Assembly (NCBI GenBank): GCA_041665405.1
Contig: JBAYIZ010000006.1
Coordinates: 407-64,406, forward strand
Origin: Candidatus Magasanikiibacteriota bacterium
GTDB lineage: Bacteria > Patescibacteriota > Patescibacteriia > Magasanikbacterales > GWA2-37-8
DNA length: 64,000 nt
Reading direction: 5' to 3'
In this document: positions 1 to 64,000 of the stretch, piece after piece
How positions within the stretch are numbered: position 1 is the first letter of the stretch
Layout: each line of letters opens with the position of its first letter
Program-made: the position numbers and the translations under genes
The notes under the pieces: model-generated
Databases searched by the model: none
The model's input: the letters and a program-made list of their open reading frames with translations, nothing else
What the model was told of the DNA's origin: nothing

Positions 1-630
1 TTTATAAACCAGCTCTCGTAATGGCACACCATCAGTAGCCTCCCCGTCTTCCCAAGAATATTTAAATAAACCAGAAAGCTCATCGCGACGAGCCACAAAC
101 ATTTCTCCGTGCTTTTTTACATCATGAGTACCATCCGCTACCACACCTTGACCTCCACTACTAATTTCTGCCAGAATTCTTCCTTTTGGGTCTACTATAA
201 TATTTCCACCATATTTTTGTGGGCGCATTTCAACGATTGAAACATCATAATCTCCTACGTTTAATTCGTGCTGATTTATTGTGCTCTTAACAAATTCCAA
301 TATTTCTTCACGTTTCAGAGGTGTCTTTCTATATCTCATACCATCTTTCTTTTTGGGTTCTAAAAGCACAAACCAATCACTATCTCCAACTTCCGGTAAA
401 ATCTCTTCTGGACTGTTTAATAAATGTTCCAAAGAGCAAATTCTAGGCACGTCATTTGGAAGGCCTAATTTTTGGATCCTGTCCCATCCTGAAAATCTCG
501 AAGCCCCCAATGCGTTTGATAATTCTCTGACATTATCAACTCTATTTTTATCTGGTGTATCCACAGACCCCAAAGCTTTACCCCAAGCGTACATATTAGT
601 TTCGAGTTTTTTGCCAGCGTTTTCATCCAT
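1..630 (-). CDS. hypothetical protein, partial (N-terminal 210 aa; continues beyond window start)
   Basis: Own translation of the minus strand from ATG at 628-630 gives an uninterrupted frame to position 1 (MDENAGKKLETNMYAWGKALG...GVPLRELVYK). It is absent from the ORF track because no stop lies in the window. Confidence 0.55.
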   Translation of the reverse strand, partial: MDENAGKKLETNMYAWGKALGSVDTPDKNRVDNVRELSNALGASRFSGWDRIQKLGLPNDVPRICSLEHLLNSPEEILPEVGDSDWFVLLEPKKKDGMRYRKTPLKREEILEFVKSTINQHELNVGDYDVSIVEMRPQKYGGNIIVDPKGRILAEISSGGQGVVADGTHDVKKHGEMFVARRDELSGLFKYSWEDGEATDGVPLRELVYK

Positions 631-713
631 ATATATAATATTAAAACTAATTTTAGTATAAACTTTTTAAACACCCTGGTCAACAAGGTAATTCAAATCA
701 AACATTTAAATAA

Positions 714-740
714 GCAAAAAGTGAGCGTTTAAACTCACTT
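714..740 (-). terminator. intrinsic terminator hairpin (GTGAGCGTTTAAACTCAC) with T-run on minus strand, downstream of tRNA-Ser
   Basis: Perfect 5-bp stem with 8-nt loop; AAAAA precedes it on the plus strand, which is a U-run on the minus strand. Confidence 0.5.
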
Positions 741-752
741 CGTTGCGAACTG

Positions 753-837
753 CGGAAGGGGCGGGATTCGAACTCGCGGTGCCTTTCGACACGACAGTTT
801 TCAAGACTGTTGCCGTAAACCACTTGGCTACCCTTCC
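753..837 (-). tRNA. tRNA-Ser (anticodon UGA), type II with long variable arm; CCA not encoded
   Basis: Reverse complement folds as GGAAGGG acceptor, anticodon stem ACAGT/ACTGT with loop CTTGAAA (anticodon TGA), long variable arm GTGTCGAAAGGCAC, and T-loop TTCGAAT. Confidence 0.78.
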
Positions 838-878
838 ACTGATTACAAGACATAAACTATCACATATATTAATCTAAA

Positions 879-3386
879 TCAACCCCTCTTTATAATTCCT
901 GTCGCCAAACTGGCTACTTTTTTAATTCCCGCCATTAACAACGCCCCACGTGCTTTGGCTACAAAGCCCAACAGTAACGCCGTCAAACCACCAGCTGTAG
1001 TTGTAAAATACATTTTGGATGTTTCGGTTTGTTTATTTTGATCATTCGCTATGCGACTGGCCAGCACTTCATCGCTATAACCAACTACTTTGATATCAGA
1101 CAACGCTCGTGGCAAAATCTGCCAACCGTCTTTACCTTGATTTAATATCCCAATTATTTCCACCTTGTCTCCTTCTTTCAACTCCTGTTTATTAATTTGC
1201 GCTCCTTTTTTGAAATAAACCGCGACCTCGGTCACACCGTCATCTACGTACATCAGCGTGCTTTTTATTTCCGTTATATCACCAGATATTTTTACCAATC
1301 CGCCTAACATTTCCTCTGAGATATCTTCAATTTTCAAATCAATCGGTTCAATAATTTTATTTGTTGATAAAACATTGATTGCATATTTATTTTTTATCCT
1401 GATTCTTTTTACGCCGCCAACGATAGCAGCCTCTCCCCCGACAGAAATGTAATCACCAATTTTTAATTCTGGAAAATCTTTTTTATATTGATAAATTTGA
1501 AAACCGTTTTGATCATCATCGCTAACATAAAAAAATTGTTGACCAAAAGTCTTTGGCTCTACGGTTACTGATCCGCGTACGGACAACCAATTTACTGTCG
1601 TCTTGGCAGAAGTTGTTTTTGTTTCTTTGGTTGCACTTTTTTCTGTTTTTAATACAACTTTATATACTTCTTTATCATTGGGTGATATTAAAATTATTTC
1701 ATCACCATCTTTATCAAAACTAAGATGGTGAACTGCTCTAAAAAATTTTAAAGTTCCTGAAGCCACTATAGTGGTGTTTACTGGTATCTCATATTCCTTG
1801 CCACTTTTATTTTTTATTTTCCAACCAGATATATTTTGTGACTTATCCAAATAATTGGTGAGTTCAATATACTCTTCCATATCTTCTGTACTGGTAGTAT
1901 ACCAACCACTAATTTTCATATTGGCATTAGCCACAGAAAAGTTTGGCCCAACATAAACTTTAAATTCTTTTTTACCAGTTGTACCAGCGCTACTAGAAGC
2001 CGTCACTGAAACCAAATATATTCCTGAAGTGGCAAATGAATGCCCAGATAAATATCCTGTACTACTAAAGTTATCACCAAAATTCCAAAAATAATTTACT
2101 TCGCCACCGCGTGGATCGGCACTACCTTTGACACTAAAGATTCCTATCTCACCCACATCCAAACCATATGGGAAATCATATTTCCAACTAATGTTGACTG
2201 GGTCTTTTGTTTCAACAATATTAGTTTTTGTAGTGGTCGATGTTTTTGTTGTTTTTGTTGTTTTGGTTGATGTGGTTGAAGTAATTATATGTCCGTTGGT
2301 GTTATCATTCGCTGAGCTACCACCACTATTACCGCCAGTATTCAGATTGACGATAGGAACCACTAACTCGTTGGCAGTTCCTAGAGTTATCTTGTTGGTG
2401 ACCGCCCAATCACTATCCGTGCCAGTATCAAAACCGTCTATTTTTCTAATTAACGACTGTCCTTTATCAGTAATAAGTGAGTTGCTTTCACTATAATCAA
2501 TTCTATCCACGACAGCACCATTGTCATCCTTTAATATCACCGAATCACCACCATTATTAAGATAGCCTCCAGTCAACAAATCAACTATTAGCCAGTCATA
2601 ACCACCGATTCTGCCATTTGCTGGTTTACAATTACTATCCGAAGAATCACAAATCAAACCACTAGATAAATCTACTGTACTTGAACTATTATTATATAGC
2701 TCAATCTGTTCGTTTCCCTCAACTGGATCTGATACAATTTCATTTAATTTTATAAAACTCCAATCAAAAATACTGTCAGAAGAGGTAGACATGTCCATAG
2801 TAGAAGACGACTCTGCTGTAGTAGTAGCGGTGGTAGTAGTGAAATTAATATCAACTATTGAATAATTGCTATTTTGTGCACCCACAGTATTGCCAACAGA
2901 ATTTTCCTGCCAATTATCCAAACTATAATTATCTAAAAATGGATTTCTTCTTTCTAATGAAAAATTTGTGGTAGATACATAACTAAACTTTTCTACAAAA
3001 TTATCCATTTCATCCTTTAAACCAATCTCTTCGCTGTTTTCACTCAAACTTGTCCAAGAAGAATCAAATACTGAACCGATAAAATTGGGATGATCTAACA
3101 TAAATATATCGGCGTCCTGACAAATCACCCCATATTCACCAGACAATATCATACTATCAGTTGAAGTCGTCGCCTTGAGATTGTGTTTGGTACTATTTTC
3201 CCAAAATTTCCAATCTTTAATATCAATCGAGTCTGCTCCCCGATTCCAAATCTCAATCCATTCATGAGTGCTCGTTGGATAGGCACCAATCTCATTTATG
3301 ATAATATCCGTATTGGCCGCCAATAATTTTTGCCCAATAAAAAAACTGCCAAATATAAAGACAGCAACCAAAATAAAATATTTCAT
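879..3386 (-). CDS. secreted cell-surface protein with two lamin-tail (LTD) domains and Thr-rich linkers (835 aa)
   Basis: Signal peptide MKYFILVAVFIFGSFFIG. LTD-like motifs IINEIGAYPTSTHEWIEIWN and LNEIVSDPVEGNEQIELYN. Long Thr/Ser tracts and a C-terminal hydrophobic segment. Confidence 0.7.
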   Translation of the reverse strand: MKYFILVAVFIFGSFFIGQKLLAANTDIIINEIGAYPTSTHEWIEIWNRGADSIDIKDWKFWENSTKHNLKATTSTDSMILSGEYGVICQDADIFMLDHPNFIGSVFDSSWTSLSENSEEIGLKDEMDNFVEKFSYVSTTNFSLERRNPFLDNYSLDNWQENSVGNTVGAQNSNYSIVDINFTTTTATTTAESSSTMDMSTSSDSIFDWSFIKLNEIVSDPVEGNEQIELYNNSSSTVDLSSGLICDSSDSNCKPANGRIGGYDWLIVDLLTGGYLNNGGDSVILKDDNGAVVDRIDYSESNSLITDKGQSLIRKIDGFDTGTDSDWAVTNKITLGTANELVVPIVNLNTGGNSGGSSANDNTNGHIITSTTSTKTTKTTKTSTTTKTNIVETKDPVNISWKYDFPYGLDVGEIGIFSVKGSADPRGGEVNYFWNFGDNFSSTGYLSGHSFATSGIYLVSVTASSSAGTTGKKEFKVYVGPNFSVANANMKISGWYTTSTEDMEEYIELTNYLDKSQNISGWKIKNKSGKEYEIPVNTTIVASGTLKFFRAVHHLSFDKDGDEIILISPNDKEVYKVVLKTEKSATKETKTTSAKTTVNWLSVRGSVTVEPKTFGQQFFYVSDDDQNGFQIYQYKKDFPELKIGDYISVGGEAAIVGGVKRIRIKNKYAINVLSTNKIIEPIDLKIEDISEEMLGGLVKISGDITEIKSTLMYVDDGVTEVAVYFKKGAQINKQELKEGDKVEIIGILNQGKDGWQILPRALSDIKVVGYSDEVLASRIANDQNKQTETSKMYFTTTAGGLTALLLGFVAKARGALLMAGIKKVASLATGIIKRG

Positions 3387-3440
3387 ACCCCCAATAAAAA
3401 ATATATTAATGGTTTTAATTATATCAAATTTTAATAAAAA

Positions 3441-3470
3441 AGAAAGCCTCTTATTTAAGAGGCTTTTTCT
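3441..3470. terminator. bidirectional intrinsic terminator (AAAGCCTCTTATTTAAGAGGCTTT, flanked by A-run and T-run)
   Basis: 8-bp GC-containing stem between convergently ending ORFs; A-run upstream and T-run downstream. Confidence 0.6.
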
Positions 3471-3900
3471 TTAATTTTTTTAATATGTCCATCGGTTTTT
3501 CTTTGTGCAAATTTCCCAAATAAACACACTTTATTTTTTTAACAAGCACAGCTGGTAATGTTTTTTTAATATCCAACATGATTTCGGTTGGAGCAAACAA
3601 ATACACCGCACTAAATTTTTGTTCACCAGATATTTGTTTCACAAAGTCTTTAACCAAAACTAGAAAATCGCTATGTTTTGATCTCTTCATTTTTTCTATC
3701 TTTGAGCCAGATTCAAACACCAATGATCCACGTCTGCCAAAGTTTTCACGATCAGAATAATGGCTTTTTAATAAAGTGACCTGCCCCGCTTGCGCAATCT
3801 CTCCTTCGCTGGCGATATAAAAATTTGCCGCTTGAGTACCTGATACTACCAATAAGGCACTTTCATTTATAAACTGATGTAATTGTGCTGAAATTTTCAT
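3451..3900 (-). CDS. hypothetical protein (149 aa)
   Basis: Complete ORF; no confident family assignment from the sequence. Confidence 0.45.
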   Translation of the reverse strand: MKISAQLHQFINESALLVVSGTQAANFYIASEGEIAQAGQVTLLKSHYSDRENFGRRGSLVFESGSKIEKMKRSKHSDFLVLVKDFVKQISGEQKFSAVYLFAPTEIMLDIKKTLPAVLVKKIKCVYLGNLHKEKPMDILKKLKKKPLK

Positions 3901-3921
3901 ATAATCAATTCGAGATATGAA

Positions 3922-4905
3922 TTAATTTAATGGTTCAACTAATGGCATATCAGTATTGGCTGGTTTTGGTTTGTATAATTCCGGATCAATTTTGCGGTTA
4001 AAACAAGTACGTTCTGCTTGATGGCTCCAATTCTGGTTGAAGGAATCAAATGGCTTAGGATAGGCCGGAAGAGTGTTGAAATTATTATCACTCACTGTTA
4101 CAAAGTTAGCACACAACTCAAAATTATATTGATTAATAATGCGATATTCATAATCTAGTTTAGTTTGAGGATCGGTCGGTACCACAAAACCAGAGATGCT
4201 GTCGTTTAGCTGTATTACCTCTCCAGGCAATTCAGACTTTTGAGTCCAATAATTTAAAATCTGATTTTGTATTGTCTGCAAATCCTGTATGCGTTGTTCA
4301 TCAAAGCGGCGATTGCGTTGTTCAAATGGAGTGCCTACAACAAAAAATCCGGCCACTACACTTCCCAGCGCCAAAACCAATAAAATCCCTGCCAAAAGTT
4401 TTGGAACACGAGAAATTAATTCTTTGCGTTTCAAATCCCACATATAATATCCAAAGACTGCTCCCGCTACCAACAACACTATCAAAATCTTTAAAAAGAA
4501 ACGGGTAGTAATCTCACCGCTTAAGAAATTATAAACCAGAATAATCAAATCAACAATTATAGTAACTGCGGAAACAAAAAGTGTAAAATACACTAACCAT
4601 TTTCTTAATTTGAATTCGCGCTTTTCTGGATTAGCATATAAATCTTTGGCCAACAACCAGGCTGTTATCAAATATGCCGGCACCGCAATCAATAAAATAG
4701 ATGACGCCACCCGTACCGACTCGGCAATACCAGTATAATAATAATTCAATGCATCAGGAAATAGCGCATTGATATACTGAAGATACAATGTAATAAAACC
4801 AATAACACTCAAATAAAAAGTCAAAATGTTAAATAGGTGCAAAAACACATCTTTTGGTGTACTGCTCGCTTTTACGACACTCGGTTGCATGTTTGAGTTT
4901 TCCAT
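3922..4905 (-). CDS. integral membrane protein (about 5 TM helices N-terminal, soluble C-terminal domain), hypothetical
   Basis: Multiple hydrophobic helices (FLHLFNILTFYLSVIGFITLYL, ILLIAVPAYLITAWLL, WLVYFTLFVSAVTIIVDLIILVY, etc.). Confidence 0.6.
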   Translation of the reverse strand: MENSNMQPSVVKASSTPKDVFLHLFNILTFYLSVIGFITLYLQYINALFPDALNYYYTGIAESVRVASSILLIAVPAYLITAWLLAKDLYANPEKREFKLRKWLVYFTLFVSAVTIIVDLIILVYNFLSGEITTRFFLKILIVLLVAGAVFGYYMWDLKRKELISRVPKLLAGILLVLALGSVVAGFFVVGTPFEQRNRRFDEQRIQDLQTIQNQILNYWTQKSELPGEVIQLNDSISGFVVPTDPQTKLDYEYRIINQYNFELCANFVTVSDNNFNTLPAYPKPFDSFNQNWSHQAERTCFNRKIDPELYKPKPANTDMPLVEPLN

Positions 4906-5046
4906 AAATTTATTTAATTATATTATAAGTTTATTATACCACAAATATAACTAGCCCACATCATGCTTGTGTGGGATAAATGGCTAACCATTGACAAAAG
5001 ACCGTTTTTATGCTATTATGGCAAGTTAATTTTAATCGTTATAACT

Positions 5047-6873
5047 ATGCGTTTTTCCTCTGTTTTAGTGACAATTTTGCTCTGTTTGGCCATAACATCT
5101 CCAGTAGAAGCAAAAATTGCTCTACCTGTTACACCAACTGGTTTTACCTATCAAGCTGTACCTACAGGCACTCTTTTGAAGTGGAGCAACCAAAAGTCCT
5201 CGATTGGATATTCTTGTCTTGTTTACAGATCAACATCGCCAAAAACCAAAGGAACCATGATAAAAAAACTTTCCTGTAAGAATGGCAACATGCTTGATAT
5301 TAGCGCGAAAAAGAACAAAGTATATTATTATTCAATTCAGGTACAAAATCTAAAATCATTTTCAAAGCTAACCAAAGCGACGAAGTTTGTTCCTAAAAAA
5401 ATATCCACAACAATTTTAAAAAAGGAATTACCAACGCCTAGTGATGTAAAAATATCAGCAACTCCAATTCCAACTACTACTGTTTTAATAAAGACGGCTG
5501 ACATAATCACTCCTCAACCGACAATCAGTGGTGGTGGCGGAGGCGGTGGTGGCGGATCATCTCAACCGGTTGCTACTCCAGAACCAGTTGTGGTTTCGGC
5601 CCCAGTCTCAAAACAGATTCCGCAAACTAATACCACCGTTATATTGGAGGTACCTAGCTCTACAATTGAAACTATAATTCCTTCCTCCACAACATCTACC
5701 ATTGTTGAGACAACATCGACACCTCCAGCACCAATCGTAGATACATCCGAAAAAACAATTTGCTCTTCTGCAAGCCAGAGAGTCGTTTTAATTGTTGATC
5801 CAAATTTAAGCACACAAATTCAATCAAATCTAACACAATTCGAAACTGATTTGTGTAAAGAATATAGTGTAATAGAAAAAACAAAAAAATTTAATAGCCC
5901 TCAGGAGCTGCGTTCCTATTTGAAGGACATTTATGACAAATCTTCTCTTGTTGGAACTATCTTAATTGGTGATTTTCCTCGCGTCTATCAAAATGTTTCA
6001 TTAAGTTTAGATTCACCAGAAGAAGCGCTAAGTCTTCAATATTACGAAGATTTGGATGGAAATTTTAGTACTTCCACAAACTATCAATCTCCAGGAAACC
6101 GTACATATTCTTATGATATTCATGACGGTGATGTTGATTGGGAAATATGGGTTGGTGTTTTGCCGTATTATAATGGTGACATCGATGCGACAGCTGACGC
6201 AATTAATCGCTTCCTTGTAAAAAACCATAATTATCGAACAAACGGGTCTCTCATACCAAGAGCATATGCTGAAATCGACGAACTTTCAGGGGCGAACCCG
6301 AAGGATTTGGCAGAATATGAACAAGCAAGAACATATCTACGTTCTGGCCAATACTCTTGGTCTCCATTCAGTCTCGCTACCACATCCAAAATATATTTTA
6401 ACGGAGATGGTGTCCCTGAGGAATTTTCAATCAGTAACGCCTACAAAGATTTGTCACTAGGTGTGGCTGATTTCACCGAGGTAGGTGCTCATGGTTATTG
6501 GGGTGGGAGCGGAAAAACTGATATCAGCTGGATAAACAATAATCCTATCAAAACAATATTTTATTGGAATGATGCGTGCTCTGTTGGAAATTTAGATTAT
6601 CAAGAAAACTTTTTGTCTTCCGTATTATATAATCAAAACAGCGAGGTTTTGGTAGCCAGAGGTTCGACTAATAGTTCCGGTGGTATGGGTAGTAATACTA
6701 ATGGTTATTTTGGCCACAACATTGCTACATCATTAACAAACGGAGAAAGCATCGGTCAGGCTATAGTCAACCATGTGAATGTTCCTTTGGTATCTCCATA
6801 TAATAAATCAAGAGAATTCCACTTTGCCCTATCTATCATTCTAGGCGACCCAACACTAAAACTAAGACAATAA
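5047..6873 (+). CDS. secreted clan-CD (gingipain/clostripain-like) cysteine peptidase candidate with Gly- and Thr-rich linker
   Basis: Signal peptide MRFSSVLVTILLCLAITSPVEA starts at the internal ATG at 5047. Poly-Gly run GGGGGGGGGSS. Putative catalytic dyad H-G (EVGAHGYWGG) then A-C (YWNDACSVGN) with caspase-fold spacing. Confidence 0.5.
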   Translation: MRFSSVLVTILLCLAITSPVEAKIALPVTPTGFTYQAVPTGTLLKWSNQKSSIGYSCLVYRSTSPKTKGTMIKKLSCKNGNMLDISAKKNKVYYYSIQVQNLKSFSKLTKATKFVPKKISTTILKKELPTPSDVKISATPIPTTTVLIKTADIITPQPTISGGGGGGGGGSSQPVATPEPVVVSAPVSKQIPQTNTTVILEVPSSTIETIIPSSTTSTIVETTSTPPAPIVDTSEKTICSSASQRVVLIVDPNLSTQIQSNLTQFETDLCKEYSVIEKTKKFNSPQELRSYLKDIYDKSSLVGTILIGDFPRVYQNVSLSLDSPEEALSLQYYEDLDGNFSTSTNYQSPGNRTYSYDIHDGDVDWEIWVGVLPYYNGDIDATADAINRFLVKNHNYRTNGSLIPRAYAEIDELSGANPKDLAEYEQARTYLRSGQYSWSPFSLATTSKIYFNGDGVPEEFSISNAYKDLSLGVADFTEVGAHGYWGGSGKTDISWINNNPIKTIFYWNDACSVGNLDYQENFLSSVLYNQNSEVLVARGSTNSSGGMGSNTNGYFGHNIATSLTNGESIGQAIVNHVNVPLVSPYNKSREFHFALSIILGDPTLKLRQ

Positions 6874-6892
6874 ATTCATAAACTGCAGACTT

Positions 6893-6918
6893 AAAAAGCA
6901 CCTTGATGGTGCTTTTTT
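6893..6918. terminator. bidirectional intrinsic terminator (AGCACCTTGATGGTGCT + T-run)
   Basis: 6-bp GC stem between convergent peptidase and trpS genes; A-run upstream and T-run downstream. Confidence 0.6.
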
Positions 6919-6984
6919 GTCCGCTCATGATCTTGATCCACTTTTACAACATGGTGTTGTACCGCTCATCTCCCCAGGAAATAA

Positions 6985-7965
6985 TCACCGAATACCAACC
7001 ATTTTTCGCACTGCTTTCATGTTGGTCATAGCTACCTTTTGAGCTTTTTTAGAACCACCAACTAAAATTTTATCCAATTTTTTAGTATCCTTTAATAGTT
7101 TGGCACGTTTTGTCCTAAACGATTCAAAATGGTCAGCAATCGCTTCACCAAGTACTTTTTTCAGGTCACCATAGCGAATGTTTCCTTGTTTTTCGGCTTG
7201 CAAAAATTGGTCATAAATTTTTTTATCACCAAATTCTTTTAGTAATCCAAGCAGATTGGCAACACCTGGAGTAATAGCTCCACCAACCGTGGCTGTAACT
7301 GCCTTTTTTAACTTGTTTTCTATTTCTTCTGGTGTTTCACAGAGTTGAATTACATGCCCAAACCCCAAACTCTTGCTCATCTTCTTTTCTGGTTCCAACA
7401 AACTCATTACTTTTGGAACATTGGTCAACAAGTGTTTAGTCTCAGGGAAAAATTCACCGTATTTATTATTAAACCAACGAGCAATGTCGCGAGTCAACTC
7501 AACATGTTGAACCTGATCCTGTCCAACCGGCACCATGTCGCCTTTATATATCAAAATGTCGGCGGCTTGCAAAATCGGATAAGTAAACAATCCGGCGGTA
7601 GCCGAAATGTGTTGGGCGGTCTTATCTTTGTACTGCGTCATGCGATCCAATTCACCCATTGGTGTCACACAATTAAATACCCAAGCCAATTCAGCATGTT
7701 CTTGCACATGAGATTGTACAAAAAAGGTGGTTTTCTTTGGGTCTATGCCAGCGGCCAATAGTTCGGCAACTGTAATTCGAGTTTGTTCCCTCAATTGATC
7801 GGCTGTTTGTTTGCCAGTCAAAGAATGTAGGTCCGCAACAAAAATATAAAGTTGATATCTACCATAATTTTGCAATTCCACCCAATTTTTTACCGCTCCT
7901 AGATAATTACCAATATGGAGATTGCCGGTCGGCTGAATACCAGAAACGATTACAGGTTTAGACAT
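6985..7965 (-). CDS. trpS: tryptophanyl-tRNA synthetase
   Basis: Class I aaRS motifs: GIQPTGNLHIGNY (HIGH-type) and KMSKS. Length 326 aa is typical of TrpRS. Confidence 0.9.
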   Translation of the reverse strand: MSKPVIVSGIQPTGNLHIGNYLGAVKNWVELQNYGRYQLYIFVADLHSLTGKQTADQLREQTRITVAELLAAGIDPKKTTFFVQSHVQEHAELAWVFNCVTPMGELDRMTQYKDKTAQHISATAGLFTYPILQAADILIYKGDMVPVGQDQVQHVELTRDIARWFNNKYGEFFPETKHLLTNVPKVMSLLEPEKKMSKSLGFGHVIQLCETPEEIENKLKKAVTATVGGAITPGVANLLGLLKEFGDKKIYDQFLQAEKQGNIRYGDLKKVLGEAIADHFESFRTKRAKLLKDTKKLDKILVGGSKKAQKVAMTNMKAVRKMVGIR

Positions 7966-8033
7966 AAAAAAACAAATATTATTACCTTAGTATTTTAAAC
8001 TACTTTACCTAGACTGTAAATGGCGACAAAAAA

Positions 8034-8513
8034 TTAATAATGATACTGTCGTCCACCAGATATCATAAAGGCTCGGTAAATCTGTTCCCACAAAAACACT
8101 CTCATCATTTGGTGGGTAAAAGTAAAAGCAGAAAAAGATAATTTTAAATTGGCCAATTGCAAAATCGATTGATCTAATCCACGCGGTCCGCCAATAATAA
8201 AAATAATTTCGCTAATCCCTTCATTGGATAGGCCAGATAATTTTTTAGAAAAGTCCACAGACGAAAATTGCTTACCATGCTCGTCCAACACGATAACATA
8301 CGCGCCCTTAGTTTTTTCTAGGGCGTTTTTTATTTTCTCTGCCTCTTTTGTTTTTATAATATCAGACGAGGTTTTTTCATCAAAACTTTCTTCTTTCAAT
8401 TCCAAAATTTCTACTTTTGCAAAAGCCTGTAAGCGTTTTAAATATTCTTCCTCTGCTTCACGCCAAAAACTTTCTTTCAATTTTCCCAAACAAATTAATT
8501 TCAAATGCAACAT
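8034..8513 (-). CDS. rlmH: 23S rRNA (pseudouridine1915-N3)-methyltransferase RlmH (SPOUT)
   Basis: 159 aa. The C-terminal region IIGGPRGLDQSIL...LSFSAFTFTHQMMRVFLWEQIYRAFMI aligns to the E. coli RlmH IGGPEGL...[25 protein letters not shown] motif. Confidence 0.85.
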   Translation of the reverse strand: MLHLKLICLGKLKESFWREAEEEYLKRLQAFAKVEILELKEESFDEKTSSDIIKTKEAEKIKNALEKTKGAYVIVLDEHGKQFSSVDFSKKLSGLSNEGISEIIFIIGGPRGLDQSILQLANLKLSFSAFTFTHQMMRVFLWEQIYRAFMISGGRQYHY

Positions 8514-8514
8514 A

Positions 8515-9525
8515 CTATTTCTTAACCAAGTTATTTATAAAACTCTTGCCAGATTCTTCCCAAGAAAATTGTAATGCTTTTTCGCGGCATTTTTCACGTG
8601 ATAAATTCAAACAAGCCATAGCTGCTGTCTTCAAATCATCGTCAATAAATCCGTCTACACCAGGAGTAATAATGTCGCGCGGCCCCATCACATTGTGAGC
8701 TGCCACTGGCACACCACAGGCCAAAGCTTCCAGTATCACCAAACCAAATGTTTCCGTTAAAGAAGGAAAAACAAAAACATCGCAAATGGATAATAAATTT
8801 ACCAAATCCTCACCTTTTTTATATCCAACAAATTTTACTCTGTCTCCATATTCTTTCTCCAGTTCGTGGCGTTGTGGGCCATCGCCTATAACAAGTTTGG
8901 TGCCTGGTAAATCACATTCCAAAAATTCTTTGATGTTTTTTTCAATCGCTACGCGTCCACAAAAAACAAATACCGGAGATGGATAAGAAGCCGTGTCTGT
9001 AACTAAATTGTCTCTGCGTTTAAAAAATTCTGCATCTACTCCCAAAGGGCATATCGTAATATTTTTGAAGCCACGTAACTCCAATTCGCTTTTTAAGCTT
9101 TGAGTACTCACCATTAATGATTCTGACACACTATGAAACCAACGCAAATAGGCGTAGGTGGTATCAAAAAGAAAGCCCGTTCTAATTTTTAAATATAATG
9201 GTACATTGGTGTGATAAGAAGTTGAAAATTTATATTTTTTATGTAGACAAACCAATCTGGCGGCCAGACCTAGTGTCCCCTCAGAAGTAATATGGATAAA
9301 ATCTGGTTTTTCTTCTTCAAGGATCTTCTCAATCTTTTTTTGCGCAAAAACCGCCAGCTTTACCTCTGGATAAAAAAATACTGGAATGCTATGAAACATG
9401 CCTGGATGTATCAGAACTACCTCAAAACCATTTTTTTTGAGAAGTTCGATAGTTCTTTCTAAGGAAACAATCACCCCACTAACCCATGGATGCCAACCAT
9501 CCGTAAAAATAACTATTTTTTTCAT
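8515..9525 (-). CDS. glycosyltransferase family 4 (GT-B fold)
   Basis: Motifs FVFCGRVAIEKNIKEFLE and FVFPSLTETFGLVILEALACGVPV (EX7E region). Confidence 0.8.
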   Translation of the reverse strand: MKKIVIFTDGWHPWVSGVIVSLERTIELLKKNGFEVVLIHPGMFHSIPVFFYPEVKLAVFAQKKIEKILEEEKPDFIHITSEGTLGLAARLVCLHKKYKFSTSYHTNVPLYLKIRTGFLFDTTYAYLRWFHSVSESLMVSTQSLKSELELRGFKNITICPLGVDAEFFKRRDNLVTDTASYPSPVFVFCGRVAIEKNIKEFLECDLPGTKLVIGDGPQRHELEKEYGDRVKFVGYKKGEDLVNLLSICDVFVFPSLTETFGLVILEALACGVPVAAHNVMGPRDIITPGVDGFIDDDLKTAAMACLNLSREKCREKALQFSWEESGKSFINNLVKK

Positions 9526-9554
9526 ACCAGGTAATTATATATTACTTTGGGGTT

Positions 9555-10769
9555 TTAAAAATTTATAAATTCTTTAAACCTATCTTCAAAAATAGCTTGC
9601 CGTGCCTGACGCATAAGCTCCAACATAAAATGCACATTATGGATGGTAGCCAAACGCAAACCAGTAATTTCTTGTGCTACAAATAAATGGTGTAAATAAG
9701 CGCGAGAATAATTTTTGCAAGTTGAACAAGCGCAGTCTTTACTAATTGGAGAAAAATCTTTGATAAACGCGGAGTTTTTTATATTCAAACGACGTTTCGG
9801 GTCCTCGGCAGTCGTAACAAACAACATACCGTGTCGAGCCAAACGAGTTGGTGCTACACAATCAAACATATCCGCACCACCAGCTACCACTTTGAGCAAA
9901 TCCTCTGGATCCAAACCGACACCCATAGTGTATCGTGGCTTATCTTTTGGTAATAATGGAGTAATCCAATCCAAAATATTTTTGGTAGCTTCCATGTTGT
10001 AGCCAATGCTTTCACCGCCAATTGCGATACCATCAAAATCTAAACTGGCAATATATTTAGCCGATTCTTTGCGCAGATCTTCATGATTGGCACCCTGAAT
10101 AATACCAAATAAAAATTGTTTGTATTCTTTCGGCACTGTCATCCCCGACTTGATCGGGGATCTATCATCACTAGATTCCCGCTTCTGCGGGAATGACAAA
10201 CGCTTATGTTCGTCCACACATCTTTTTGCCCAGCGATGAGTGCGATCCATAGCTTCCTTTGTATATTTATAATCTGCATCATCAGGGGTACATTCATCAA
10301 AAGCCATAATAATATCCGCACCAATCTTGTGTTGGCACAAAGTAGCGGACTCTGGTGTAAAACGATGAGTAGAGCCGTCAATATGAGATTGAAATGTCAC
10401 GCCGTCTTCATCTATTTTTACCAATTTACCTTGATCTTTGGTGTCGCTTTTTTCTTTTTGCAATCCTAATGAAAAAACCTGAAAACCACCAGAATCAGTC
10501 AAAATCGCCCGGTCCCAATTCATAAATTTGTGCAAACCACCAGATTGAGCAACCAAATCTTCACCCGGTCTCAAATGCAAATGATAGTTATTGGCCAAGA
10601 TAATTTTTGGGTCCAAAATAGCTAGGTCGTTTTGATCTAGGGTTTTAACTGTGGCCTGTGTGCCAACTGGCATAAAGACCGGAGTTTCAATATCTCCATG
10701 GTCGGTATGCAAAATACCGGCTCTGGCACCAGTTTTTTTATCTTCGTGGATTAGTTCAAAAAATGACAT
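9555..10769 (-). CDS. tgt: queuine tRNA-ribosyltransferase (tRNA-guanine transglycosylase) carrying an in-frame 57-nt palindromic-element insertion
   Basis: Tgt hallmarks: MSFFELIHEDKKTGARAG, DSGGFQVFSL, and the zinc site CACSTC...H. An extra segment SFPQKRESSDDRSPIKSGM is encoded by the palindromic repeat at 10141-10200. Confidence 0.9.
   Translation of the reverse strand: MSFFELIHEDKKTGARAGILHTDHGDIETPVFMPVGTQATVKTLDQNDLAILDPKIILANNYHLHLRPGEDLVAQSGGLHKFMNWDRAILTDSGGFQVFSLGLQKEKSDTKDQGKLVKIDEDGVTFQSHIDGSTHRFTPESATLCQHKIGADIIMAFDECTPDDADYKYTKEAMDRTHRWAKRCVDEHKRLSFPQKRESSDDRSPIKSGMTVPKEYKQFLFGIIQGANHEDLRKESAKYIASLDFDGIAIGGESIGYNMEATKNILDWITPLLPKDKPRYTMGVGLDPEDLLKVVAGGADMFDCVAPTRLARHGMLFVTTAEDPKRRLNIKNSAFIKDFSPISKDCACSTCKNYSRAYLHHLFVAQEITGLRLATIHNVHFMLELMRQARQAIFEDRFKEFINF
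10141..10200. repeat. palindromic repeat element R1 copy a (two hairpins: ATCCCCGA...TCGGGGAT and ATTCCCGC...GCGGGAATGACA), in-frame inside tgt
   Basis: The GGATTCCCG-loop-CGGGAATGACA family is also at 11917-11945, 39021-39070 and 44707-44733. Local GC is far above the flanking tgt sequence. Confidence 0.7.
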
Positions 10770-11006
10770 ACTAATTATATTTAAGCCAATACTACGCTAT
10801 TTTGCACAAAAAATCAAGACAAACAAAAAACTTCCTATAAGAAGAAGTTTTTTCTATTCTCATGTCGTTAACAACAACAGGAAAATGGATGCCTGCTTTT
10901 TTGTACCGTGAGCGCAGGCGAATCTCACATATTTTCCTTGCGGCGACTAGCCACGCATTAATCACATGCGCAACTTATCAAGCCGAATTGTGTTGGTACG
11001 GCGCGA

Positions 11007-11420
11007 TCAGCGCGCCTTGGGGGCGGCTGCTTCTCGCAGTTCGGCCAGCTTCCTGTCTACCTTTGGGGTGCCGAGGTGTTGCTTGGCCGCGAACACGAGC
11101 TTTGCGCGGGCAGATTGCACCGCCCTGTTCGAAGGACGACGGCCGGGTGGAGTCAAAGCCACCACCGCCTGCAACATTGCCTCCGTCGTCTGCTCGTCAC
11201 CCTGCTTGTACTCCCTGAGCGTGAACAGGACCTTCTCCACCTTCTCGTGGAGATCCCAGGACTCGCGCCAATACGGCCTGTCTTCGCCGGAATGGAACTT
11301 GTCGAGCATGGAGTGAGCCCTCCTCGACCTGAAGTAGCAAAGGACCAACACAAGCATCGACACGATGTTCACCGCAACACTGATACTGTGCCACATAGAA
11401 ATCCCCACTTCCTTCACCAT
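11007..11420 (-). CDS. small GC-rich protein with N-terminal TM helix (137 aa from MVKEV), hypothetical; GC island 1
   Basis: About 60% GC versus about 35% background; high GC3. Start at the internal ATG at 11420. The other overlapping ORFs in this island look like GC artefacts (S/R-rich). Confidence 0.45.
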   Translation of the reverse strand: MVKEVGISMWHSISVAVNIVSMLVLVLCYFRSRRAHSMLDKFHSGEDRPYWRESWDLHEKVEKVLFTLREYKQGDEQTTEAMLQAVVALTPPGRRPSNRAVQSARAKLVFAAKQHLGTPKVDRKLAELREAAAPKAR

Positions 11421-11571
11421 TGCTGACGAAGATGTTAGCTCTCTAGTTGGCGCGGGATGACACATCCACGCCCTTGCGACAAGCAAGCGGCAGCCCAGCT
11501 ACCTCTACTTTTTCCTTACCAAAAGAAAAACTAGCCGTAGCTTGGCCAAAATATATTTCAAAGAACGTGTA

Positions 11572-11600
11572 AATATAGCACAAAACAACAATTTTGTCAA
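11572..11600 (-). promoter_or_regulatory. sigma70-like promoter TTGACA-17-(TGc)TATATT reading into GC island 1 gene
   Basis: Reverse complement reads TTGACAAAATTGTTGTTTTGTGCTATATT: consensus -35, 17-nt spacer, extended -10. Confidence 0.5.
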
Positions 11601-11678
11601 CAATACTGAAATAATGCACCGCAAACATCCAGCGGCTTTTGATTTTCTCTTACAGGCATGTTAAAATGAAAACTCAAT

Positions 11679-13715
11679 ATGATAAATTTTGAACAAGAAC
11701 TCAACCCGCAACAGCTGGACGTCGTGAAAAATGGCGACGGGCCTTGTTTGGTTTTAGCTGGGGCGGGATCGGGGAAAACTCGCACTATTACTTATCGGGT
11801 TGCCTATTTGTTGGAACAAGGTGTTGGCCCAGAAAATATTTTGTTGGTAACTTTTACCAATCGAGCGGCGAATGAAATGATTGAACGGGTAAGAAATTTG
11901 ATGAGTGGGGATTCCCGTTTGCACGGGAATGACATGCCGTGGTCAGGAACATTTCACCACATTGCCAATAAAATTTTACGACACTACGCACCACATTTAG
12001 GATACAAAAATAATTTTACTGTTTTGGATTCCGACGACAGCCAGGCGTTGATAAAATTGTGTATCAAAGAATTTAAAACCACCGAAAAATTTCCTTCGGC
12101 GAAAGTTGTGGGCGCAATTATTAGTTTTGCTCGTAATTCTCAAAAAAGTATTGAAGAAGTAATTGAAGATAAATTTAATAGCTGGTGGCACCTGTCTAGA
12201 ACTATTGGCGATGTCAGCTCACGATACGAACAAAAGAAAAAAGAATCCAACGCAATGGATTTTGATGATCTACTAATTAATTTTGCATTGTTATTAAACA
12301 CCCCAGCAATTCAAGAAAAGTTTTCCAATCAATTCAAATATATTTTGGTAGATGAGTATCAAGACACCAACAAACTACAAGCGAATATTATTGATAAATT
12401 AGCCAAAATACACCGTAATTTGTTGGTAGTTGGTGATGACGCCCAAAGTATTTATTCTTTCCGTGCGGCTGATATAAAAAATATTTTAAATTTTGAAGAA
12501 AAATATTCTGATGCGAAAATTTTTCGTTTGGAAATAAATTATCGTTCTCACCAAGAAATTTTGTCTTTGGCCAATAATGTTATCGCCAACAATCGTCATC
12601 AATATCCAAAAAAATTAAAAGCAGTAAAAGAAAATGGCATAAAACCAAATTTATATCCAAAAAATGATCAATCCGACGAAGCGAGTTTTATTGTAAAAAA
12701 AATAAATGAACTGATTGAACAAGGAACTCCAGAACACAAAATCGCTGTGCTGTTTCGTGCCGCTCATCATTCTCAAATGCTCGAAATGGAATTAGCCAAA
12801 GCAGGAATCGCTTATGATTATCGTGGCGGTTTGCGATTTTTTGAACGCGCTCACATCAAAGATGTTTTGAGTTATCTCAGAATATTAAATAATTTATCTG
12901 ACACCTCTGCGTGGTTGCGTATTCTCCAACACGAAGAAGGAATCGGACCGTCGGCTGCCAATAAAATTATTTCTGCCGTGCAAAAACTAGAAAAAATTGA
13001 TGACATAAAAAATCTTGGGGAAGTTTTAGGTGGAAAAACCCAAACCGGTTTTAATAATTTCTTAAAAATTTTTAATGCTCTCTTGGAATCGTATATTCCA
13101 GAAAGCAGCCCTGGTGATTTAATCCAATCCATTATCAGTTCGAATTATAGCGACTATTTGGAAGCAGAATTCATAGATAGTGATGACCGAAAAAAGGATT
13201 TGGAACAAATGGCCACCTTTGCCACCAAACACAAAAATTTATCTGATTTTTTGGCCGAATCTAGTTTGCAAGAGTCGTTTGCCCACCCGACATCCAACCA
13301 AACACAGACAAACAACCAAAAAAGGTTGGTGCTTTCCACTATTCATCAGGCCAAAGGACTGGAGTGGGAAGCGGTTTTTATAATCAATGTAGCCAACGAC
13401 GCCTTTCCCAACAGTCGTGCTTTGGCCGAAAGTGAAGGTCTGGAAGAAGAACGCCGTTTGTTTTATGTCGCTATTACTCGTGCCAAAAAACACTTAATTT
13501 TGACTTATCCAATGTCAAATGAGGGTTGGGGCTCCTCGCTGGGCGGTCCAAGCTTGTTTTTGTCTGAAATTAGCCAAGATTTGATTGATGACCACTCATT
13601 ATTATCCTATAAAAGCACTGTTTTTGATAAAAATGAAGAAATTCAATATATTAACGAAGATGAACCAATAAATATCCAACCTGGTAGTTTTTTGCGCAGT
13701 ATTGATGACTTATAA
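11679..13715 (+). CDS. UvrD/PcrA-family ATP-dependent DNA helicase carrying an in-frame palindromic-element insertion
   Basis: Walker A LVLAGAGSGKTRTITYR, helicase motifs through TIHQAKGLEWEAVF. The extra SGDSRLHGNDM near GTFHHIANKIL is encoded by repeat R1 at 11917-11945. Confidence 0.9.
   Translation: MINFEQELNPQQLDVVKNGDGPCLVLAGAGSGKTRTITYRVAYLLEQGVGPENILLVTFTNRAANEMIERVRNLMSGDSRLHGNDMPWSGTFHHIANKILRHYAPHLGYKNNFTVLDSDDSQALIKLCIKEFKTTEKFPSAKVVGAIISFARNSQKSIEEVIEDKFNSWWHLSRTIGDVSSRYEQKKKESNAMDFDDLLINFALLLNTPAIQEKFSNQFKYILVDEYQDTNKLQANIIDKLAKIHRNLLVVGDDAQSIYSFRAADIKNILNFEEKYSDAKIFRLEINYRSHQEILSLANNVIANNRHQYPKKLKAVKENGIKPNLYPKNDQSDEASFIVKKINELIEQGTPEHKIAVLFRAAHHSQMLEMELAKAGIAYDYRGGLRFFERAHIKDVLSYLRILNNLSDTSAWLRILQHEEGIGPSAANKIISAVQKLEKIDDIKNLGEVLGGKTQTGFNNFLKIFNALLESYIPESSPGDLIQSIISSNYSDYLEAEFIDSDDRKKDLEQMATFATKHKNLSDFLAESSLQESFAHPTSNQTQTNNQKRLVLSTIHQAKGLEWEAVFIINVANDAFPNSRALAESEGLEEERRLFYVAITRAKKHLILTYPMSNEGWGSSLGGPSLFLSEISQDLIDDHSLLSYKSTVFDKNEEIQYINEDEPINIQPGSFLRSIDDL
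11917..11945. repeat. palindromic repeat element R1 copy b (GGGATTCCCGTTTGCACGGGAATGACA) in-frame inside uvrD/pcrA
   Basis: Same ATTCCCG...CGGGAATGACA inverted-repeat motif as in tgt and two intergenic sites. Confidence 0.7.
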
Positions 13716-13823
13716 AAAAACATAAATACCAACAATAAAACAAAAGGACTTCACTGAGGTCTTTTTTTATTCTAGTTTTCACATTTTTGTGGTATAATAT
13801 ATTCGTAATTAATTTATAATCAT

Positions 13824-14198
13824 GTGGCTGAAATTAAAAAACACATTTTGATTGTGGAGGATGAAAAACCGATGGCCAGAGCGCTCGAATTAAAGCTAAA
13901 TAAGTCCGGATATAATGCTATTGCTGTCTTTGATGGAGAGCAGGCATTGAATGCGCTCAAAAAAGAAAAGTTTGATTTGGTTTTGCTTGATTTAATTATT
14001 CCAAAAATTGACGGGTTCGGTGTTTTAGAAAAATTAAAAGACAATAATAACAAAACACCGGTAATTGTTTCTTCAAATCTTGGTCAGGAGGACGATATTA
14101 CTCGTGCCAAAGGACTTGGCGCCAAAGGATATTATGTAAAATCAAACACTTCTATCGCCGAAGTCATAGTACAAATCAAAAAAATATTAAACGCGTAA
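13824..14198 (+). CDS. stand-alone response regulator receiver (CheY-like REC) protein, GTG start
   Basis: ILIVEDEKPMARAL...LVLLDLIIPKIDGF...K phospho-acceptor architecture; 124 aa with no output domain. Confidence 0.8.
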   Translation: MAEIKKHILIVEDEKPMARALELKLNKSGYNAIAVFDGEQALNALKKEKFDLVLLDLIIPKIDGFGVLEKLKDNNNKTPVIVSSNLGQEDDITRAKGLGAKGYYVKSNTSIAEVIVQIKKILNA

Positions 14199-14210
14199 AC
14201 AACAAAAAAT

Positions 14211-15863
14211 ATGCAACTCGACGACAACAAAATTGAGAAAATTTTGCTTGACGGCAGTTATATTTCGGCGGATGACCTGAAAAAAGCACAACAATACGCC
14301 AAAGAGCATCATGCTACTTCATTGGTTTATTTACAAAACGAAGGGCTTATTAATCGCAATCTTTTGGGACAAGCAATTGCTGAATCACTTAATGTTGATT
14401 ACGCATCACTACCCGCACAACAACCAACCAAAGAACAAGTTTTGAAAATTCCCGAAGATATTGCCAACAAATATCATATTGTTTTATTTAAAGAAACACC
14501 AAAAGAAGTAGTTGTTGCTACCGACGATCCTGCGGCCACAGATTTATCCAAAGCATTAAAACAAATTTTCAAAACTCAAAAAATTTCTCTGGCTTATTCA
14601 TTGCCCGAAGATATTGATACTGCTTTTATTGCTTACCGCAAAACTTTGGAAACTCGTTTTGGTGATATTATAAAAAAACAAGAACACATTGCTCCGGAAA
14701 TTATTGATGAAATTATTGAAGATGCGATTGCCTACCACGCCTCGGATATTCACTTTGAACCACAAAGTAAAGAAGTGGTAATTCGTTTTCGTGTAGACGG
14801 CGTACTCAACGAAGCCGGCCGTATTCCCAAGGAATATTTTGGCAATGTTTTGAATCGTATCAAGGTACAATCACATTTACCGATCGATGAACATTATTCT
14901 GCTCAAGATGGGGCGATGCGTTTTGTCAAAGAAAACATGACGGCTGATTTGCGCGTGTCTATTTTGCCAACCTTGGACGGAGAAAAAGTGGTAATGCGTT
15001 TGTTGTCTCAATATGTGCGTGGTTTCAATTTACCGGATTTAGGATTATCGCCAGAAAATGAAATACTGTTAGAAAAAGCATACAAAAAACCGTTTGGGAT
15101 GATACTCATTACTGGCCCAACTGGCTCTGGAAAGACCACTTCTCTGTATGCACTACTTCGCATTTTGAATACTCCCAATGTAAACATCACCACCATTGAA
15201 GACCCGGTAGAATATCGAGTAGAAGGTATAAACCAAATTCAGGTTAACCCCAAAACCAATCTCACTTTTGCTGGCGGACTGCGTTCGATTGTACGCCAAG
15301 ATCCAGATATTATTTTGGTTGGTGAAATCCGCGACAATGAAACCGCTGAAATTGCCATCAATGCTTCACTCACAGGTCATTTATTATTATCCACTTTCCA
15401 TGCCAATGATTCTGCTACCGCTGTCCCGCGTTTACTCGACATGAAAATTGAACCATTCTTGTTGGCTTCAACTTTAGAATTACTTATCGCCCAGCGTTTG
15501 GTAAGAAAAATTTGTGAACAATGCAAAGTAAGTTCGGTGATAAAACAAATTGATATCAAAAAAACCGTGCCGGAATTAGCGAGAAAATATTTTACCGGCA
15601 AATCATATACTTTTTATAAAGGTAAAGGTTGTAGCGCGTGTGGCAATACTGGTTACAAAGGACGCCAAGCAATTTTTGAATTTATTCCCATCTCTCCGGA
15701 AATGAAAGAATTAATCTTAAAAAATCCTTCCACTCAAGAAATTTGGAAGGTTGCTCGCAAACAAGGATCAAAAACTTTGTTTGAAGATGGTTTAGAAAAA
15801 GTAAAAAACGGCATCACCACATTACAAGAATTATTACGCGTTGCAGAACCACCAAAATTTTAA
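14211..15863 (+). CDS. pilB: type IV pilus assembly ATPase PilB/GspE family
   Basis: N-terminal GSPII_E_N-like domain. Walker A ILITGPTGSGKTTSLYA, Asp box, Walker B, tetracysteine CEQCK...CSACGNTGYKGR. Confidence 0.9.
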   Translation: MQLDDNKIEKILLDGSYISADDLKKAQQYAKEHHATSLVYLQNEGLINRNLLGQAIAESLNVDYASLPAQQPTKEQVLKIPEDIANKYHIVLFKETPKEVVVATDDPAATDLSKALKQIFKTQKISLAYSLPEDIDTAFIAYRKTLETRFGDIIKKQEHIAPEIIDEIIEDAIAYHASDIHFEPQSKEVVIRFRVDGVLNEAGRIPKEYFGNVLNRIKVQSHLPIDEHYSAQDGAMRFVKENMTADLRVSILPTLDGEKVVMRLLSQYVRGFNLPDLGLSPENEILLEKAYKKPFGMILITGPTGSGKTTSLYALLRILNTPNVNITTIEDPVEYRVEGINQIQVNPKTNLTFAGGLRSIVRQDPDIILVGEIRDNETAEIAINASLTGHLLLSTFHANDSATAVPRLLDMKIEPFLLASTLELLIAQRLVRKICEQCKVSSVIKQIDIKKTVPELARKYFTGKSYTFYKGKGCSACGNTGYKGRQAIFEFIPISPEMKELILKNPSTQEIWKVARKQGSKTLFEDGLEKVKNGITTLQELLRVAEPPKF

Positions 15864-15872
15864 AATACGACC

Positions 15873-17336
15873 ATGGCCAAAATAAAGGAGCCAAAAATTA
15901 TCAAGAAAAAAGATAGTCGGGTATCACGATTTGATACTTTTGGTTTGGGTGAAGAAAAAGAATATTTGGTAGAAAATCTTGGTGTGCTTTTGGCCTCGGG
16001 CATGGATATTATCGACGCTTTGGAATCAATAAAAATTGAAATCCGTTCTAAAATCCTAAAAAAAATAATTACCAACATCCAGGATGATATCAATGGTGGG
16101 TCTAGCTTGTGGGAAGCGTTGGAGAAATCATATCTTCTACCAAAGCATATTATTTCGCTGATAAAAATCGGCGAGTCCAGCGGACAACTCCAAGAAAGTT
16201 TGGCCGTCATTGTCGTTCAACAACAAAAAAACCGTTCGTTCCGTTCCAAAATTCGTTCGGCCATGATGTATCCCGTGTTTGTGATGGCGCTAGCACTGAT
16301 TGTCGGAATTGGAATTTCCTGGTTTATTTTACCGCGTCTAGCGACAGTGTTTTCACAATTAAATTTAGAGCTTCCATTGGTCACGCGAATTCTTATCGGC
16401 TTTGGGTCATTTTTATCTGCTGAGGGTGTTTGGGCCGTTCCCTCTTCTATCGCTACATTGCTAGTAATAATATATTTTATTTTTATTTTCAAACCGACAA
16501 AATTTTTAGGCCAAAAAATATTATTTCATTTACCAGGAATTAAAAAATTGATTTTAGAAATTGAGTTGTCGCGCATGGGGTATATTGTTGGGACATTATT
16601 ACAAGCCGGATTGCCAATAGTGGACACCATCGAATCCCTAAGCGACGCTTCGCCGTTGCATAATTATAAAAAACTATACTCGCAATTAGCTTTGTTTTTG
16701 AAAGATGGAAAATCATTTCAAGAATTTTTTGCCGCTAACAAAAAAATTAAAAAGATGATTCCAATTCCAGTACAAGGATTAATTGTGGTGGGTGAACGCT
16801 CTGGCAGATTGTCAGAAATTTTTCTAAATGTTGGAAAAACCTACGAGGAACGAACCGATTTAACTACGAAAAATTTGAGTGTGATTTTGGAACCAATTTT
16901 ATTGATAGTAGTTTGGCTCGGAGTAGTGGCTGTCGCTCTAGCGGTTATCCTTCCTATATATAGCTTGGTTGGAGGGCTAAACAAAAAACCGGCTGCCCGC
17001 CCACCAAGACCGGTGTCTACTATAATAACAGAAACAAACACCTCTACGATTGCCGTTGTGGATTTTTCTACCTCGACCACCAGCACAATCAAATTACCAA
17101 CCACCCCACCAGAAATAATGGCGGTGCCTGGTACACAAATGGTAACAATTTTGGATACTGGCATCGGCTATCTCAATGTCCGTAGCGAACCATCCACCCA
17201 AGCCAAAATTTTACAAAAGGTAAATGTTGGAACATCTTATCCATATTTAGATAAACAAAATGGTTGGTATAACATCATATTACCAGACGGCCAAATCGGT
17301 TGGGTCAGCGAACGCTACACCAAGCTCGTGCCGTAA
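15873..17336 (+). CDS. pilC: type IV pilus platform protein PilC/GspF fused to a C-terminal SH3b-like domain
   Basis: Two T2SF repeats with TM helices. The C-terminal 100 aa are Thr-rich and end in GYLNVRSEPSTQAKILQKVNVGTSYPYLDKQNGWYNIILPDGQIGWVSERY, an SH3b-type motif. Confidence 0.85.
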   Translation: MAKIKEPKIIKKKDSRVSRFDTFGLGEEKEYLVENLGVLLASGMDIIDALESIKIEIRSKILKKIITNIQDDINGGSSLWEALEKSYLLPKHIISLIKIGESSGQLQESLAVIVVQQQKNRSFRSKIRSAMMYPVFVMALALIVGIGISWFILPRLATVFSQLNLELPLVTRILIGFGSFLSAEGVWAVPSSIATLLVIIYFIFIFKPTKFLGQKILFHLPGIKKLILEIELSRMGYIVGTLLQAGLPIVDTIESLSDASPLHNYKKLYSQLALFLKDGKSFQEFFAANKKIKKMIPIPVQGLIVVGERSGRLSEIFLNVGKTYEERTDLTTKNLSVILEPILLIVVWLGVVAVALAVILPIYSLVGGLNKKPAARPPRPVSTIITETNTSTIAVVDFSTSTTSTIKLPTTPPEIMAVPGTQMVTILDTGIGYLNVRSEPSTQAKILQKVNVGTSYPYLDKQNGWYNIILPDGQIGWVSERYTKLVP

Positions 17337-17760
17337 AGGTTTCACTCTGCTTGAAGTGATGCTGGTGCTCGCTTTTTTTGCCTTGCTCACTAGTATGTCG
17401 GTCCCGATTATAAATTCTTTTCAGGCGGAAAATAGTGTGAATTTAACGACAGCAACGATCACCCAGTCTATTCACCGTGCTATTTTACTATCACAAGGAT
17501 TAATGTTCGATTCAGCTTGGGGGGTGAATTTAACCACTGGAAAAATTACTATTTTCAAAGGCACTTCTTTTGCGGCACGCGATATTTCGTTTGATGAATA
17601 TTATGAAACGCCTGCCAATATTACTATCGCCGGATTAACTGAGATTACTTTTGCTCCGCTCACTGGGCAGCCACAAAACATTGGTACCATCACCATTACT
17701 GCTCCAGACAACGATCCAAGAGAAATAAATATCAACGCCCGGGGAATGGTCGACTACTAA
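17260..17760 (+). CDS. type IV pilin-like (pseudopilin) with class III signal KG/FTLLEVM; unusually long leader if ATG 17260 is used
   Basis: Prepilin peptidase motif RKGFTLLEVMLVLAFFALL overlaps the pilC stop. The only in-frame start is ATG 17260, giving a 26-aa leader and a 77-nt overlap with pilC. Confidence 0.55.
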   Translation: MVGITSYYQTAKSVGSANATPSSCRKGFTLLEVMLVLAFFALLTSMSVPIINSFQAENSVNLTTATITQSIHRAILLSQGLMFDSAWGVNLTTGKITIFKGTSFAARDISFDEYYETPANITIAGLTEITFAPLTGQPQNIGTITITAPDNDPREININARGMVDY

Positions 17761-17763
17761 TTT

Positions 17764-18234
17764 ATGCAAATATTAAAACAACAAAATAACCGTGGATTTT
17801 CTTTAATCGAAGTTATTCTAGCTAGCTCGGTTTTTGTTTTGTTGGGATTTATGTTGGTGGGTGGAATTGTATATGGCCAAGAAAGCTCGCTCAAAGGAGC
17901 TTTGCGATCCCGAGCGGCCATGTTGGCTGAGGAAGGGCTCGAGGCAGTGCGCAGTATTCGCAACCAAAATTTTTCTGATTTGAACGTTGGTACATTTGGT
18001 CTTTCTACTTCTACTGGACAATGGTCTCTGGTTGTAGCGGCGGAATATTCAGATAATTTTTTACGTGAAATCACTATCACAGACATAGATGTTCACCAAA
18101 AAAAAATTATTTCCAAAGTAATTTGGCTATCAGAAAATAATCTAGAAAATTCTGTTTCATTAACAACTTTTTTGACCGATTGGTCGTTTGTCACTCCTGA
18201 AAATTTGGATTCTGGTGTTTGTTCTACTTCATAA
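17764..18234 (+). CDS. type IV pilin-like minor pilin
   Basis: NRGFSLIEVILASSVFVLLGFML class III signal peptide. Confidence 0.7.
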   Translation: MQILKQQNNRGFSLIEVILASSVFVLLGFMLVGGIVYGQESSLKGALRSRAAMLAEEGLEAVRSIRNQNFSDLNVGTFGLSTSTGQWSLVVAAEYSDNFLREITITDIDVHQKKIISKVIWLSENNLENSVSLTTFLTDWSFVTPENLDSGVCSTS

Positions 18235-18236
18235 AT

Positions 18237-18731
18237 ATGAAAAATATTTACAATAAAAAATCTGGTTTTACACTTATCGAAGTTCTGCTATATGTGGGCA
18301 TTACTTCGTTTATGTTGTTAACTATAAACATTTTTATTGCCACTGTTTTACAATCACGGATAAAAAACCAAACTGTTTTGGTAGTTGAAAACAGCGGTGT
18401 TGCTATAATGCAAACTATCATACAGACATTGAGAAATGCGACACAAATAAATATTTCAAATCCACAAACAATTTCCGCCACTATGCCAGACGGCCAACAA
18501 ATAGTTTTTGGCCTAGAAAATCAAGTAATAAATTCAACTCAAAGTGGCACCATTTATCCACTAATACCAAGCGATGTTTCCGCCACCTCGCTACAGTTTA
18601 CTAATCTTGCACCCGCCGAAAAACCCGCTTCAATACAAATAATTTTTAATCTTGAGAACCTTAGTCCCGAAGGCAGAAACGAAACTACTTACTCACAAAC
18701 TTTTTATGATACTGCCACATTACGAAAATAA
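18237..18731 (+). CDS. type IV pilin-like minor pilin
   Basis: MKNIYNKKSGFTLIEVLLYVGITSFML; start moved to the second Met so the leader is canonical. Confidence 0.65.
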   Translation: MKNIYNKKSGFTLIEVLLYVGITSFMLLTINIFIATVLQSRIKNQTVLVVENSGVAIMQTIIQTLRNATQINISNPQTISATMPDGQQIVFGLENQVINSTQSGTIYPLIPSDVSATSLQFTNLAPAEKPASIQIIFNLENLSPEGRNETTYSQTFYDTATLRK

Positions 18732-19125
18732 TCCAACCGAAAAAAACGGCTTTGTAATATTACTGAGCGTGCTTATCATGGGCTCGGTTGGTTTGGCTGT
18801 GGCATTGTATTTATTATCTGCCGGCCTTACTTCCTCTCAAAACGGCTCAGTTTTAGAATTATCTAATCAGGCGAAAGCTCTCTCGAATGCATGTGCAGAA
18901 ATTGGTTTAGCAAAAATCGCCAACTGTACATCTACTGTTGGAACTTTTGAGACAATCATCGATGAAAGTAAATGTTCATATTCTATAATCCAAACCGGTG
19001 ACAATGGCCGAACTTTGACCAGCCAAGCGACTCAAAATGATTTAACTAGAAAAATTAAGATTGAAGTTGGACAAGTCAGCCCGATAATAACTATTAATTC
19101 ATGGCAAGAAGTCGCTGGTTTTTAA
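18706..19125 (+). CDS. PilX/GspK-like minor pilin (no Glu5)
   Basis: NGFVILLSVLIMGSVGLAVALYLL hydrophobic N-terminus lacking E at +5. The start is uncertain (18652 or 18706). Confidence 0.45.
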   Translation: MILPHYENNPTEKNGFVILLSVLIMGSVGLAVALYLLSAGLTSSQNGSVLELSNQAKALSNACAEIGLAKIANCTSTVGTFETIIDESKCSYSIIQTGDNGRTLTSQATQNDLTRKIKIEVGQVSPIITINSWQEVAGF

Positions 19126-19175
19126 AATAAATACAAACTCTCCAAATTATGATATAATTTGTATGAGAAAATTTT

Positions 19176-20888
19176 ATGAAAAATAAGTTTGGTTTTACAT
19201 TGTTAGAAATTTTATTGGTTGTAGCTACTATGAGTGTGCTGGCAGGTATTGTGATTGTCGCTGTTAATCCCAGCAGACAGCTTGGAGCCGCCCGCAACGC
19301 TACACGCCAAGCGGATATGGGTTCAATTTTGGGTGCGCTTTATCAATATTCACTTGATCATGATAATTTCTTCCCTACCTCTACTGACAACACTTTGAGA
19401 ATGTTGGGCACGAACACGGCTGGATGCGCGATAGATTGTAGTGGGGCGTCCGACCAGGGAGTAGGAGAAACTCCTGCTGTTACCATCACTGACCAGACTC
19501 AAGCAGATTTTCTTCTTGGACCAAAGGCCTCTACATACTATGATTCAACTGGGGGTTATCTAAAACTATCTGCCAATGCTATTTCTGGCACATACACATC
19601 CAATATAAAAAATTCAAATGAATCTTTGGCGATTTGGAATACTCTAGGATGGACAACCAATCGCCCTATTCAAAAAGAACTACCAAATAATGGCCAAACT
19701 GAAACTGGATATCCATCTGGCAACGCCAACATGTCTGACAATGTTTTATTACTACATTTCAACGAACCAAGCGGTGCGGCTAGCTTCACTGATAGCTCAG
19801 GTAATGGTAACGATGCAAGTTGTGGTGGAGTTTGCCCAAACACTATTAACAATGGACTATTTAATAATTCCATAAATTTTTCTGACACCGCAGATGATTA
19901 TTTAGTTGTTGCCGATAGTGATAGTTTAGATCTTACTAATAAGGCGACAATTGAATTTTGGATAAAACCTAGTAAATTAACAATACCTGTTGTTAATGGT
20001 AATCAGTATGCCATAATACTTTATAAAGGCGCTCTTTATGCAAACAGGTCTCTTAATTTTGATAAAATAGCTTTTTGGTTAACAAGTTTTGGACAACATT
20101 ATCTGCGTATATATGTTGGCAATCCTGCGGGAGGGACAAAAATTTTCGACATTAAATATATATCTCCAACCAAGTGGAATCATGTAGTATTTACTTTTGA
20201 TAATGGTACAGCAAAAGCTTATGTTAATGGCATAAAGGGACCTTCCAATTTGGTCGGCACACCAGTTCCTGAGGAAAATAATTTTGGTTTTCCAGCAATG
20301 CAAGCAAATAACCATAATTTATACATAGCTGGAATAATAAGTGATAGATTAGATGCGGCTCTCGATGATGTTGCGATGTATAAACGAGCATTAACTCAAA
20401 CAGAAATTACGGATCATTATATTCGTGGTGCCGCCAGATTAAAATTCCAAACACGATTCTGCCAAGACGAAATTTGTTCCTCCAACCCTGGTTTTATCGG
20501 CCCAGATGGTACATCCAATAGTTATTTTTCTAATTCGCTTAATCCCGCTACACTTAGCGGAATGAATGGACAATATTTTCAATATAAAGCAACCTTGGAA
20601 AGCGATAAAGCTGGAGTTTCCCCAGAATTAAAGACTGTTTCTGCGTCCTACAAAATAGGCAGTGCTGAACCACAAGTAATAGGCACTTTTAGCTCTTCCT
20701 CCACGGCCGAATCCTGTTTAGATCTTTCGCCAGAATTGGTCAGCGACTATTTAAGCGCCATTCCGTTTGATCCAAAATTTGGTAGTCCAGCCAAAACTTA
20801 TTATGCAGTCCAAAAAGGCGCTGGCGGGAGAATGATGATGCAGGCTTGTGGATCGGAAAACGGAGAGAGTATAATAGTGTCACGCTAA
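19176..20888 (+). CDS. large type IV pilin with C-terminal concanavalin/LamG-like domain (570 aa)
   Basis: MKNKFGFTLLEILLVVATMSVLAGIVIVAVNP class III signal with conserved pilin helix. Central LamG-like block (LVVADSDSLDLTNKATIEFWIKPSK...) followed by a Cys-containing C-terminus. Confidence 0.75.
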   Translation: MKNKFGFTLLEILLVVATMSVLAGIVIVAVNPSRQLGAARNATRQADMGSILGALYQYSLDHDNFFPTSTDNTLRMLGTNTAGCAIDCSGASDQGVGETPAVTITDQTQADFLLGPKASTYYDSTGGYLKLSANAISGTYTSNIKNSNESLAIWNTLGWTTNRPIQKELPNNGQTETGYPSGNANMSDNVLLLHFNEPSGAASFTDSSGNGNDASCGGVCPNTINNGLFNNSINFSDTADDYLVVADSDSLDLTNKATIEFWIKPSKLTIPVVNGNQYAIILYKGALYANRSLNFDKIAFWLTSFGQHYLRIYVGNPAGGTKIFDIKYISPTKWNHVVFTFDNGTAKAYVNGIKGPSNLVGTPVPEENNFGFPAMQANNHNLYIAGIISDRLDAALDDVAMYKRALTQTEITDHYIRGAARLKFQTRFCQDEICSSNPGFIGPDGTSNSYFSNSLNPATLSGMNGQYFQYKATLESDKAGVSPELKTVSASYKIGSAEPQVIGTFSSSSTAESCLDLSPELVSDYLSAIPFDPKFGSPAKTYYAVQKGAGGRMMMQACGSENGESIIVSR

Positions 20889-20920
20889 TAATTCAATTTA
20901 TAAATTAATAATTTTTATAT

Positions 20921-21367
20921 ATGCAAAATCAAAGAGGTTTTACGCTGTTGGAAATTTTGTTGGTGGTAGCGGCGATTGCCATCTTGGCAGGTATCGTCAT
21001 TGTGGCCATCAATCCAGCAAAACAATTGGCAGACACACGCAATGCGCAACGACGAGTGGATGTTAATACTATATTAAACGCCATTTACCAATATGCAATA
21101 GACAATAGAGGAAATATGCCTCCTGACATCACCACTACAAAAACTGAAATTTGTAAAAGTCAAAATGGTAGTGCGTGTGCAGACGCCGCCTTGGTTGATT
21201 TGTCTCCTGTAACTGTCAACGAGGTTTATATTACAGCCATCCCAAGCGATCCTAGCATTGCCACCACAAATGGCACCGGATATTTTATTTCTAAAACTGC
21301 CAATAATCGCATTACTGTTGAAGCAACCGGCGAACCAGCCAGTCAAATTATCTCCGTAACTAGATAA
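20921..21367 (+). CDS. type IV major pilin candidate (148 aa)
   Basis: MQNQRGFTLLEILLVVAAIAILAGIVIVAINPAKQLADTRNAQRRVDVNTILNAIYQYA; C-terminal disulfide pair. Confidence 0.8.
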   Translation: MQNQRGFTLLEILLVVAAIAILAGIVIVAINPAKQLADTRNAQRRVDVNTILNAIYQYAIDNRGNMPPDITTTKTEICKSQNGSACADAALVDLSPVTVNEVYITAIPSDPSIATTNGTGYFISKTANNRITVEATGEPASQIISVTR

Positions 21368-21369
21368 TT

Positions 21370-22734
21370 ATGCCCTCTCCGGCACAAAAAAGAATTGACG
21401 GCGACATCCACATCACCCTATTAATATTAGGGTGGGTGTTTTTGTTAATCAATTTGATGCTGGCCTATTCATTCAAAAATATTTTAGACAGACAATTATC
21501 AATGTTGGTCGGTGGCGCCTTTTTGATGCAGGGACTTTTTCTTTTATTAACTGCCACATACTTTTCTCACACCATAAAAGCGGCCAAAAAAGTTACTGAA
21601 GAATTGGAATTGGCAAAAATAAAAATAGAAACCGAAAAAGCCAAAGATGAGGCACTATTAAACAGCATTGGCGATGGTGTGGTAGCGACTGATAATACTG
21701 GGGCAATTATTTTTATTAACAAAGTCGCCGAAGAAATGTTGTCTTGGACGGGTGCAGTAATAGGAGAAAAATTGGGTGAGATTTCCTTGTTGACTAACGC
21801 CAATGGAGAACATATTTCAATAGAAAAACACCCACTACACCTGAGTTTAGAAACAAAAAAACAAGTAGTTACCAAGGACTATCGATTTGTGCGTGAAGGC
21901 AAAGTGGATCTGGCAGTATACATCAGTGCCACACCAGTAATTCTCAAAGACGAGGTTGTCGGGGCTATCGAAGTTTTCCGTGATATTACCAAAGAAAAAG
22001 AAATAGACCAAGCCAAAAGTGAATTCGTCTCGTTGGCCTCACACCAATTACGCACTCCCCTATCTACTGTAAATTGGTATACAGAAATGTTGTTGGCCGG
22101 TGATGCAGGAAAAATGAATGCTGAACAAAAAAAATATTTGCGCGAAATCTATGATAGTAACAATCGCATGATTGATTTGGTAAACACGTTGCTAAATGTA
22201 TCGCGTATTGAAATGGGGACCTTCAAAGTAAAACCAGAACCAATAAAAATCAGCGAAGTAATAGAATCGCTTTTAAGTGAATTGTCCGTACAAACTTCCC
22301 AACATAAATTAAAAGTGGAAAAAAAGTTTGGCAAGGATGTTCCAACTATCAATGCCGACCCTAGCTTGATTAGAATTATTATACAAAATCTTTTATCCAA
22401 TGCGGTGAAATATACACCCGATGGTGGAAAAATATCCGCCGAAGTGATGCGTCGTCCACACGATGTCATGATTGAAATAAAAGATAGCGGTTATGGTATT
22501 CCAAAAAACCAGCAAGATAAAATTTTTAATAAAATGTTTCGCGCCGAAAATGTGAAGGATAAAATTACGGATGGCAACGGGCTAGGGCTTTATTCCACTA
22601 AAGCAATAGTGGAACAATCCGGTGGAAAAATTTGGTTTGAATCAGAAGAAAACAAAGGCACTTCGTTTTTTGTTACTATTCCGCTAACAGATCCAAAGAA
22701 AAAAATCGGCAAGAAAAATTTATCGGCCTTTTAA
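21370..22734 (+). CDS. membrane sensor histidine kinase with PAS domain
   Basis: Two TM helices, PAS segment, H-box SHQLRTPLSTVNWYTEML, HATPase N/G boxes (LLSNAVKYT, GNGLGLYSTKAIVEQSGGKIW). Confidence 0.85.
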   Translation: MPSPAQKRIDGDIHITLLILGWVFLLINLMLAYSFKNILDRQLSMLVGGAFLMQGLFLLLTATYFSHTIKAAKKVTEELELAKIKIETEKAKDEALLNSIGDGVVATDNTGAIIFINKVAEEMLSWTGAVIGEKLGEISLLTNANGEHISIEKHPLHLSLETKKQVVTKDYRFVREGKVDLAVYISATPVILKDEVVGAIEVFRDITKEKEIDQAKSEFVSLASHQLRTPLSTVNWYTEMLLAGDAGKMNAEQKKYLREIYDSNNRMIDLVNTLLNVSRIEMGTFKVKPEPIKISEVIESLLSELSVQTSQHKLKVEKKFGKDVPTINADPSLIRIIIQNLLSNAVKYTPDGGKISAEVMRRPHDVMIEIKDSGYGIPKNQQDKIFNKMFRAENVKDKITDGNGLGLYSTKAIVEQSGGKIWFESEENKGTSFFVTIPLTDPKKKIGKKNLSAF

Positions 22735-22772
22735 TTTATTAAAAACTCCTACGGAGCTCGACCCTAGAAATT

Positions 22773-23159
22773 ATGAAAAATACCAAAAAAATTTTAATAG
22801 TGGAAGACGAAAAACCAATCGTCGAAGCTCTCACTATTAAACTTACTAAAGAAGGCTACGAGCCACATTTTGCCACAACTGGAGAAGCTGGGTTGGCTTT
22901 GACAAAAGATCTTCACCCAGACTTAATTTTGTTAGATTTCATTCTGCCAGATATGGACGGCTTGTCATTCCTCAAAACCCTGCGGCTGGATAAATGGGGC
23001 AAATCTGCTCAAGTGCTAATATTGACCAACCTCAGTGATGGCAAAATAGCCGACGAAGTGGCTGAATATGGGGTTTTTGACTATCTGATCAAAGCCGACT
23101 GGCGCCTAGACGATGTGGTGAAGAAGGTGAAAGAAAAAGTAGGCAGAGGAAACAAATAA
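22773..23159 (+). CDS. stand-alone response regulator receiver (REC-only)
   Basis: ILIVEDEKPIVEAL...LILLDFILPDMDGL; 128 aa; paralogous to 13824..14198. Confidence 0.8.
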   Translation: MKNTKKILIVEDEKPIVEALTIKLTKEGYEPHFATTGEAGLALTKDLHPDLILLDFILPDMDGLSFLKTLRLDKWGKSAQVLILTNLSDGKIADEVAEYGVFDYLIKADWRLDDVVKKVKEKVGRGNK

Positions 23160-23175
23160 CTCCACAAACAAAAAC

Positions 23176-23215
23176 ATCCCGACTAAATCGAGATGTTTTA
23201 TTTTTAAAGCGTTTA
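23176..23215 (+). terminator. intrinsic terminator after the REC gene (imperfect 8-bp stem + TTTTATTTTT)
   Basis: CATCCCGA-CTAAA-TCGAGATG followed by a T-run. Confidence 0.45.
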
Positions 23216-23348
23216 TATCACTCGCACAATCTGAAAACAAATTTTATTTTCAAATTGCGCGGCGAGTGACATCTACCGCGTCTGCCCCACCGCCCGCTTG
23301 TAGCGAGTGGGGCTACGATGGCTAGTCTCTACAAATTAGCCCTTCCAT

Positions 23349-23822
23349 CTAGAAGGTGCCCGCCCCCAAGGCGAGTTGGACCTCCCATCCGAAGGAGTTC
23401 TTCTCCACGACGTCCTGTTGCCAGCCGACAGGGGCTTTCAGGAAAACGCGGGCACGCCACAGCTTCATACTGACCATCGGACCAGCCCCGTACAACAGCC
23501 CGTCGTTGCCCTTCTGTCCAGAAAGGACCCCGCCGAAGTTGAACGTGAGCCCATCAACGATCACGTCATAGGTGACGCCGTAGGCCATGCCGTAGCCCGA
23601 TACTTGGGTCGGAACCCAGAACTGGGCGAAGTGGGTCGTGTGACCATCCGGCTGGACCAAGTAGAGGCCCATGCCGATGTCGGTGCCGTCCTCAAACCCG
23701 GCGTGTTGCACGAACAGGCCGGCCCCACCAGTCTCCGGACCAGGACCCTCAGCCAGGGCGACTGAAGGAACTGCGAAAAGGACGACGCTCACGATGACGA
23801 AAAACCACGCGATGTGCTTCAT
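23349..23822 (-). CDS. GC-rich secreted beta-barrel outer-membrane-protein-like protein (OmpW/OMP_b-brl-like), GC island 2
   Basis: About 62% GC. Signal peptide MKHIAWFFVIVSVVLFAVPSVALA. Gly/aromatic-rich alternating strands and a C-terminal aromatic ...LALGAGTF. Start taken at the internal ATG at 23822, where the GC content begins. Confidence 0.5.
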   Translation of the reverse strand: MKHIAWFFVIVSVVLFAVPSVALAEGPGPETGGAGLFVQHAGFEDGTDIGMGLYLVQPDGHTTHFAQFWVPTQVSGYGMAYGVTYDVIVDGLTFNFGGVLSGQKGNDGLLYGAGPMVSMKLWRARVFLKAPVGWQQDVVEKNSFGWEVQLALGAGTF

Positions 23823-23994
23823 GGATTTACTCCGAAAACTAGAGTTCATCGGTACCCAGCCGACACACCACGCGACAATCATTGTCGAGAGGTAAGGGTG
23901 ATTATTTATTCCTATATACATTAGAAATACATAATTTCCTTTACCTCTTTGAGACATTATTTATCCATTATAATTTAAAAAGAACTAACTGAAC

Positions 23995-24023
23995 AGTATC
24001 ACACAAAACAATCAAATTGTCAA
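23995..24023 (-). promoter_or_regulatory. promoter TTGACA-17-(TGt)GATACT reading leftward toward the GC island 2 gene
   Basis: Reverse complement TTGACAATTTGATTGTTTTGTGTGATACT. The spacer shares TTGTTTTGTG with the island 1 promoter. Confidence 0.45.
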
Positions 24024-24032
24024 CATCTCTAT

Positions 24033-24061
24033 TGACAAACCCGCCTAAATATTATATTATC
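24033..24061 (+). promoter_or_regulatory. promoter TTGACA-17-TATTAT for the rpsL-rpsG-fusA operon
   Basis: Consensus -35 and near-consensus -10, 150 nt upstream of rpsL. Confidence 0.5.
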
Positions 24062-24207
24062 TACACAGAACTAGTCCTAAACCATCGTATGTATCTGATA
24101 CTTTGGCTAGGGGCGGACCAAAAGAATCGTGGCTGATTATATATGGTCAGTTTTTTTGTTATATTAAATCCGGCAAATCATCTAAGATTAGCCAAATTAA
24201 TTAAATT

Positions 24208-24636
24208 ATGCCTACAGTAAACCAATTGGTTAAAAAGGGTCGCATTAGCAAAGCCCGCAAGACCAAAGTACCGGCATTGCAATTTACCATTGATAACTTG
24301 CACCGCCGAAAAACCGTATTCGCCAAAGGCTGCGCCTTCAAAAGAGGTGTTTGCACTAAGGTATATACAACAACTCCTAAAAAACCTAACTCTGCTTTGC
24401 GTAAAGTCGCCAAAGTTCGTATGAGCAATGGATCAGAAGTTATCGCATATATCCCAGGTGAAGGTCACAATCTACAGGAACACTCTATCGTGCTTTTGCG
24501 CGGTGGTCGTGTAAAAGATCTTCCAGGTGTACGTTACCATATTGTTCGTGGTGTTTATGATGCTCAAGGTATCGAAAAACGCCGCCGCAGTCGCAGTATT
24601 TATGGTACAAAACGTCCAAAAGCAGCAAAGAAATAA
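24208..24636 (+). CDS. rpsL: 30S ribosomal protein S12
   Basis: [12 protein letters not shown]...[11 protein letters not shown]...HNLQEHS; highly conserved. Confidence 0.95.
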
Positions 24637-24669
24637 TTTAGTCACCTAAAAATTTGAATTTATTAAAAT

Positions 24670-25146
24670 ATGAGAGGAAAGCAATCAAAACAACGAGTTA
24701 TTGCTCCGGATCCAAAATATGGAAGCGTATTGGTGGCTAAATTCACCAACTTCTTGATGGAACGAGGCAAGAAATCAGTGGCTCAAGATATTTTTTATTC
24801 TGCTATGGATAAAATCGCTACTGATACAAAGAAAGATCCAATCAAAATTTTTGAAGAGGCAATCAATGTCATCCGCCCACAGGTAGAGGTTCGTTCTCGC
24901 CGTGTTGGTGGTGCCAACTACCAAGTACCACTTCCAGTTCGTGGTGAACGTCAAAATGCTTTGGCTTTCCGCTGGATTATCGGTGCTGCTCGCAACAAAA
25001 AAGGCCAACCAATGTTCCAAAAGCTTGCAACTGTATTAATGGATGCTCAACAAAATACTGGTGATGCCGTAAAGAAACGCGATGACGTACATCGCATGGC
25101 CGAAGCCAACAAGGCTTTTGCGCATTTCGCACGCTTTGCTAAATAA
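24670..25146 (+). CDS. rpsG: 30S ribosomal protein S7
   Basis: C-terminus KKRDDVHRMAEANKAFAHF matches S7 closely. Confidence 0.95.
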   Translation: MRGKQSKQRVIAPDPKYGSVLVAKFTNFLMERGKKSVAQDIFYSAMDKIATDTKKDPIKIFEEAINVIRPQVEVRSRRVGGANYQVPLPVRGERQNALAFRWIIGAARNKKGQPMFQKLATVLMDAQQNTGDAVKKRDDVHRMAEANKAFAHFARFAK

Positions 25147-25155
25147 AAATTCCGC

Positions 25156-25240
25156 AAAGGGTAACTTTTTCGCTTTTTTTGCCCGCGAGGGCAAAAGGAT
25201 GAGCCTCGGCTCATAACCCGCTCAAAAGTAACCCTTTGCT
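25156..25240 (+). ncRNA. structured repeat R2 copy A: conserved 54-nt core (CGCUUUUUUUGCCCGCGAGGGCAAAAGGAUGAGCCUCGGCUCAUAACCCGCUC) closed by a copy-specific outer stem
   Basis: The core recurs at 38665-38718 and 48363-48415 with compensatory changes in two internal hairpins (GNRA loop GCGA; tetraloop CUCG/CGCG). The outer stem here is GGGUAAC.../...GUAACCC. Confidence 0.55.
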
Positions 25241-25266
25241 CCATTTTAAATTAACATAACAAACTT

Positions 25267-27342
25267 ATGCCTCGTGAATATTCACTAGACAAAACACGTA
25301 ACATTGGTATTGCAGCTCACATCGACGCTGGTAAAACAACCACCACAGAACGTGTGCTTTTTTATACCGGTAAAAAACACAAAATTGGTGAGGTGCACGA
25401 AGGTGCCGCTGAAATGGACTGGATGGAACAAGAAAAAGAACGTGGTATTACTATTACTTCTGCCGCCACTACTTGTTTCTGGAAAGATCACCGCATCAAC
25501 ATCATCGACACTCCTGGACACGTAGACTTTACCGTAGAAGTAGAGCGCTCTTTGCGCGTGCTTGACGGTGCTGTCGCTGTGTTTGATGGATCTCAAGGTG
25601 TAGAACCACAGTCTGAAACTGTGTGGCACCAAGCTGACAAATATAATGTACCTCGCGTTCCTTTTATTAATAAAATGGATAAGTTGGGTGCAGATTTTTA
25701 TATGTGCATGGACTCAATCCATGAGCGTTTATCAAAAAACGCCTACGCCATTCAGTTACCACTTGGCGCTGATAGTACTTTTGAAGGTTTGATTGATGTG
25801 ATCGAAAGCAAAGCTTACCATTTCGAAGGAAAAAATGGTGAAATTGTTGTTGAGATTCCAATTCCAGCCGACATGGTAGAAAAAGTAAAAGAATATCGCA
25901 CAAAGTTGGTAGAAAAAGTTTCAGAGGCTAGTGACGAATTGATGGAAAAGTATTTGAATGGTCAAGAACTATCTGTCGACGAAATCAAAAAAGCTATCCG
26001 CACTTTAACTTTGAAAAATTTATTGTACCCAGTTATCTGTGGTTCTGCTTTGGCAAACATCGGCGTCCAATTTATGTTGGATGCAGTTGTAAGTTATTTG
26101 CCAGCCCCAACAGATTTGCCTCCAACCAAAGGTATTAATCCTGACACTGATGCTGAAGAAGTTCGCAATCCATCTGATGACGAGCCTTTCTCCGCTTTGG
26201 CTTTCAAGATCATGACCGATCCTTTTGTTGGTAAGTTGGTTTTCTTCCGCGTATACTCAGGACATGTTTCTGCTGGCAGTTATTTGCACAACGCTACAAC
26301 TGGCGAACGCAGTCGTTTGGGTCGCATTGTTCGTATGCATGCCAATCACCGTGAAGATGTGACTGACGTTTACTCTGGTGAAATTGCAGCTGCCATCGGT
26401 CTCAAGGATGTCACTACTGGCGATACTCTTTGTGACGAAGAACATCCAATCGTCTTAGAAAAAATTATCTTCCCAGAACCAGTTATTTCTGTGGCTATCG
26501 AACCAAAAACAAAACAGGACCAAGAGCGTATTGGTATGGCTATGCAGAAATTGGCTGAAGAAGACCCAACCTTCCGCATCAAGACTGATGAAGAAACTTT
26601 GCAAACCATTATTTCCGGCATGGGCGAGTTGCATTTGGACATTATCGTGGATCGCATGAAACGCGAGTTCAAGGTAGAAGCCAATGTTGGTGCCCCTCAG
26701 GTTGCCTACAAAGAAACTATCCGCACTACTGCCGAAGCTGAAGGAAAATACATCAAACAGTCTGGTGGTAAGGGTCAATTTGGCCATTGTTATCTCACTG
26801 TTGAGCCCCAAGAAGCTGGCAAAGGATTCGAGTTTGTCGATGAAATCAAAGGCGGAACAATTCCTCGTGAATTTATCCCTGCCATTGAAAAAGGTGTTAA
26901 AGAATCCCTAACTCGCGGTATTCAAGCTGGTTACCCGGTAGTAGACATCAAAGTAACTGTTACTGATGGCTCATACCATGAGGTGGATTCCTCTGAAATG
27001 GCTTTCAAAATGGCCGGATCGATGGCTTTCCAGACAGCTTGTAAAAAGGCCAACCCGGTGATTATGGAGCCTATTATGAAAGTCGAGGTAGTTACCCCAG
27101 AACAATATATGGGTGACTGCATCGGCGACTTAAACAGTAAACGTGGCCAAATACAAGAAATGTTTGACCGTGGCCAGATGAAGGTTGTGAAGGCAATGGT
27201 GCCTCTTGCGTCCATGTTTGGCTATGTCACCTCTTTGCGCTCTATGTCACAAGGTCGCGCTAGTTCCTCTATGGAATTCGATCACTATGCAGATGTTCCA
27301 GGTAATGTGGCTCAAAACATTGTCGCTGGAAAACAGAAATAA
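25267..27342 (+). CDS. fusA: elongation factor G
   Basis: G1 [18 protein letters not shown]; 691 aa. Confidence 0.95.
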
Positions 27343-27365
27343 TACACAAATTCAACTAAACAATA

Positions 27366-27392
27366 CCCACTTTCTAGACGAGGTGGGTTTTT
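27366..27392 (+). terminator. intrinsic terminator after fusA (CCCACTTTCTAGACGAGGTGGG + TTTTT)
   Basis: 6-bp GC stem plus U-run, 24 nt after the fusA stop. Confidence 0.65.
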
Positions 27393-27419
27393 GTTTATCA
27401 AACAATGATAATTACTAAA

Positions 27420-27443
27420 TTTGTATACACTAGTCTATACAAA
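27420..27443. repeat. 24-bp near-palindrome TTTGTATACACTAGTCTATACAAA (left inverted repeat)
   Basis: The exact reverse complement recurs at 27544-27567. The two brackets enclose about 100 bp containing two hairpins. Confidence 0.7.
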
Positions 27444-27543
27444 AGTGGATAAGTGTGTGCACAACTCCACTCTTGTGTGTATAACTTTTAACTGTTCGCC
27501 TTCTTAGCCACCCTTTTCTTGGCTAACCACAAAAGAAACTCTG

Positions 27544-27567
27544 TTTGTATAGACTAGTGTATACAAA
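27544..27567. repeat. 24-bp near-palindrome TTTGTATAGACTAGTGTATACAAA (right inverted repeat, exact RC of 27420-27443)
   Basis: Perfect 24/24 match to the reverse complement of the left copy. Confidence 0.7.
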
Positions 27568-27570
27568 TGG

Positions 27571-27599
27571 TTGACAAAACTCCGTTTGTGTGCTATACT
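27571..27599 (+). promoter_or_regulatory. promoter TTGACA-17-(TGc)TATACT
   Basis: TTGACAAAACTCCGTTTGTGTGCTATACT: consensus -35, 17-nt spacer, extended -10, immediately after the right inverted repeat. Confidence 0.55.
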
Positions 27600-27606
27600 T
27601 AAATTG

Positions 27607-27935
27607 TAGTTCTTTACTACAATTTATATGTCCACTTATCAGTGGACCAAACCCATCGAACTGCTAAATAGAGAAGGGGATTCACAACTGCTGTACAAAT
27701 ATATTGAAGCGGTAGTGGCGAATCCAAACTTCTTGTCCGGTAACCTCAATCTTTGCGTCAATCTGACCTTTTGTGTCAGAATTACGCCTGAGGTATTACC
27801 TTCAAGCGGTCGGGGGTATCACTGTCTTGGTCTATGACAGCTCATCTATATGGTGACTGCTCTGATCATGTACAGCGCCTATAAGGGCAAGAGCCTTAAA
27901 ACTATGTTTATCGGGTTACTATGCCCTTATTTTTT
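27607..27935 (+). ncRNA. candidate transcript of unknown function (about 330 nt, promoter to terminator) in place of the expected tuf gene; may be ncRNA or carry a 69-aa ORF (27628..27837)
   Basis: Bounded by the consensus promoter at 27571-27599 and a hairpin + T7 terminator (about 27880-27935). Internal hairpins (AATTGTAG...CTACAATT, GTCCACT...AGTGGAC). GC is about 43%, above background. The ORF has no SD. Confidence 0.3.
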
Positions 27936-27950
27936 TATAAATATTTTTAC

Positions 27951-27978
27951 TTGACTACATCCGCTAATCTGTTATAAT
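27951..27978 (+). promoter_or_regulatory. promoter TTGACT-16-TATAAT upstream of the dksA/traR-like gene
   Basis: Consensus hexamers 27 nt upstream of ATG 28005. Confidence 0.5.
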
Positions 27979-28004
27979 TATCCCATTGAAAATAATTAAT
28001 ATAT

Positions 28005-28391
28005 ATGGCCAAAACGACTTTTAGCAAAGAATTTGTTACAAAAATAAAAACCTTACTACTAAAGGAAAAAGAGACCTTGGAAAAAGAACTAGGTAAATTT
28101 TCTCAAAAAAATAGTCGTGTAGCTGGAGATTATAATAGTAATTTCCCAGAATACGGTGACAAAGACGATGAGAATGCCGCTGAAGTTGCAGAATATGCCA
28201 CTGAACTTCCTTTAGAAGAAAGCTTTGAAAAAACTTTGCGCGATAACATCCAAGCCTTAACGCGCTTGGAAAATGATACTTACGGAATTTGCAAGTATTG
28301 CAAAAAACCAATCGATGAAAAACGATTGCTGGCTCGTCCAACTTCCAACGCTTGTATTACTTGTAAAAAAGCCATCACTCAAGAAATCTAA
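28005..28391 (+). CDS. DksA/TraR-family C4-type zinc-finger protein
   Basis: Coiled-coil N-terminus plus C-terminal CKYCKKPIDEKRLLARPTSNACITCKK (CxxC-x17-CxxC). Confidence 0.75.
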   Translation: MAKTTFSKEFVTKIKTLLLKEKETLEKELGKFSQKNSRVAGDYNSNFPEYGDKDDENAAEVAEYATELPLEESFEKTLRDNIQALTRLENDTYGICKYCKKPIDEKRLLARPTSNACITCKKAITQEI

Positions 28392-28392
28392 T

Positions 28393-28839
28393 ATGCAAAC
28401 AAAAGCCCGTCAGTTAATTATTTTTATTGGCGGCTTTTTTTTATTTTGTTTTGACCAAATATTAAAGTATTTTTCTTTACATACTCTCTCTGATGGTCAT
28501 GTGTTCTTCAACTTTTTTGGTTGGGGACCTTTTCAAAACCACGGGGTGGCTTTTAGTTTGCCGCTACCAAATACCCTTACTATAATATTCACTGCACCTA
28601 TAATTATAATTTTGTTGTGGTTTTTGATTAAATATTATTTTATTCCATCAAAACTAAATTTTTTTACAGGTCTGACATTAATTTTTTGGGGGGCTTTATC
28701 AAACCTAATCGACCGTGTTGTTTATCATGCGACCATTGATTATTTTGTGTTTGGAAGAGGGGTTATTAATTTGGCTGACATTCTAATCATTTTGGGTTTC
28801 CTTTTTTATTTATTACCATATAAATTTTTTAAACAATAA
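28393..28839 (+). CDS. lspA: lipoprotein signal peptidase (signal peptidase II)
   Basis: Four TM helices; motifs GALSNLIDRVVY and INLADILIILG. The start was moved to ATG 28393 immediately after the dksA stop. Confidence 0.8.
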   Translation: MQTKARQLIIFIGGFFLFCFDQILKYFSLHTLSDGHVFFNFFGWGPFQNHGVAFSLPLPNTLTIIFTAPIIIILLWFLIKYYFIPSKLNFFTGLTLIFWGALSNLIDRVVYHATIDYFVFGRGVINLADILIILGFLFYLLPYKFFKQ

Positions 28840-28841
28840 CT

Positions 28842-30350
28842 ATGTTCGTCAAACTTCGGTCGGCGGCTCCAGTGGGGTTGAGCTGTTTGCCGGTGGAGGT
28901 GGAGGTTGACATCAACAAGGGACAAACAAATTTTGGAATAATCGGACTCACAGACACTTCAATCCAAGAGGCAAAAGATAGAATTCATTCGGCTATAAAA
29001 AACTCTGGGTATAAATTCCCTTTTAATTTTCGAATTTTAATTAATCTTGCTCCAGCAAATTTGAACAAAGAGGGGTCGGCTTATGATTTGCCGATGGCCG
29101 TAGGAATTGTGATGGCCAGTATTGGGTCTGAAAAAAATATTTCTGACACACTGATGATTGGTGAACTGGCGCTGGATGGTTCTTTGCGTCCTGTAAATGG
29201 GATTTTACCTATTGCTTTATTTGCCAAAGAAAAAAATATTAAAAACTTAATTGTTCCTTTGGAAAATGCGGATGAGGCTGTGTTGATAGAGGGAGTTTGT
29301 GTTTTGCCAGCAAAAAATTTGAAAGAGGTGGCGCAACATATTTTAGACGAATCTTTGATCGCTCCATATACAAAAACACCGGAAACAGCCAACGAAGAAA
29401 TTTTTAGTCTAGACATGTCACAAGTAAAAGGACAGGAATTCACCAAACGAGCGCTGGAAATAGCGGCCAGTGGGGGACATAATATTTTACTTTCTGGTCC
29501 ACCTGGTTCGGGAAAAACATTGTTAGCTCGCACTCTTCCAACAATTTTGCCCCCTCTTATTGAAAAAGAAATACTAGAAATTACTAAAATATATTCTATC
29601 GCCGGACTGCTTCGTGGTGGATTAATTAAAAAGCGCCCCTTTCGTTCGCCCCATCATTCTATTTCAAACGTGGCTCTGGTGGGTGGCGGAAAATATCCGC
29701 GTCCTGGAGAAATTTCTTTAGCCCATCGTGGGGTTTTGTTTTTGGATGAATTTCCAGAATTTAGCAGAAGTGTTTTGGAGGCCTTGAGACAACCGCTCGA
29801 AGATGGAACTATTTCGATTTCACGTGCACGTGGTAGCCTGCAATTTCCCGCTCAATTTATTTTGGTCGCCAGCCAAAATCCTTGTCCGTGTGGATATGCC
29901 AGCGACCCCGATCAGTTTTGCAATTGTTCTGCATCTACACTTTTAAAATATCAAAAGAAAATTAGCGGACCAATATTGGATCGCATTGATTTACATGTAG
30001 AAGTTCCAAGATTAAAATTTGAAAAACTTTCTTCTAATGAAAGTGGGGAGTTGTCTAGCGACATTCGAAAACGAGTAGAGTCGGCTAGGAAAATTCAGGC
30101 GACTCGTTTTTCAAATTTAAATATTATCACCAACGCAGAAATGGGAAATAATGAAATAAAAAAATTCTGTCAGCTAAATTCTGAATCTATAAATTTATTA
30201 GGTGAAGCGGTAGAAAAAATGCATTTGTCTGCTCGCGCTTATAATAGAATTTTGAAAATCTCGCGAACCATCGCAGACCTAGCAGGTGAACAAAATATTT
30301 CTTTAAACCATCTGGCTGAAGCTCTACAGTTTCGGGTGAAAACTCAATAA
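28842..30350 (+). CDS. comM: YifB/ComM-family Mg-chelatase-like AAA+ ATPase
   Basis: N-terminal Lon-like/ChlI domain, Walker A LLSGPPGSGKTLLA, sensor motifs; 502 aa. Confidence 0.85.
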   Translation: MFVKLRSAAPVGLSCLPVEVEVDINKGQTNFGIIGLTDTSIQEAKDRIHSAIKNSGYKFPFNFRILINLAPANLNKEGSAYDLPMAVGIVMASIGSEKNISDTLMIGELALDGSLRPVNGILPIALFAKEKNIKNLIVPLENADEAVLIEGVCVLPAKNLKEVAQHILDESLIAPYTKTPETANEEIFSLDMSQVKGQEFTKRALEIAASGGHNILLSGPPGSGKTLLARTLPTILPPLIEKEILEITKIYSIAGLLRGGLIKKRPFRSPHHSISNVALVGGGKYPRPGEISLAHRGVLFLDEFPEFSRSVLEALRQPLEDGTISISRARGSLQFPAQFILVASQNPCPCGYASDPDQFCNCSASTLLKYQKKISGPILDRIDLHVEVPRLKFEKLSSNESGELSSDIRKRVESARKIQATRFSNLNIITNAEMGNNEIKKFCQLNSESINLLGEAVEKMHLSARAYNRILKISRTIADLAGEQNISLNHLAEALQFRVKTQ

Positions 30351-30389
30351 CTATTATATTGTTTATTTATAAATACAGAGCGGCCTAAA

Positions 30390-30420
30390 CAAAAAGACAC
30401 TCTCACAAAGGTGTCTTTTT
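30390..30420. terminator. bidirectional intrinsic terminator (AGACAC-loop-GTGTCT flanked by A-run and T-run)
   Basis: Lies between the convergent comM and 3D-domain genes. Confidence 0.55.
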
Positions 30421-30427
30421 AAATTTA

Positions 30428-30949
30428 TTATATACGATCAATCTTGGCCACCTTTATAGACTTTTCCACAAAATATATTTCTACTGGGGCACGTTTTACT
30501 CCAAACTTTTTTACCTGCGCTATCGGGGCATCCATCCAAATATCCATGCGGCCATAACCATAGCGAGGATTCATACGGTCATCTACCGTGAATACTTTAT
30601 CTCCATAAAGAGCCGGGATTTTAATTTTTGTTCCCAACGGCAACCAGTTGGCCGCCACCATACCGTCATAAACATGTTTCCCAGAAGCGGCTATAAACGG
30701 ATCGCTGTCTGTTTGGTCGGGGGTGCTAGAATAAGCAGTTAAAACGGTCATTACAGTTTTACTTGGAAGTTTGACAATTTGGGCTGGTTGAAATAGTTTA
30801 CCTCCTGAGCTTTCTGTGAACAAAAGCTCTGCCCCGCTATTTTTAGCCAAACTATCAGTTTCTGCAGCAATTACTATTACGGGAAAGACGTTTTGTAAAA
30901 GCAAAGAGGCCAAAACAAGTGTAATTTTGATTGTCTGAATTCTTTTCAT
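30428..30949 (-). CDS. secreted 3D-domain (RlpA/MltA-like double-psi beta-barrel) cell-wall protein
   Basis: Signal peptide. 3D motif region TAYSSTPDQTDSDPFIAASGKHVYDGMVAAN...DDRMNPRYGYGRMDIWMD with the three conserved Asp. Confidence 0.7.
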   Translation of the reverse strand: MKRIQTIKITLVLASLLLQNVFPVIVIAAETDSLAKNSGAELLFTESSGGKLFQPAQIVKLPSKTVMTVLTAYSSTPDQTDSDPFIAASGKHVYDGMVAANWLPLGTKIKIPALYGDKVFTVDDRMNPRYGYGRMDIWMDAPIAQVKKFGVKRAPVEIYFVEKSIKVAKIDRI

Positions 30950-31105
30950 CTTGCTTTTTGGCTAACCAAAGCCAGTTTTATGAATAAAAAAAGATACCTT
31001 CGTTGGGTACCCCTCCCTTAATACCGCATTATTGTAGGCCAAAAAGGCAAGTTTGTCAACAACGAAGGGGCGTAGTATAATGTAAGATATAATAATCAAA
31101 AATTC

Positions 31106-33946
31106 ATGCCTATCCAATTCTTAAAAATTAAACACCCATTCAATCGCCGTTTAGACGAAGGCAGAGAACCGGAGAACGGTCGTAAACAAAAACTGGGTGG
31201 CAAAAAACTGTTCTCCTTAATTGGAATAATTGTTCTGGCTAGTTTTATATTAGGGACGATAGCGGTCGTCTGGATTAGCAAAGACCTACCAGACCCAAAC
31301 CGCCTCAGCGACCGCCAGGTTGCTCAAAGCACCAAAATATACGATCGCACTGGCGAACATTTGTTATACGAAGTTTATCAAAACCAAAAAAGAACCTTGG
31401 TTGAACTCGACCAAATGTCTTCGTTTTTGCCAAAGGCGGTGGTATCGGTGGAAGATAAAAAATTTTATGAACACAGTGGTATCCGTGTAGTCAGTATTAT
31501 ACGTGCTGGTTTTAACAATTTGATTGGACGAAAGTCTGGGTCTGGGGGGGCATCCACTCTCACTCAACAGTTGATAAAAATAACTATGGTGGGTGATGAA
31601 CGTTCTATTTTTAGAAAAATCAAAGAAGCGGTTTTGGCTTTGCGTTTAGAAAAAAAATATACCAAAGACGAAATCATCAAAATGTATTTAAACGAAATAC
31701 CTTTTGGGTCAACTAATTATGGTGTTGAATCGGCCAGCCAGAGTTATTTTCATAAAAAAGCAAAAGATATCAGTTTGTCCGAATCGGCCACACTGGCGGC
31801 TCTGATTCAAGCCCCCAGTAGATATTTAAACGACATCAACACTTTGCGCAACCGCCGTGACACTATTTTACGTTTAATGAATGAACAAGGATATATTACA
31901 CTAGAAGAAAAAACCCAAGCCCAAAATGAAGCGTTAAGAATATACCGAAGTGGAGGAATTATGGATGCTCCTCATTTTGTATTATATGTAAAACAACTTT
32001 TGGCCGATCAGTTTGGAGAAAAAATAGTTGATGACGGCGGTTTAAAAGTTATTACCACAATTGATTATGAAAAACAAAAGGCGGCTGAAAAAATAGTAAA
32101 AGAAAATGGAGACAAGTTTGCCAAACAATATAATGCCAACAATGCTGCATTGGTAGCTCTCGATCCTAAAACAGGACAAATTTTGGCCATGGTCGGTTCT
32201 CGTGATTTTGAAAACGAAGAAATCGATGGGCAGTTTAATGTGGCCATACTAGGAAAACGCCAGCCGGGCTCATCCTTTAAACCATTTGTTTATGCCGCCG
32301 CTTTTGAAAAAGGATTTACTCCAGACACAGTTGTCTATGACACGGTGACTAATTTTGATCTTGGTGTCGGTGGTAATTACACACCAAAAAACTATGACGG
32401 CAAAGAACACGGGCTAGTTACTTTCCGAAAATCTCTACAAGGTTCTCTAAACATTCCTGCCGTAAAAGCATTATATTTGGTTGGAACAAATGAAACAATA
32501 GAATTTGCCAAACGGTTTGGTTACACAACCTTTACCGGCAACCCAGGACTAACTTTGGTTTTGGGTGGTGCTGAGGTGAATTTGCTTGAACACACCAATG
32601 CTTATGCCACTTTGGCTGACAATGGAGTCTACCACACTCCTGTAAGTATCCTGAAAGTTACCGATCCAAAAGAAAATGTCCTAGTAGAATGGAAAGAAAA
32701 TTCTGGTTCGGAAGCGATAAAACCAGAGCTCGCTGCCACTGTTTCAAACATACTTTCAGATGATCTGGCTCGTGCCTATATGTTTGGTAGAAATGGTTCG
32801 CTCACTTTGCCTGGCAGACCAGTCGCGGCCAAAACTGGTACTACCAATGATTATAAAGATGCCTGGACACTGGGGTATACTCCTTCGCTTGCCGCGGGTG
32901 TTTGGGTGGGAAATACTACTCCCTCAACAATGAAGGGCGGTGGAAATACTTTGGCTGGCCTTATTTGGAATCAATTTATGCGTGAGTCCACAAAAAATAC
33001 TCCTGTAGAAACTTTTCCAATTCCACCAGCAAACGATGCCACCAAACCAGTTCTACGCGGCGCCGATGGTGGAATTAAATTAAAAATAAATACTGTCAGC
33101 GGACGCATTGCTACCCCTTCTACTCCTTCTGCTTTGATTGTCGAAAAAACATATTTGCCACCGCATGACATTTTATATTATGTAAATAAAGACGATCCTC
33201 GTGGACCCGCGCTTATAAATCCTTTCTCAGACCCTCAATATCAAAACTGGGAAAATTCCTTAGCCGACTGGGTACAAAGAGAAAATAATGCTGGGCGCGA
33301 AGTGTCTTTTGAAGAACCTCCGACTGAATACGACGATGTAAATTATAGCCCTGAACTAATACCCCAAGTACAAATTATTTCACCCACTTCTAATGAAATC
33401 ATAAATGGCCGACAAATTGATATTGAAATAAAAGCCACTGCCCCCCGGGGAATAAAGCAGGTGTTTTACACCATAGACAAAGAACAGATTGGATCTAGTG
33501 AACAATTTCCTTTTAGCTTTTCCTATACACTTACAAAACTTTATTCTGAGCAACATGTTTTAAAGGTGTCCGCCATAGACGACCAGGGTAATGCCGGTCA
33601 AGCACAGGTGGTTTTTTTGACTAACACCCCTTATGACCCAGCTACTTTTAGTTGGACAGAAGAAGCTGGTATCAAGTTGGTAAAAGAAGATTTTCCACGA
33701 ACAATCCAAATCAAGCCGGTTCGTTGGGATGATATTAAAAATATCAAAATTCAACTTATCAACTCCAAAGGGGTGACAAAAAATATTTTTGATTTTAACC
33801 ACAAAGAAGATTCTTTGACCGACACTGGATTGCTCGAGTTTGTCTGGAAAACCTATCCTGGTGTCGGACAATACACACTCAAAGCAACCTTGTTAAACAA
33901 TGGGGGACAGACTGAAGAAAAAAGCATTATGGTTGAAATAAAATAA
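31106..33946 (+). CDS. class A penicillin-binding protein 1A (transglycosylase + transpeptidase) with C-terminal Ig-like extension
   Basis: GT51 motifs VSVEDKKFYEHSGI, GASTLTQQL. Transpeptidase SxxK (SSFKPF), SLN, KTGT. Extra 250 aa beta-rich C-terminus. Confidence 0.9.
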   Translation: MPIQFLKIKHPFNRRLDEGREPENGRKQKLGGKKLFSLIGIIVLASFILGTIAVVWISKDLPDPNRLSDRQVAQSTKIYDRTGEHLLYEVYQNQKRTLVELDQMSSFLPKAVVSVEDKKFYEHSGIRVVSIIRAGFNNLIGRKSGSGGASTLTQQLIKITMVGDERSIFRKIKEAVLALRLEKKYTKDEIIKMYLNEIPFGSTNYGVESASQSYFHKKAKDISLSESATLAALIQAPSRYLNDINTLRNRRDTILRLMNEQGYITLEEKTQAQNEALRIYRSGGIMDAPHFVLYVKQLLADQFGEKIVDDGGLKVITTIDYEKQKAAEKIVKENGDKFAKQYNANNAALVALDPKTGQILAMVGSRDFENEEIDGQFNVAILGKRQPGSSFKPFVYAAAFEKGFTPDTVVYDTVTNFDLGVGGNYTPKNYDGKEHGLVTFRKSLQGSLNIPAVKALYLVGTNETIEFAKRFGYTTFTGNPGLTLVLGGAEVNLLEHTNAYATLADNGVYHTPVSILKVTDPKENVLVEWKENSGSEAIKPELAATVSNILSDDLARAYMFGRNGSLTLPGRPVAAKTGTTNDYKDAWTLGYTPSLAAGVWVGNTTPSTMKGGGNTLAGLIWNQFMRESTKNTPVETFPIPPANDATKPVLRGADGGIKLKINTVSGRIATPSTPSALIVEKTYLPPHDILYYVNKDDPRGPALINPFSDPQYQNWENSLADWVQRENNAGREVSFEEPPTEYDDVNYSPELIPQVQIISPTSNEIINGRQIDIEIKATAPRGIKQVFYTIDKEQIGSSEQFPFSFSYTLTKLYSEQHVLKVSAIDDQGNAGQAQVVFLTNTPYDPATFSWTEEAGIKLVKEDFPRTIQIKPVRWDDIKNIKIQLINSKGVTKNIFDFNHKEDSLTDTGLLEFVWKTYPGVGQYTLKATLLNNGGQTEEKSIMVEIK

Positions 33947-33954
33947 AAATAAAA

Positions 33955-33990
33955 AAAACGCCGCATTTATTCTTGCGGCGTTTTTTTATA
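33955..33990. terminator. bidirectional intrinsic terminator (ACGCCGCATTTATTCTTGCGGCGT flanked by A/T runs)
   Basis: Lies between the convergent PBP1A and ribH genes. Confidence 0.65.
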
Positions 33991-34440
33991 TTATTTTTTT
34001 ATATTATCCAGCACAGTAATCATGGCCAGTGCGGTGTTGGCCGCTTCAACACCACGATTGTCTTTCACTTGAGTAGATCTGTCTATGGCGTCCTGGATAT
34101 CATATACCGCTAATACTTCAAAAATTACAGGAACCTCAAATTCCAAAGACAAATTCATACACGCTCGCGCGCACTCGTTGGCAACTAACTCGAAATGATA
34201 GGTTTTGCCTTTGTGTATAGCCCCAAAGGTGATTATCACATCATAGATGTTTTTCTCGGCCAGCTTTTTTACGGCCAATGGTATTTCAAATGAGCCTGGA
34301 ACTCGAAATATTTCTATTTGGGAAGCTTCCACCCCTTTACGCAACAGGGTTTCAACACAGTGTTTTTCCAAGTTTCCGACAATTTCTTCCCAGAAAGCCC
34401 CACTCACTATTACAATTTTTAGTTCTTTTTCTGCCTTCAT
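33991..34440 (-). CDS. ribH: 6,7-dimethyl-8-ribityllumazine synthase
   Basis: VPGSFEIP motif; 149 aa. Confidence 0.85.
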   Translation of the reverse strand: MKAEKELKIVIVSGAFWEEIVGNLEKHCVETLLRKGVEASQIEIFRVPGSFEIPLAVKKLAEKNIYDVIITFGAIHKGKTYHFELVANECARACMNLSLEFEVPVIFEVLAVYDIQDAIDRSTQVKDNRGVEAANTALAMITVLDNIKK

Positions 34441-34452
34441 AAAAGATAAAAA

Positions 34453-35034
34453 TTATTTTTCTAAAAACTTTTTTAAATATTTACCCAAAATGTCTGTTTC
34501 AATGTTTATTGAATCGCCAATTTTAATATCATGTAACATTGTCTTTTCCCATGTGAAGGGAATAATTCCAACCGTAAAAAACTTTGTATCTACGGAAATT
34601 ACTGTAAAAGAAATCCCGTTGATTGCGACTGATCCTTTTTTTACCACAAACTCTAAAACGTCACCAGGTGCTTTTATTTTTAACAAATGACTGTTGCCAT
34701 CACTTTCGATGGTTTGAACTGTCCCAACCCCATCCACGTGTCCTTGAACCACATGCCCAGACAAAAACGTGTTTACAGTTGCTGGTAGTTCGAAATTTAC
34801 CGTGTCTTTTATTTTTAATTTACCCAACATGGTTTTTTTCTGAGTTTCTGGCATTATTTCAACCAAAAAACTTTTTTTGCTTGGTTTTTTTACTATCGTC
34901 AAACAAACACCATTGATTGAAACGCTAGTTCCTTTTTTTAGTTTGTTACAAAAACTTTGGTCAGCAGAAAAAACAAACGACACGCCGTTCGTTTTTTCCA
35001 ACTTTCCCAAATTTTCTATAATTCCTGTAAACAT
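34453..35034 (-). CDS. ribE: riboflavin synthase alpha chain
   Basis: MFTGIIE N-terminus; duplicated lumazine-binding halves; 193 aa. Confidence 0.85.
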   Translation of the reverse strand: MFTGIIENLGKLEKTNGVSFVFSADQSFCNKLKKGTSVSINGVCLTIVKKPSKKSFLVEIMPETQKKTMLGKLKIKDTVNFELPATVNTFLSGHVVQGHVDGVGTVQTIESDGNSHLLKIKAPGDVLEFVVKKGSVAINGISFTVISVDTKFFTVGIIPFTWEKTMLHDIKIGDSINIETDILGKYLKKFLEK

Positions 35035-35047
35035 AAAGAAAAAAACA

Positions 35048-36172
35048 TTATTGTCTTATCGGCATCACTATATAAACAAAACTGTCGTCGTTGGTTGGTA
35101 CAAAGAGACACGGGCTGTCTGCGTTTATCATTTTCAGCATACTGGTTTCTGATTTAATATTATTTAAACCATCCAAAACATATCGGTGGTTCAACATAAT
35201 AGCATTGTCGTCGCCGTTTGTTTCCGCACTTATTTCAGAACTATATTCACCCGTCTGGGAAGAAGTGGAGGAAAGTTTTACGACGCCTTCTTTACTACTA
35301 ATTATACAAGATATAGCGTTTACACCTATTGTGGTAAACAAACTGGCCATTTTAATTTCTTTACTCATCTTTCCAGTATCAAACATCGCAGATGTTTTGA
35401 ATTCTTTTGGTATAATTTGTGCATAGTCTGGATAATTTCCTTCTACTAAGCGAGAAACTAGTTGAATATTACCGTAGTGCATAGCAATTTGATTCTCTCC
35501 AACTAATATTCTAACGTTTTTTTCTTTTTCTTCATTATCCGCTAACGACAGTATGTGGATTATTTCTTGAGCAGTTCTACCCGGAACAATAATTTTAAAA
35601 TCTCCTTCTCCTTGTTGAATTTTAATTTTCTTTTCAGCCAATCTATAACTATCTGTAGCCGCCAATATTAAACCGGCATAATATGAAGTATTAAATCCAA
35701 AATACATTCCTGATAATTCCGGTCTTATTTCTGATTTAGCCAAAGAGGAAACAGTTTGTCCTAGTCCGCTCTTTAGTTGTTCTGCATCAAACAAAAATCC
35801 ATTTCCATCACTTACAGAAGGAATAACTGGAAATTCGTCAGCTGGTATTCCTTTTATTTTCGTTGATGATTTTCCACAGGTTATAACTAGCTCATTTTCT
35901 TTTAATTCCATTTCAATCTTTTCGTCAGAAAGTAAACTAACAAATTCACTAAGTGTTTTGGAAGGAACTGTAAACGAACCAGATTCATCCACTTTTGATC
36001 TCACGTGAGCAACTATTGCCAATTCTAGATTGGTTGCAATTATTTCTGTTTTTTGATCATCTGCTTTAATCAATATATTTCCCAGTATTGGAAGATTCAC
36101 ATTTTTATTTGCTATCCCTCCTACTATAGAAAGTGCTTTCGATAAATTATCTTTTGTACAAGTTATTTTCAT
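35048..36172 (-). CDS. dnaN: DNA polymerase III beta sliding clamp
   Basis: Three-domain clamp, 374 aa, immediately downstream of dnaA. Confidence 0.9.
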   Translation of the reverse strand: MKITCTKDNLSKALSIVGGIANKNVNLPILGNILIKADDQKTEIIATNLELAIVAHVRSKVDESGSFTVPSKTLSEFVSLLSDEKIEMELKENELVITCGKSSTKIKGIPADEFPVIPSVSDGNGFLFDAEQLKSGLGQTVSSLAKSEIRPELSGMYFGFNTSYYAGLILAATDSYRLAEKKIKIQQGEGDFKIIVPGRTAQEIIHILSLADNEEKEKNVRILVGENQIAMHYGNIQLVSRLVEGNYPDYAQIIPKEFKTSAMFDTGKMSKEIKMASLFTTIGVNAISCIISSKEGVVKLSSTSSQTGEYSSEISAETNGDDNAIMLNHRYVLDGLNNIKSETSMLKMINADSPCLFVPTNDDSFVYIVMPIRQ

Positions 36173-36447
36173 AAAGGATGGTGCGGGTTACATTATTTAA
36201 TTAAGTATATATATAAAATAATAATAGTAATAAGGCTGTGGAAAGGGTTAATAAGTCGTTTTTTGTTTTCAAATTAGCCAAGTTTAAGGTGAATAATTTT
36301 TTAACAGTTTGGTATAAAAGTGTGTGTGAAAAACGATTTATTTAAGTTTATTTATTTTCTGTTGATAAGTGGTTGACTTGTTCTTTTTATATTAACAACT
36401 TATTAACATTCTTTGCACACCATTTAGCGAAGAAAAAAAACCATGTT
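36173..36447. other. dnaA-dnaN intergenic region, probable oriC segment with AT-rich unwinding element
   Basis: Very AT-rich tract TATATATATAAAATAATAATAGTAATAA plus a DnaA-box-like TGTTGATAA. Confidence 0.4.
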
Positions 36448-37842
36448 TTAGATATTATTGATATATAAACGCTGTCTTATTAATTCTAGTTCTTGTTTTA
36501 GTTTTAAATCATTATCTATTTCTTTGGTAATTTTTTCGTTGGCATGCATCGCTGTGGTGTGATCGCGTCCGCCCAGCTCATCGCCAATGGAAGGGAAAGA
36601 CATTTTAAGATCATTACGCAAAATATACATAATAATCTGGCGAGGATAAGAGAGCTTCTTTTCTCGGCTTTTACCACAAACATTTTCGGTGGAAACATTG
36701 AAAAAGGTGCAAACAGTCTCTATGGTCTGTTGTGATGTGACTGAACGTCTAGCCGAAGCAGAATCAAAACTAGAAAGAATTGATTTTACTGATTCGGCTG
36801 TCGGGGCCATATTTTTTAATTGATGATAAGCAATAATTTTATTTAGGGCGCCTTCAAGCTCACGAATGTTGCTCTGAACAATAGTAGCAACTGTATTTAG
36901 GGTTTTGTCGTCCAAAACAAAATTCTTTTCTTGGCACTTTTTGCCCAAAATAGCGACACGTGTTTCAAAATCAGGGGCAGAAACATCCACAATCATTCCC
37001 CACTCGAAGCGAGATTTGAGGCGATCCTCAAGGGCAGGGATGGCTTTTGGTGGGCGGTCAGAAGTTAAAATTACCTGCTTGTTTGCCTGGTGGAGCTCGT
37101 TAAAAGTATGAAAAAACGATTCTTGGCTGGCATCTTTGCCAGCGATGAACTGAATATCATCAATTAACAAAGCGTCGATAGTACGATAGCGGTTTTGGAA
37201 GTCTCTCGCTCCACCACTACGCAAAGAAGTAATAAAATCGTTGGTAAATTTCTCAGCACTAACATACAAGATATTGGTTTGAGGGTTTTTTTTCAACAAT
37301 TCATTGCCAACCGCCTGTAAAAGATGGGTTTTCCCCAAACCTACACCACCGTAGATAAACAGTGGATTGTAGGCCTCACCAGGACGGTCTGCCACTGCCT
37401 TGGCGGCGGTGAAAGCCAATTCGGAGCCTTTGCCAACCACAAAACTATCAAAATTGTATTTTGGGTTAATGGTAAATCCATGAGAAGCGACAGATTGGTG
37501 ACTAGTTTGTTGAGAGTATGAAGGTGTTTTTTCGTTTTCATGAGATACCGACGGGGAAGGAGGGGTGTTTATTGGTTGTTCCACAACATTTTTGATATTT
37601 TCGATCTTGTATTCCATCCTTCTAATAGGAAGGGCGGTGACCCTCTCTAAAGATTGGATGATTTGGTGGTGGTGTTTTTTTTCAATCCACGCCTGATTAA
37701 AGGTGTTTGGGACGCAGACAATAACATGGCCTTCTTGAAAACTAACAATACCAGTATTTTTGAACCAGGTGTTAAAATTCGCTTTGGAAATGGTTAATTC
37801 TAATTCAGATAAAACAGCCTGCCAAATTTCATTATTAGTCAT
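36448..37842 (-). CDS. dnaA: chromosomal replication initiator DnaA
   Basis: Walker A GGVGLGKTHLL and the C-terminal DNA-binding domain. Confidence 0.95.
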   Translation of the reverse strand: MTNNEIWQAVLSELELTISKANFNTWFKNTGIVSFQEGHVIVCVPNTFNQAWIEKKHHHQIIQSLERVTALPIRRMEYKIENIKNVVEQPINTPPSPSVSHENEKTPSYSQQTSHQSVASHGFTINPKYNFDSFVVGKGSELAFTAAKAVADRPGEAYNPLFIYGGVGLGKTHLLQAVGNELLKKNPQTNILYVSAEKFTNDFITSLRSGGARDFQNRYRTIDALLIDDIQFIAGKDASQESFFHTFNELHQANKQVILTSDRPPKAIPALEDRLKSRFEWGMIVDVSAPDFETRVAILGKKCQEKNFVLDDKTLNTVATIVQSNIRELEGALNKIIAYHQLKNMAPTAESVKSILSSFDSASARRSVTSQQTIETVCTFFNVSTENVCGKSREKKLSYPRQIIMYILRNDLKMSFPSIGDELGGRDHTTAMHANEKITKEIDNDLKLKQELELIRQRLYINNI

Positions 37843-38017
37843 AGATTGATAGTTTTATAAAACTTTTATGTTATTTTAGCACAGAAACACATCTATTAAA
37901 ACGTCGGAAATTAGCTAAAAGTGCAAAATATGTGGATAAACTGGGGATACTGTGGATTGTTGACTAAAAGCCGTTTATATGGTAATATATTCAACATAAT
38001 ACATTAAATAAAAAGGT
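37843..38017. promoter_or_regulatory. dnaA upstream region with DnaA boxes (TGTGGATAA at 37931-37939; TGTGGATTG at 37951-37959) and a divergent rpmH promoter TTGACT-17-TAATAT
   Basis: A perfect TTATCCACA (on the opposite strand) plus a 1-mismatch box; classic oriC/dnaA promoter arrangement. Confidence 0.5.
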
Positions 38018-38197
38018 ATGGCAACTAAACGAACTTATCAACCAAGTAAAAAACATCGTGCAAAAGCACACGGATTCATGGAAAGAATGTCCACAAAGAA
38101 TGGACGGACAGTACTTTCTAGACGTCGTGCCAAGGGGCGCAAGAAGCTAACAGTGTCAGATGAAAAATCTGGAAAATTGTTAAGAAAAGCCAAATAA
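38018..38197 (+). CDS. rpmH: 50S ribosomal protein L34
   Basis: Own translation: [46 protein letters not shown]... (59 aa, below the ORF-track cutoff). RBS AAAAGGT. Confidence 0.85.
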
Positions 38198-38202
38198 TCT
38201 TA

Positions 38203-38231
38203 AACCCCCGATTGAATCGGGGTTTTTATTT
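38203..38231 (+). terminator. intrinsic terminator after rpmH (AAACCCCCGATTGAATCGGGGGTTTTT)
   Basis: 8-bp GC stem plus T-run. Confidence 0.7.
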
Positions 38232-38245
38232 GGTATAATATTGTT

Positions 38246-38641
38246 ATGTATAGAAAAGAAAACCATTTGACCAAGGTGCGAGATTTCAATCTCGTTTTAA
38301 AACAAGGATATTGGATAAATGATCTGTTTTTTAGTTTAAAAGTATTAGACTTAGCCAAAAAAGAGGCTTATTTTCCACCCAAAGAAGATAAGGATAAGTT
38401 CAAAAAACAGCTTAAGTTAGCGGTGAATGTTGGGTTAAAGGTGTCTAAAAGTGCTGTTGTGCGCAATCGGGCAAAAAGGCAGGTTGTGGAGGTGTTGAGG
38501 GCGATGATGGCCAAAGATGAAATATTGGAAGGGTATTATTTGTTTTTTGTGGCGAAGCCGAATATCAAGGAGAAAAGTTTTGCTGAGATAAGCGATGAAG
38601 TGAAACTATTATTGCAAAAGGCAAACGTGCTAAAGAGGTAA
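38246..38641 (+). CDS. rnpA: ribonuclease P protein component
   Basis: Basic protein with RNR motif VVRNRAKRQVVEV; conserved rpmH-rnpA synteny. Confidence 0.85.
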   Translation: MYRKENHLTKVRDFNLVLKQGYWINDLFFSLKVLDLAKKEAYFPPKEDKDKFKKQLKLAVNVGLKVSKSAVVRNRAKRQVVEVLRAMMAKDEILEGYYLFFVAKPNIKEKSFAEISDEVKLLLQKANVLKR

Positions 38642-38743
38642 TTTAAAAAACTTTTATTTTATTTCGCTTTTTTTGCCCGCGAGGGCAAAAGGATGAAGCC
38701 GCGGCTTCATAACCCGCTCAATTAAAATAAAAGTTTTTTAAAT
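38640..38743 (+). ncRNA. structured repeat R2 copy B filling the whole rnpA-yidD spacer
   Basis: Same core as 25171-25224, with a compensatory extra A-U pair in hairpin 2 (AUGAAGC-CGCG-GCUUCAU). It sits inside a 22-bp AT-rich outer stem (AATTTAAAAAACTTTTATTTTA.../...TAAAATAAAAGTTTTTTAAATT) that reaches the yidD start. Confidence 0.55.
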
Positions 38744-38744
38744 T

Positions 38745-39020
38745 ATGCCTAAAAACCTTCTTTATTACATTAAACAAGCAACTATATTTTTGGGAATGCC
38801 GATTGTTTTTTTGATTTGGGTTTATCAAAAAACATTTTCGCCGGATCATGGGCCGTTGAAAAGATTTTTTCCTTATGGGTATTGTCGGTTTTATCCTAGT
38901 TGTAGTGAATATGGAAAACAATCTATAAAAAAACACGGCCTGTTTGTTGGAACAATCAAGGCCGGGTGGAGATTGCTAAGATGTAATCCATGGAATAAAG
39001 GGGGGATGGATTTGCCGTGA
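38745..39020 (+). CDS. yidD: membrane protein insertion efficiency factor YidD
   Basis: YQKTFSPDHGPLKRFFPYGYCRFYPSCSEYGKQSIKKHG; conserved Cys pair. Confidence 0.85.
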   Translation: MPKNLLYYIKQATIFLGMPIVFLIWVYQKTFSPDHGPLKRFFPYGYCRFYPSCSEYGKQSIKKHGLFVGTIKAGWRLLRCNPWNKGGMDLP

Positions 39021-39070
39021 TTGTCATTCCCGTGAAAGCTTGTCCCCACGAAAGTGGGGACGGGAATCCG
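39021..39070. repeat. palindromic repeat element R1 copy c (nested hairpins GTCATTCCCG...CGGGAATCC around GTCCCCAC-GAAA-GTGGGGAC)
   Basis: Fills the convergent yidD/yggU spacer; same ATTCCCG/CGGGAAT arms as the other copies. Confidence 0.65.
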
Positions 39071-39073
39071 TTC

Positions 39074-39301
39074 CTAATTTTCAATCTCAATCATTTTATT
39101 TTTGCTCGTGTTGCCGGACACGATTTTTATTTTGCTTTTTGAAATATTAAAATAATCGGCGAGTAATTTTATTAAGGCGTCGTTCGCTTTTCCATCGACG
39201 GGTGGAGCGGTGAGTTTTATTTTTAAAGTGCCATCGGACATTTTTCCGATGACTTCATTTTTTGAAGAGCGGGGGAGGACGCGGATTTTTAATTTTGGCA
39301 T
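39074..39301 (-). CDS. YggU/DUF167-family protein
   Basis: 75 aa, with VDGKAN and KIVSGNTSKNK motifs typical of UPF0235. Confidence 0.65.
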   Translation of the reverse strand: MPKLKIRVLPRSSKNEVIGKMSDGTLKIKLTAPPVDGKANDALIKLLADYFNISKSKIKIVSGNTSKNKMIEIEN

Positions 39302-39431
39302 ATGTTTTACGCTTTTGTAATATGAATTTTCTTGCGCTCAGACTTGCACCGAATTTATATTACTACAGACAGCCTAGTTTGGTTCTCGGTGCTTCAGACA
39401 ATTCGCGCGGCGAAAATTAATATTAAAAAAG

Positions 39432-40280
39432 CTATTTGTTATTCCTGATGTCTTTTAAAATTTGCAAATCTTCGCGGACTTTGTCGTGTTCGGTTTCTAA
39501 GTAGTAATTTATTTTTTGAAGTCGTTTGTTTGTCAACAGAGCCTCAAAACCCGTCTTGCCAATTAGGCCTTCGCCTAAATGTTCATGACGATCTTTGTGT
39601 CCGCCTAGCTCTATTTTGCTGTCGTTGCAGTGAGACATTTTTAGCTTGTCTATACCGATTAGTTGATCAAATTTTTTGAATGTTTCTTCAACTGCTTTTG
39701 GGGTGCGAATGTCATATCCTGAGGCAAAACCATGTTGGGTATCATAGCAGACACCGATATCATATTTTTTTAATTTTTTATGATTTATAATTTCGGCAAT
39801 TTCTTCAAAAGTGTCACCAATAATTGCGCCGGCACCAGCAGAAATTTCTATTAAAAATTGGGCGCTGCCTTTGTAGCCATTTAGCATTTTTTCTAAACCG
39901 TCTACGAGCTGTGTCAGTCCTTCTTTTTCGCCAAGGTCTTTGTAACTACCTAGATGAGCCATAACATACGCCGCGCCAAGTAGAGAAGCGCGTTCGAGCT
40001 CTTCACGAACAACAGTGATTGACCCATGTTTGATTCGTGGGTTGGCACTGGCGAAGTTTATAAAATATGGGGCGTGAACCACCCATTCTTTTTGGTTATA
40101 TTCCTTGCACAAACCTCTGAATTCGTCGGCAAGTTTCTTGTTTAACGGTGCGACAAAACCACCCTGTGGAGAACGGGTAAATATTTGAAAAACTTCACAG
40201 CCAAGAGCGGCCGAGTTTTTTGGGGCGTTGGTTAGTCCGCCAGCGATAGAGACGTGGGCGCCAAAATACATAGACAACAA
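39432..40280 (-). CDS. nfo: endonuclease IV (AP endonuclease family 2)
   Basis: MLSMYFGAHVSIAGG, HAPYFINFAS, and the TIM-barrel metal ligands. Confidence 0.85.
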   Translation of the reverse strand: MLSMYFGAHVSIAGGLTNAPKNSAALGCEVFQIFTRSPQGGFVAPLNKKLADEFRGLCKEYNQKEWVVHAPYFINFASANPRIKHGSITVVREELERASLLGAAYVMAHLGSYKDLGEKEGLTQLVDGLEKMLNGYKGSAQFLIEISAGAGAIIGDTFEEIAEIINHKKLKKYDIGVCYDTQHGFASGYDIRTPKAVEETFKKFDQLIGIDKLKMSHCNDSKIELGGHKDRHEHLGEGLIGKTGFEALLTNKRLQKINYYLETEHDKVREDLQILKDIRNNK

Positions 40281-40394
40281 GTTAAAACAGTGTTAAAATT
40301 AATCTACTTGTTTGTGAAACATGAAGTCAAACAGATATTGATATAATAACACAATATTCGAAATAATAAAAAATTAATTATTAATAATGAACAT

Positions 40395-40841
40395 ATGGAA
40401 GACACCTGCAAAGTGTGTGGTGGAAGGCATAAAACCGGCGAGTGTACCGAAAAATCGTCCAAAAAAGAAGGAAACAAAAAACGCGAACTATTTAAAGACG
40501 CCATCTGCAAAAAAATAGAAGAAAAGCTTGCCAAAATAAACTTTGGAAGTTATGATGCCGCCGAAAATTATGGTGGTGGTGATAGCGTAGACCTGTACGA
40601 TGAAGCCGACAACATAGAAGAGGTGTTAGACGAAGCAGAAGAGACTATTGATTTAGCATACAAAGAAGACTGGTCAACAGACAAGCTAATAGCAGAATTA
40701 AACAAAATAATAGTAAAGATAGACACCGAGCCCCAGGAAAAACACCTTAGCTTTGTTTCATATGGTATGGAAGAAAAACCGCTTTCGTATTATGTAGACA
40801 TAAGTGAAGAAGTGGAAAGTCACTACGGGAAACGCGGCTAG
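40395..40841 (+). CDS. small acidic protein with N-terminal CCHC-type zinc-knuckle-like motif, hypothetical
   Basis: CKVCGGRHKTGEC (C-x2-C-x3-H-x4-C) followed by a highly acidic low-complexity body. Confidence 0.45.
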   Translation: MEDTCKVCGGRHKTGECTEKSSKKEGNKKRELFKDAICKKIEEKLAKINFGSYDAAENYGGGDSVDLYDEADNIEEVLDEAEETIDLAYKEDWSTDKLIAELNKIIVKIDTEPQEKHLSFVSYGMEEKPLSYYVDISEEVESHYGKRG

Positions 40842-40845
40842 TTTT

Positions 40846-42840
40846 ATGAATCTTTTTTCAGGAATTAAAATTTTAGATCTCACGCGCGTTTTTAGCGGGC
40901 CTTTTGCGACCAGGCATTTTTCTGATTTTGGGGCAGAGGTGATCAAGATAGAGCCATCACAAGGAGATGACAGCCGAAAATTTCCGCCACACATTGGCAA
41001 TTGGAGCGGATATTTTGAGATTTTAAATAGGAACAAAAAATCTATTATATTGGATTTAAAAAACGACAAAGACTTGGAGAAGTTTTATAAGCTTTGCAAA
41101 AACTGCGATGTAGTGGTTGAAAATTTTTCGCCCGATGTTGCCAAAAGATTGAAAATCGATTATCAAACAATCGCAAAAATAAACTCGAACGTTATTTACG
41201 CCTCTATTTCTGGTGTCAGCGAAAATATTGTAAAAAAATATTATGATGTTATCGCGCAGGCTGAGTCTGGGTTGATATCGCTCAACGGAGAATGTGAGGA
41301 CATGAAAAATGCAACATCAGTCGTAGATGCATTTTCTGGCATGAAGTTGGCCTTTGCCATTTCATCGGCCTTGTATGGTAGAGAAAAAACAAAAAGAGGC
41401 TGTAAAATTAATGTTTCTATGAAAGGGACGGCTTTTGATCTGCTCGAACAAAACCTCATCAACACTTCAGTAACAAATATAAATCCAAAAAAAGTAGGAA
41501 ATATGGATAGTGCCATTGCACCATTTGGCGTGTTCAAAACAAAGAACGGGGCGGTAGTGGTTGCGATCGGGAACAATGATCAATGGGAAAGATTTGAAGC
41601 ATTTTTGTTAAAGCACGGACCCAAAAGAATTTTTAAACACTTTGCAACAAATATTCTTAGACTTAAAAATATTCAAAATTTAAAAACAGAAATAGAGCAG
41701 GTATTTTCTCTATATTTATCAAAAAATATAATAAAAATACTTGAAGAAAAAAATATACCATGCGGACAAGTAAAAACCATGCGCGACGTAATTAATGATG
41801 AGGAAAACTACGAGGAAAATTTGTTGGAAAAAATAAAGCACCCTATAGTGGGAGATATTGTGGTTCCAACTGGAGGTATATTTTTCTCAAAATTTAAAAA
41901 AGAAAAATATCGAATAGCCCCAGCTCTAAACATGGAATATAAGGAATATAAACAGGAACACACGAGCCAAGTGGTTGAATTACTTAACAAGTGTTTTCCT
42001 AATAAAAAAGTTACTGAAAAATCTTTCTTGTGGAAACACTTTGATAAATTTTTTAATAATAAATCAGTCGGCATAGTCGCACTCGAAGAGGGTGTGGTAT
42101 GTGCGTTTGTGTGTTTTACTCCAATTGCTATTGTAAATGGAGAAAATATTTATAATCATTTTTATTCTTGCGCGATTCAAGCCACTCACCCAGATTTCAG
42201 GCGCCAGGGGATTGTTTCCAAACTTACATTGATGGTTGAAGACAAACTTGGCCCCGCCGTTGAATATATAGGATTTTCCAATAGCGAAGGGGTTAAAATC
42301 GATAAATTTTCAAAAAAAATTAACTACGAAATTTTAGGACAAATGGCCACTAAATATGTTGTTTCGTTGCCATATTTTTCAAATTTTCATATAAAACAAA
42401 TAGACGAAATTAATTTCCAACCGAAATCTCAACACAACACAAGTGGGTTTCTTATATTGAAGAATAATGAATACTTAAAATGGAGATACAAAAATAACCC
42501 CAAAAATATATACGAATATTTTGAAATATCTAAAGAAGACGTTGTCGCCGGTTATATTATTTGTAAAAACAGCAAGTTGAAATACGAAGTTAACGAAGTG
42601 GCATTGTTTGAAAACAAAGAAAAGACATACAAAGAGGCTATTAAAGCATTTTCAAAATTTTCAATTAACAGGGGAAAGTTTTTTGTTTCTTATTCATATT
42701 TACAAAATAAATTTTGGAAGCAATGTTTTCCATTACTATCGTTTACAAAAAAAATCAACATTTATTTCACTATAAAGACCGCGGACACCAACCTAGAAGA
42801 TGTTGATAAGTGGAGAATTCAAGGCGGAGATGTCCAATAA
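40846..42840 (+). CDS. family III CoA-transferase (CaiB/BaiF-like) fused to a C-terminal GNAT-like acyltransferase domain
   Basis: N-terminus IKILDLTRVFSGPFATRHFSDFGAEVIKIEP is the canonical family III start. The C-terminal 300 aa carry a GNAT-like core (...SCAIQATHPDFRRQGIVSKL...). The start was moved to ATG 40846. Confidence 0.7.
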   Translation: MNLFSGIKILDLTRVFSGPFATRHFSDFGAEVIKIEPSQGDDSRKFPPHIGNWSGYFEILNRNKKSIILDLKNDKDLEKFYKLCKNCDVVVENFSPDVAKRLKIDYQTIAKINSNVIYASISGVSENIVKKYYDVIAQAESGLISLNGECEDMKNATSVVDAFSGMKLAFAISSALYGREKTKRGCKINVSMKGTAFDLLEQNLINTSVTNINPKKVGNMDSAIAPFGVFKTKNGAVVVAIGNNDQWERFEAFLLKHGPKRIFKHFATNILRLKNIQNLKTEIEQVFSLYLSKNIIKILEEKNIPCGQVKTMRDVINDEENYEENLLEKIKHPIVGDIVVPTGGIFFSKFKKEKYRIAPALNMEYKEYKQEHTSQVVELLNKCFPNKKVTEKSFLWKHFDKFFNNKSVGIVALEEGVVCAFVCFTPIAIVNGENIYNHFYSCAIQATHPDFRRQGIVSKLTLMVEDKLGPAVEYIGFSNSEGVKIDKFSKKINYEILGQMATKYVVSLPYFSNFHIKQIDEINFQPKSQHNTSGFLILKNNEYLKWRYKNNPKNIYEYFEISKEDVVAGYIICKNSKLKYEVNEVALFENKEKTYKEAIKAFSKFSINRGKFFVSYSYLQNKFWKQCFPLLSFTKKINIYFTIKTADTNLEDVDKWRIQGGDVQ

Positions 42841-42841
42841 A

Positions 42842-42870
42842 AAAACCACCGACTAAGCGGTGGTTTTTTG
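42842..42870. terminator. bidirectional intrinsic terminator (AAAAAACCACCGACTAAGCGGTGGTTTTTT)
   Basis: Perfect 7-bp stem with A-run and T-run, between convergent genes. Confidence 0.65.
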
Positions 42871-42876
42871 ATATTA

Positions 42877-44157
42877 TTATTTCAATATTTTTTCTTTCAG
42901 CCAGGCGACCACTTTTTTGTTTTGAATAGTGGCGGCTAGAGTGTCTAGGACTTCTTGGCGCTTGAGAGCCTCTTCTACTTTTGGATCGTTCTTGTATGTT
43001 ACTTTGATAAGTTCGATTTCTTTGTTGAGTTCTTCTTTTTCTACTTTGATATTGTTTTCTTTGGCGATCTGACGAGAAATAATGGCGGCCTTCACGCGAG
43101 TGAGAGCACGCTCGGCAAAATCATTGGCAATTTCTTCCTCAGTCTTTTTTACATCCTTCAAATATTTTTCAAATTCTATTCCTTGTTCCTGCAAACTGTT
43201 TTTTAATTCATAAAACATTTTTTGTTTTTCTGAAGTTATCAAAACATCTGGCACCTCACTAAACTCACTGGCCAAAATTACTTTTTCCAAAAGTTCCGCT
43301 TCGATGCGTTGGTCTTCTTTGCTCTCCGCTTCTTGTTTTAGGTTGGTCATCAAAATGTCTTTCAAAGCCTCAACGCTTTTTTGTCCAAGCTTGGCGGCAA
43401 GCTCGTCGTTGATTTCTGGGTATTCGATTGAATATACTTCGTTTACCTTGATATTGAAATCAACATTTTTTCCAGCCAAATGTTTTTGGTAATGTTCGTC
43501 TGGAAATTTTAGAGAAAATTCTTTAACTTCATCTTTTTTCAAACCAACCAATTGTTCAGCAAATCCTGGAATATAGTGTGGTTCGTTCAAATATACTTGA
43601 TGTTTTGGAGCTTGACCACCCTCAACACCCACTTTGTCGATAGACATGTTCATCGCTACTTCTACCTTATCTTCTTTGGTAGCGGAGCCTTCCTTGATCA
43701 CTTCTATCGCTTGCATTTTGCGCAAGTTGTCCAACACGTCATTAATTTCTTTGTCTCCAACCACCACTTCTTTTTTCTTGGCATTAATTTTTGTTAAGTC
43801 AGCCAATTTTACAGAAGGCAAAAGTGCGGCCACAGCTTTGAAAACAAAATCATTGTTTGGAGCCATTTTTTCAATAGTAATTTCTGGCATACCAACAGTT
43901 TCTAACTTTTCTGCCTTTACTGCTTCAAAAAAATTCTTTTCAACAATGGACTGTAACGCTTCTTCCAAAATTTTAATCTCACCAAGAGATTGTTTCACAA
44001 TATCATAAGGAGCTTTGCCTGGACGGAAACCGTGAATGGCGGCGCGCTGGGAAAGACGACCGGCGGCATCCTCCATGTTTTTTTGGTAATCGGTAGGAGT
44101 GACAGTGATCACCAGTTCTACTTGTGATTTTGGTAGTTGTTTTAAAACGTGAGCCAT
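42877..44157 (-). CDS. tig: trigger factor
   Basis: N-terminal ribosome-binding region GFRPGKAP, FKBP-like middle, C-terminal arm. The start was moved to the internal Met (MAHVLKQL). Confidence 0.85.
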   Translation of the reverse strand: MAHVLKQLPKSQVELVITVTPTDYQKNMEDAAGRLSQRAAIHGFRPGKAPYDIVKQSLGEIKILEEALQSIVEKNFFEAVKAEKLETVGMPEITIEKMAPNNDFVFKAVAALLPSVKLADLTKINAKKKEVVVGDKEINDVLDNLRKMQAIEVIKEGSATKEDKVEVAMNMSIDKVGVEGGQAPKHQVYLNEPHYIPGFAEQLVGLKKDEVKEFSLKFPDEHYQKHLAGKNVDFNIKVNEVYSIEYPEINDELAAKLGQKSVEALKDILMTNLKQEAESKEDQRIEAELLEKVILASEFSEVPDVLITSEKQKMFYELKNSLQEQGIEFEKYLKDVKKTEEEIANDFAERALTRVKAAIISRQIAKENNIKVEKEELNKEIELIKVTYKNDPKVEEALKRQEVLDTLAATIQNKKVVAWLKEKILK

Positions 44158-44330
44158 ATATGTATGATTAAAAATACTTCGCAATATTATCTTAAAACAC
44201 AAAAAAAGTCAATTTTATGGCTGTGGTATTGCTTTTTTGAGGATGTTGGTGTATATTTTTTAAATCCACCCGTGGCCAGGTCGTGTTATATAGACACAGC
44301 CTCGGCGACTATAGCGAAAGAGGGGAAACC

Positions 44331-44529
44331 ATGGCGCGAGCCAAACCGGCAACGGACACGTGTTGAGGTACATGTTCGATTCCAGTTCAACCTCAGGCCG
44401 CAACAACGGGCTGAGGAGGCCACGCAGAAGGCCAAGAAGTGGCAGAGGGACAACCCGGGCTGGGGCTGTGATCCCAACCCCACGACGATCGGCAACGGCT
44501 ACGCTACCTTCAGGGCTCGTCGCACCTGA
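44331..44529 (+). pseudogene. GC island 3: small GC-rich ORF apparently frameshifted (SD+ATG at 44331 gives 11 aa; the high-GC3 frame continues to TGA 44527-44529)
   Basis: Good RBS AGAGGGG-6-ATG. The long ORF with GC3 bias (EVHVRFQFNLRPQQRAEEATQKAKKWQRDNPGWGCDPNPTTIGNGYATF...) is in the +1 frame relative to that ATG and has no start codon of its own. Confidence 0.25.
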
Positions 44530-44667
44530 CGACGATCAACCTCTTCGACGCACACCCCCAGTCGAGCACAAGTTGCTCCTGGGGGCGGGGCTTAGATGAA
44601 ATTATCCTTCCTGTCCTAAGTAGAAAAAATATTTTCTTTTTAGGACAAGGATAATTTCTTAAAATAA

Positions 44668-44700
44668 AAAATCTCGACGTTATGGTCGAGATTTTTTTGT
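44668..44700. terminator. bidirectional intrinsic terminator (AAAAAATCTCGACGTTATGGTCGAGATTTTTTT)
   Basis: 8-bp stem flanked by A7 and T7; serves hppA on the minus strand. Confidence 0.6.
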
Positions 44701-44706
44701 GTTTGA

Positions 44707-44733
44707 GGATTCCCGCTTTCGCGGGAATGACAA
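44707..44733. repeat. palindromic repeat element R1 copy d (GGATTCCCGCTTTCGCGGGAATGACAA)
   Basis: Lies between the hppA stop and its terminator. It is translated in a spurious ORF as IPAFAGMTT. Confidence 0.65.
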
Positions 44734-44752
44734 CACACGAAGAATGGTGTTT

Positions 44753-46747
44753 TTATTTTAGTAATAACCCTACAATTAACAGTGCTACGATATTAGCCAC
44801 CTTTATCATCGGATTGATAGATGGACCAGCAGTGTCTTTATATGGATCACCAACAGTGTCACCAGTGACAGCGGCTTGATGTGCAAAAGAACCCTTGCCA
44901 CCATAATTTCCAAGTTCAATATATTTTTTTGCATTATCCCAAGCGGCACCACCAGTAGTCATAGAAATAGCTACGAAAATACCAGTGACAATTGTTCCTA
45001 CCAACAAACCACCCAACGCTTCGATACCCAAGAAGTAACCAACCAAAATTGGCACGACCACAGGAATCAAAGATGGCACAATCATTTGTCCGATAGCTCC
45101 TTTGGTAACAATATCTACAGCTTTGCCGTAGTCTGGTTTTCCAGTGCCCTCCATAATTCCAGCGATTTCACGGAACTGACGACGAACTTCTTCAACTACT
45201 TGTCCGGCAACTTTACCAACAGATTCCATCAACATAGCACCAAACAAATATGGCAACAAACCACCAATAAATAATCCAACTAAAACTTTTGGATCATTAA
45301 TTAAAAATTGATATGAATCAGGAAGCTTGTGAGTGAAGTCAGCAAACAAAACTAGTGAAGCCAAACCAGCAGAGGCAATCGCATATCCTTTGGTCACAGC
45401 TTTGGTAGTATTACCAACTGCGTCTAGAGGATCAGTAACATTGCGTACGTCTTGAGACAGCTCAGCCATCTCTGCGATACCACCAGCATTATCAGTGATA
45501 GGTCCAAAAGCATCAATAGTAACGATAATACCAGCCAAAGACAACATACTAACTGCGGCCACAGCCACGCCGTACAAACCAGCTAAATAGTGAGAACCCA
45601 TCATGGCGGCCATAATCAAAAGTACTGGCAAAGCAGTGGACTTCATGGAAACAGCCAAACCAGCAATCACATTGGTACCATGACCAGTAGTACTAGCTTT
45701 GGCAATATGTTGAACTGGAGAATATTTTGTTGAAGTATAATAATCTGTCAAAGCTACCATCAAAGCAGTGAGTACCAAACCGATAATAGCACAATAAAAA
45801 ATGTTCATTACACTATATCCAACCAAACCACTCATCAACCATTTTGTAGCTGGATAAAAACCAATCAAAGCAATTACGCCAGCGGCAATTAATCCCTTGT
45901 ACAATGCTTTCATTACATTTTTGTCTTCACCTAATCGGATGAAGAATGTTCCTAATATAGAAGCGACGATAGAAATACCACCAAGCACAATTGGATAAAC
46001 TGCAACTTTATCATTGCTTGGGAAAAGTAATCCGCCCAAAATCATTGCGGCGATAGTAGTGATAGCATAAGTTTCAAAAAGATCGGCGGCCATACCAGCA
46101 CAGTCACCAACATTGTCCCCGACGTTGTCGGCAATCACAGCTGGATTGCGTGGATCATCTTCTGGAATTCCTTTTTCTACTTTGCCAACCAAGTCTGCAC
46201 CCACATCAGCGGCTTTGGTAAAGATACCACCACCGATACGAGCAAAAATTGAAATTAAACTTCCGCCAAAACCTAAACCAATCAAAGCGGACAAATCATG
46301 TGTTAAATAATAAAAACCAGAAACACCGAGTAGCCCCAAACCAGAAACTAACAAGCCAGTAACCGAACCACCTTTTACAGCCACATCAAGCGCTGGTTTG
46401 AAACCTTTTTTTGCGGCCTCAGCAGTACGCACGTTGGCTTTGACCGAAACCAACATACCAATAGTACCTGCCAAGCCAGAAAATACTGCACCCACTACGA
46501 AACCAAAAGCAGTAATCCAATCGATAGATAGTCCTAATAAAATAAAAACGATTACAGCGACATAAGCGATTGTCTTGTATTGTCGAGAAAGATAAGCTTT
46601 GGCACCATCTTGGATGGCACGAGCGATTGCCTGCATGCGATCATCGCCAGCTGGCTGTTTGAGAACCCAACGAATAAGCACACCGCCGTAAATGATGGCG
46701 ATAAGTGCTGGTAAAATTCCGCCTAACACTATAATCATAAGTGTCAA
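44753..46747 (-). CDS. hppA: membrane-bound proton/sodium-translocating pyrophosphatase
   Basis: [19 protein letters not shown] and [21 protein letters not shown] signatures; 16 TM helices; 664 aa. Confidence 0.9.
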
Positions 46748-46843
46748 AGTTAAGATTTAAAAATTAAATTAAGAAGCAACGATGATTGGCTACAAGGTTG
46801 CCTCAGCCGATATCTTATGATAAAATAGCCCAATCGTCAAGGT

Positions 46844-48190
46844 ATGAAATATAACCTTTTATTAAAAATTTTGCGCTTTTTAGTGCATATTAAGCGATTC
46901 TCCTGGTGGATAGGTTCCGGCCTGTTTTTTGTGTCATCCGAGTTTATTGGGAAAACTTACCGGTTTTTTGCTTATTTTGGATTTAAAATCAATTTCTATT
47001 TAAAAAAAATAGGAATCGGTGGTGAGGCGGGATTGATAGCTCGCGACATTATTCAGCCCATAATTTTTATTTTATTGTTTATAGTAGCTATCCCACAAAC
47101 CAAACTTTTTACCCAAAAGAACGTTTTTTTGCCAGGCCAAAAAACACTAGCATTTAATTTGTTTGGTGGAACAGAAGAATATGAATTCGAGGAAGTGTCT
47201 GCCGAAGCCCCCCAGAGCAACATTACCCCTACTTACAATTGGAGAGCAGGTATAATTAGTGCAGATAATATTTCGAACCAATCCGAGCCAATAATTTTTG
47301 ATCAGGATTTGGCGGGGACATATGCTGGCGGTATGGCAATAAACAAACCACATATCATGACCGGAAGTATCACAACTGGTGGTTCTGGTAGAAAACAGAC
47401 GGTGGATTATGTGGTAGTGGCCGGCGATTCTCTCAGTGGTATTGCTAGTCGGTTTGGAGTGAACGTTGCCACTATTTTATGGGAAAATGGTCTGACATCA
47501 AAGGCTACATTAAAATTGGGACAAAAAATTAGTATTCCTCCTGCTAGTGGCGTGATGCATGTGGTGAAAAAGGGAGATACGCTTTTGAGAATTGCGAAAG
47601 TATACGGTGCCAAAGTTGAAGACATTGTTCAATTTAATAATTTGGATGAAGGCGGAAAAGATTTGCGTATTGGAGAAAAAATAATGGTGCCAGGTGGTGT
47701 GAAGGCAGAAGCAAAAGTGGCAGTGACGACGGTGAAGAATGGGAAAACTTATGTGACCGAACAAACAAGTTATAGTGCGGTGATTCGTCCGCCGGCTTCT
47801 TCACGTTCGGCTAGTGCGTCTGGTTTTGTGTGGCCGTCTGGAGTGAAAACTATTACTCAGTATTTTGGTTGGAAACACAATGGCCTAGATATTGCCGGTC
47901 CTTTTGAAACACCAAACTATGCCGCCAAAGCGGGCACGGTAGAATTTGCACAGTGTGGATGGAATCGCGGCTATGGTTGTTATGTGCAGATTAATCATGG
48001 CAATGGCGTGAAGACTTTGTATGGACACCACTCTCGTTTGTTAGTGTCGGCAGGTGAATATGTTGAGGCTGGACAGGTGATTGGTTTGATGGGCAATACT
48101 GGAAATGTACGCGGACGCACGGGTATTCATTTGCATTTTGAGGTGCAGGTGAATGGTGTGAGAGTGAATCCACTGGGGTATGTGAGATAG
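46844..48190 (+). CDS. cell-wall hydrolase with two LysM domains and C-terminal M23 (LytM) metallopeptidase
   Basis: LysM repeats (VVVAGDSLSGIASRFGV, VVKKGDTLLRIAKVYGA). M23 HxxxD/HxH region GLDIAG...HLHFEV. Confidence 0.8.
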   Translation: MKYNLLLKILRFLVHIKRFSWWIGSGLFFVSSEFIGKTYRFFAYFGFKINFYLKKIGIGGEAGLIARDIIQPIIFILLFIVAIPQTKLFTQKNVFLPGQKTLAFNLFGGTEEYEFEEVSAEAPQSNITPTYNWRAGIISADNISNQSEPIIFDQDLAGTYAGGMAINKPHIMTGSITTGGSGRKQTVDYVVVAGDSLSGIASRFGVNVATILWENGLTSKATLKLGQKISIPPASGVMHVVKKGDTLLRIAKVYGAKVEDIVQFNNLDEGGKDLRIGEKIMVPGGVKAEAKVAVTTVKNGKTYVTEQTSYSAVIRPPASSRSASASGFVWPSGVKTITQYFGWKHNGLDIAGPFETPNYAAKAGTVEFAQCGWNRGYGCYVQINHGNGVKTLYGHHSRLLVSAGEYVEAGQVIGLMGNTGNVRGRTGIHLHFEVQVNGVRVNPLGYVR

Positions 48191-48198
48191 TAAAAACT

Positions 48199-48226
48199 TT
48201 GACTTTTTATTTAAAAGTGGTATTAT
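48199..48226 (+). promoter_or_regulatory. promoter TTGACT-16-(TGg)TATTAT for tRNA-Cys
   Basis: Consensus-like hexamers 16 nt upstream of the tRNA 5' end. Confidence 0.5.
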
Positions 48227-48241
48227 TTGAATACAAAATTT

Positions 48242-48313
48242 GGTACCGTTGCCAAGCAGTAAGGCAGAGCTCTGCAAAAGCTCTATGCGTGGGTGCAATT
48301 CCCACCGGTACCT
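48242..48313 (+). tRNA. tRNA-Cys (anticodon GCA), discriminator U73, atypical T-loop (UGCAAUU); CCA not encoded
   Basis: Acceptor GGTACCG/CGGTACC, anticodon stem GAGCT/AGCTC with loop CTGCAAA, T-stem GTGGG/CCCAC. U73 is the Cys identity element. Confidence 0.65.
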
Positions 48314-48341
48314 CGAAATAGCAGTAGTGCTGTAGAACAAA

Positions 48342-48443
48342 CATCCCAGACAATGACTTTTTCGCTTTTTTCGACCGCGAGGTCGAAAGGATGAGCCTCG
48401 GCTCATAACCCGCTCAAAAGTAATTGTCTGGGATGTTTTTTTG
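48342..48443 (+). ncRNA. structured repeat R2 copy C immediately 3' of tRNA-Cys; outer stem + T7 acts as an intrinsic terminator
   Basis: Core 48363-48415 has compensatory hairpin-1 changes (CGACC-GCGA-GGUCG versus GCCC-GCGA-GGGC). It lies inside a 16-bp stem CATCCCAGACAATGAC/GTAATTGTCTGGGATG followed by TTTTTTT. Confidence 0.55.
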
Positions 48444-48453
48444 TACCATAAAA

Positions 48454-48482
48454 TTGACTTTGTGTTTTTTATCAAGTAAAAT
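48454..48482 (+). promoter_or_regulatory. promoter TTGACT-17-TAAAAT reading into GC island 4
   Basis: AT-rich host-type promoter; the GC-rich leader begins directly after the -10. Confidence 0.45.
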
Positions 48483-48576
48483 ATTTTTGTGTCCCAAACG
48501 ACCGACGGTTCGCCGTTCGGTCACAACGACCACTTGCACCGCTCATCGGTGGTGGTCTCGAAAAGGAGAGAGAGCC

Positions 48577-48798
48577 ATGCGTGTGCTTCCCTCGATCCTG
48601 AACCAGAGCCGGAGACGGAGCGACAATTCCGCCGATTGCGGGCAGGTCGCGAGCTCCGAGGCCGACTTCATCCACAGGCAACTGCTCGAGCATGGCTTCT
48701 GCTCGGACATGAAGGAGGGCGCCGTCGGCACCGCCAACATGGTCGGCATCGTCTGTTCGACCGCGGCCGGCCGCGGAGCAGTAGTCCTCCTGGTGTAG
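48577..48798 (+). CDS. small GC-rich protein (73 aa), hypothetical; GC island 4
   Basis: Strong SD AAAGGAGAGAG-5-ATG. About 65% GC with high GC3. Sequence MRVLPSILNQSRRRSDNSADCGQVASSEADFIHRQLLEHGFCSDMKEGAVGTANMVGIVCSTAAGRGAVVLLV. The longer overlapping track ORFs are GC artefacts. Confidence 0.5.
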   Translation: MRVLPSILNQSRRRSDNSADCGQVASSEADFIHRQLLEHGFCSDMKEGAVGTANMVGIVCSTAAGRGAVVLLV

Positions 48799-48827
48799 GG
48801 CTCAGCTTCGTACGAGACAACCAGTGC

Positions 48828-48881
48828 GGCCGGACCGGGAGCTCCTTCGGGGGTTTCTGGTCCGGCCGTCGTTTCCTTTTT
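48828..48881 (+). terminator. GC-rich intrinsic terminator of island 4 (GGCCGGACC...GGTCCGGCC + T-run)
   Basis: 9-bp GC stem enclosing a second hairpin, followed by TTTCCTTTTTATT. Confidence 0.6.
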
Positions 48882-48962
48882 ATTATATTTAATACTCAAA
48901 GCGGGTATTTTTTTATTGCTCAAAAAAGGGTTTGCGTGTAAAATAAGAACGAATAATATTTT

Positions 48963-51638
48963 ATGTCAAAATTTGTAATTATTGATGGGAACGCTATTGT
49001 GCATCGTGCTTATCACGCTTTGCCTCCGATGAACACCAAAGACGGGGTGATGGTGAATGCGGTGTATGGATTTACTTCCATGTTGCTCAAGGTTTGGAAA
49101 GATTTGAGGCCCACGCATTTGTGTGTGAGTTTTGATGTGGCCGGTGGGACTTTTCGTCATGAGAAATTTGAGCAATACAAAGGTACGCGCGTGAAGGCGG
49201 ATCAGGAATTGTATGATCAGATGCCTTTGGTGCATGAAGTGGTGGAGGCGTTTAGTATTCCGATTTATGAAATGAAAGGGTATGAGGCGGATGATGTGAT
49301 TGGAACTGTGGTGCGTAGGATTGAAAACGAAGTGGACGAGGTGTATATTGTGACGGGTGATATGGACACCCTGCAATTGGTGGATGAAAAAATAAAAGTT
49401 TATACTTTGCGCAAAGGCATGAGCGATATTGTGATATATAATCCAGAAGAAGTAAAAAAGCGTTTTGGTTTTGGACCGGAATTGGTAATAGATTACAAAG
49501 CTTTGCGCGGAGATCCTTCGGATAATATTCCGGGGGTGCCTGGAATTGGTGAAAAAACAGCGACGGATTTGATTTTGAAATTTGGTGATTTGAAAGAAAT
49601 ATATAAAGTGGTAAACGCAGAAAAAGATAAAAAGAAAAGTGATTTATTTAGTTCGTCGGTTTTGAATAAATTATCGCAGGGTGAAAAAAGTGCACAGATG
49701 AGTTATGAATTGGCGACGATAGATTGTGCCGTACCGGGTTTGAATTTTAGTTTGGAAAATTGTGCGATGAGTGAATTTGATCATGATAAAATTTTGAAAT
49801 TATTTCAGAAATTTGAGTTTGTGTCTTTGATGAAACGGATTCCTGGGTTTGATAAGTATGATGTGGTGGAACCAGAAAAAACTACGACAGTAAAAAGCAA
49901 GAAAATGGCTGAATTAAATTTTAAAGAACTAGGGAATAAAAGCGAGGCAAAAGAATTGGTGGAGAAAATAAAAAAGAACGGGCAGTTTGCCTGTCGGGCG
50001 GCGATGAGTGGGAAAGATGTTTTGACCAGTGACTTTTTTGGGTTGGTGGTGATTGTGGAAAGTGAAGGGTATTTTGTTAAAAATAATTTGGTGGAAGAAT
50101 TTTTGCCGATTTTTGACGATGAAAAAATTGAATTGGTGGGGCATGATTTGAAACAATTGGTGAAGGTTTTATTATTGCAAAAACAGGAAATAAAAAACTC
50201 TTTGTTTGATGTAATGGTGGGGTCGTATCTGCTCAACCCAGGCAGTCGTGCTCATGATAGTGCCAGTGTGGTGTTGAAAATATTGGATAAAGAATTAAAG
50301 GTGGGTAGTGGGCAAGAAAGTTTATTCGGGGTAGATGCAAAAGCGTTGGCGGCGGAGTTATATTTAATATTACAAACTGTTGAAAAAATTAAAACTGAAT
50401 TGAACAAGACAGATAATTTGGGTTTGTTACAAAAAATAGAAATGCCGTTACTTTTGGTGTTGGCACAGATGGAATTAAATGGGATTGCGGTGGATTTGGA
50501 GATGCTCCAAAAATTATCGGTAGAAGTAAATGATAGTATTAAAAAAGTTTCCAAAAAGATTTTTGATTTAGCCGGAATGGAATTTAATATTTCTTCACCG
50601 TTGCAATTGAGGGAAGTATTATTTGAAAAACTGGATATTCCTGTCGAGGGAATAAAAAAAGGCAAGACCGGTTTATCTACTTCGGCTGAACAATTGGAAA
50701 AAATGCACGGGCTACATCCGATTATTAAAGAAATTGAAATTTATCGTGAGTTGGCTAAATTGCAAAATACTTATGTGGACGTATTACCGACTTTGATTAA
50801 TAAAAAAACAGGACGAATTCACACCACCTTTAATCAGGCGGTGACGGCCACCGGCAGGCTGTCTAGTTCTGAACCGAATTTACAGAACATTCCAATTCGT
50901 ACCGAGATCGGTCGTGAAGTGCGCAAGGCGTTTGTGTCTGAAAAGGGTAACGTGTTGATTAGTGCAGATTACTCACAGATTGAATTGCGAATTGTGGCTT
51001 CGATGGCGCAAGACAAACGGATGATGGAAATTTTTGAAAAAGATTTAGATATTCATAGAGCCACAGCGGCGGCGATCAATGGAGTTCCGCTAGAAGAAGT
51101 CACCAAAGAAATGCGTCGCGCGGCCAAAGAAATTAATTTTGGTGTGTTGTATGGTATGGGAACATACGGTCTAAGTTGGCGCGCGGAAATTTCTCATGCT
51201 CAGGCGAAAGAATTTATCCAAAAATATTTTGAACAATTTAGCGGGGTAAAGCAGTATATAGATCAGACATTGGAATTCACTAAGACAGAAGGATATTGTG
51301 AAACGCTATTTGGGCGCCGAAGATATTTGCCAGAATTGAGATCACAAAATTTTCAGATGCGCAGTGCGGCCGAACGCATGGCGATTAACCACCCTATCCA
51401 AGGCACAGCTGCCGATCTGATCAAGATGGCGATGATTGAAGTGGGAAAAAAATTGAAAGAATATCCAGAGGTAAGAATGCTTTTGCAAGTACACGACGAA
51501 TTGGTGTTAGAAGTGAAAAAAGGTGAAGAAGAAAAGATCGGCAAGATTCTCAAAGAGACGATGGAAAATGTGGTGAAGCTGAGGGTGCCGGTAAAGGTAG
51601 AGGTGAACATCGGACATAGTTGGGGGGAGATGAAATAA
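48963..51638 (+). CDS. polA: DNA polymerase I
   Basis: N-terminal 5'-3' exonuclease (FEN) domain. Pol A motifs DYSQIELR, RRAAKEINFGVLYG, HDELV. Confidence 0.9.
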   Translation: MSKFVIIDGNAIVHRAYHALPPMNTKDGVMVNAVYGFTSMLLKVWKDLRPTHLCVSFDVAGGTFRHEKFEQYKGTRVKADQELYDQMPLVHEVVEAFSIPIYEMKGYEADDVIGTVVRRIENEVDEVYIVTGDMDTLQLVDEKIKVYTLRKGMSDIVIYNPEEVKKRFGFGPELVIDYKALRGDPSDNIPGVPGIGEKTATDLILKFGDLKEIYKVVNAEKDKKKSDLFSSSVLNKLSQGEKSAQMSYELATIDCAVPGLNFSLENCAMSEFDHDKILKLFQKFEFVSLMKRIPGFDKYDVVEPEKTTTVKSKKMAELNFKELGNKSEAKELVEKIKKNGQFACRAAMSGKDVLTSDFFGLVVIVESEGYFVKNNLVEEFLPIFDDEKIELVGHDLKQLVKVLLLQKQEIKNSLFDVMVGSYLLNPGSRAHDSASVVLKILDKELKVGSGQESLFGVDAKALAAELYLILQTVEKIKTELNKTDNLGLLQKIEMPLLLVLAQMELNGIAVDLEMLQKLSVEVNDSIKKVSKKIFDLAGMEFNISSPLQLREVLFEKLDIPVEGIKKGKTGLSTSAEQLEKMHGLHPIIKEIEIYRELAKLQNTYVDVLPTLINKKTGRIHTTFNQAVTATGRLSSSEPNLQNIPIRTEIGREVRKAFVSEKGNVLISADYSQIELRIVASMAQDKRMMEIFEKDLDIHRATAAAINGVPLEEVTKEMRRAAKEINFGVLYGMGTYGLSWRAEISHAQAKEFIQKYFEQFSGVKQYIDQTLEFTKTEGYCETLFGRRRYLPELRSQNFQMRSAAERMAINHPIQGTAADLIKMAMIEVGKKLKEYPEVRMLLQVHDELVLEVKKGEEEKIGKILKETMENVVKLRVPVKVEVNIGHSWGEMK

Positions 51639-51683
51639 AATTAAAAAAATCGACCACACAAAGTAGTCGGTTTTTTTGTTTGT

Positions 51684-53282
51684 TTATTTTTTTATACTTC
51701 TCAACATTATTCTTTTAAAATCTTGCGCAATTTCATAACGCAAGCCTTTTCTATTTAAGTTAACCTTGTTTCTAAGAGTTTCTAAGTATGTTTTATGTTC
51801 TGAACTTGTTAAGTATTCTCGCATGATTTCATCCCTTAATTTTGCCCAATCCTCAGAGTTTTTAAGCCATTGTTTTTCTAGAGGGACACCTAATGTTTTG
51901 TACATTTTTGCTGGATCCATTACGCTATGCATAGTATCATGTTTTCTAAAAAGTTTTGGATTCTCTCGGGCGTTTTTTTCTTTTTCAAACATGTTACTAT
52001 ACATACCAAAATCGATAGTTCCAACGATAGGTGTCCAAATATTTATACGGTAGTTGGTTTGAGGATTTTTTTTCATAAATGTAAGCATGGTCTTCTTTAT
52101 TTCATCTTTTGTATATCGAAAATGTTCGGGTAACCCTAAGATTAGCAAGGTTCTCACCATGAGAAATTTTTTTGCAGAATTAATAAACTCTGTAGCCACT
52201 TCAAGACTATCGCCTTTTGCTAAATCTTTTCTATTGCCGATAACATCTTCTACACCAACGGCAATTTCAATACAGCCAGCTTCAGCCATTTCTTTAAATT
52301 TTCTTAAACCCTCAAACTGCTTGACGCTCATAAAAGCAACCCACCCCATCTTATTTTTATGTTGCTGATTGAAGTGTTTCATAAAATTTATAAAATCTTC
52401 AAAGTGTTTCGGGTTGGCATTTAGTAAGGCATCACGTACAAAAACAAAATCCTTACCTTGTTTATAAAGTTTTTTTATTTCATTTTTGGCTGTGTCAAGA
52501 CAAGACACATATCCACCATAAAAAGAATCACTAGTGCAGAAAGTGCATTTATGAATACATCCGGCGCTAGTAGCTGTCGAACCGGCATTTTTGAAGTGTT
52601 TGTCTAATTCTAAAAAAGGCATTTTATTTATTTGAGAGCCATCGGTAGAAGCCGCTACAGGTATCAATATCTCAAGAGCATTGTTTTCTGTTAGCCGAGG
52701 AAAATTTTTACCAGTTTTTTTAGTGTTTTCAACAATACATAAATTTGTGTTTGTATCCTTTGTTGTATACGCAATTGAGCCTATTTTTTTCAAAGGAACC
52801 CCTAACGATAGAGCCAACATTGGCAATTCTCCTTGTCCGGTACAACAAATATCTATCCCAGTAATTTCTGGGTGTTGTAAAATCCATTTATAATCAAGCG
52901 CAAAATGTTCAGCCCCTCCGATTACTGTTTTTTGAGGATACTTGTTTTTTATTTTACGACACAACTCAAAGGATTCATTTATACTAGTAGACTGACTACT
53001 AATGCCAATAATTTCGGATTGTTGAATAAGATTTTCCATTGCGGACGTTTTTTGGTCTTGAAGATATGCTATGTCCACCGATATGCCAAATTTTTTTAAG
53101 TATCCAGCTATTCTTTTGATGCCGAGATTTTCTAATCTTAAATGATATTCGTCGGCTTCATATTTGGATTCGGTTATGTTGCCGTCAATAAGTAGAACCC
53201 TTTTTCTGGGTAGTTTTTTGTTGAAAGCCATTTTTTGCAGAGCATTCAATGAAATAATTTGTGTTGTTGTCGAAGTTTCCAT
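51684..53282 (-). CDS. B12-binding-domain radical SAM protein
   Basis: N-terminal Rossmann-like B12-binding-type region. Radical SAM cluster motif CIHKCTFC (Cx3Cx2C); 532 aa. Confidence 0.7.
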   Translation of the reverse strand: METSTTTQIISLNALQKMAFNKKLPRKRVLLIDGNITESKYEADEYHLRLENLGIKRIAGYLKKFGISVDIAYLQDQKTSAMENLIQQSEIIGISSQSTSINESFELCRKIKNKYPQKTVIGGAEHFALDYKWILQHPEITGIDICCTGQGELPMLALSLGVPLKKIGSIAYTTKDTNTNLCIVENTKKTGKNFPRLTENNALEILIPVAASTDGSQINKMPFLELDKHFKNAGSTATSAGCIHKCTFCTSDSFYGGYVSCLDTAKNEIKKLYKQGKDFVFVRDALLNANPKHFEDFINFMKHFNQQHKNKMGWVAFMSVKQFEGLRKFKEMAEAGCIEIAVGVEDVIGNRKDLAKGDSLEVATEFINSAKKFLMVRTLLILGLPEHFRYTKDEIKKTMLTFMKKNPQTNYRINIWTPIVGTIDFGMYSNMFEKEKNARENPKLFRKHDTMHSVMDPAKMYKTLGVPLEKQWLKNSEDWAKLRDEIMREYLTSSEHKTYLETLRNKVNLNRKGLRYEIAQDFKRIMLRSIKK

Positions 53283-53288
53283 AGTATT

Positions 53289-53978
53289 TTATTTTTTACA
53301 CACAATCAAAGCGGTGTTGGTGCGCAAGAATTTGAGTTCGACTTTGAATCCGACATTCTTTAACCATTTAATCTGATCTTCAATTGGAGCAAGATCGTTT
53401 AAGAACATGTGGTGGTATGCCCACTCGGTCAAAGTTTTTTTGTCTGTCGCATTTTCCACCAAGTGATGAAAGTGCAAAGCGTTATTAAGCGCGGCGGTAT
53501 GTTTGTCTTGGTAAGTCACCAAATCTCCAAAAATAAATACGCCGCCTGATTTAAGCAAAGAATATATTTTTTTGAATAATTTCTTTTTACCGGCTGTGTT
53601 TTGGTGATGAATGCCGATTACTGAAACTATTAAATCATATTTAATATCAAATTTAATTTTGGAGTAATCACCATAAACATATTTTACATTTTTGCCAAGT
53701 TTTTTCTTGGCACTGTTTATCATTTGTCTGGAGAAATCCACCACCGTTAGTTTGCTATTTGGTAGAACATCTTTTATTAATTTGCTAGTAAGACCAGTAC
53801 CAACTCCAAGATCCAACATTTTAATATTTTTGTTCACAAAAGCTTTTTTTGCGTAATTCAAAATATTATAATGAATTTCTAAGTGGTGCGGAATGGAATT
53901 TACAATATCTCGGTCATATTTGTTTAATGAATAATGGTCGTAATTCAACTGAGACGGTTTTACATTGGTTGTTTTCAT
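53289..53978 (-). CDS. class I SAM-dependent methyltransferase
   Basis: Motif I LDLGVGTGLTS; post-I acidic residue; 229 aa. Confidence 0.8.
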   Translation of the reverse strand: MKTTNVKPSQLNYDHYSLNKYDRDIVNSIPHHLEIHYNILNYAKKAFVNKNIKMLDLGVGTGLTSKLIKDVLPNSKLTVVDFSRQMINSAKKKLGKNVKYVYGDYSKIKFDIKYDLIVSVIGIHHQNTAGKKKLFKKIYSLLKSGGVFIFGDLVTYQDKHTAALNNALHFHHLVENATDKKTLTEWAYHHMFLNDLAPIEDQIKWLKNVGFKVELKFLRTNTALIVCKK

Positions 53979-53980
53979 AT

Positions 53981-55336
53981 TTATGAGGTTATTTTATTTA
54001 TAGCGACGATCAACCGTTCGATATCATTGTTTGTATTGCATAGAGCGATAGAGGCGCGAATTAGGGCTGGAATGGTTTTGACGTTGCCATGTTTAACTGA
54101 ATCGACAATGGCATTATCGTTCTTTATTCCTAAAAGTTTTCGTATTACGTGATAGGTACAGAAACTTCCCGCTCTTACACCGATTCCGTATTCGCTATTA
54201 AGTCTTTCGGCCACTTCGTTGGAATCCATATTTTTTATACGAAACGGTATAACGGTTCCTAATTTTTCTTTTTTAACAAACATTTCTACGTTGGGGTTTT
54301 TCTTTAGTGCATCAAACAGTTTGTTTGTTAAAGTTGATTCATACTGACAAATTTTATCTATGCCAATTTTTTTGAGTTGCTCAAGTGCAATAGCCATGGT
54401 AACCGCACCGATAGCATTAGGCGTGCCTGGATCGTGTGCGAGTTGATTTCTGTATCGCAAGAACTCGCCAGTTTTTGTTATGTAAGGAAGATTACCGCCA
54501 CCAATTTGATAAGGTAAAAAAGAATCAAGAAAGTTTTTTGGTCCGATTAAGAAACCTCCGCCATATGGGGCGTAAAACTTATGACCAGAAGCGGCCAAAA
54601 AATCTATTCCCATTTCTTTCATATCCAATTTGTGATGTTGTAAAAATTGGCAGGCGTCAACCAGAAAATATGCGCCATATCGGTGAGCAAGCATTCCAAT
54701 TTTTTTAATATCAGGACAATATCCCGTAACATTTGAAGAAGCAGTAAGAACTAATACTTTGATATGATTTTTTTTGAGTAAATTTTCTATTATGTCTAAA
54801 TCAAATTCAAAATTTTCATTAACATCATATTGTAATACTTGGCGACGTCCTAAGTATTGAATTTGTTCGTTGACGCTATCCATTTCTCCAAAAGTATTTT
54901 GTTGTCCACCCAAAGCTTTGATACCTTCAGATTTTATCCAAGGCAACCAAGATGAACTATGCTCAATAGACGACACAGCGATTTTTCCTTTTAGGAAAGA
55001 AAAAAAGTGGGCGGCTGTATTGATTGCCCCAGTAGTATTATTGGTAAACAAAACATATGAATCAGACGGAGCATTAACAAAGGATTTGATTATCTCGCGA
55101 CTGTTTTCATATACATCGGTGGAGATTTTTGATTTTTTCCCCGCGCCACGATGTACCGATCCGTAGCTAGTTATGTATTTTGATAGTCCGCGTTCGACTG
55201 TTTTAAGGGGAGGAGTGGTGGCAGCATTGTCCAAGTTCACATAATCAACTTTTCCTAAAATTGAGGTTGTGACTGCGTATTTTAGGATTTTGGTTGAAAA
55301 CAGTTTGGTAGGGTCAATTTGGCTTGGTTTGTTCAT
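53981..55336 (-). CDS. class V aminotransferase / cysteine desulfurase-family PLP enzyme
   Basis: YVNLDNAATTPP N-terminus, NTTGAINTAA, PLP-lysine motif ASGHKFYAPYGGG. Confidence 0.8.
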   Translation of the reverse strand: MNKPSQIDPTKLFSTKILKYAVTTSILGKVDYVNLDNAATTPPLKTVERGLSKYITSYGSVHRGAGKKSKISTDVYENSREIIKSFVNAPSDSYVLFTNNTTGAINTAAHFFSFLKGKIAVSSIEHSSSWLPWIKSEGIKALGGQQNTFGEMDSVNEQIQYLGRRQVLQYDVNENFEFDLDIIENLLKKNHIKVLVLTASSNVTGYCPDIKKIGMLAHRYGAYFLVDACQFLQHHKLDMKEMGIDFLAASGHKFYAPYGGGFLIGPKNFLDSFLPYQIGGGNLPYITKTGEFLRYRNQLAHDPGTPNAIGAVTMAIALEQLKKIGIDKICQYESTLTNKLFDALKKNPNVEMFVKKEKLGTVIPFRIKNMDSNEVAERLNSEYGIGVRAGSFCTYHVIRKLLGIKNDNAIVDSVKHGNVKTIPALIRASIALCNTNNDIERLIVAINKITS

Positions 55337-55485
55337 ATATGCTATTTGTTATTAAATAACGCGTTATAATAGCATTTTTTACACATTCCGTCAATCATTT
55401 GGGACACACAAACTTGACAAAAGATAGTAAATAAGCTAAAATACAGAATATATTATTCCGTGTCGTAAATTATTGACAACTAAAT

Positions 55486-56220
55486 ATGGAAAATTTGAAT
55501 ATTCTAAAAGAACTCGGTTTAGACGACCAAGAAGCGAGTGTATATATGGCTTTATTAAAATTGGGTGGATCTCAAGCCAGTGTTGTAGCCAAAGATGTTG
55601 GCATTAAACGGACAACAGTTTACCCTGTTTTGCAGGCGTTGGCGGCCAAAGGGATGGTAAATGTTTATTTTCGAAAAAACCGCCATTTCTATTATGCTCA
55701 AAAACCAAATAGAGTGGTGGGTATTTTCAAAAAGAAAATAGAATCATTTGAAAGTATTATTCCAATGTTGGAACTAGTTGAAAAAAAACAAGTGATGGCC
55801 ACGGGTTTGCGCTTTATTGAAACAGTTGAAGAATTAAAACAATTTTATAACGGAATTTTAGATGAGTATAAAGGGAAGCAATATCTGGCAATTGGAAATA
55901 CGGCGGCATGGGAGGGATTGGAACCAGAATTTTTTGTAAACTTTCGTAGACAAAGAGCAGAAAATAAAATTAAAACGAAATTACTATTAACATTTAATTC
56001 TGTCGAAATAAATCCAATAGAAACCTCGCTATTAAGAGAGTGGAAATATCTTCCTGAAAAATATAAATTTCAAAGTACGATAGATATTTTTAATGATAAA
56101 ATTTTGATTGTGAGTCCGGAGCTAAGTTCGTTGGCGGTGGTGATCGCGGTGCCGGCGATGACGGATATTTTTAAATCTGTTTTTGAGATGTTGTGGCAGA
56201 TGTTGCCGGAGGTGAAATAA
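55486..56220 (+). CDS. TrmB-like winged-helix transcriptional regulator (short paralog, 244 aa)
   Basis: N-terminal LKELGLDDQEASVYMALLKLGGSQASVVAKDVGIKRTTVYPVLQALAAKGMV matches the TrmB wHTH. Divergent from the aminotransferase operon. Confidence 0.7.
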   Translation: MENLNILKELGLDDQEASVYMALLKLGGSQASVVAKDVGIKRTTVYPVLQALAAKGMVNVYFRKNRHFYYAQKPNRVVGIFKKKIESFESIIPMLELVEKKQVMATGLRFIETVEELKQFYNGILDEYKGKQYLAIGNTAAWEGLEPEFFVNFRRQRAENKIKTKLLLTFNSVEINPIETSLLREWKYLPEKYKFQSTIDIFNDKILIVSPELSSLAVVIAVPAMTDIFKSVFEMLWQMLPEVK

Positions 56221-56226
56221 TTAAAA

Positions 56227-56260
56227 CAAAAAACCGATTGCAATATGCAGTCGGTTTTTT
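56227..56260 (+). terminator. conserved intrinsic terminator AAAAAACCGATTGCAATATGCAGTCGGTTTTTTT (family shared by TrmB paralogs)
   Basis: 8-bp stem with a G-U pair plus T-run. Near-identical copies at 61128-61162 and 63041-63076. Confidence 0.65.
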
Positions 56261-56269
56261 TAGTTTATT

Positions 56270-57910
56270 TTACTCAATAAAAAGATTTTCCGTAGAATAA
56301 TTATTTTTTATTAATTTATCATTTATTAAAACTTTTATAATTTCATCAACCACTGAATTAAAATCATCTGGAATTGTATCAAAGAATTCTATCTTTTTTA
56401 ATGATTCGGTTAATTCGCGCTCAGGTATCCCAACATGAGATGAGGCAATATTTATTACCTCTTTTTCTTGTTTTTTCCATATCGCGACGGATTGATTCCA
56501 CACCTTCTTAATTTTTTCAATCTCTTTGGTTTTTTGTTGTAGTAATTTATTGTTTACAATCAATACATCATATAGGATAGGATAATCGTTTGTGGTTTTT
56601 AAAATATTTATATTTGAAAGTTCAAGCGCTTTTTCAAGCCATGGCTCCCAAATAATTCCAGCTTCAATATTACCCGCGATAATTCCAGCTCCAATTTCAG
56701 AGCATTGCATATCTTTAATTTTTACATCTTTAGAGGTCATCCCTTCTTTTTGGAGAATATATGAGAGAAAAAATTCCGCCACCGATCCTTTTTCGAGTCC
56801 TATGGTTTTACCTTTTAATTCAATTACGGATTTTATATTTGACTGTGCAACTAACGCATCGCCACCGACGGAGCGATTCAATACCTTTACTATTCTAAGA
56901 TCTGTTATTTTTGAGTGTAATTCGATGGCTTTATCTAGGGTAACATTTATTGCGTCTAGCTTTCCTTGCTCCCACAGCTCAACTTTTTTCTTGTTATCTT
57001 CAAAATTGATTTGTTCCACATCAAGCGACTCGTCGATAAACAGACCGCTATCTTTTGCATAGTAAAGGGGGGTGTTTCCAGACCAAATATATAATCCCAT
57101 TTTGAAAACATCAGTATCAGTAACAATCCCTTCTTCCAAGCTCGCCTTGATTGATTCTGAACGAATAATGTAACTGATGAACTTTTTTAGTTTTATAAAA
57201 TCTTCATGGAATCTGATTTCAGGTTTTCGTGGTCGTTTGATATTTACTTTTACTACCTGTTTGACAGTTCCTGGATTTAGTCCTAAGACAATAATTCTAT
57301 CCGCTAAGTATATTGCTTCATCAATGTCATGGGTGACTAAAATCATTGTTTTTTGTTCTTCTTCCCATAGTCTTGCTAAAAATTCTTGCATTTGAGATCT
57401 CGTTTGTACATCAAGAGCGCCAAAAGGTTCGTCAAATGCAATTAGGTCAGTCTGTTGTGCTATTGCTCTGGCAATAGCGATTCTTTGTTGCATGCCTCCT
57501 GAAAGCTTGTTGGGGAAATAATCTTTGACCTTGTAAAGGCCAACTCGTTTAAGTAATTTGTTAGTTTCAGTACGTACTTCAGTCTCAGACATATTTTTAC
57601 CGTAAAATCCAATGGCAATATTTTCGAAAACATTCAACCAAGGAAAATTAGAGTATTGCTGAGAAACTAATGCAATTCTATTATTTTCTAAATATTTGGA
57701 GCTGTCTAAACCATTGATTTTTATATTTCCTTCGAATACAGTGTCCAAACCTGTTACGCATTTTAAAATAGTGCTTTTACCTGAGCCGCTTGGGCCAACT
57801 ATACACACTATCTCCCCCTTTTTTATATCAAAAGAGATATCATTTATTGCGATAAAAGATTTATTTTCGCGATCATAATAATGTTTAGTTAGTTTGTGGA
57901 CTTCAATCAT
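56270..57910 (-). CDS. ABC transporter ATPase (NitT/TauT family) fused to a C-terminal NMT1/THI5-like domain
   Basis: Walker A GPSGSGKST, signature LSGGMQQR, Walker B IAFDEP. An extra 300-aa C-terminal periplasmic-binding-like domain. Start set to ATG 57910, 5 nt after the permease stop. Confidence 0.8.
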   Translation of the reverse strand: MIEVHKLTKHYYDRENKSFIAINDISFDIKKGEIVCIVGPSGSGKSTILKCVTGLDTVFEGNIKINGLDSSKYLENNRIALVSQQYSNFPWLNVFENIAIGFYGKNMSETEVRTETNKLLKRVGLYKVKDYFPNKLSGGMQQRIAIARAIAQQTDLIAFDEPFGALDVQTRSQMQEFLARLWEEEQKTMILVTHDIDEAIYLADRIIVLGLNPGTVKQVVKVNIKRPRKPEIRFHEDFIKLKKFISYIIRSESIKASLEEGIVTDTDVFKMGLYIWSGNTPLYYAKDSGLFIDESLDVEQINFEDNKKKVELWEQGKLDAINVTLDKAIELHSKITDLRIVKVLNRSVGGDALVAQSNIKSVIELKGKTIGLEKGSVAEFFLSYILQKEGMTSKDVKIKDMQCSEIGAGIIAGNIEAGIIWEPWLEKALELSNINILKTTNDYPILYDVLIVNNKLLQQKTKEIEKIKKVWNQSVAIWKKQEKEVINIASSHVGIPERELTESLKKIEFFDTIPDDFNSVVDEIIKVLINDKLIKNNYSTENLFIE

Positions 57911-57914
57911 AATT

Positions 57915-58664
57915 TTAAATTTTGTATTTGAAGATGTGTGGGTATAGTTTTTTGAAAATATAATCTGAGAAAAAACCAATTATTCCAATGACAACGATTC
58001 CGACATATAAATCCGGTATATTAGAAAACCTTTGTGCTTCCTTGATCATGTGACCAATACCAGAATTTGCGGCAACCAACTCTGCAATTACGAGATAAGT
58101 CCAACACCACCCCAATGTTATTCGGGAATTATTAAATAATTGCGGAGCGATACTCGATAGTTTTATCTTTAGCACTTTATATTTACTAAAATTTAAGGTA
58201 TGAGATAAATCTAGATATTCTTTAGGAACATTATTTAAATCATCTATTACTAATAAGATAAGTTGAAAAAAAGTGCCAATGAATAAAAGTGATATTTTAG
58301 CACCTTCTCCTATACCAAAAAATAAAATTGTTAATGGGATTAAGGCTGGCACGGGTAAATATCTAATAAAGTCTATATATGGCGAAAGTAAATCGTGTAG
58401 TTTTTTCCACGAACTCATCAATAGCGCGAGCGAAAGAGCAATAACAAAAGCTAACAAGAACGCTACTAAAACTCGAAAAATAGAAATACCAATATCTAAC
58501 ACAAAGGATTTTTCTAAAAACAATTTTTGTGTCGCTGTTAAAAAATCCTGTATTGTCGGAAAGAATATGGGGTTTATAAGTTTAATCCATGAACCCAAAA
58601 TCCACAGTGATAATAAAATCACTATGGAAATTGGGAAGATATAATTTCCTCTAAACAGTTTCAT
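57915..58664 (-). CDS. ABC transporter permease (BPD inner-membrane component)
   Basis: Six TM helices, EAA-like loop; 249 aa. Confidence 0.8.
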   Translation of the reverse strand: MKLFRGNYIFPISIVILLSLWILGSWIKLINPIFFPTIQDFLTATQKLFLEKSFVLDIGISIFRVLVAFLLAFVIALSLALLMSSWKKLHDLLSPYIDFIRYLPVPALIPLTILFFGIGEGAKISLLFIGTFFQLILLVIDDLNNVPKEYLDLSHTLNFSKYKVLKIKLSSIAPQLFNNSRITLGWCWTYLVIAELVAANSGIGHMIKEAQRFSNIPDLYVGIVVIGIIGFFSDYIFKKLYPHIFKYKI

Positions 58665-58676
58665 GGAGATATTAAT

Positions 58677-59678
58677 TTACTTATAACTTGTAATTGTCTT
58701 GTCTGATAATTTATCGCTTGATTTTACCCTTACTCCTGCCGAGTTGTTGCTTTCTAAAATATTACCCACAAGATCAAAAGTTAAATAAGCATTGTTGACT
58801 TGTTTCTTGTCAAACAATTTTTGATTATCTTCTAGCGTCAGCCAACTAACTCCTGATTTGATATCATTCATTTCAGCCTTATCTACACCAAAGGCGTCAG
58901 CCATAATTTGCATTGATTCATCTGGATTCTTTTGCCAATAATCGACAGCTGAAAACCAACCATCCGAAATCTTTTTAAGAACTTCTTGGTCGTTTTTAAC
59001 TAAATTTTCTGAGGCAAATAATAAATCGACAATTAAACCTGGTGTATCTGCACTTGAAACCAATATCTTTGCTCCGGCTCTTTTATCTGCGCTAATAGAT
59101 AAATAAGGTTCATAAGTAGCAGCAACATCTACCTGGCTCGCAACAAATGCATTTCCTGCGTCTGCTGAAGGAAGGTCTTTGAAGCTTACATCTGCCAAGC
59201 TTAATCCTTCTTTATTTAACAAATATTGTAAGATGAAATAAGGAGGAAAACCAGGTTCAGCGGCGACTGTTTTACCTTTTAAGTCTTTCAGTTCTGAAAT
59301 GTTACTAGAAACAACCACGCCATCGCCACCATGTGATTCGTCTATAGCAAGGAATCCAACCCCTGGAGGTTCATTACCTTCTACAGCTTGAAAAATATCA
59401 TACGTTGCAGCGTACATGTCGATCTGTCCGCTGTTCATAGCGGCCCTAAGATCACCGATTGATTCAATTCGAACCAAATTTACATCTACATCATTAAAAA
59501 AATTTTTTTCTTTTGCTAAGTATAGCGGTGCATATCCAGGAAATGTAACCATCCCGATAGTAACTGATTTTTTAGATTGTAGATTTTTTGTGTCATTCTT
59601 GTTACTTTGTGTAAAAACAATTACTAACACAACCACGACGAATAGGGCAACGATTGTCCTGATGATTTTCTTATTCAT
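58677..59678 (-). CDS. ABC transporter substrate-binding protein, NMT1/THI5/SsuA-like
   Basis: Signal/TM anchor MNKKIIRTIVALFVVVVLVIVF followed by a type II PBP fold (GYAPLYLAKEKNFF). Confidence 0.75.
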   Translation of the reverse strand: MNKKIIRTIVALFVVVVLVIVFTQSNKNDTKNLQSKKSVTIGMVTFPGYAPLYLAKEKNFFNDVDVNLVRIESIGDLRAAMNSGQIDMYAATYDIFQAVEGNEPPGVGFLAIDESHGGDGVVVSSNISELKDLKGKTVAAEPGFPPYFILQYLLNKEGLSLADVSFKDLPSADAGNAFVASQVDVAATYEPYLSISADKRAGAKILVSSADTPGLIVDLLFASENLVKNDQEVLKKISDGWFSAVDYWQKNPDESMQIMADAFGVDKAEMNDIKSGVSWLTLEDNQKLFDKKQVNNAYLTFDLVGNILESNNSAGVRVKSSDKLSDKTITSYK

Positions 59679-59789
59679 ACTTTTTATGTTAATTAAGGAA
59701 TTATTTGATTATGTGTTTATTGTAGCATTTTTTTTGGCAGTTGAAAAACAGCGGTAGACGTTAACATTGTTAACAGAACATAATATCAC

Positions 59790-59930
59790 AAAACTAAGGT
59801 TTTGTCAATGGTGTCACTTGACTTATGGTGACACTTATGATATGATAGTATTGCCTCTGTAAAGAGCAAAAACAACACAGTGTGTCACTGGTATGGTGAC
59901 AAATGTGACAAAAACCATGTTATTCTATAA
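59790..59930. promoter_or_regulatory. divergent control region with operator-like inverted repeats GTGTCAC-N10-GTGACAC and GTGTCAC-N7-GTGACA-N3-GTGACA
   Basis: The palindromes lie between the minus-strand ABC operon and the plus-strand TrmB-like gene at 59949. Confidence 0.4.
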
Positions 59931-59948
59931 TTTTTATCCACACCATTT

Positions 59949-61118
59949 ATGCTGATAAAAGACCTCCAATCTATCGGTTTTACCAAGAATCTATCTGAGG
60001 TTTATTTGTCTTTAGCCCAATTGGGAGGCCAGGCCAAAGCTGGGGAAATCATCAAAAAGACAGGTTTACACCGAAATATCGTTTATATTTGTTTAGACAA
60101 ACTAATAGAAAAGCAATTATTAACTAAAACCGAAGAACGCGGTGTTACTATTTATAAAACACTAGATCCAGCCCGACTAATGAATGAAATTCGAGAAAAA
60201 GAACAATTAACAACAAATATTATTGAAGAAATTGAAGCATTAAAAAAGCATCCAGACACTCAAGAAATAATTGTCCACGAAGGTTTGGAAGGTTTTAGAA
60301 ATTTCAATCTCTATACTTTGAAAAAAATCGAAGAAGGTGGCACATTGCAAGTGCTTGGTTCCATTGGAGATAAATGGTTTGAATACATGGGTGAAGAAAA
60401 GTACAAAGAATATATAAAAATACAAAACAAGAAAAAAATTAAGTGGGAGATGATTACTTATTTTGATTCAAAACGCGACAAACAATTTATTAATGACTAT
60501 CCAGAATTATGCGAGGTAAAATTATTACCGCAGACATATGATAATCCGGCCAGCATTTATATTTTTGGAGATACAATTTCAATAAATATTTTTACCGAAC
60601 CATTTTCGGTGATTGAAATAAAAAATCGCGCGGTGGCGGATGTATATAGAAATTATTTTAGTTTGTTGTGGAACCAAGAAGTGTTTACCTATCGCGGTTG
60701 GGATGCGATTGATAAAATTTTGTGTGCGAATTTGGAAGATGGATTTACTTATGATGTTTTTGGGGCAACATATGGTGTGGGTACAAAAGAGGAACAAGAT
60801 CGCGTGTTGGAATTTTTTATGGAGAACCACAGAAAGACCGCACACTTTAAACCAAATAGACGATTGATATTTTTTGAACAAGATCGTGAGCAGGCGGCTA
60901 AAGAAGTTTCTCCGTTGGATGCAGACACTCGTAAAAATGTTCGTTTGCGTTTTCTGTCAGACAAATATTTTTCGCCGATGGAGACACATTTGTTTAAAGA
61001 TAAAGTAATTTTAATTTTTTCTTTTGGCGAACCAATCGCGACAGTTTATACCAATCCAAAAATAATTGAAGTTTACAAAAAACAATTTGAGTTGTGGTGG
61101 GGGATGTCGGTGGAATAA
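59949..61118 (+). CDS. TrmB-like regulator, long paralog (389 aa)
   Basis: N-terminal wHTH IGFTKNLSEVYLSLAQLGGQAKAGEIIKKTGLHRNIVYICLDKLIEKQLL plus a C-terminal effector-like domain. Paralogous to 61919 and 63976. Confidence 0.7.
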   Translation: MLIKDLQSIGFTKNLSEVYLSLAQLGGQAKAGEIIKKTGLHRNIVYICLDKLIEKQLLTKTEERGVTIYKTLDPARLMNEIREKEQLTTNIIEEIEALKKHPDTQEIIVHEGLEGFRNFNLYTLKKIEEGGTLQVLGSIGDKWFEYMGEEKYKEYIKIQNKKKIKWEMITYFDSKRDKQFINDYPELCEVKLLPQTYDNPASIYIFGDTISINIFTEPFSVIEIKNRAVADVYRNYFSLLWNQEVFTYRGWDAIDKILCANLEDGFTYDVFGATYGVGTKEEQDRVLEFFMENHRKTAHFKPNRRLIFFEQDREQAAKEVSPLDADTRKNVRLRFLSDKYFSPMETHLFKDKVILIFSFGEPIATVYTNPKIIEVYKKQFELWWGMSVE

Positions 61119-61127
61119 AATTTAAAA

Positions 61128-61162
61128 ACAAAAAACCGATTGCAGATTGCAGTCGGTTTTTT
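61128..61162 (+). terminator. conserved TrmB-paralog terminator AAAAAACCGATTGCAGATTGCAGTCGGTTTTTT
   Basis: Same family as 56227 and 63041. Confidence 0.65.
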
Positions 61163-61308
61163 GATAACTTCTTGAGCTCAACAAGATGTTGGAGTGAATG
61201 AGCGGTCACTACCAGCCGCGTGACTTTTTGTTTTACCGGTAGTCACAAACCGGATGATCCCAGACCCCTCATCAGCGGACCATTGAATTGTCCTGAAACT
61301 TTGCACCT

Positions 61309-61707
61309 CTACGCCTGTTCGCGACAGGGCAGGCATTCGTAGCCCACCCAAAGGCCGTTGGCAAAGGTGAAGTCGAAGTCCCAGCGGTTGTCACCACCGT
61401 ACCAGCAGAGGCTGGCAGTGTATTTGAATCCATTGGGGGCGAGAAGAGTGGTGCCAGTGAGCACGATCTTCTTCTTACGCATTTTCATCGGAATCTGGTC
61501 TTGGTGGTCAAGCAGTTGCTGGCCGTCACGCACTCCAAGGACGCCATTCCGACGACGTGCGCGTTCGCGCAATTCGGAGCCCTTGATGCATTCCTCGCCA
61601 CGCTTGAGGCACGACTCGATCCGGAGCTTGTTGATGTGAAGATCTGCAATTGGATCACAGTCTTCCACAACCTTAAACTCCACCCTGTTCCAAACGAATG
61701 TATTCAC
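61309..61707 (-). CDS. GC-rich Cys-rich small protein (132 aa, GTG start), hypothetical; GC island 5
   Basis: SD AAGGAGGTGA-4-GTG. About 58% GC. Contains CxxC-like pairs (ESCLKRGEEC, ECLPCRE). Divergent from the TrmB paralog at 61919. Confidence 0.45.
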   Translation of the reverse strand: MNTFVWNRVEFKVVEDCDPIADLHINKLRIESCLKRGEECIKGSELRERARRRNGVLGVRDGQQLLDHQDQIPMKMRKKKIVLTGTTLLAPNGFKYTASLCWYGGDNRWDFDFTFANGLWVGYECLPCREQA

Positions 61708-61918
61708 CTTTCACCTCCTTGCGGTTCTGACAGGTTGGTTGCTCTGAAGAGAGCAATTGTTGTTAACAACTCAATAAAATATCATATTTCACTTTATTGG
61801 TCAATCATTTTATCCCTAAAATTAGCAAAAAAATCAGATAAAAGCTGACAAAATTATGTTGGGGGTTGACTTTTTGGCTAAATTCATATAAAATAATCAT
61901 CATAAATAATATGACAAT

Positions 61919-63031
61919 ATGTTAGAACAAAAACTAGAAAAACTTGGTTTTGGAAAAAACGAAGTGAAAGTATATCTAGCTCTTTTTGATTTGGGTAAAT
62001 GTAAAGCCAAACAAATCATTGATAACACAGGTCTTCATCGTAATCTTGTCTACACGGCACTTGATGATTTGATTGGAAAGAAATTAATTTCAAAAGTCGA
62101 GAGTAATGGAATTTTTTTATTTTGGGTTAATAGCCCTGAACTTTTGAACGAAATAATAGAAGAAAAAGCTATAACGGCAAAAGAAGTGATTGAACAATTA
62201 AAAAAGAAAAGCGCCAGTCAACCTCGTGAGATATTAATTTATGAAGGTGAAGAGGGTGTGAAGAAAAGTCGCACCAAAGTTTTAACATATGGAAAAGGAG
62301 ATACATTTTATATGTTAGGAACAAAAGCGAGTTTCTCGCCTTCGATGGAAAAATTTTCAAAGGAGTTTGATTCGCTAAGAATTAAAAAGGGAATTTATTC
62401 AAAAATTTTAGTCGAACATGATGTGAATAAAGATGAACTTAAACATCTTAATAAAATGCCACTTAGTGAAGCCAAGCACCTTCCTCTTGATTTGGAAATG
62501 CCTATTTGGTTTTCAGTTATTCAAGATTATTTGGAAATTGGCATCCCAGGCGTTGATCCACTGATTTTTTCGATAAAAAATAAAGCGGTGGCTGGGGCAA
62601 TAAAAAAATTTATAGATTTTTTCTGGAATCAAGAATCCGAAGTTGTTACAGGCGCAAAGGCTTTACAAGAGATTATGTTGGAATCCATTGATTATGGTGA
62701 GTTGAAAGGTATCGGCGCAAAAGGCAATTTTTTTGAAAATTATCCGGGATTTTTTAATGATATAAAAAAGCGAGCAGTAATGAAACAAGGACTGGTCTGG
62801 AGAAACATTGTTGATCCAAGTATGAAAGGGCATGAGATTACAAAATTTTTGTGGACTAAAACAAAATATAATTTATCCGATACAAAAAATCCCAATGTTG
62901 TTTGGTTGTATGGCCCGAAAGCTGTGATTATAAATTGGGCGGATAAAGAACCTGTGATGTTTGTTTCTACAAATAAGGCGCTAGTGCAAAGTTATAATGA
63001 TTATTTTGAGGAGATGTGGGGTAAAGATTAA
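61919..63031 (+). CDS. TrmB-like regulator, long paralog (370 aa)
   Basis: LGFGKNEVKVYLALFDLGKCKAKQIIDNTGLHRNLVYTALDDLIGKKLI wHTH. Its 5' leader and terminator are duplicated with the next unit. Confidence 0.7.
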   Translation: MLEQKLEKLGFGKNEVKVYLALFDLGKCKAKQIIDNTGLHRNLVYTALDDLIGKKLISKVESNGIFLFWVNSPELLNEIIEEKAITAKEVIEQLKKKSASQPREILIYEGEEGVKKSRTKVLTYGKGDTFYMLGTKASFSPSMEKFSKEFDSLRIKKGIYSKILVEHDVNKDELKHLNKMPLSEAKHLPLDLEMPIWFSVIQDYLEIGIPGVDPLIFSIKNKAVAGAIKKFIDFFWNQESEVVTGAKALQEIMLESIDYGELKGIGAKGNFFENYPGFFNDIKKRAVMKQGLVWRNIVDPSMKGHEITKFLWTKTKYNLSDTKNPNVVWLYGPKAVIINWADKEPVMFVSTNKALVQSYNDYFEEMWGKD

Positions 63032-63040
63032 CACTAAGAA

Positions 63041-63076
63041 CAAAAAACCGATTGCGATATGCAGTCGGTTTTTTAA
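63041..63076 (+). terminator. conserved TrmB-paralog terminator AAAAAACCGATTGCGATATGCAGTCGGTTTTTT
   Basis: Same family as 56227 and 61128. Confidence 0.65.
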
Positions 63077-63168
63077 TTACTTCTTGAACCAAAATGATTT
63101 AGTTCGAAAAGTAGCTGCGCGTCTTTTTGACCGGGACGCGCAACCGGGTGAGAGGGTGGAACCGGACG

Positions 63169-63660
63169 TCACAGGAATGCGATTCCCAGTGACGGCTGGA
63201 ACAGCAACGAGTAATCGCCGCCATCCAGGGTCTTCGCCAGTCCAAATGCCATGGACAGCGACAGACCGTTTCCGATTCCGTAGGCCAGGCCGGTGCCCAG
63301 ACCAACCAAGTCGGAAGACGGCTTGCCGCCGTAACCGACATTGCGCTGGTAGAGCACGCTGGCCTGGGTGGACCAACGATCAGTCAGTCCCAGCGACACA
63401 CCTGCAGAGAGGCGTGGGCTGGGCTTGCAACTGTCGTTGGGGGTGGCCAGCCCGATTCCGCCCGCGATGGACACCTTGTTGGAGACCTTCTCCGACAGCG
63501 AGATGTCGTAGCGGGTGGAGGCCGAGGCGGGGGTGAGCCCGTCCTTCAGGAGGACGACGTAGCCCTCCCGGATGTTGAAGACCGGGGTCAGGGCGCTGGC
63601 CGAAGCCGAGACACCGCTCAGAACCACGGCCACCAGGACGATCAGGGTGGAGATCTTCAT
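63169..63660 (-). CDS. GC-rich secreted beta-barrel OMP-like protein (163 aa); GC island 6
   Basis: Signal peptide MKISTLIVLVAVVLSGVSASASA, Gly-rich amphipathic strands, C-terminal ...LGIAFL aromatic terminus; SD GAGGTG. About 62% GC. Confidence 0.5.
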   Translation of the reverse strand: MKISTLIVLVAVVLSGVSASASALTPVFNIREGYVVLLKDGLTPASASTRYDISLSEKVSNKVSIAGGIGLATPNDSCKPSPRLSAGVSLGLTDRWSTQASVLYQRNVGYGGKPSSDLVGLGTGLAYGIGNGLSLSMAFGLAKTLDGGDYSLLFQPSLGIAFL

Positions 63661-63728
63661 GGGACACCTCTGCAGACCAGAAGGCCTGCCATCTGCATTA
63701 GTCAGTCAGGTTGCATTTGCGAACCCAT

Positions 63729-63776
63729 ACTGCTTTTGCCAGACGAAATAGTTCACAATAGATCTTATGGACTATT
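63729..63776 (-). promoter_or_regulatory. long perfect 16-bp inverted repeat (TGCCAGACGAAATAGT...ACTATTTCGTCTGGCA) in the 5' leader of the island 6 gene
   Basis: It sits between the minus-strand promoter at 63829-63857 and the ATG at 63660. Confidence 0.5.
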
Positions 63777-63828
63777 TCGTCTGGCAGTTGTAAAGAACAG
63801 TGTTACGGGTTATTGATCGTAACAAGCC

Positions 63829-63857
63829 AGTATATCATATATTTGTATACTTGTCAA
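63829..63857 (-). promoter_or_regulatory. promoter TTGACA-17-TATACT (perfect consensus) driving the island 6 gene
   Basis: Reverse complement TTGACAAGTATACAAATATATGATATACT. The homologous position in the preceding unit (61770-61798) reads TTGACC-17-TATTTT. Confidence 0.5.
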
Positions 63858-63920
63858 GGGTTTTTTGGCTAAAACTAGCTAAAAACAAGCATAAATAAGG
63901 ATGACAAAAAAATCATAAAC

Positions 63921-63949
63921 TTGACAAATTTGGCTAATCATAGTATAAT
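63921..63949 (+). promoter_or_regulatory. promoter TTGACA-17-TATAAT for the fourth TrmB-like paralog
   Basis: Homologous to TTGACT...TAAAAT upstream of 61919. Confidence 0.5.
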
Positions 63950-63975
63950 AATATTGTCATAAATAATATGATAAT

Positions 63976-64000
63976 ATGTTAGAAAACGAGCTTTTAAAAC
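63976..64000 (+). CDS. TrmB-like regulator paralog, 5' end only (runs off window)
   Basis: ATGTTAGAAAACGAGCTTTTAAAAC (MLENELLK) with the same conserved leader TCATAAATAATATGAYAAT-ATGTTAGAA as 61919. Confidence 0.45.

Follow-up and report, generated by a model that had tools for sequence, protein, structure and literature searches.

In MiaB and RimO, sulfur and a methyl group are placed on an unactivated carbon by proteins that possess a UPF0004 three-cysteine auxiliary-cluster domain and a TRAM domain. Among cobalamin-type radical SAM enzymes, C-S bond formation is known from ThnL, the thioether-forming enzyme of thienamycin biosynthesis (PMC13331322), for which the sulfur source is a pantetheine thiol. 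In the Orf29/Orf30 (Swb7/Swb6) system of actinomycete NRPS clusters, adjacent genes encode a PLP enzyme and a radical SAM enzyme of the B12 type, which act sequentially on a small molecule, with methyl-ACC being formed from SAM; the PLP enzyme is an ACC-synthase-like aminotransferase without a desulfurase catalytic cysteine, and there is neither a separate methyltransferase nor an importer (PMC7277169). The ArsL-ArsM pair of arsinothricin biosynthesis joins a B12-domain-like radical SAM enzyme to a class I methyltransferase and acts on an amino-acid-like product. Finally, the carboxyl O-methyltransferases CysG and BelI of the beta-lactone pathway carry a His-His-Asp Ca2+ site (PMC11408123).

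Here, we describe a locus within a 64,000-nucleotide stretch of Candidatus Magasanikbacteria (CPR) DNA, hereafter the window, in which a cysteine-desulfurase-like PLP enzyme, a SAM methyltransferase and a B12-binding-domain radical SAM enzyme are encoded together. The three enzymes probably act together to modify a small molecule by a route that is new to description. In net terms, the chemistry that we tentatively propose would be that of MiaB and RimO, and its C-S bond formation by a B12-type enzyme would be that of ThnL. Unlike in MiaB and RimO, however, different proteins would supply the sulfur and methyl functions, a free metabolite would be modified, and the sulfur would be derived from a desulfurase rather than from pantetheine as in ThnL. 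No specific sequence relationship between ThnL and the radical SAM protein was apparent.

A three-gene operon under TrmB control

The three open reading frames were confirmed, all on the minus strand, and their Pfam matches agree with the gene identities and the compact operon put forward in the first-pass annotation, with 2 bp (53979-53980) between the PLP and methyltransferase genes and 6 bp (53283-53288) between the methyltransferase and radical SAM genes. The promoter-to-terminator operon under TrmB control is real. The site 5' of the first gene is promoter-like and resembles a sigma-70 site (Table 1), while no terminator comparable to the hairpin at 51669-51651 occurs inside the trio. The inverted repeat in the leader is a candidate TrmB operator or leader hairpin. 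The divergent TrmB-like regulator and the adjacent NMT1/THI5-type ABC importer of the first-pass annotation were also recovered, the latter spanning 56270-59678 and possessing NMT1/SsuA-type binding domains. The same gene trio is also present in L001, which comes from a separate assembly of this organism. The host is described as a tiny-genome groundwater bacterium. All three operon proteins are basic (pI 9.2-9.7).

Table 1. Features of the operon and its flanks in the window.
Feature	Position	Strand	Basis
Terminator-like hairpin and T-run closing the operon; common to convergent polA	51651..51669	-	sequence pattern
Orphan B12-binding-domain radical SAM enzyme, 532 aa	51684..53282	-	PF02310, PF04055, motifs
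Class I SAM methyltransferase, MM_2633/CysG/BelI/CmoA-like clade, 229 aa	53289..53978	-	profile vs PDB
SufS/CsdA-type (type II) cysteine-desulfurase-like PLP enzyme, 451 aa	53981..55336	-	PF00266, residues
8-nt perfect inverted repeat ATGCTATT / AATAGCAT, arms 21 nt apart	55339..55375	.	overlaps -10 region and leader
Promoter-like site of the three-gene operon, TTGACG-17-TATTAT with TG extension	55366..55394	-	consensus match only
Promoter-like site of TrmB, TTGACA-17-TAAAAT	55414..55442	+	consensus match
TrmB-family regulator, divergent, 244 aa	55486..56220	+	PF01978, 60.9 bits
Bidirectional terminator-like hairpin, TrmB / ABC operon interval	56228..56260	.	sequence pattern
ABC ATPase fused to C-terminal NMT1/binding-protein-like domain	56270..57979	-	domain matches
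ABC permease, TauC/SsuC/SaoP-like	57915..58664	-	profile matches
Substrate-binding protein, NitT/TauT (SsuA/NMT1) family	58677..59678	-	TIGR01728, solved relatives
Promoter-like site of the ABC operon, TTGACA-17-TATTAT with TG extension	59780..59808	-	consensus match
Second TrmB-family regulator, divergent from the ABC operon	59949..61118	+	domain match

The layout of the locus bears on whether the enzymes might methylate or thiolate a macromolecule, be it a precursor peptide (RiPP), a protein or an RNA. Many class B enzymes act on peptides, weak matches to the ApyD and rSAM_ocin_1 models were obtained, a 29-aa ORF lies 5' of the archaeal trio described below, and the basic character of the three proteins would be in keeping with such a target. 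However, no room for a precursor gene is left by the 149-bp gap between the TrmB and PLP genes or by the 45 bp from the operon end to polA; a RiPP recognition element, protease and exporter are all missing; no TRAM or other RNA-binding domain is present; and the partner transporters import rather than export. A macromolecular target is thus highly improbable.

The three enzymes and their nearest relatives

The first protein is homologous to the type II cysteine desulfurases and retains all of their catalytic residues, among them the cysteine on which the persulfide forms. It scores 256 bits against PF00266 Aminotran_5 and 246.8 bits against TIGR01979 SufS, under the family-level cut-off of 475.1, and its closest solved structures are all SufS/CsdA cysteine desulfurases (E 1e-45), with which it shares ~30% identity. 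The PLP lysine (H252-K253), the catalytic Cys393 in RxGxxC (R388-x-G390-x-x-C393) and R427, all of which align with the SufS active site, do not vary among six operon-linked homologues, and neither do H126, N202, D227 and Q230; the PLP lysine, RxGxxC cysteine and substrate-binding arginines of the type II desulfurases are all present. Relative to SufS and CsdA, the CPR form has a 35-residue insertion, and its partners are the methyltransferase and TrmB, whereas SufE, SufU, CsdE and SufBCD are not adjacent and no suf genes occur within the window or related loci.

The second protein is a class I SAM methyltransferase, and CysG and BelI, two carboxyl methyltransferases that depend on a metal, are the characterised enzymes nearest to it. 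Searched against the PDB, its profile matches 3dtn (M. mazei MM_2633; E 4e-47), CysG/BelI (9fce, 9fcd; E 1e-29 to 4e-27) and CmoA (E 3e-18). The His124-His125 pair, invariant among homologues, matches the His-His metal ligands of CysG and BelI, which belong to the same subfamily, while the third ligand, Asp191, aligns to an invariant Asn194; a D191N variant of the characterised enzyme keeps partial activity (PMC11408123). Furthermore, Arg22 of CysG, which holds a malate-type dicarboxylate, aligns to an invariant Ile25, and the position of Arg187 lies within an insertion missing from the window protein. With both arginines missing, the substrate would therefore differ from those of CysG and BelI. 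An identity as CmoA, the carboxy-SAM synthase, was rejected, since the full-length alignment to TIGR00740 scores only 44.7 bits (cut-off 193.3).

The third protein possesses a PF02310 B12-binding domain (43.4 bits; cut-off 32.1) and a PF04055 Radical_SAM domain (32.1 bits; cut-off 29.5), in which the CxxxCxxC cysteines of the motif CIHKCTFC (C242/C246/C249) are invariant in 32 homologues, as in the radical SAM superfamily. Its AlphaFold model, including the partial TIM barrel, has a pLDDT of 90.5, and the top Foldseek matches are TsrM, CysS and TokK (E 7e-19, for TsrM, to 3e-13; TM about 0.5-0.6), which share the N-terminal Rossmann B12-binding domain, the CxxxCxxC partial TIM barrel and the helical C-terminal domain, but only ~13% sequence identity. 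The structure prediction that the first-pass annotation had called for therefore places the protein, by modelled fold and domain content, with the class B (cobalamin) enzymes, and cobalamin use is predicted. By sequence profile, the best PDB match is AprD4 (E 9e-6, same domain), which reportedly does not need cobalamin. Most family members retain an SxL...GG-like motif (S95-x-L97...G122-G123; S-S-Q in the window protein). The C146-C147 pair is invariant, with other family members carrying hydrophobic strand residues at these positions. Unlike TsrM, CysS and TokK, the protein is partnered by a desulfurase, a separate methyltransferase and an importer, and is not hosted by a natural-product cluster.

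The family of the radical SAM protein is an orphan and very rare, with ~35 proteins among 5.8 billion and 4 loci among 185,579 species genomes. No NCBIfam cut-off (PhpK, HpnJ, HpnR, BchE, BzaD, ArsL, ladderane, ApyD and others) was reached by any of 32 members, all of which score far under these thresholds, the best curated family score of the window protein being 53.5 bits for PhpK against a cut-off of 600, and the nearest out-group proteins are likewise without a curated family. A housekeeping identity of the MiaB/RimO kind, which the first-pass annotation had weighed against its own proposal, was rejected. While the three-domain layout of MiaB/RimO is structurally similar to the model (7mjy, E 8e-11), only one of the 32 members matches their model, TIGR00089 (E 7e-4), both UPF0004 and TRAM domains are missing, and there is no conserved bacterial synteny. 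Nor is an auxiliary-cluster cysteine triad, as in MiaB, RimO, LipA and BioB, evident in the family.

These relationships raise the possibility, credible if still doubtful, that the operon carries out plain class B C-methylation of an imported amino-acid-like compound, with no radical sulfur insertion. The methyltransferase would then add a methyl group to a carboxylate, giving an ester, or to a heteroatom of this compound (compare CysG/BelI and BioC), and the PLP enzyme would process the compound or a cysteine-derived part. The nearest folds are those of the methylases TsrM, CysS and TokK, the weak family matches are all to B12 radical SAM families that include many methylases, the nearest characterised relatives of the methyltransferase are carboxyl O-methyltransferases, and Orf29/Orf30 sets a precedent for pairing a class B radical SAM enzyme with a PLP enzyme (PMC7277169). 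Conversely, the PLP enzyme has a complete persulfide-forming desulfurase site rather than an aminotransferase/lyase-only site, the dicarboxylate-binding arginines of CysG are missing, and the radical SAM family is equally far from the non-methylating AprD4, HpnJ and BchE.

A further alternative is that selenium, tellurium or arsenic is mobilised and methylated, through selenocysteine lyase or ArsL/ArsM-like chemistry. SufS/CsdB-type enzymes are good selenocysteine lyases, and 1jf9 and 1i29, both of this type, are among the structural relatives of the PLP enzyme. In addition, two vicinal cysteines are invariant in the radical SAM enzyme, which weakly matches the CUAEP-tail family and ArsL, and the methyltransferase weakly matches ArsM-type models. 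Yet these matches all fall far short of the cut-offs and span generic SAM or B12 domains, the RCCLKC tail is absent, the methyltransferase is unlike ArsM in having no conserved cysteines, no ars, sel or ter genes were found nearby, and an importer would be an odd partner for detoxification. Such a role is very unlikely.

Distribution of the genes and their link to import

The trio is found in at least 13 independent loci, in four gene orders, from CPR, an archaeal contig and Bacteroidota, and its clustering across these three phylum-level groups is far beyond chance. Functional coupling of all three genes is supported by this recurrence in shuffled order despite divergent partners, the Bacteroidota PLP enzyme and methyltransferase sharing no more than about 30-34% identity with their window counterparts. 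TrmB also adjoins the archaeal trio, and its orthologues (300-330 bits) adjoin the module in CPR loci.

However, the module of TrmB, PLP enzyme and methyltransferase is widespread in CPR and found without the radical SAM gene, and in most CPR the PLP-methyltransferase pair operates in its absence. In a sister genome, an 88%-identical PLP enzyme has the same flanks (H+-PPase, M23 peptidase, polA), and neither the importer nor the radical SAM gene is present. An adjacent PLP gene is missing at six radical SAM loci (L005, L009, L014, L017, L019, L020), and likewise at L011, where the contig is short; at L014 and L021 the methyltransferase and radical SAM genes stand together without it. Other branches of the radical SAM family have a different class I methyltransferase adjacent or fused (P0021), and at L025 a variant of the same PLP family lies beside unrelated radical SAM-like genes. 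The operon is thus a composite of a common two-enzyme module and a rare radical SAM add-on rather than one evolutionary unit, and in the window genome the ABC importer is an add-on as well. The single cassette of the first-pass annotation stands as an operon and a recurrent trio, as the comparison across CPR genomes that it suggested makes clear, but not as an indivisible set.

The same distribution could be read as a support role, in which the pair is CPR housekeeping (Fe-S supply, RNA or protein modification), the methyltransferase is unrelated to radical chemistry, and the radical SAM gene was inserted downstream for co-expression with an Fe-S sulfur donor. The frequency of the pair on its own, the closeness of the PLP enzyme to one in a genome without the radical SAM gene, which argues against specialisation, and the L025 arrangement are consistent with this. 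It is nonetheless unlikely: the trio is reshuffled in Bacteroidota and the archaeon, where the PLP enzyme and methyltransferase have diverged to ~30% identity and yet are both kept, L014 and L021 pair the methyltransferase with the radical SAM enzyme alone, and housekeeping functions do not usually have a TrmB regulator of their own.

The importer does adjoin the operon, as first annotated, but forms a transcription unit of its own, served by a different TrmB-like regulator, promoter-like site and terminator-like hairpin; the true start of the ATPase fusion is probably Met24, at 57910. Elsewhere, four Bacteroidota loci have the radical SAM gene inside an amino-acid ABC importer operon, with the permease gene on one side and the ATPase gene on the other, and the cassette lies within a Liv-type importer at L015. 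The three importers differ in family and in predicted ligand. We infer the link between import and the cassette from the co-variation of the importer with the radical SAM gene in the sister genome and from these other loci, and a small-molecule cassette tied to import, as originally suggested, remains the best reading. The B12 dependence had seemed unexpected for such a genome. It is less so given a related Magasanikbacteria contig, on which a PduO-type cobalamin adenosyltransferase and a class II (B12) ribonucleotide reductase lie beside the same module, although a search for cobalamin uptake genes found none within the window.

The thiamine-pyrimidine-like salvage or tailoring first suggested for the imported compound found no support, and neither this nor a different vitamin route, for example one resembling that to biotin, with a BioC-like methyltransferase and a sulfur-inserting radical enzyme, has more than a slight probability. 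The suggestion derives from the Pfam name NMT1/THI5 of the importer binding domains, and BioC is the top NCBIfam match of the methyltransferase. However, the binding protein scores 116.6 bits against TIGR01728, under the 163.5 cut-off, and its closest solved relatives are SsuA-type sulfonate binders (E 3e-8); the BioC match, at 67 bits, is far under the 185-bit cut-off; no Thi or Bio genes were found within the window; the radical SAM protein is distinct from ThiC, ThiH and BioB, with one of 32 members reaching BioB (E 5e-4); and the importers at other loci are of amino-acid type.

A possible route to a modified metabolite

Our preferred reading, held tentatively and with rather less than even confidence, is an accessory pathway under regulation, in which a metabolite taken up by the cell would be altered through radical C-H activation, methylation from SAM and sulfur drawn from cysteine. 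The PLP enzyme would take the sulfur of cysteine as an enzyme persulfide, and the His-His(-Asn) metal site of the methyltransferase would methylate the persulfide sulfur or a sulfur- or carboxylate-bearing intermediate. The radical SAM enzyme would then generate a 5'-deoxyadenosyl radical, which would take hydrogen from an imported metabolite, amino-acid-like or organosulfur in nature, at a carbon that is not activated, and a new C-S bond, as formed by ThnL, or C-CH3 bond would follow. The net outcome would be a free metabolite that is methylthiolated, or thiolated and methylated.

Several observations count against this pathway. A cobalamin-dependent methylase can methylate alone, and sulfur and a second methyltransferase are therefore not chemically required. 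The pair lacks the radical SAM gene in most CPR, and some loci lack an adjacent PLP gene; likewise, no auxiliary cysteine triad is evident, the importer families differ, and the importer of the window is transcribed separately.

A more specific form of the proposal, which we consider improbable, is that the cassette is a split methylthiotransferase acting on a free metabolite. Sulfur would pass from the desulfurase to the His-His-metal methyltransferase to yield a methyl-sulfur donor, and the radical SAM enzyme would couple this donor, perhaps via its invariant Cys-Cys pair, to the compound that the neighbouring importer takes up, at an unactivated carbon. If true, a split methylthiotransferase would add to the B12-type radical SAM enzymes a class of reaction new to them, and the cassette would be a rare case of genuine biosynthetic chemistry in CPR, DPANN-like archaea and Bacteroidota mobile elements.

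Operon architecture and surrounding genes

The three open reading frames that the first-pass annotation had placed on the minus strand of this Candidatus Magasanikbacteria MAG were recovered with exactly the same coordinates, and the gaps of 2 and 6 bp, the divergent TrmB-family gene and the adjoining importer that it described are all seen in the window. The genes encode a PLP enzyme, a methyltransferase and a radical SAM protein, and they form an operon, with a promoter-like site at one end, a terminator-like hairpin at the other and no comparable terminator within the trio.

Features of the window around the operon (positions in nt)
Feature	Position	Strand	Length or relation
dnaN and dnaA	35048-37842		probable chromosomal origin region
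CoA-transferase-GNAT fusion	40804-42840		678 aa
tRNA-Cys	48242-48314
High-GC island	48480-48880		between tRNA-Cys and polA
Hairpin and T-run	51669-51651	minus	3' of the radical SAM gene, last of the trio; common to convergent polA
Radical SAM gene	51684-53282	minus	532 aa
Methyltransferase gene	53289-53978	minus	229 aa
PLP enzyme gene	53981-55336	minus	451 aa
Promoter-like site, near-consensus extended -10	55394-55366	minus	upstream of the PLP enzyme gene, first of the trio
TrmB-family regulator	55486-56220	plus	divergent from the trio
Bidirectional terminator-like hairpin	56228-56260	both	separates TrmB from importer genes
ABC importer, three genes	56270-59678	minus	own promoter-like site
Importer ATPase, as annotated	56270-57979
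Second TrmB-like gene	59949-61118	plus	divergent from the importer
Third TrmB-family gene	61919-63031

Three TrmB-family genes fall within an 8-kb stretch; two diverge from the trio and importer operons, and the family seems to be an all-purpose class of regulators in this lineage. The importer ATPase carries an unusual C-terminal fusion to an NMT1/binding-protein-like domain (residues about 292-505); as its annotated TTG start runs 65 nt into the permease gene, translation more likely begins at Met24 (57910). Base composition was not decisive as a sign of recent transfer, since the 31-37% GC of the operon and importer, against 38% for the window, overlaps the range of other genes.

The remaining content looks ordinary for CPR bacteria (dnaA/dnaN, type IV pilus genes, PBP, TGT, EF-G), and the adjacency of dnaN and dnaA marks a probable chromosomal origin region. 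A family III CoA-transferase fused to a GNAT acetyltransferase domain is an uncommon architecture. Near tRNA-Cys, an island of about 400 nt reaches 60-66% GC in a 38% GC genome; its plus strand has a well-folded structure (z = -4.2) with a strong hairpin and U-run at the end, and the island contains a 73-aa ORF (MRVLPSILNQ...) with the Shine-Dalgarno sequence AAGGAGAG upstream. It has no match in Rfam, Pfam or phage. Because only 276 bp separate the M23 peptidase gene from polA in the sister genome, a relative whose PLP enzyme is 88% identical, the island is probably an insertion beside the tRNA gene.

Catalytic residues and folds of the three enzymes

The PLP enzyme matches PF00266 at 256 bits, and its top NCBIfam model is SufS (246.8 bits, under the 475 cut-off); among its best 40 solved relatives, all are cysteine desulfurases or selenocysteine lyases. 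From these matches it is classed as a homologue of the type II (SufS/CsdA-like) cysteine desulfurases. Across six operon-linked homologues, with identity down to 31%, H252-K253 (the PLP lysine), H126, N202, D227, Q230 and R427 are invariant, as is the nucleophilic cysteine C393 in R388-x-G-x-x-C393. Since the PLP lysine, the nucleophilic cysteine and the other catalytic residues never change, persulfide-forming desulfurase chemistry is likely. The enzyme would work like SufS and CsdA, yet it fails the family score and lacks their usual partners. At L025, a Candidatus Uhrbacteria locus (6001-9846), a 583-aa variant of the same enzyme with an unassigned 128-aa N-terminal extension precedes a 425-aa protein with weak radical SAM family matches and a 261-aa protein with CPVGCEYC (CxxxCxxC); the desulfurase family therefore also adjoins other, unrelated radical SAM genes.

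The methyltransferase is of class I, its profile matching first the structural-genomics protein MM_2633 (3dtn, E 4e-47), then CysG and BelI (E 1e-29 to 4e-27) and then CmoA. Both CysG and BelI methylate carboxyl oxygens and use a His-His-Asp Ca2+ site in catalysis (PMC11408123). While their His-His pair is invariant in the window family as H124 and H125, the Asp position is an invariant Asn194, and the two arginines with which CysG holds its dicarboxylate are missing; the enzyme thus belongs to the MM_2633/CysG/BelI clade without the clade's substrate-binding residues. On account of these three features, metal-assisted methyl transfer onto a nucleophile other than that of CysG and BelI is plausible. 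Homologues on plasmids lie in unrelated contexts.

In the radical SAM protein, PF02310 and PF04055 both score over cut-off and CxxxCxxC is present. The structure prediction proposed in the first-pass annotation yielded a confident alignment-based AlphaFold model (pLDDT 90.5, pTM 0.90), for which Foldseek placed the cobalamin enzymes TsrM (E 7e-19), CysS and TokK at the top, with MiaB next. Family members retain an S-x-L...G-G motif that recalls cobalamin-binding domains. Judged by domains and predicted fold, the protein falls in the B12-binding-domain radical SAM superfamily but in none of its named families, and it is a candidate cobalamin binder.

A vicinal pair, C146-C147, is invariant in the family (31/32 and 32/32 sequences). 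Within the B12-binding domain it terminates strand beta-5, at the hydrophobic V-V of the usual DxVVxGEGE motif, where related enzymes have hydrophobic residues. The two cysteines might accept sulfur, bind a metal or cobalt, or act as a redox pair. An auxiliary Fe-S cluster held by C146, C147 and C337, serving sulfur insertion as in MiaB or LipA, was rejected because the positions are unfavourable; in the model, C337 sits at the N-terminus of barrel strand beta-4, off the active-site face.

A rare radical SAM family joined to a common module

Only 35 relatives of the radical SAM protein (E 2e-66 or better) were found in 5.8 billion clustered proteins, the next match having an E value of 3e-9. 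Similarly, an exhaustive HMMER pass over 1.84 billion representatives at 50% identity returned eight full-length members (at least 483 bits), the next full-length protein at 180 bits and about 19,000 superfamily matches. The family is sharply bounded, with about 8 clusters at 50% identity. None of its members reaches a curated NCBIfam cut-off; the weak matches are all to B12 radical SAM models (PhpK, HpnJ, HpnR, BchE, ladderane, ApyD, AprD4, BzaD and ArsL), and the closest out-group proteins likewise have no assigned family. In a one-genome-per-species set of 185,579 species, four loci were found (Moranbacteria, Paludibacter, Saccharibacteria and a MAG labelled Gammaproteobacteria), and JGI metagenomes supplied eleven. 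A plasmid, phage or viral origin was discarded, there being no match in 72,556 plasmids or in IMG/VR viral contigs.

A housekeeping methylthiotransferase with conserved synteny, the identity that the first-pass annotation had set against its own proposal, does not fit a family that is rare, lies below all curated cut-offs and occupies only four species-genome loci. Peptide or RNA modification by the trio is hardly credible. A RiPP precursor gene was also considered, for which the window has no space.

In a map of all retrieved loci (numbered with the prefix L), the complete trio occurs at no fewer than 13 independent sites and in four gene orders: PLP-methyltransferase-radical SAM (the window, L004, L008, L012, L013, L015, L022); PLP-radical SAM-methyltransferase (L016; archaeal contig with Ribosomal_60s, L10, L37ae, Spt5-NGN and IF5A genes); and, in Bacteroidota-type loci, radical SAM-ATPase-methyltransferase-PLP (L002, L007, L023), with radical SAM-ATPase-PLP-methyltransferase in L006. 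All three families are kept in Bacteroidota, where identity to the window proteins is about 30-34% for the PLP enzyme and methyltransferase and about 43% for the radical SAM protein. The radical SAM gene thus moves horizontally between CPR bacteria, archaea and Bacteroidota with the same two partner enzymes, which marks a self-contained function for a family without a characterised member.

Two loci (L014, L021) have methyltransferase and radical SAM genes without a PLP gene, other class I methyltransferases adjoin the gene in one family branch (L017; convergent in L009), and one family protein, P0021, is fused to a class I methyltransferase. The methylation partner is thus the most constant companion, the desulfurase being frequent but not obligatory in cis. 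Elsewhere (L005, L019, L020) the radical SAM gene has TrmB only. Upstream of it in L019 (1657-3192), a NadB/fumarate-reductase-like flavoprotein (FAD_binding_2 and Succ_DH_flav_C) and a methyltransferase fragment replace the PLP enzyme; this arrangement might point to an aspartate-like or C4-dicarboxylate substrate.

The neighbourhood comparison suggested in the first-pass annotation thus bore out the trio as a recurrent set, but it also revealed the PLP-methyltransferase pair with TrmB in CPR bacteria that lack the radical SAM gene. Close CPR homologues of the two enzymes number in the hundreds (over 120 PLP clusters with at least 63% identity; 384 methyltransferase matches at E of 1e-20 or less), many on the same contigs, and TrmB diverges from the pair without a radical SAM gene in three contexts examined. 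The sister genome keeps the window's order of H+-PPase, LysM/M23 peptidase, polA, methyltransferase, PLP enzyme and TrmB. There, polA directly follows the methyltransferase gene and one 171-aa gene stands in place of the ABC importer, so the two differences are the radical SAM gene and the importer. The operon is composite. A model in which the pair has a support role or the radical SAM gene hitch-hikes with this module is unlikely: the module does exist without it, but the trio recurs across distant hosts.

The Bacteroidota cassettes are followed by a 1,230-1,330-aa protein (L002 13730-17719; homologues in L006, L007 and L023) with no Pfam, NCBIfam or PDB match. Judged by eye, it has GHKL-ATPase-like motifs (NMSHNIGSH, ENIIRNTAKHA), and its neighbours (PP2C, kinase, vWA, SymE-like, transposase, T4SS) point to a mobile or conflict island. 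It was set aside as a pathway component, being probably regulatory or conflict-related.

Importers, cobalamin and a candidate pathway

The window importer, whose binding protein is encoded at 58677-59678, is of the NitT/TauT type (SsuA-like); in the comparison with the sister genome, it is present or absent together with the radical SAM gene. In L015, from a groundwater CPR bacterium, the cassette and TrmB are embedded in a Liv-type importer that comprises two permeases, two ATPases and a LivK-like binding protein. In four Bacteroidota-type loci, a polar-amino-acid ABC importer carries the radical SAM gene between those for its permease and ATPase. The closest solved structures to one Bacteroidota binding protein (SBP_bac_3; L002 6821-7672) are the cyclohexadienyl dehydratase/AncCDT amino-acid binders (5jos, 5kkw, 5t0w). 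These importers would bring in a solute; they differ in family and predicted ligand (SsuA-like; LAO/cyclohexadienyl-dehydratase lineage; LivK-like), and a search for a common ligand gave no consistent prediction. The thiamine-like salvage raised in the first-pass annotation, or its biotin-like equivalent, is very improbable.

The first-pass annotation had regarded B12 use as unexpected here and had pointed to uptake genes as a check. None for cobalamin uptake or salvage occurs in the 64-kb window (about 40 ORFs scanned). On a related Magasanikbacteria contig (RIFOXYC2; L024 1-13359), a PduO-type cobalamin adenosyltransferase directly adjoins the TrmB of the same module, and within a few kb there is a class II B12-dependent ribonucleotide reductase. 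Given these two genes, the use of scavenged cobalamin is, as predicted from gene content, normal in the lineage. A diversity-generating retroelement (RVT_1 and bAvd) also lies near this module.

The trio quite probably constitutes a regulated accessory small-molecule pathway rather than a housekeeping modification enzyme. Tentatively, we lean toward a model combining sulfur and methyl chemistry. The desulfurase would turn cysteine sulfur into a persulfide, and the His-His methyltransferase would methylate the persulfide sulfur or else an intermediate, at its carboxylate or thiol group. The radical SAM enzyme would then activate an unactivated carbon of the imported compound and form a C-S or C-CH3 bond. 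ThnL, a cobalamin-type radical SAM enzyme that forms a C-S bond, provides a precedent (PMC13331322).

A plain class-B C-methylation pathway is only slightly less likely: Orf29 and Orf30 are a known class-B radical SAM-PLP enzyme pairing (PMC7277169), while the PLP enzyme here keeps every desulfurase residue. Chalcogen or metalloid handling is improbable, although selenocysteine lyases are among the relatives of the PLP enzyme. ArsL/ArsM is a known class-B radical SAM-methyltransferase pairing. A literature search found no account of the three-way combination with desulfurase, TrmB and importers, nor of the cassette or the radical SAM family.

CPR bacteria are commonly regarded as nearly devoid of biosynthetic chemistry, and in this case one regulated CPR operon joins three demanding cofactor chemistries, namely PLP persulfide formation, SAM methyl transfer and B12-type radical SAM catalysis, as predicted for its enzymes. 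If sulfur is involved, as in the model we lean toward, the set of reactions that cobalamin-type radical SAM enzymes are known to catalyse would be extended. The analysis also exposes a much commoner CPR module of TrmB, a SufS-like enzyme and a His-His methyltransferase, the role of which may bear on sulfur handling in these bacteria.

Follow-up and report, generated by a model that had tools for sequence, protein, structure and literature searches.

Composition and extent of the array

The window (the whole 64,000-nucleotide stretch that was analysed) ends in a row of rightward TrmB-family regulator genes, each divergent from a leftward gene or operon. As originally predicted, four such genes are present on the plus strand: three are complete (T1 to T3) and score above the gathering threshold of PF01978, and the fourth (T4) is represented by an 8-codon start. 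The predicted divergent partner of each regulator was likewise recovered in the gene table and by Pfam. The features are as follows.

51684-53282, minus strand: B12-binding radical SAM gene (Pfam), in the leftward operon 51684-55336 divergent from T1
53289-53978, minus strand: SAM methyltransferase (Pfam), same operon
53981-55336, minus strand: class V aminotransferase (Pfam), same operon
55337-55485: T1 control region; rightward TTGACA-17-TAAAAT at 55414-55442, leftward TTGACG-17-TATTAT at 55394-55366 (promoter scan)
55486-56220, plus strand: T1, TrmB-family regulator, 244 aa (PF01978, E=1e-16)
56228-56260: hairpin 1, A6-stem-T6, bidirectional-terminator-like, between the convergent T1 and ABC ATPase genes
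56270-57910/57979, minus strand: ATPase-NMT1 fusion of the ABC operon, 56270-59678 (Pfam, gene table)
57915-58664, minus strand: permease, ABC operon (Pfam, gene table)
58677-59678, minus strand: NMT1-type binding protein, ABC operon (Pfam, gene table)
59679-59948: T2 control region; leftward promoter 59808-59780, rightward promoter 59818-59846 (promoter scan)
59949-61118, plus strand: T2, TrmB-family regulator, 389 aa, two C-terminal modules (PF01978)
61130-61163: hairpin 2, 3' of T2
about 61164-61260: conserved structured 3' module, located 3' of the leftward cargo gene and next to hairpin 2
61309-61707, minus strand: GC-rich 132-aa ORF with six Cys and a GTG start (GC 0.55, GC3 0.67); Shine-Dalgarno AAGGAGGTGA upstream
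61756-61918: T3 control region; leftward TTGACC-17-TATTTT at 61804-61776, rightward TTGACT-17-TAAAAT at 61866-61894
61919-63031, plus strand: T3, TrmB-family regulator, 370 aa, two C-terminal modules (PF01978)
63042-63074: hairpin 3, 3' of T3
63169-63660, minus strand: GC-rich 163-aa protein with signal peptide, predicted 8-stranded beta-barrel, Ail/OmpX/NspA-like (GC 0.63, GC3 0.82)
63812-63975: T4 control region; leftward TTGACA-17-TATACT at 63857-63829, rightward TTGACA-17-TATAAT at 63921-63949, leader palindrome
63976-64000, plus strand: T4 start (8 codons); in the parent contig a 650-aa TrmB protein with four C-terminal modules

Extension of the contig, proposed with the original prediction, showed that units continue past the window edge, with six TrmB paralogs located within about 17 kb between polA and holA. 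The window probably holds the left half of this variable polA-holA interval of a Candidatus Magasanikbacteria genome, and the interval is likely to consist of repeated two-gene units. Each unit would pair a rightward TrmB-family gene, whose AT-rich composition is the native one, with a leftward partner gene or operon, a short control region (about 150-270 bp) lying in between.

TrmB-family regulators

Family membership was established directly from the Pfam gathering score and a profile match to TrmB (PDB 3QPH). The TrmB sugar-binding C-terminal domain was matched in neither Pfam nor NCBIfam, with scores far under the equivalog cut-offs. The proteins differ in the copy number of a C-terminal module, which is 1, 2, 3 or 4. 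T1 is built of a wHTH domain, a long helix and one such module, and its AF2 model (pLDDT 81) gave TrmBL2 as the best full-length Foldseek match (E=1.6e-12). It belongs to a conserved, Patescibacteria-wide family with about 60% identity across candidate phyla; the best 120 of its 295 homologues are at least 57% identical and come from Magasanikbacteria, Uhrbacteria and Liptonbacteria. Orthologues of T2 were found in contigs L003 (94% identity), L006, L007 and L008. The nearest paralog of T3 is T4 (about 51% identity), and the array paralogs are mutually 22-51% identical, which argues against recent duplication. Together with the breadth of the T1 family, this degree of divergence does not bear out the proposal of a module that is still duplicating; judged from the sequences, the duplications that gave the paralogs appear to be old.

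Control regions

Back-to-back near-consensus sigma-70 promoters were found in every unit and were the top-scoring matches of the promoter scan in the region. They include both leftward spacer promoters that had been predicted, at T3 and T4, and the rightward promoter at 63921 agrees with the consensus at 12/12 positions. The palindromes described earlier between T2 and the ABC operon are present and unique within the window: GTGTCAC-N10-GTGACAC (59811-59835) covers both -35 boxes, with GTGTCAC-N7-GTGACA (59882-59901) downstream of the -10 box. In five genomes with T2 orthologues of 48-94% identity, the placing of palindrome and promoter does not vary. Clear palindromes occur at T2 only; those at T3 and T4 are imperfect, and those at T1, T5 and T6 are weak where examined.

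The homology claimed for the spacers of the last two units was reproduced, with 76% identity over 156 positions between 61756-61918 and 63812-63975 and an alignment score of 67, compared with 19.5 +/- 2.4 for shuffles. This T3/T4 control region is conserved across species, and that of T4 is kept in L003, L007, L018 and L028. By alignment, the regions upstream of T1 and T2 have no detectable homology to those upstream of T3 and T4. The original observations were confirmed in large part, and one correction concerns the leader TCATAAATAATATGAYAATATGTTAGAA, which had been assigned to the last three units: it is present at 61900 and 63957 and absent upstream of 59949, that is, in two units, not three. 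In the T3 control region the leader is palindromic, TCATAAATAATATGACAAT.

Hairpins and 3' module

The conserved terminator ascribed to the first three units is the hairpin AAAACCGATTGC-N5-GCAGTCGGTTTT, which follows each complete TrmB gene (at 56230, 61132 and 63044) and occurs nowhere else in the 64 kb, with 0 copies expected from shuffles. This array-confined element starts 8-12 nt past the TrmB stop codon in all three copies, which are nearly identical and of A6-stem-T6 form; a variant follows in the fourth unit just beyond the window edge. The hairpin could serve as terminator for two transcripts, the rightward one of the regulator and the leftward one of the partner, and would mark the unit boundaries. 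An identical 34-nt copy of hairpin 3 lies after polA in L018, and the L003 copy carries one compensatory stem change (C-G to T-A). The 3' module is 89% identical in L018 and present in L028, adjoins three unrelated ORFs, and folds better as RNA than shuffled sequence (z = -2.8).

GC-rich partner genes

The 132-aa Cys-rich protein gave no Pfam, NCBIfam, PADLOC or PHROGs match, and its sole match among 5.8e9 proteins was itself. The 163-aa protein has a weak OMP_b-brl match in Pfam; its AF2 model shows eight strands at moderate confidence only (pLDDT 63), and the top Foldseek matches are Ail, NspA, OmpA and OmpX. Its family comprises 35 cluster representatives, and all named members are Magasanikbacteria.

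Both GC-rich ORFs are genuine coding sequences. GC-rich intergenic regions of AT-rich genomes are often structured RNAs, and both the 400-700-bp intergenic islands themselves and the fold of the 3' module would suit non-coding RNAs in place of protein genes. Such an explanation is very improbable, since GC3 > GC1 > GC2 periodicity runs in the frame of the long ORF (GC3 is 0.67 and 0.82 in the two ORFs vs about 0.3 in neighbour genes), Shine-Dalgarno sequences and signal peptides were recognised, there are protein-level homologues, dN/dS is 0.23, and Rfam gave zero matches. Even less credit is given to an assembly artefact, with the GC-rich segments joined chimerically during metagenome assembly or contributed by a contaminating GC-rich organism. 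The array region was assembled independently from several samples (ENA ERZ27249449, JGI 3300037810, Logan SRR6484324 and an NCBI MAG) with the same joins, and homologous GC-rich genes fill the same slots in other species; against this stand the abrupt GC step (from about 0.33 to 0.56-0.64) and a Logan contig break exactly at hairpin 3, with the 163-aa gene alone on a 938-bp contig. The contig breaks are accounted for by the repeated flanks.

The rest of the window contains at least four more GC-rich ORF islands of this kind, none of them near a TrmB gene. Islands occupy about 4/9 TrmB-adjacent intergenic regions vs about 4/61 others (p=0.007 in a rough Fisher test on estimated counts), so that the link between GC-rich partners and regulators is one of enrichment only and the islands are not array-specific.

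Variation among related contigs

The comparison covered a small number of metagenomic contigs whose relatedness is uncertain (74-89% nucleotide identity), and the array holds two to six TrmB genes among relatives. In support of the original interpretation, whole units or cargo differ between conserved flanks. The whole T3 unit is missing in L003, L007, L018 and L028. In L003 a stretch of about 1.85-1.9 kb is missing, which corresponds roughly to window 61184-63035 with the Cys-rich gene, T3 and hairpin 3; its length matches the 1912-bp hairpin-to-hairpin spacing. In L018 the flanks, 89% identical to window 61112-61260 and 63833-64398, enclose just one 288-aa beta-barrel gene, and a different TrmB paralog, T7, is also present; the beta-barrel subfamilies A and B share about 26% identity. 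In L027 a 53-aa GC-rich ORF takes the place of the window strain's 201-aa and 194-aa ORFs, and the island between T6 and holA is absent.

What follows the conserved leftward promoter and operator of T2 varies by strain: a GC-rich 223-aa gene in L006 and L007, a partial homologue of that gene in L003, and the ABC operon in the window. That operon is absent at the corresponding position in L003, L006, L007, L008, L018 and L028. The 223-aa gene also lies upstream of a T2-like gene in L008, where the promoter alignment is incomplete. The T1 partner had been counted as cargo, a view not supported by relatives: the order methyltransferase, aminotransferase, T1 is conserved core synteny, kept in L018, L028 and the P0050 contig, and the radical SAM gene was found in the window strain only.

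Several features of the array recall integron-like cassettes, with the hairpin as an attC-like site at which a recombinase inserts or excises GC-rich ORFs: an imperfect palindrome stands at each unit junction, the L003 difference approximates one hairpin-to-hairpin interval, identical hairpin variants adjoin different genes in L018 and the window, and the cassettes would be small ORFans of atypical composition. This is thought improbable, because the gene tables of the array and of the examined rest of the window list no integrase or transposase, and the hairpin is built exactly like a bidirectional intrinsic terminator (A-tract, GC stem, T-tract) and diverges between species with compensatory change. 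Each cargo gene is equipped with a promoter, a Shine-Dalgarno sequence and a regulator of its own, whereas integron cassettes are promoterless. Breakpoints map in addition to the control region and the 5' end of the regulator, where homologous recombination would be expected to place them.

The original interpretation, an actively duplicating regulator-plus-slot module that captures recent foreign genes from a GC-rich donor and expresses them from a resident promoter, is supported in part. Unit-scale loss and cargo replacement between conserved flanks fit the slot, as does one leftward promoter and operator serving different genes by strain, and the strongly atypical GC and codon usage of the partner genes would suit capture. 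The duplications are old, however, and the cargo is not demonstrably foreign: no donor homologue was found among 5.8e9 and 1.84e9 proteins, the 163-aa family is named from Magasanikbacteria throughout, and its gene is under purifying selection (dN/dS 0.23 vs L003) with a dS similar to the flanking gene's, a sign of co-divergence. In distant relatives this gene stays in synteny with T4-type regulators, which there are only about 55% identical. Partner genes hold both position and GC3 (0.65-0.84) in relatives' genomes of 35-43% GC, and the 163-aa and 223-aa genes remain GC-rich in the same slots though relatives' regulators are 48-60% identical. Pairs so old yet GC-rich argue against foreign origin, since neutral amelioration should have erased the signature. 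Recent foreign capture is unlikely, if less so than integron-like cassettes, and the partner genes are probably native to the lineage, with no recent imports. Their high GC3 would be actively maintained, and this persistent GC-richness is the most interesting part of the finding.

Interpretation

The most likely reading is that of local repressor-target pairs inside a recombination-prone variable region; with lineage-native partners included, a probability of roughly 0.6 is assigned to it. As suggested by position and footprinting, each TrmB paralog would bind the palindromes of its own control region, whose TGTCA...TGACA cores are placed over -35 boxes or in the leader, and would keep its own gene and the divergent partner repressed until the C-terminal module(s) sense a signal. 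T2 with the 223-aa GC-rich secreted protein, and T4-type regulators with the 160-290-aa beta-barrel family, are old, conserved pairs, and T1 with the aminotransferase-methyltransferase operon is core synteny. The array changes by loss, gain or replacement of whole units or of the segment between two shared flanks, most events not being polarisable as gain or loss. Breakpoints in the few metagenomic contigs compared point most plausibly to recombination, homologous or unequal, at the hairpin/3' module and the control region/regulator 5' end, both of which are repeated.

Comparison with known systems

Archaeal TrmB and TrmBL1 bind palindromes near promoters, such as the Thermococcales glycolytic motif TATCAC-N5-GTGATA, and repress adjacent transporter and sugar-metabolism genes. 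The regulators described here resemble this family (TrmB, TrmBL1/Tgr and TrmBL2 of Pyrococcus and Thermococcus) in their N-terminal PF01978 wHTH, in palindromes that overlap promoters with similar half-sites (TGTCAC/GTGACA), and in the ABC transporter operon adjoining one paralog. They differ in their bacterial (Patescibacteria) host, in a C-terminal module repeated 1-4 times with the sugar-binding C-terminal domain unmatched, and in the grouping of six paralogs in one array with shared terminators.

Overlapping back-to-back promoters, operator palindromes and a short shared intergenic region are also typical of divergent regulator-target pairs such as TetR/TetA or those with LysR-type regulators, where the regulator is expected to control its neighbour as well as itself. 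The present pairs belong to a different protein family, stand head to tail in number with homologous terminators and homologous T3/T4 control regions, and have compositionally anomalous targets. Integron gene-cassette arrays likewise line up small genes, frequently ORFans and atypical in composition, with imperfect palindromes between them, and have content that varies among close relatives; unlike them, the array has no integrase that could be found, its cassettes have their own promoters and regulators, its palindrome takes the form of an intrinsic terminator, and exchange appears homology-driven.

In variable surface-protein loci, for example of Neisseria or Helicobacter, alleles of outer-membrane proteins are exchanged while the flanks stay conserved. 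Compared with such loci, each variable gene here has a dedicated regulator and high GC3 is maintained, and the host group is generally thought to be without an outer membrane. The array resembles such loci and plasticity zones in its deeply divergent alleles between 89%-identical flanks and in fast evolution under purifying selection.

Organization of the TrmB array

Four TrmB-like genes had been predicted on the plus strand, and PF01978 matches above the gathering score (cut-off 25.6 bits) bore out three complete genes and the start of a fourth, with no further copies in the 64-kb window. The units go on past the window end (T4, T5, and T6), as read from a 97.6-kb metagenomic contig (ENA ERZ27249449 k141_170678; parent contig, L001), and the interval between polA and holA contains six TrmB paralogs. 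Identical proteins are annotated in an NCBI MAG assigned to Candidatus Magasanikbacteria, which belong to the Patescibacteria/CPR.

TrmB-family genes between polA and holA, with PF01978 scores
T1: 55486-56220, plus strand, 244 aa, 60.9 bits
T2: 59949-61118, plus strand, 389 aa, 34.0 bits
T3: 61919-63031, plus strand, 370 aa, 40.4 bits
T4: 63976-64000 (eight codons in the window), plus strand, 650 aa in the parent contig, 42.8 bits
T5: parent contig, about 250 aa, 47.6 bits
T6: parent contig, 248 aa, 58.3 bits

From the window end onward, the parent contig carries T4, a hairpin, a convergent argG, T5, and genes for DUF3800 and DUF4325 proteins, then two GC-rich ORFs (194 and 201 aa, minus strand) divergent from T6, a GC-rich 184-aa ORF, and holA. 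A RelB/ParE toxin-antitoxin pair and DUF3800, DUF4325-containing, and Bro-N/KilA-like proteins are encoded at 10805-11360 of contig L028, 16214-17191 of L001, and 6944-8878 of L007; given these other accessory genes in relatives, the polA-holA interval is a general accessory-gene hot spot and not a TrmB array alone. The radical SAM gene (B12-binding) downstream of the methyltransferase gene at 51684-53282 was seen in the window strain only; three relatives (L018, L028, and the P0050 contig) have a T1-partner operon with just the methyltransferase and aminotransferase genes.

The genes dnaA (36448-37842) and dnaN (35048-36172), both on the minus strand, lie near the cumulative GC-skew minimum (35.5-38 kb), and this region is probably the replication origin; a stretch of 27% GC at 36001-36500 adjoins dnaN/dnaA. 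An origin at this location would place the array about 18-35 kb to its right, with the TrmB genes co-directional with replication on the right replichore. Genes resembling a type IV pilus cluster lie at 13.8-21 kb of the window (L030 12146-19689); their products are a response regulator, a prepilin-like protein, a Laminin_G_3 protein, PilB-like and PilC-like proteins, and several small unknown proteins. The cluster could matter for DNA uptake or for attachment to a host, and thereby for cassette exchange.

Divergence and structure of the regulators

Identity was about 51% between T3 and T4, about 35% between T2 and T3/T4, and 22-31% between T1, T5, or T6 and the others. Judged by these sequence distances the paralogs are old, and the ongoing duplication of regulators that had been proposed is not supported. 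Descent of T3 as a recent copy of T4 was rejected, each being nearer to a single orthologue in L007 (60-64% identity). Members of the T1 family in Magasanikbacteria, Uhrbacteria, and Liptonbacteria are conserved, with identities of about 60%.

T1, the paralog examined structurally, has a wHTH domain, a long dimerization helix, and a C-terminal domain as in the solved structures of TrmB and of TrmBL2, an archaeal chromatin and repressor protein. Its AF2 model (pLDDT 81) aligned over the full length with TrmBL2 chains 5BPD and 5BOX (E-value 1.6e-12), a difference in domain orientation limiting the TM-score to about 0.4, and the profile match to the TrmB structure PDB 3QPH spanned residues 5-149. 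A sugar-binding C-terminal domain was absent from the Pfam matches of T1-T3, and the NCBIfam equivalog models for TrmB, TrmBL1, and TrmBL2 gave 20-44 bits where 500-650 are required; the regulators thus belong to the family without being orthologues of the characterized archaeal proteins. A PDB sequence search with T2 returned no match. The longer paralogs repeat a C-terminal module ending in F..(L/F)W(N/E)Q two, three, or four times, and this number differs between T2 orthologues (window 59949-61118, 389 aa; L008 3334-4908, 524 aa; L007 10001-12010, 669 aa; 2, 3, or 4 modules), which suggests domain-level duplication and deletion within the regulators.

Control regions and predicted operators

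Back-to-back promoters were present in each intergenic region between a TrmB gene and its leftward partner, and the promoters named in the original prediction were among the best sigma-70 matches of the region. The GTGTCAC palindromes described upstream of T2 (59811-59835 and 59882-59901) proved to be unique in the window. The sequence GTGTCAC-N10-GTGACAC spans both -35 boxes, and the second palindrome is placed downstream of the -10 box. Neither position varies among five genomes with T2 proteins of 48-94% identity, which is strong phylogenetic footprinting for a predicted operator. The T3/T4-type control region, including its imperfectly palindromic leader, is kept in L003, L007, L018, and L028. 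The original observation was real except for an over-count of this leader: the sequence TCATAAATAATATGAYAAT, said to be common to three units, occurs at 61900 and 63957 and is missing from T2. The upstream spacers of the last two units are homologous as proposed, with 76% identity over 156 positions (score 67, compared with 19.5 +/- 2.4 for shuffled sequences). From their position and conservation and from the known behavior of archaeal TrmB proteins, we infer that the regulators would act by local autoregulation and control of the divergent partner.

Two further elements were observed. A palindromic motif, TTGRCTAAAAYTAGC/TTGRCTAAAAYTAGCNAA, lies upstream of T3, T4, and T5 (61812-61829, 63865-63882, and L001 15370-15387) and shows only weak enrichment across the window. 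A 22-nt inverted repeat, TGCCAGACGAAATAGTTCACAA / TTATGGACTATTTCGTCTGGCA, at 63737-63786 (91% complementary, 6-nt gap) sits in the approximately 170-nt 5' leader of the gene for a 163-aa predicted beta-barrel protein, is partly kept in L003, and may serve as an operator or as an RNA element.

Shared terminator-like hairpins and variation between units

The terminator-like hairpin reported as common to the units, AAAACCGATTGC-N5-GCAGTCGGTTTT, was found at exactly 56230, 61132, and 63044 (hairpins 1-3), each copy just past a TrmB stop codon, where shuffled sequences are expected to contain 0 copies; a looser pattern gave no extra copies across the 64 kb. The T4 hairpin is a variant just past the window end. 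Hairpins 1-4 are alike within the genome while the orthologous hairpins in L003 and L007 have diverged, which fits concerted evolution or repeated exchange. A scan of metagenome contigs for the hairpin returned mostly unrelated GC-rich contigs with a similar terminator, so that the hairpin sequence has no diagnostic value by itself; the relevant hits were L018 and L027 alone. Together, the hairpin and 3' module (about 140 nt) adjoin three unrelated ORFs. A second type of 3' module, distinct from that at 61164-61260, is a 46-nt stretch (76% identity, window 23217-23259 and L001 17253-17298) with a GC stem around an AT-rich loop, located 3' of unrelated GC-rich ORFs of 202 and 194 aa.

The original prediction described a regulator-plus-slot module acquiring foreign cargo. 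The slot holds in the weaker sense that units and cargo differ between conserved flanks; the capture of foreign cargo is not supported. In L003, whose T2 is 94% identical, the T2 hairpin is joined directly to the 163-aa gene, and approximately 1.85-1.9 kb comprising the gene for a 132-aa Cys-rich protein, T3, and hairpin 3 is missing, matching the 1912-bp spacing of hairpins 2 and 3. In L018, a block 89% identical to 61112-61260 (hairpin 2 and the 3' module) is followed by a predicted 288-aa beta-barrel gene and a block 89% identical to 63833-64398, in place of the 2.6 kb that separate the two blocks in the window. An extra paralog, T7, paired with a different partner (GC-rich, 128 aa), is present in L018, which is without the ABC operon, T2, and T3 and carries hairpin 3 of the window (34/34 nt) directly after polA. 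In L027 the T6 slot is occupied by a GC-rich ORF of 53 aa, and the island that separates T6 from holA is missing; in simpler relatives the polA-holA interval contains just two TrmB genes. The T2 slot of the window strain is an exception, its conserved leftward promoter and operator facing an ABC transporter operon.

Breakpoints map to sequences that recur from unit to unit: the hairpin or its immediate surroundings, and the control region or the 5' end of the regulator. Contigs of the Logan assembly break at the hairpin and spacer, as expected from repeated flanks; an assembly artefact is excluded by the recovery of the same junctions in independent assemblies from ENA, JGI, Logan, and NCBI. 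Homologous or unequal recombination is the simplest mechanism of unit change, given that no recombinase turned up in the gene tables at 1.7-23.7 kb and 51.9-73 kb or among the ORFs of 200 aa or more at 24-43 kb.

GC-rich partner genes and islands

The GC-rich ORFs of the window and their counterparts farther along the contig have GC3 values of 0.63-0.85 (GC3 > GC1 > GC2), compared with about 0.3 in neighboring genes. They are coding sequences and not RNAs, as indicated by the codon-position GC pattern, the Shine-Dalgarno sequences preceding them, and the lack of an Rfam match: at gathering thresholds, Rfam detected only two tRNAs in the whole window, neither in an island, and ARAGORN detected the same two. 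Pfam, NCBIfam, PADLOC, and PHROGs gave no match to the cargo, phage and defense families included, except for one weak OMP_b-brl hit, and the 132-aa protein matched only itself among 5.8 billion proteins. The 163-aa protein (63169-63660) has a predicted signal peptide, and its AF2 model (N-terminal helix and 8 strands; mean pLDDT 63, from a 2-sequence alignment) had Ail, NspA, OmpA, and OmpX as top Foldseek matches, with TM-scores of 0.53-0.57; the OMP_b-brl score of 19.4 bits is under the 28.7-bit cut-off. Where outer-membrane barrels have a C-terminal aromatic beta-signal, Phe is found in its homologues (...SYTF in L007, ...FFSF in L028, ...TSNF in L018), the window copy ending in ...IAFL, and a 223-aa family ends in ...GRF/GSF.

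At least four GC-rich islands lie outside the array, each with a high-GC3 ORF and a GC content of 55-58% in a window of 38% GC.

GC-rich intergenic islands away from the TrmB genes
10874-11548
23216-23903
44251-44641
48462-48923

Examples include a 202-aa ORF with a signal peptide and the end ...GAGTF, and a 73-aa ORF that has a terminator of its own and is preceded by a strong Shine-Dalgarno sequence. The ORFs had no Pfam or PHROGs match and the islands are mutually unrelated; the GC-rich phenomenon is genome-wide, though enriched in the array. Spread by a single mobile element was considered and rejected, since pairwise protein and DNA comparison found no common family or termini, the exception being the 46-nt 3' stem common to island 23216 and L001 17253. 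In the public annotation, the ENA gene call L001 11079-11618 (window 62997-63536, plus strand) is a 179-aa antisense ORF across the second array island in place of the gene for the 163-aa protein; no gene at all is called in the island that separates tgt from uvrD. GC-rich genes in these genomes are thus probably mis-annotated or missed.

Origin and maintenance of GC-richness

The proposed foreign origin of the cargo is not supported, since homologues are syntenic across species and no donor homologues were found in protein and viral-contig searches. The array cargo shares its atypical composition with horizontally acquired genomic islands, which are also expected to have homologues in a plausible donor and a patchy distribution in the recipient lineage. 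A HMMER search of 1.84 billion representatives with the 163-aa protein gave 35 relatives, the named ones all from Magasanikbacteria. In L007, which represents another species (T2 55% identical), a 45% identical homologue lies between T2-type and T4-type regulators, has a GC content of 0.63 and a GC3 of 0.84 in a 40% GC locus, and has the hairpin and control region in the same places. L028 and L018 carry a distant 163-aa subfamily in the same slot (about 26% identity, profile E-value 1e-26), and a predicted secreted GC-rich protein of 223-226 aa is divergent from T2 in L006, L007, and L008, with a partial homologue in L003. Phage origin was not supported, viral contigs having no relatives of the 163-aa family or T3.

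Comparison of the window with L003 gave a dN/dS of 0.23 and a dS of 0.60 for the 163-aa gene, and values of 0.035 and 0.88 for T2; the 163-aa gene and its flanks have thus diverged together, with purifying selection acting on the gene. At these divergences a neutral signature of foreign origin would have faded, so that the high GC3 is being maintained. With synonymous sites saturated, ordinary amelioration after horizontal transfer fails to explain the partner-gene GC3 of 0.65-0.84 found throughout the compared genomes of 35-43% GC.

Interpretation and comparison with known systems

A joint reading is offered tentatively, at a probability of roughly three in ten. Magasanikbacteria would keep a lineage-specific pool of small high-GC3 genes, many of them encoding secreted OmpX/Ail-like beta-barrels, each wired to its own TrmB-type repressor and bounded by a shared terminator or 3' module. 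The shared boundaries would allow exchange as cassettes between strains and between slots, and GC-richness would be actively maintained and no relic of transfer. Its cause may be a recombination hot spot with GC-biased gene conversion, or else selection acting on the mRNA or on codon usage, the latter perhaps tied to the GC-rich hosts of these epibionts. The codon usage of such hosts has been reported to complement that of Patescibacteria (bioRxiv 10.64898/2026.06.21.733656).

The searchable literature yielded no account of the array or of GC-rich Patescibacteria genes. Candidate Phyla Radiation (CPR) bacteria have tiny genomes with few recognizable regulators, and the group is usually considered to lack an outer membrane. 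That lineage-specific small genes of a CPR bacterium, among them genes for predicted outer membrane-type beta-barrels, stay GC-rich is the most interesting part of these results; if gene conversion or codon-usage selection is responsible, the genes would offer a clean natural test case. Such genes are probably under-annotated, given the spurious antisense call. The strain-variable predicted secreted beta-barrels and ORFans are candidates for a cell-surface or host-contact layer of an epibiont, and the six-member array with its footprinted predicted operators offers directly testable regulator-operator-target triplets in an uncultured lineage.

The array differs from an integron, in which an IntI tyrosine recombinase adjoins attI and Pc; no recombinase domain appeared in the gene tables and ORFs searched. 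Integron cassettes are promoterless and end in attC, whereas each array cargo has its own near-consensus promoter and the hairpin has a terminator-like A6-stem-T6 form. The architecture is of a known kind, a concatenation of divergent local regulator-target pairs; its peculiarities are the use of the TrmB type, an unusual family for bacteria, the shared terminators, and the plasticity at the level of the unit.
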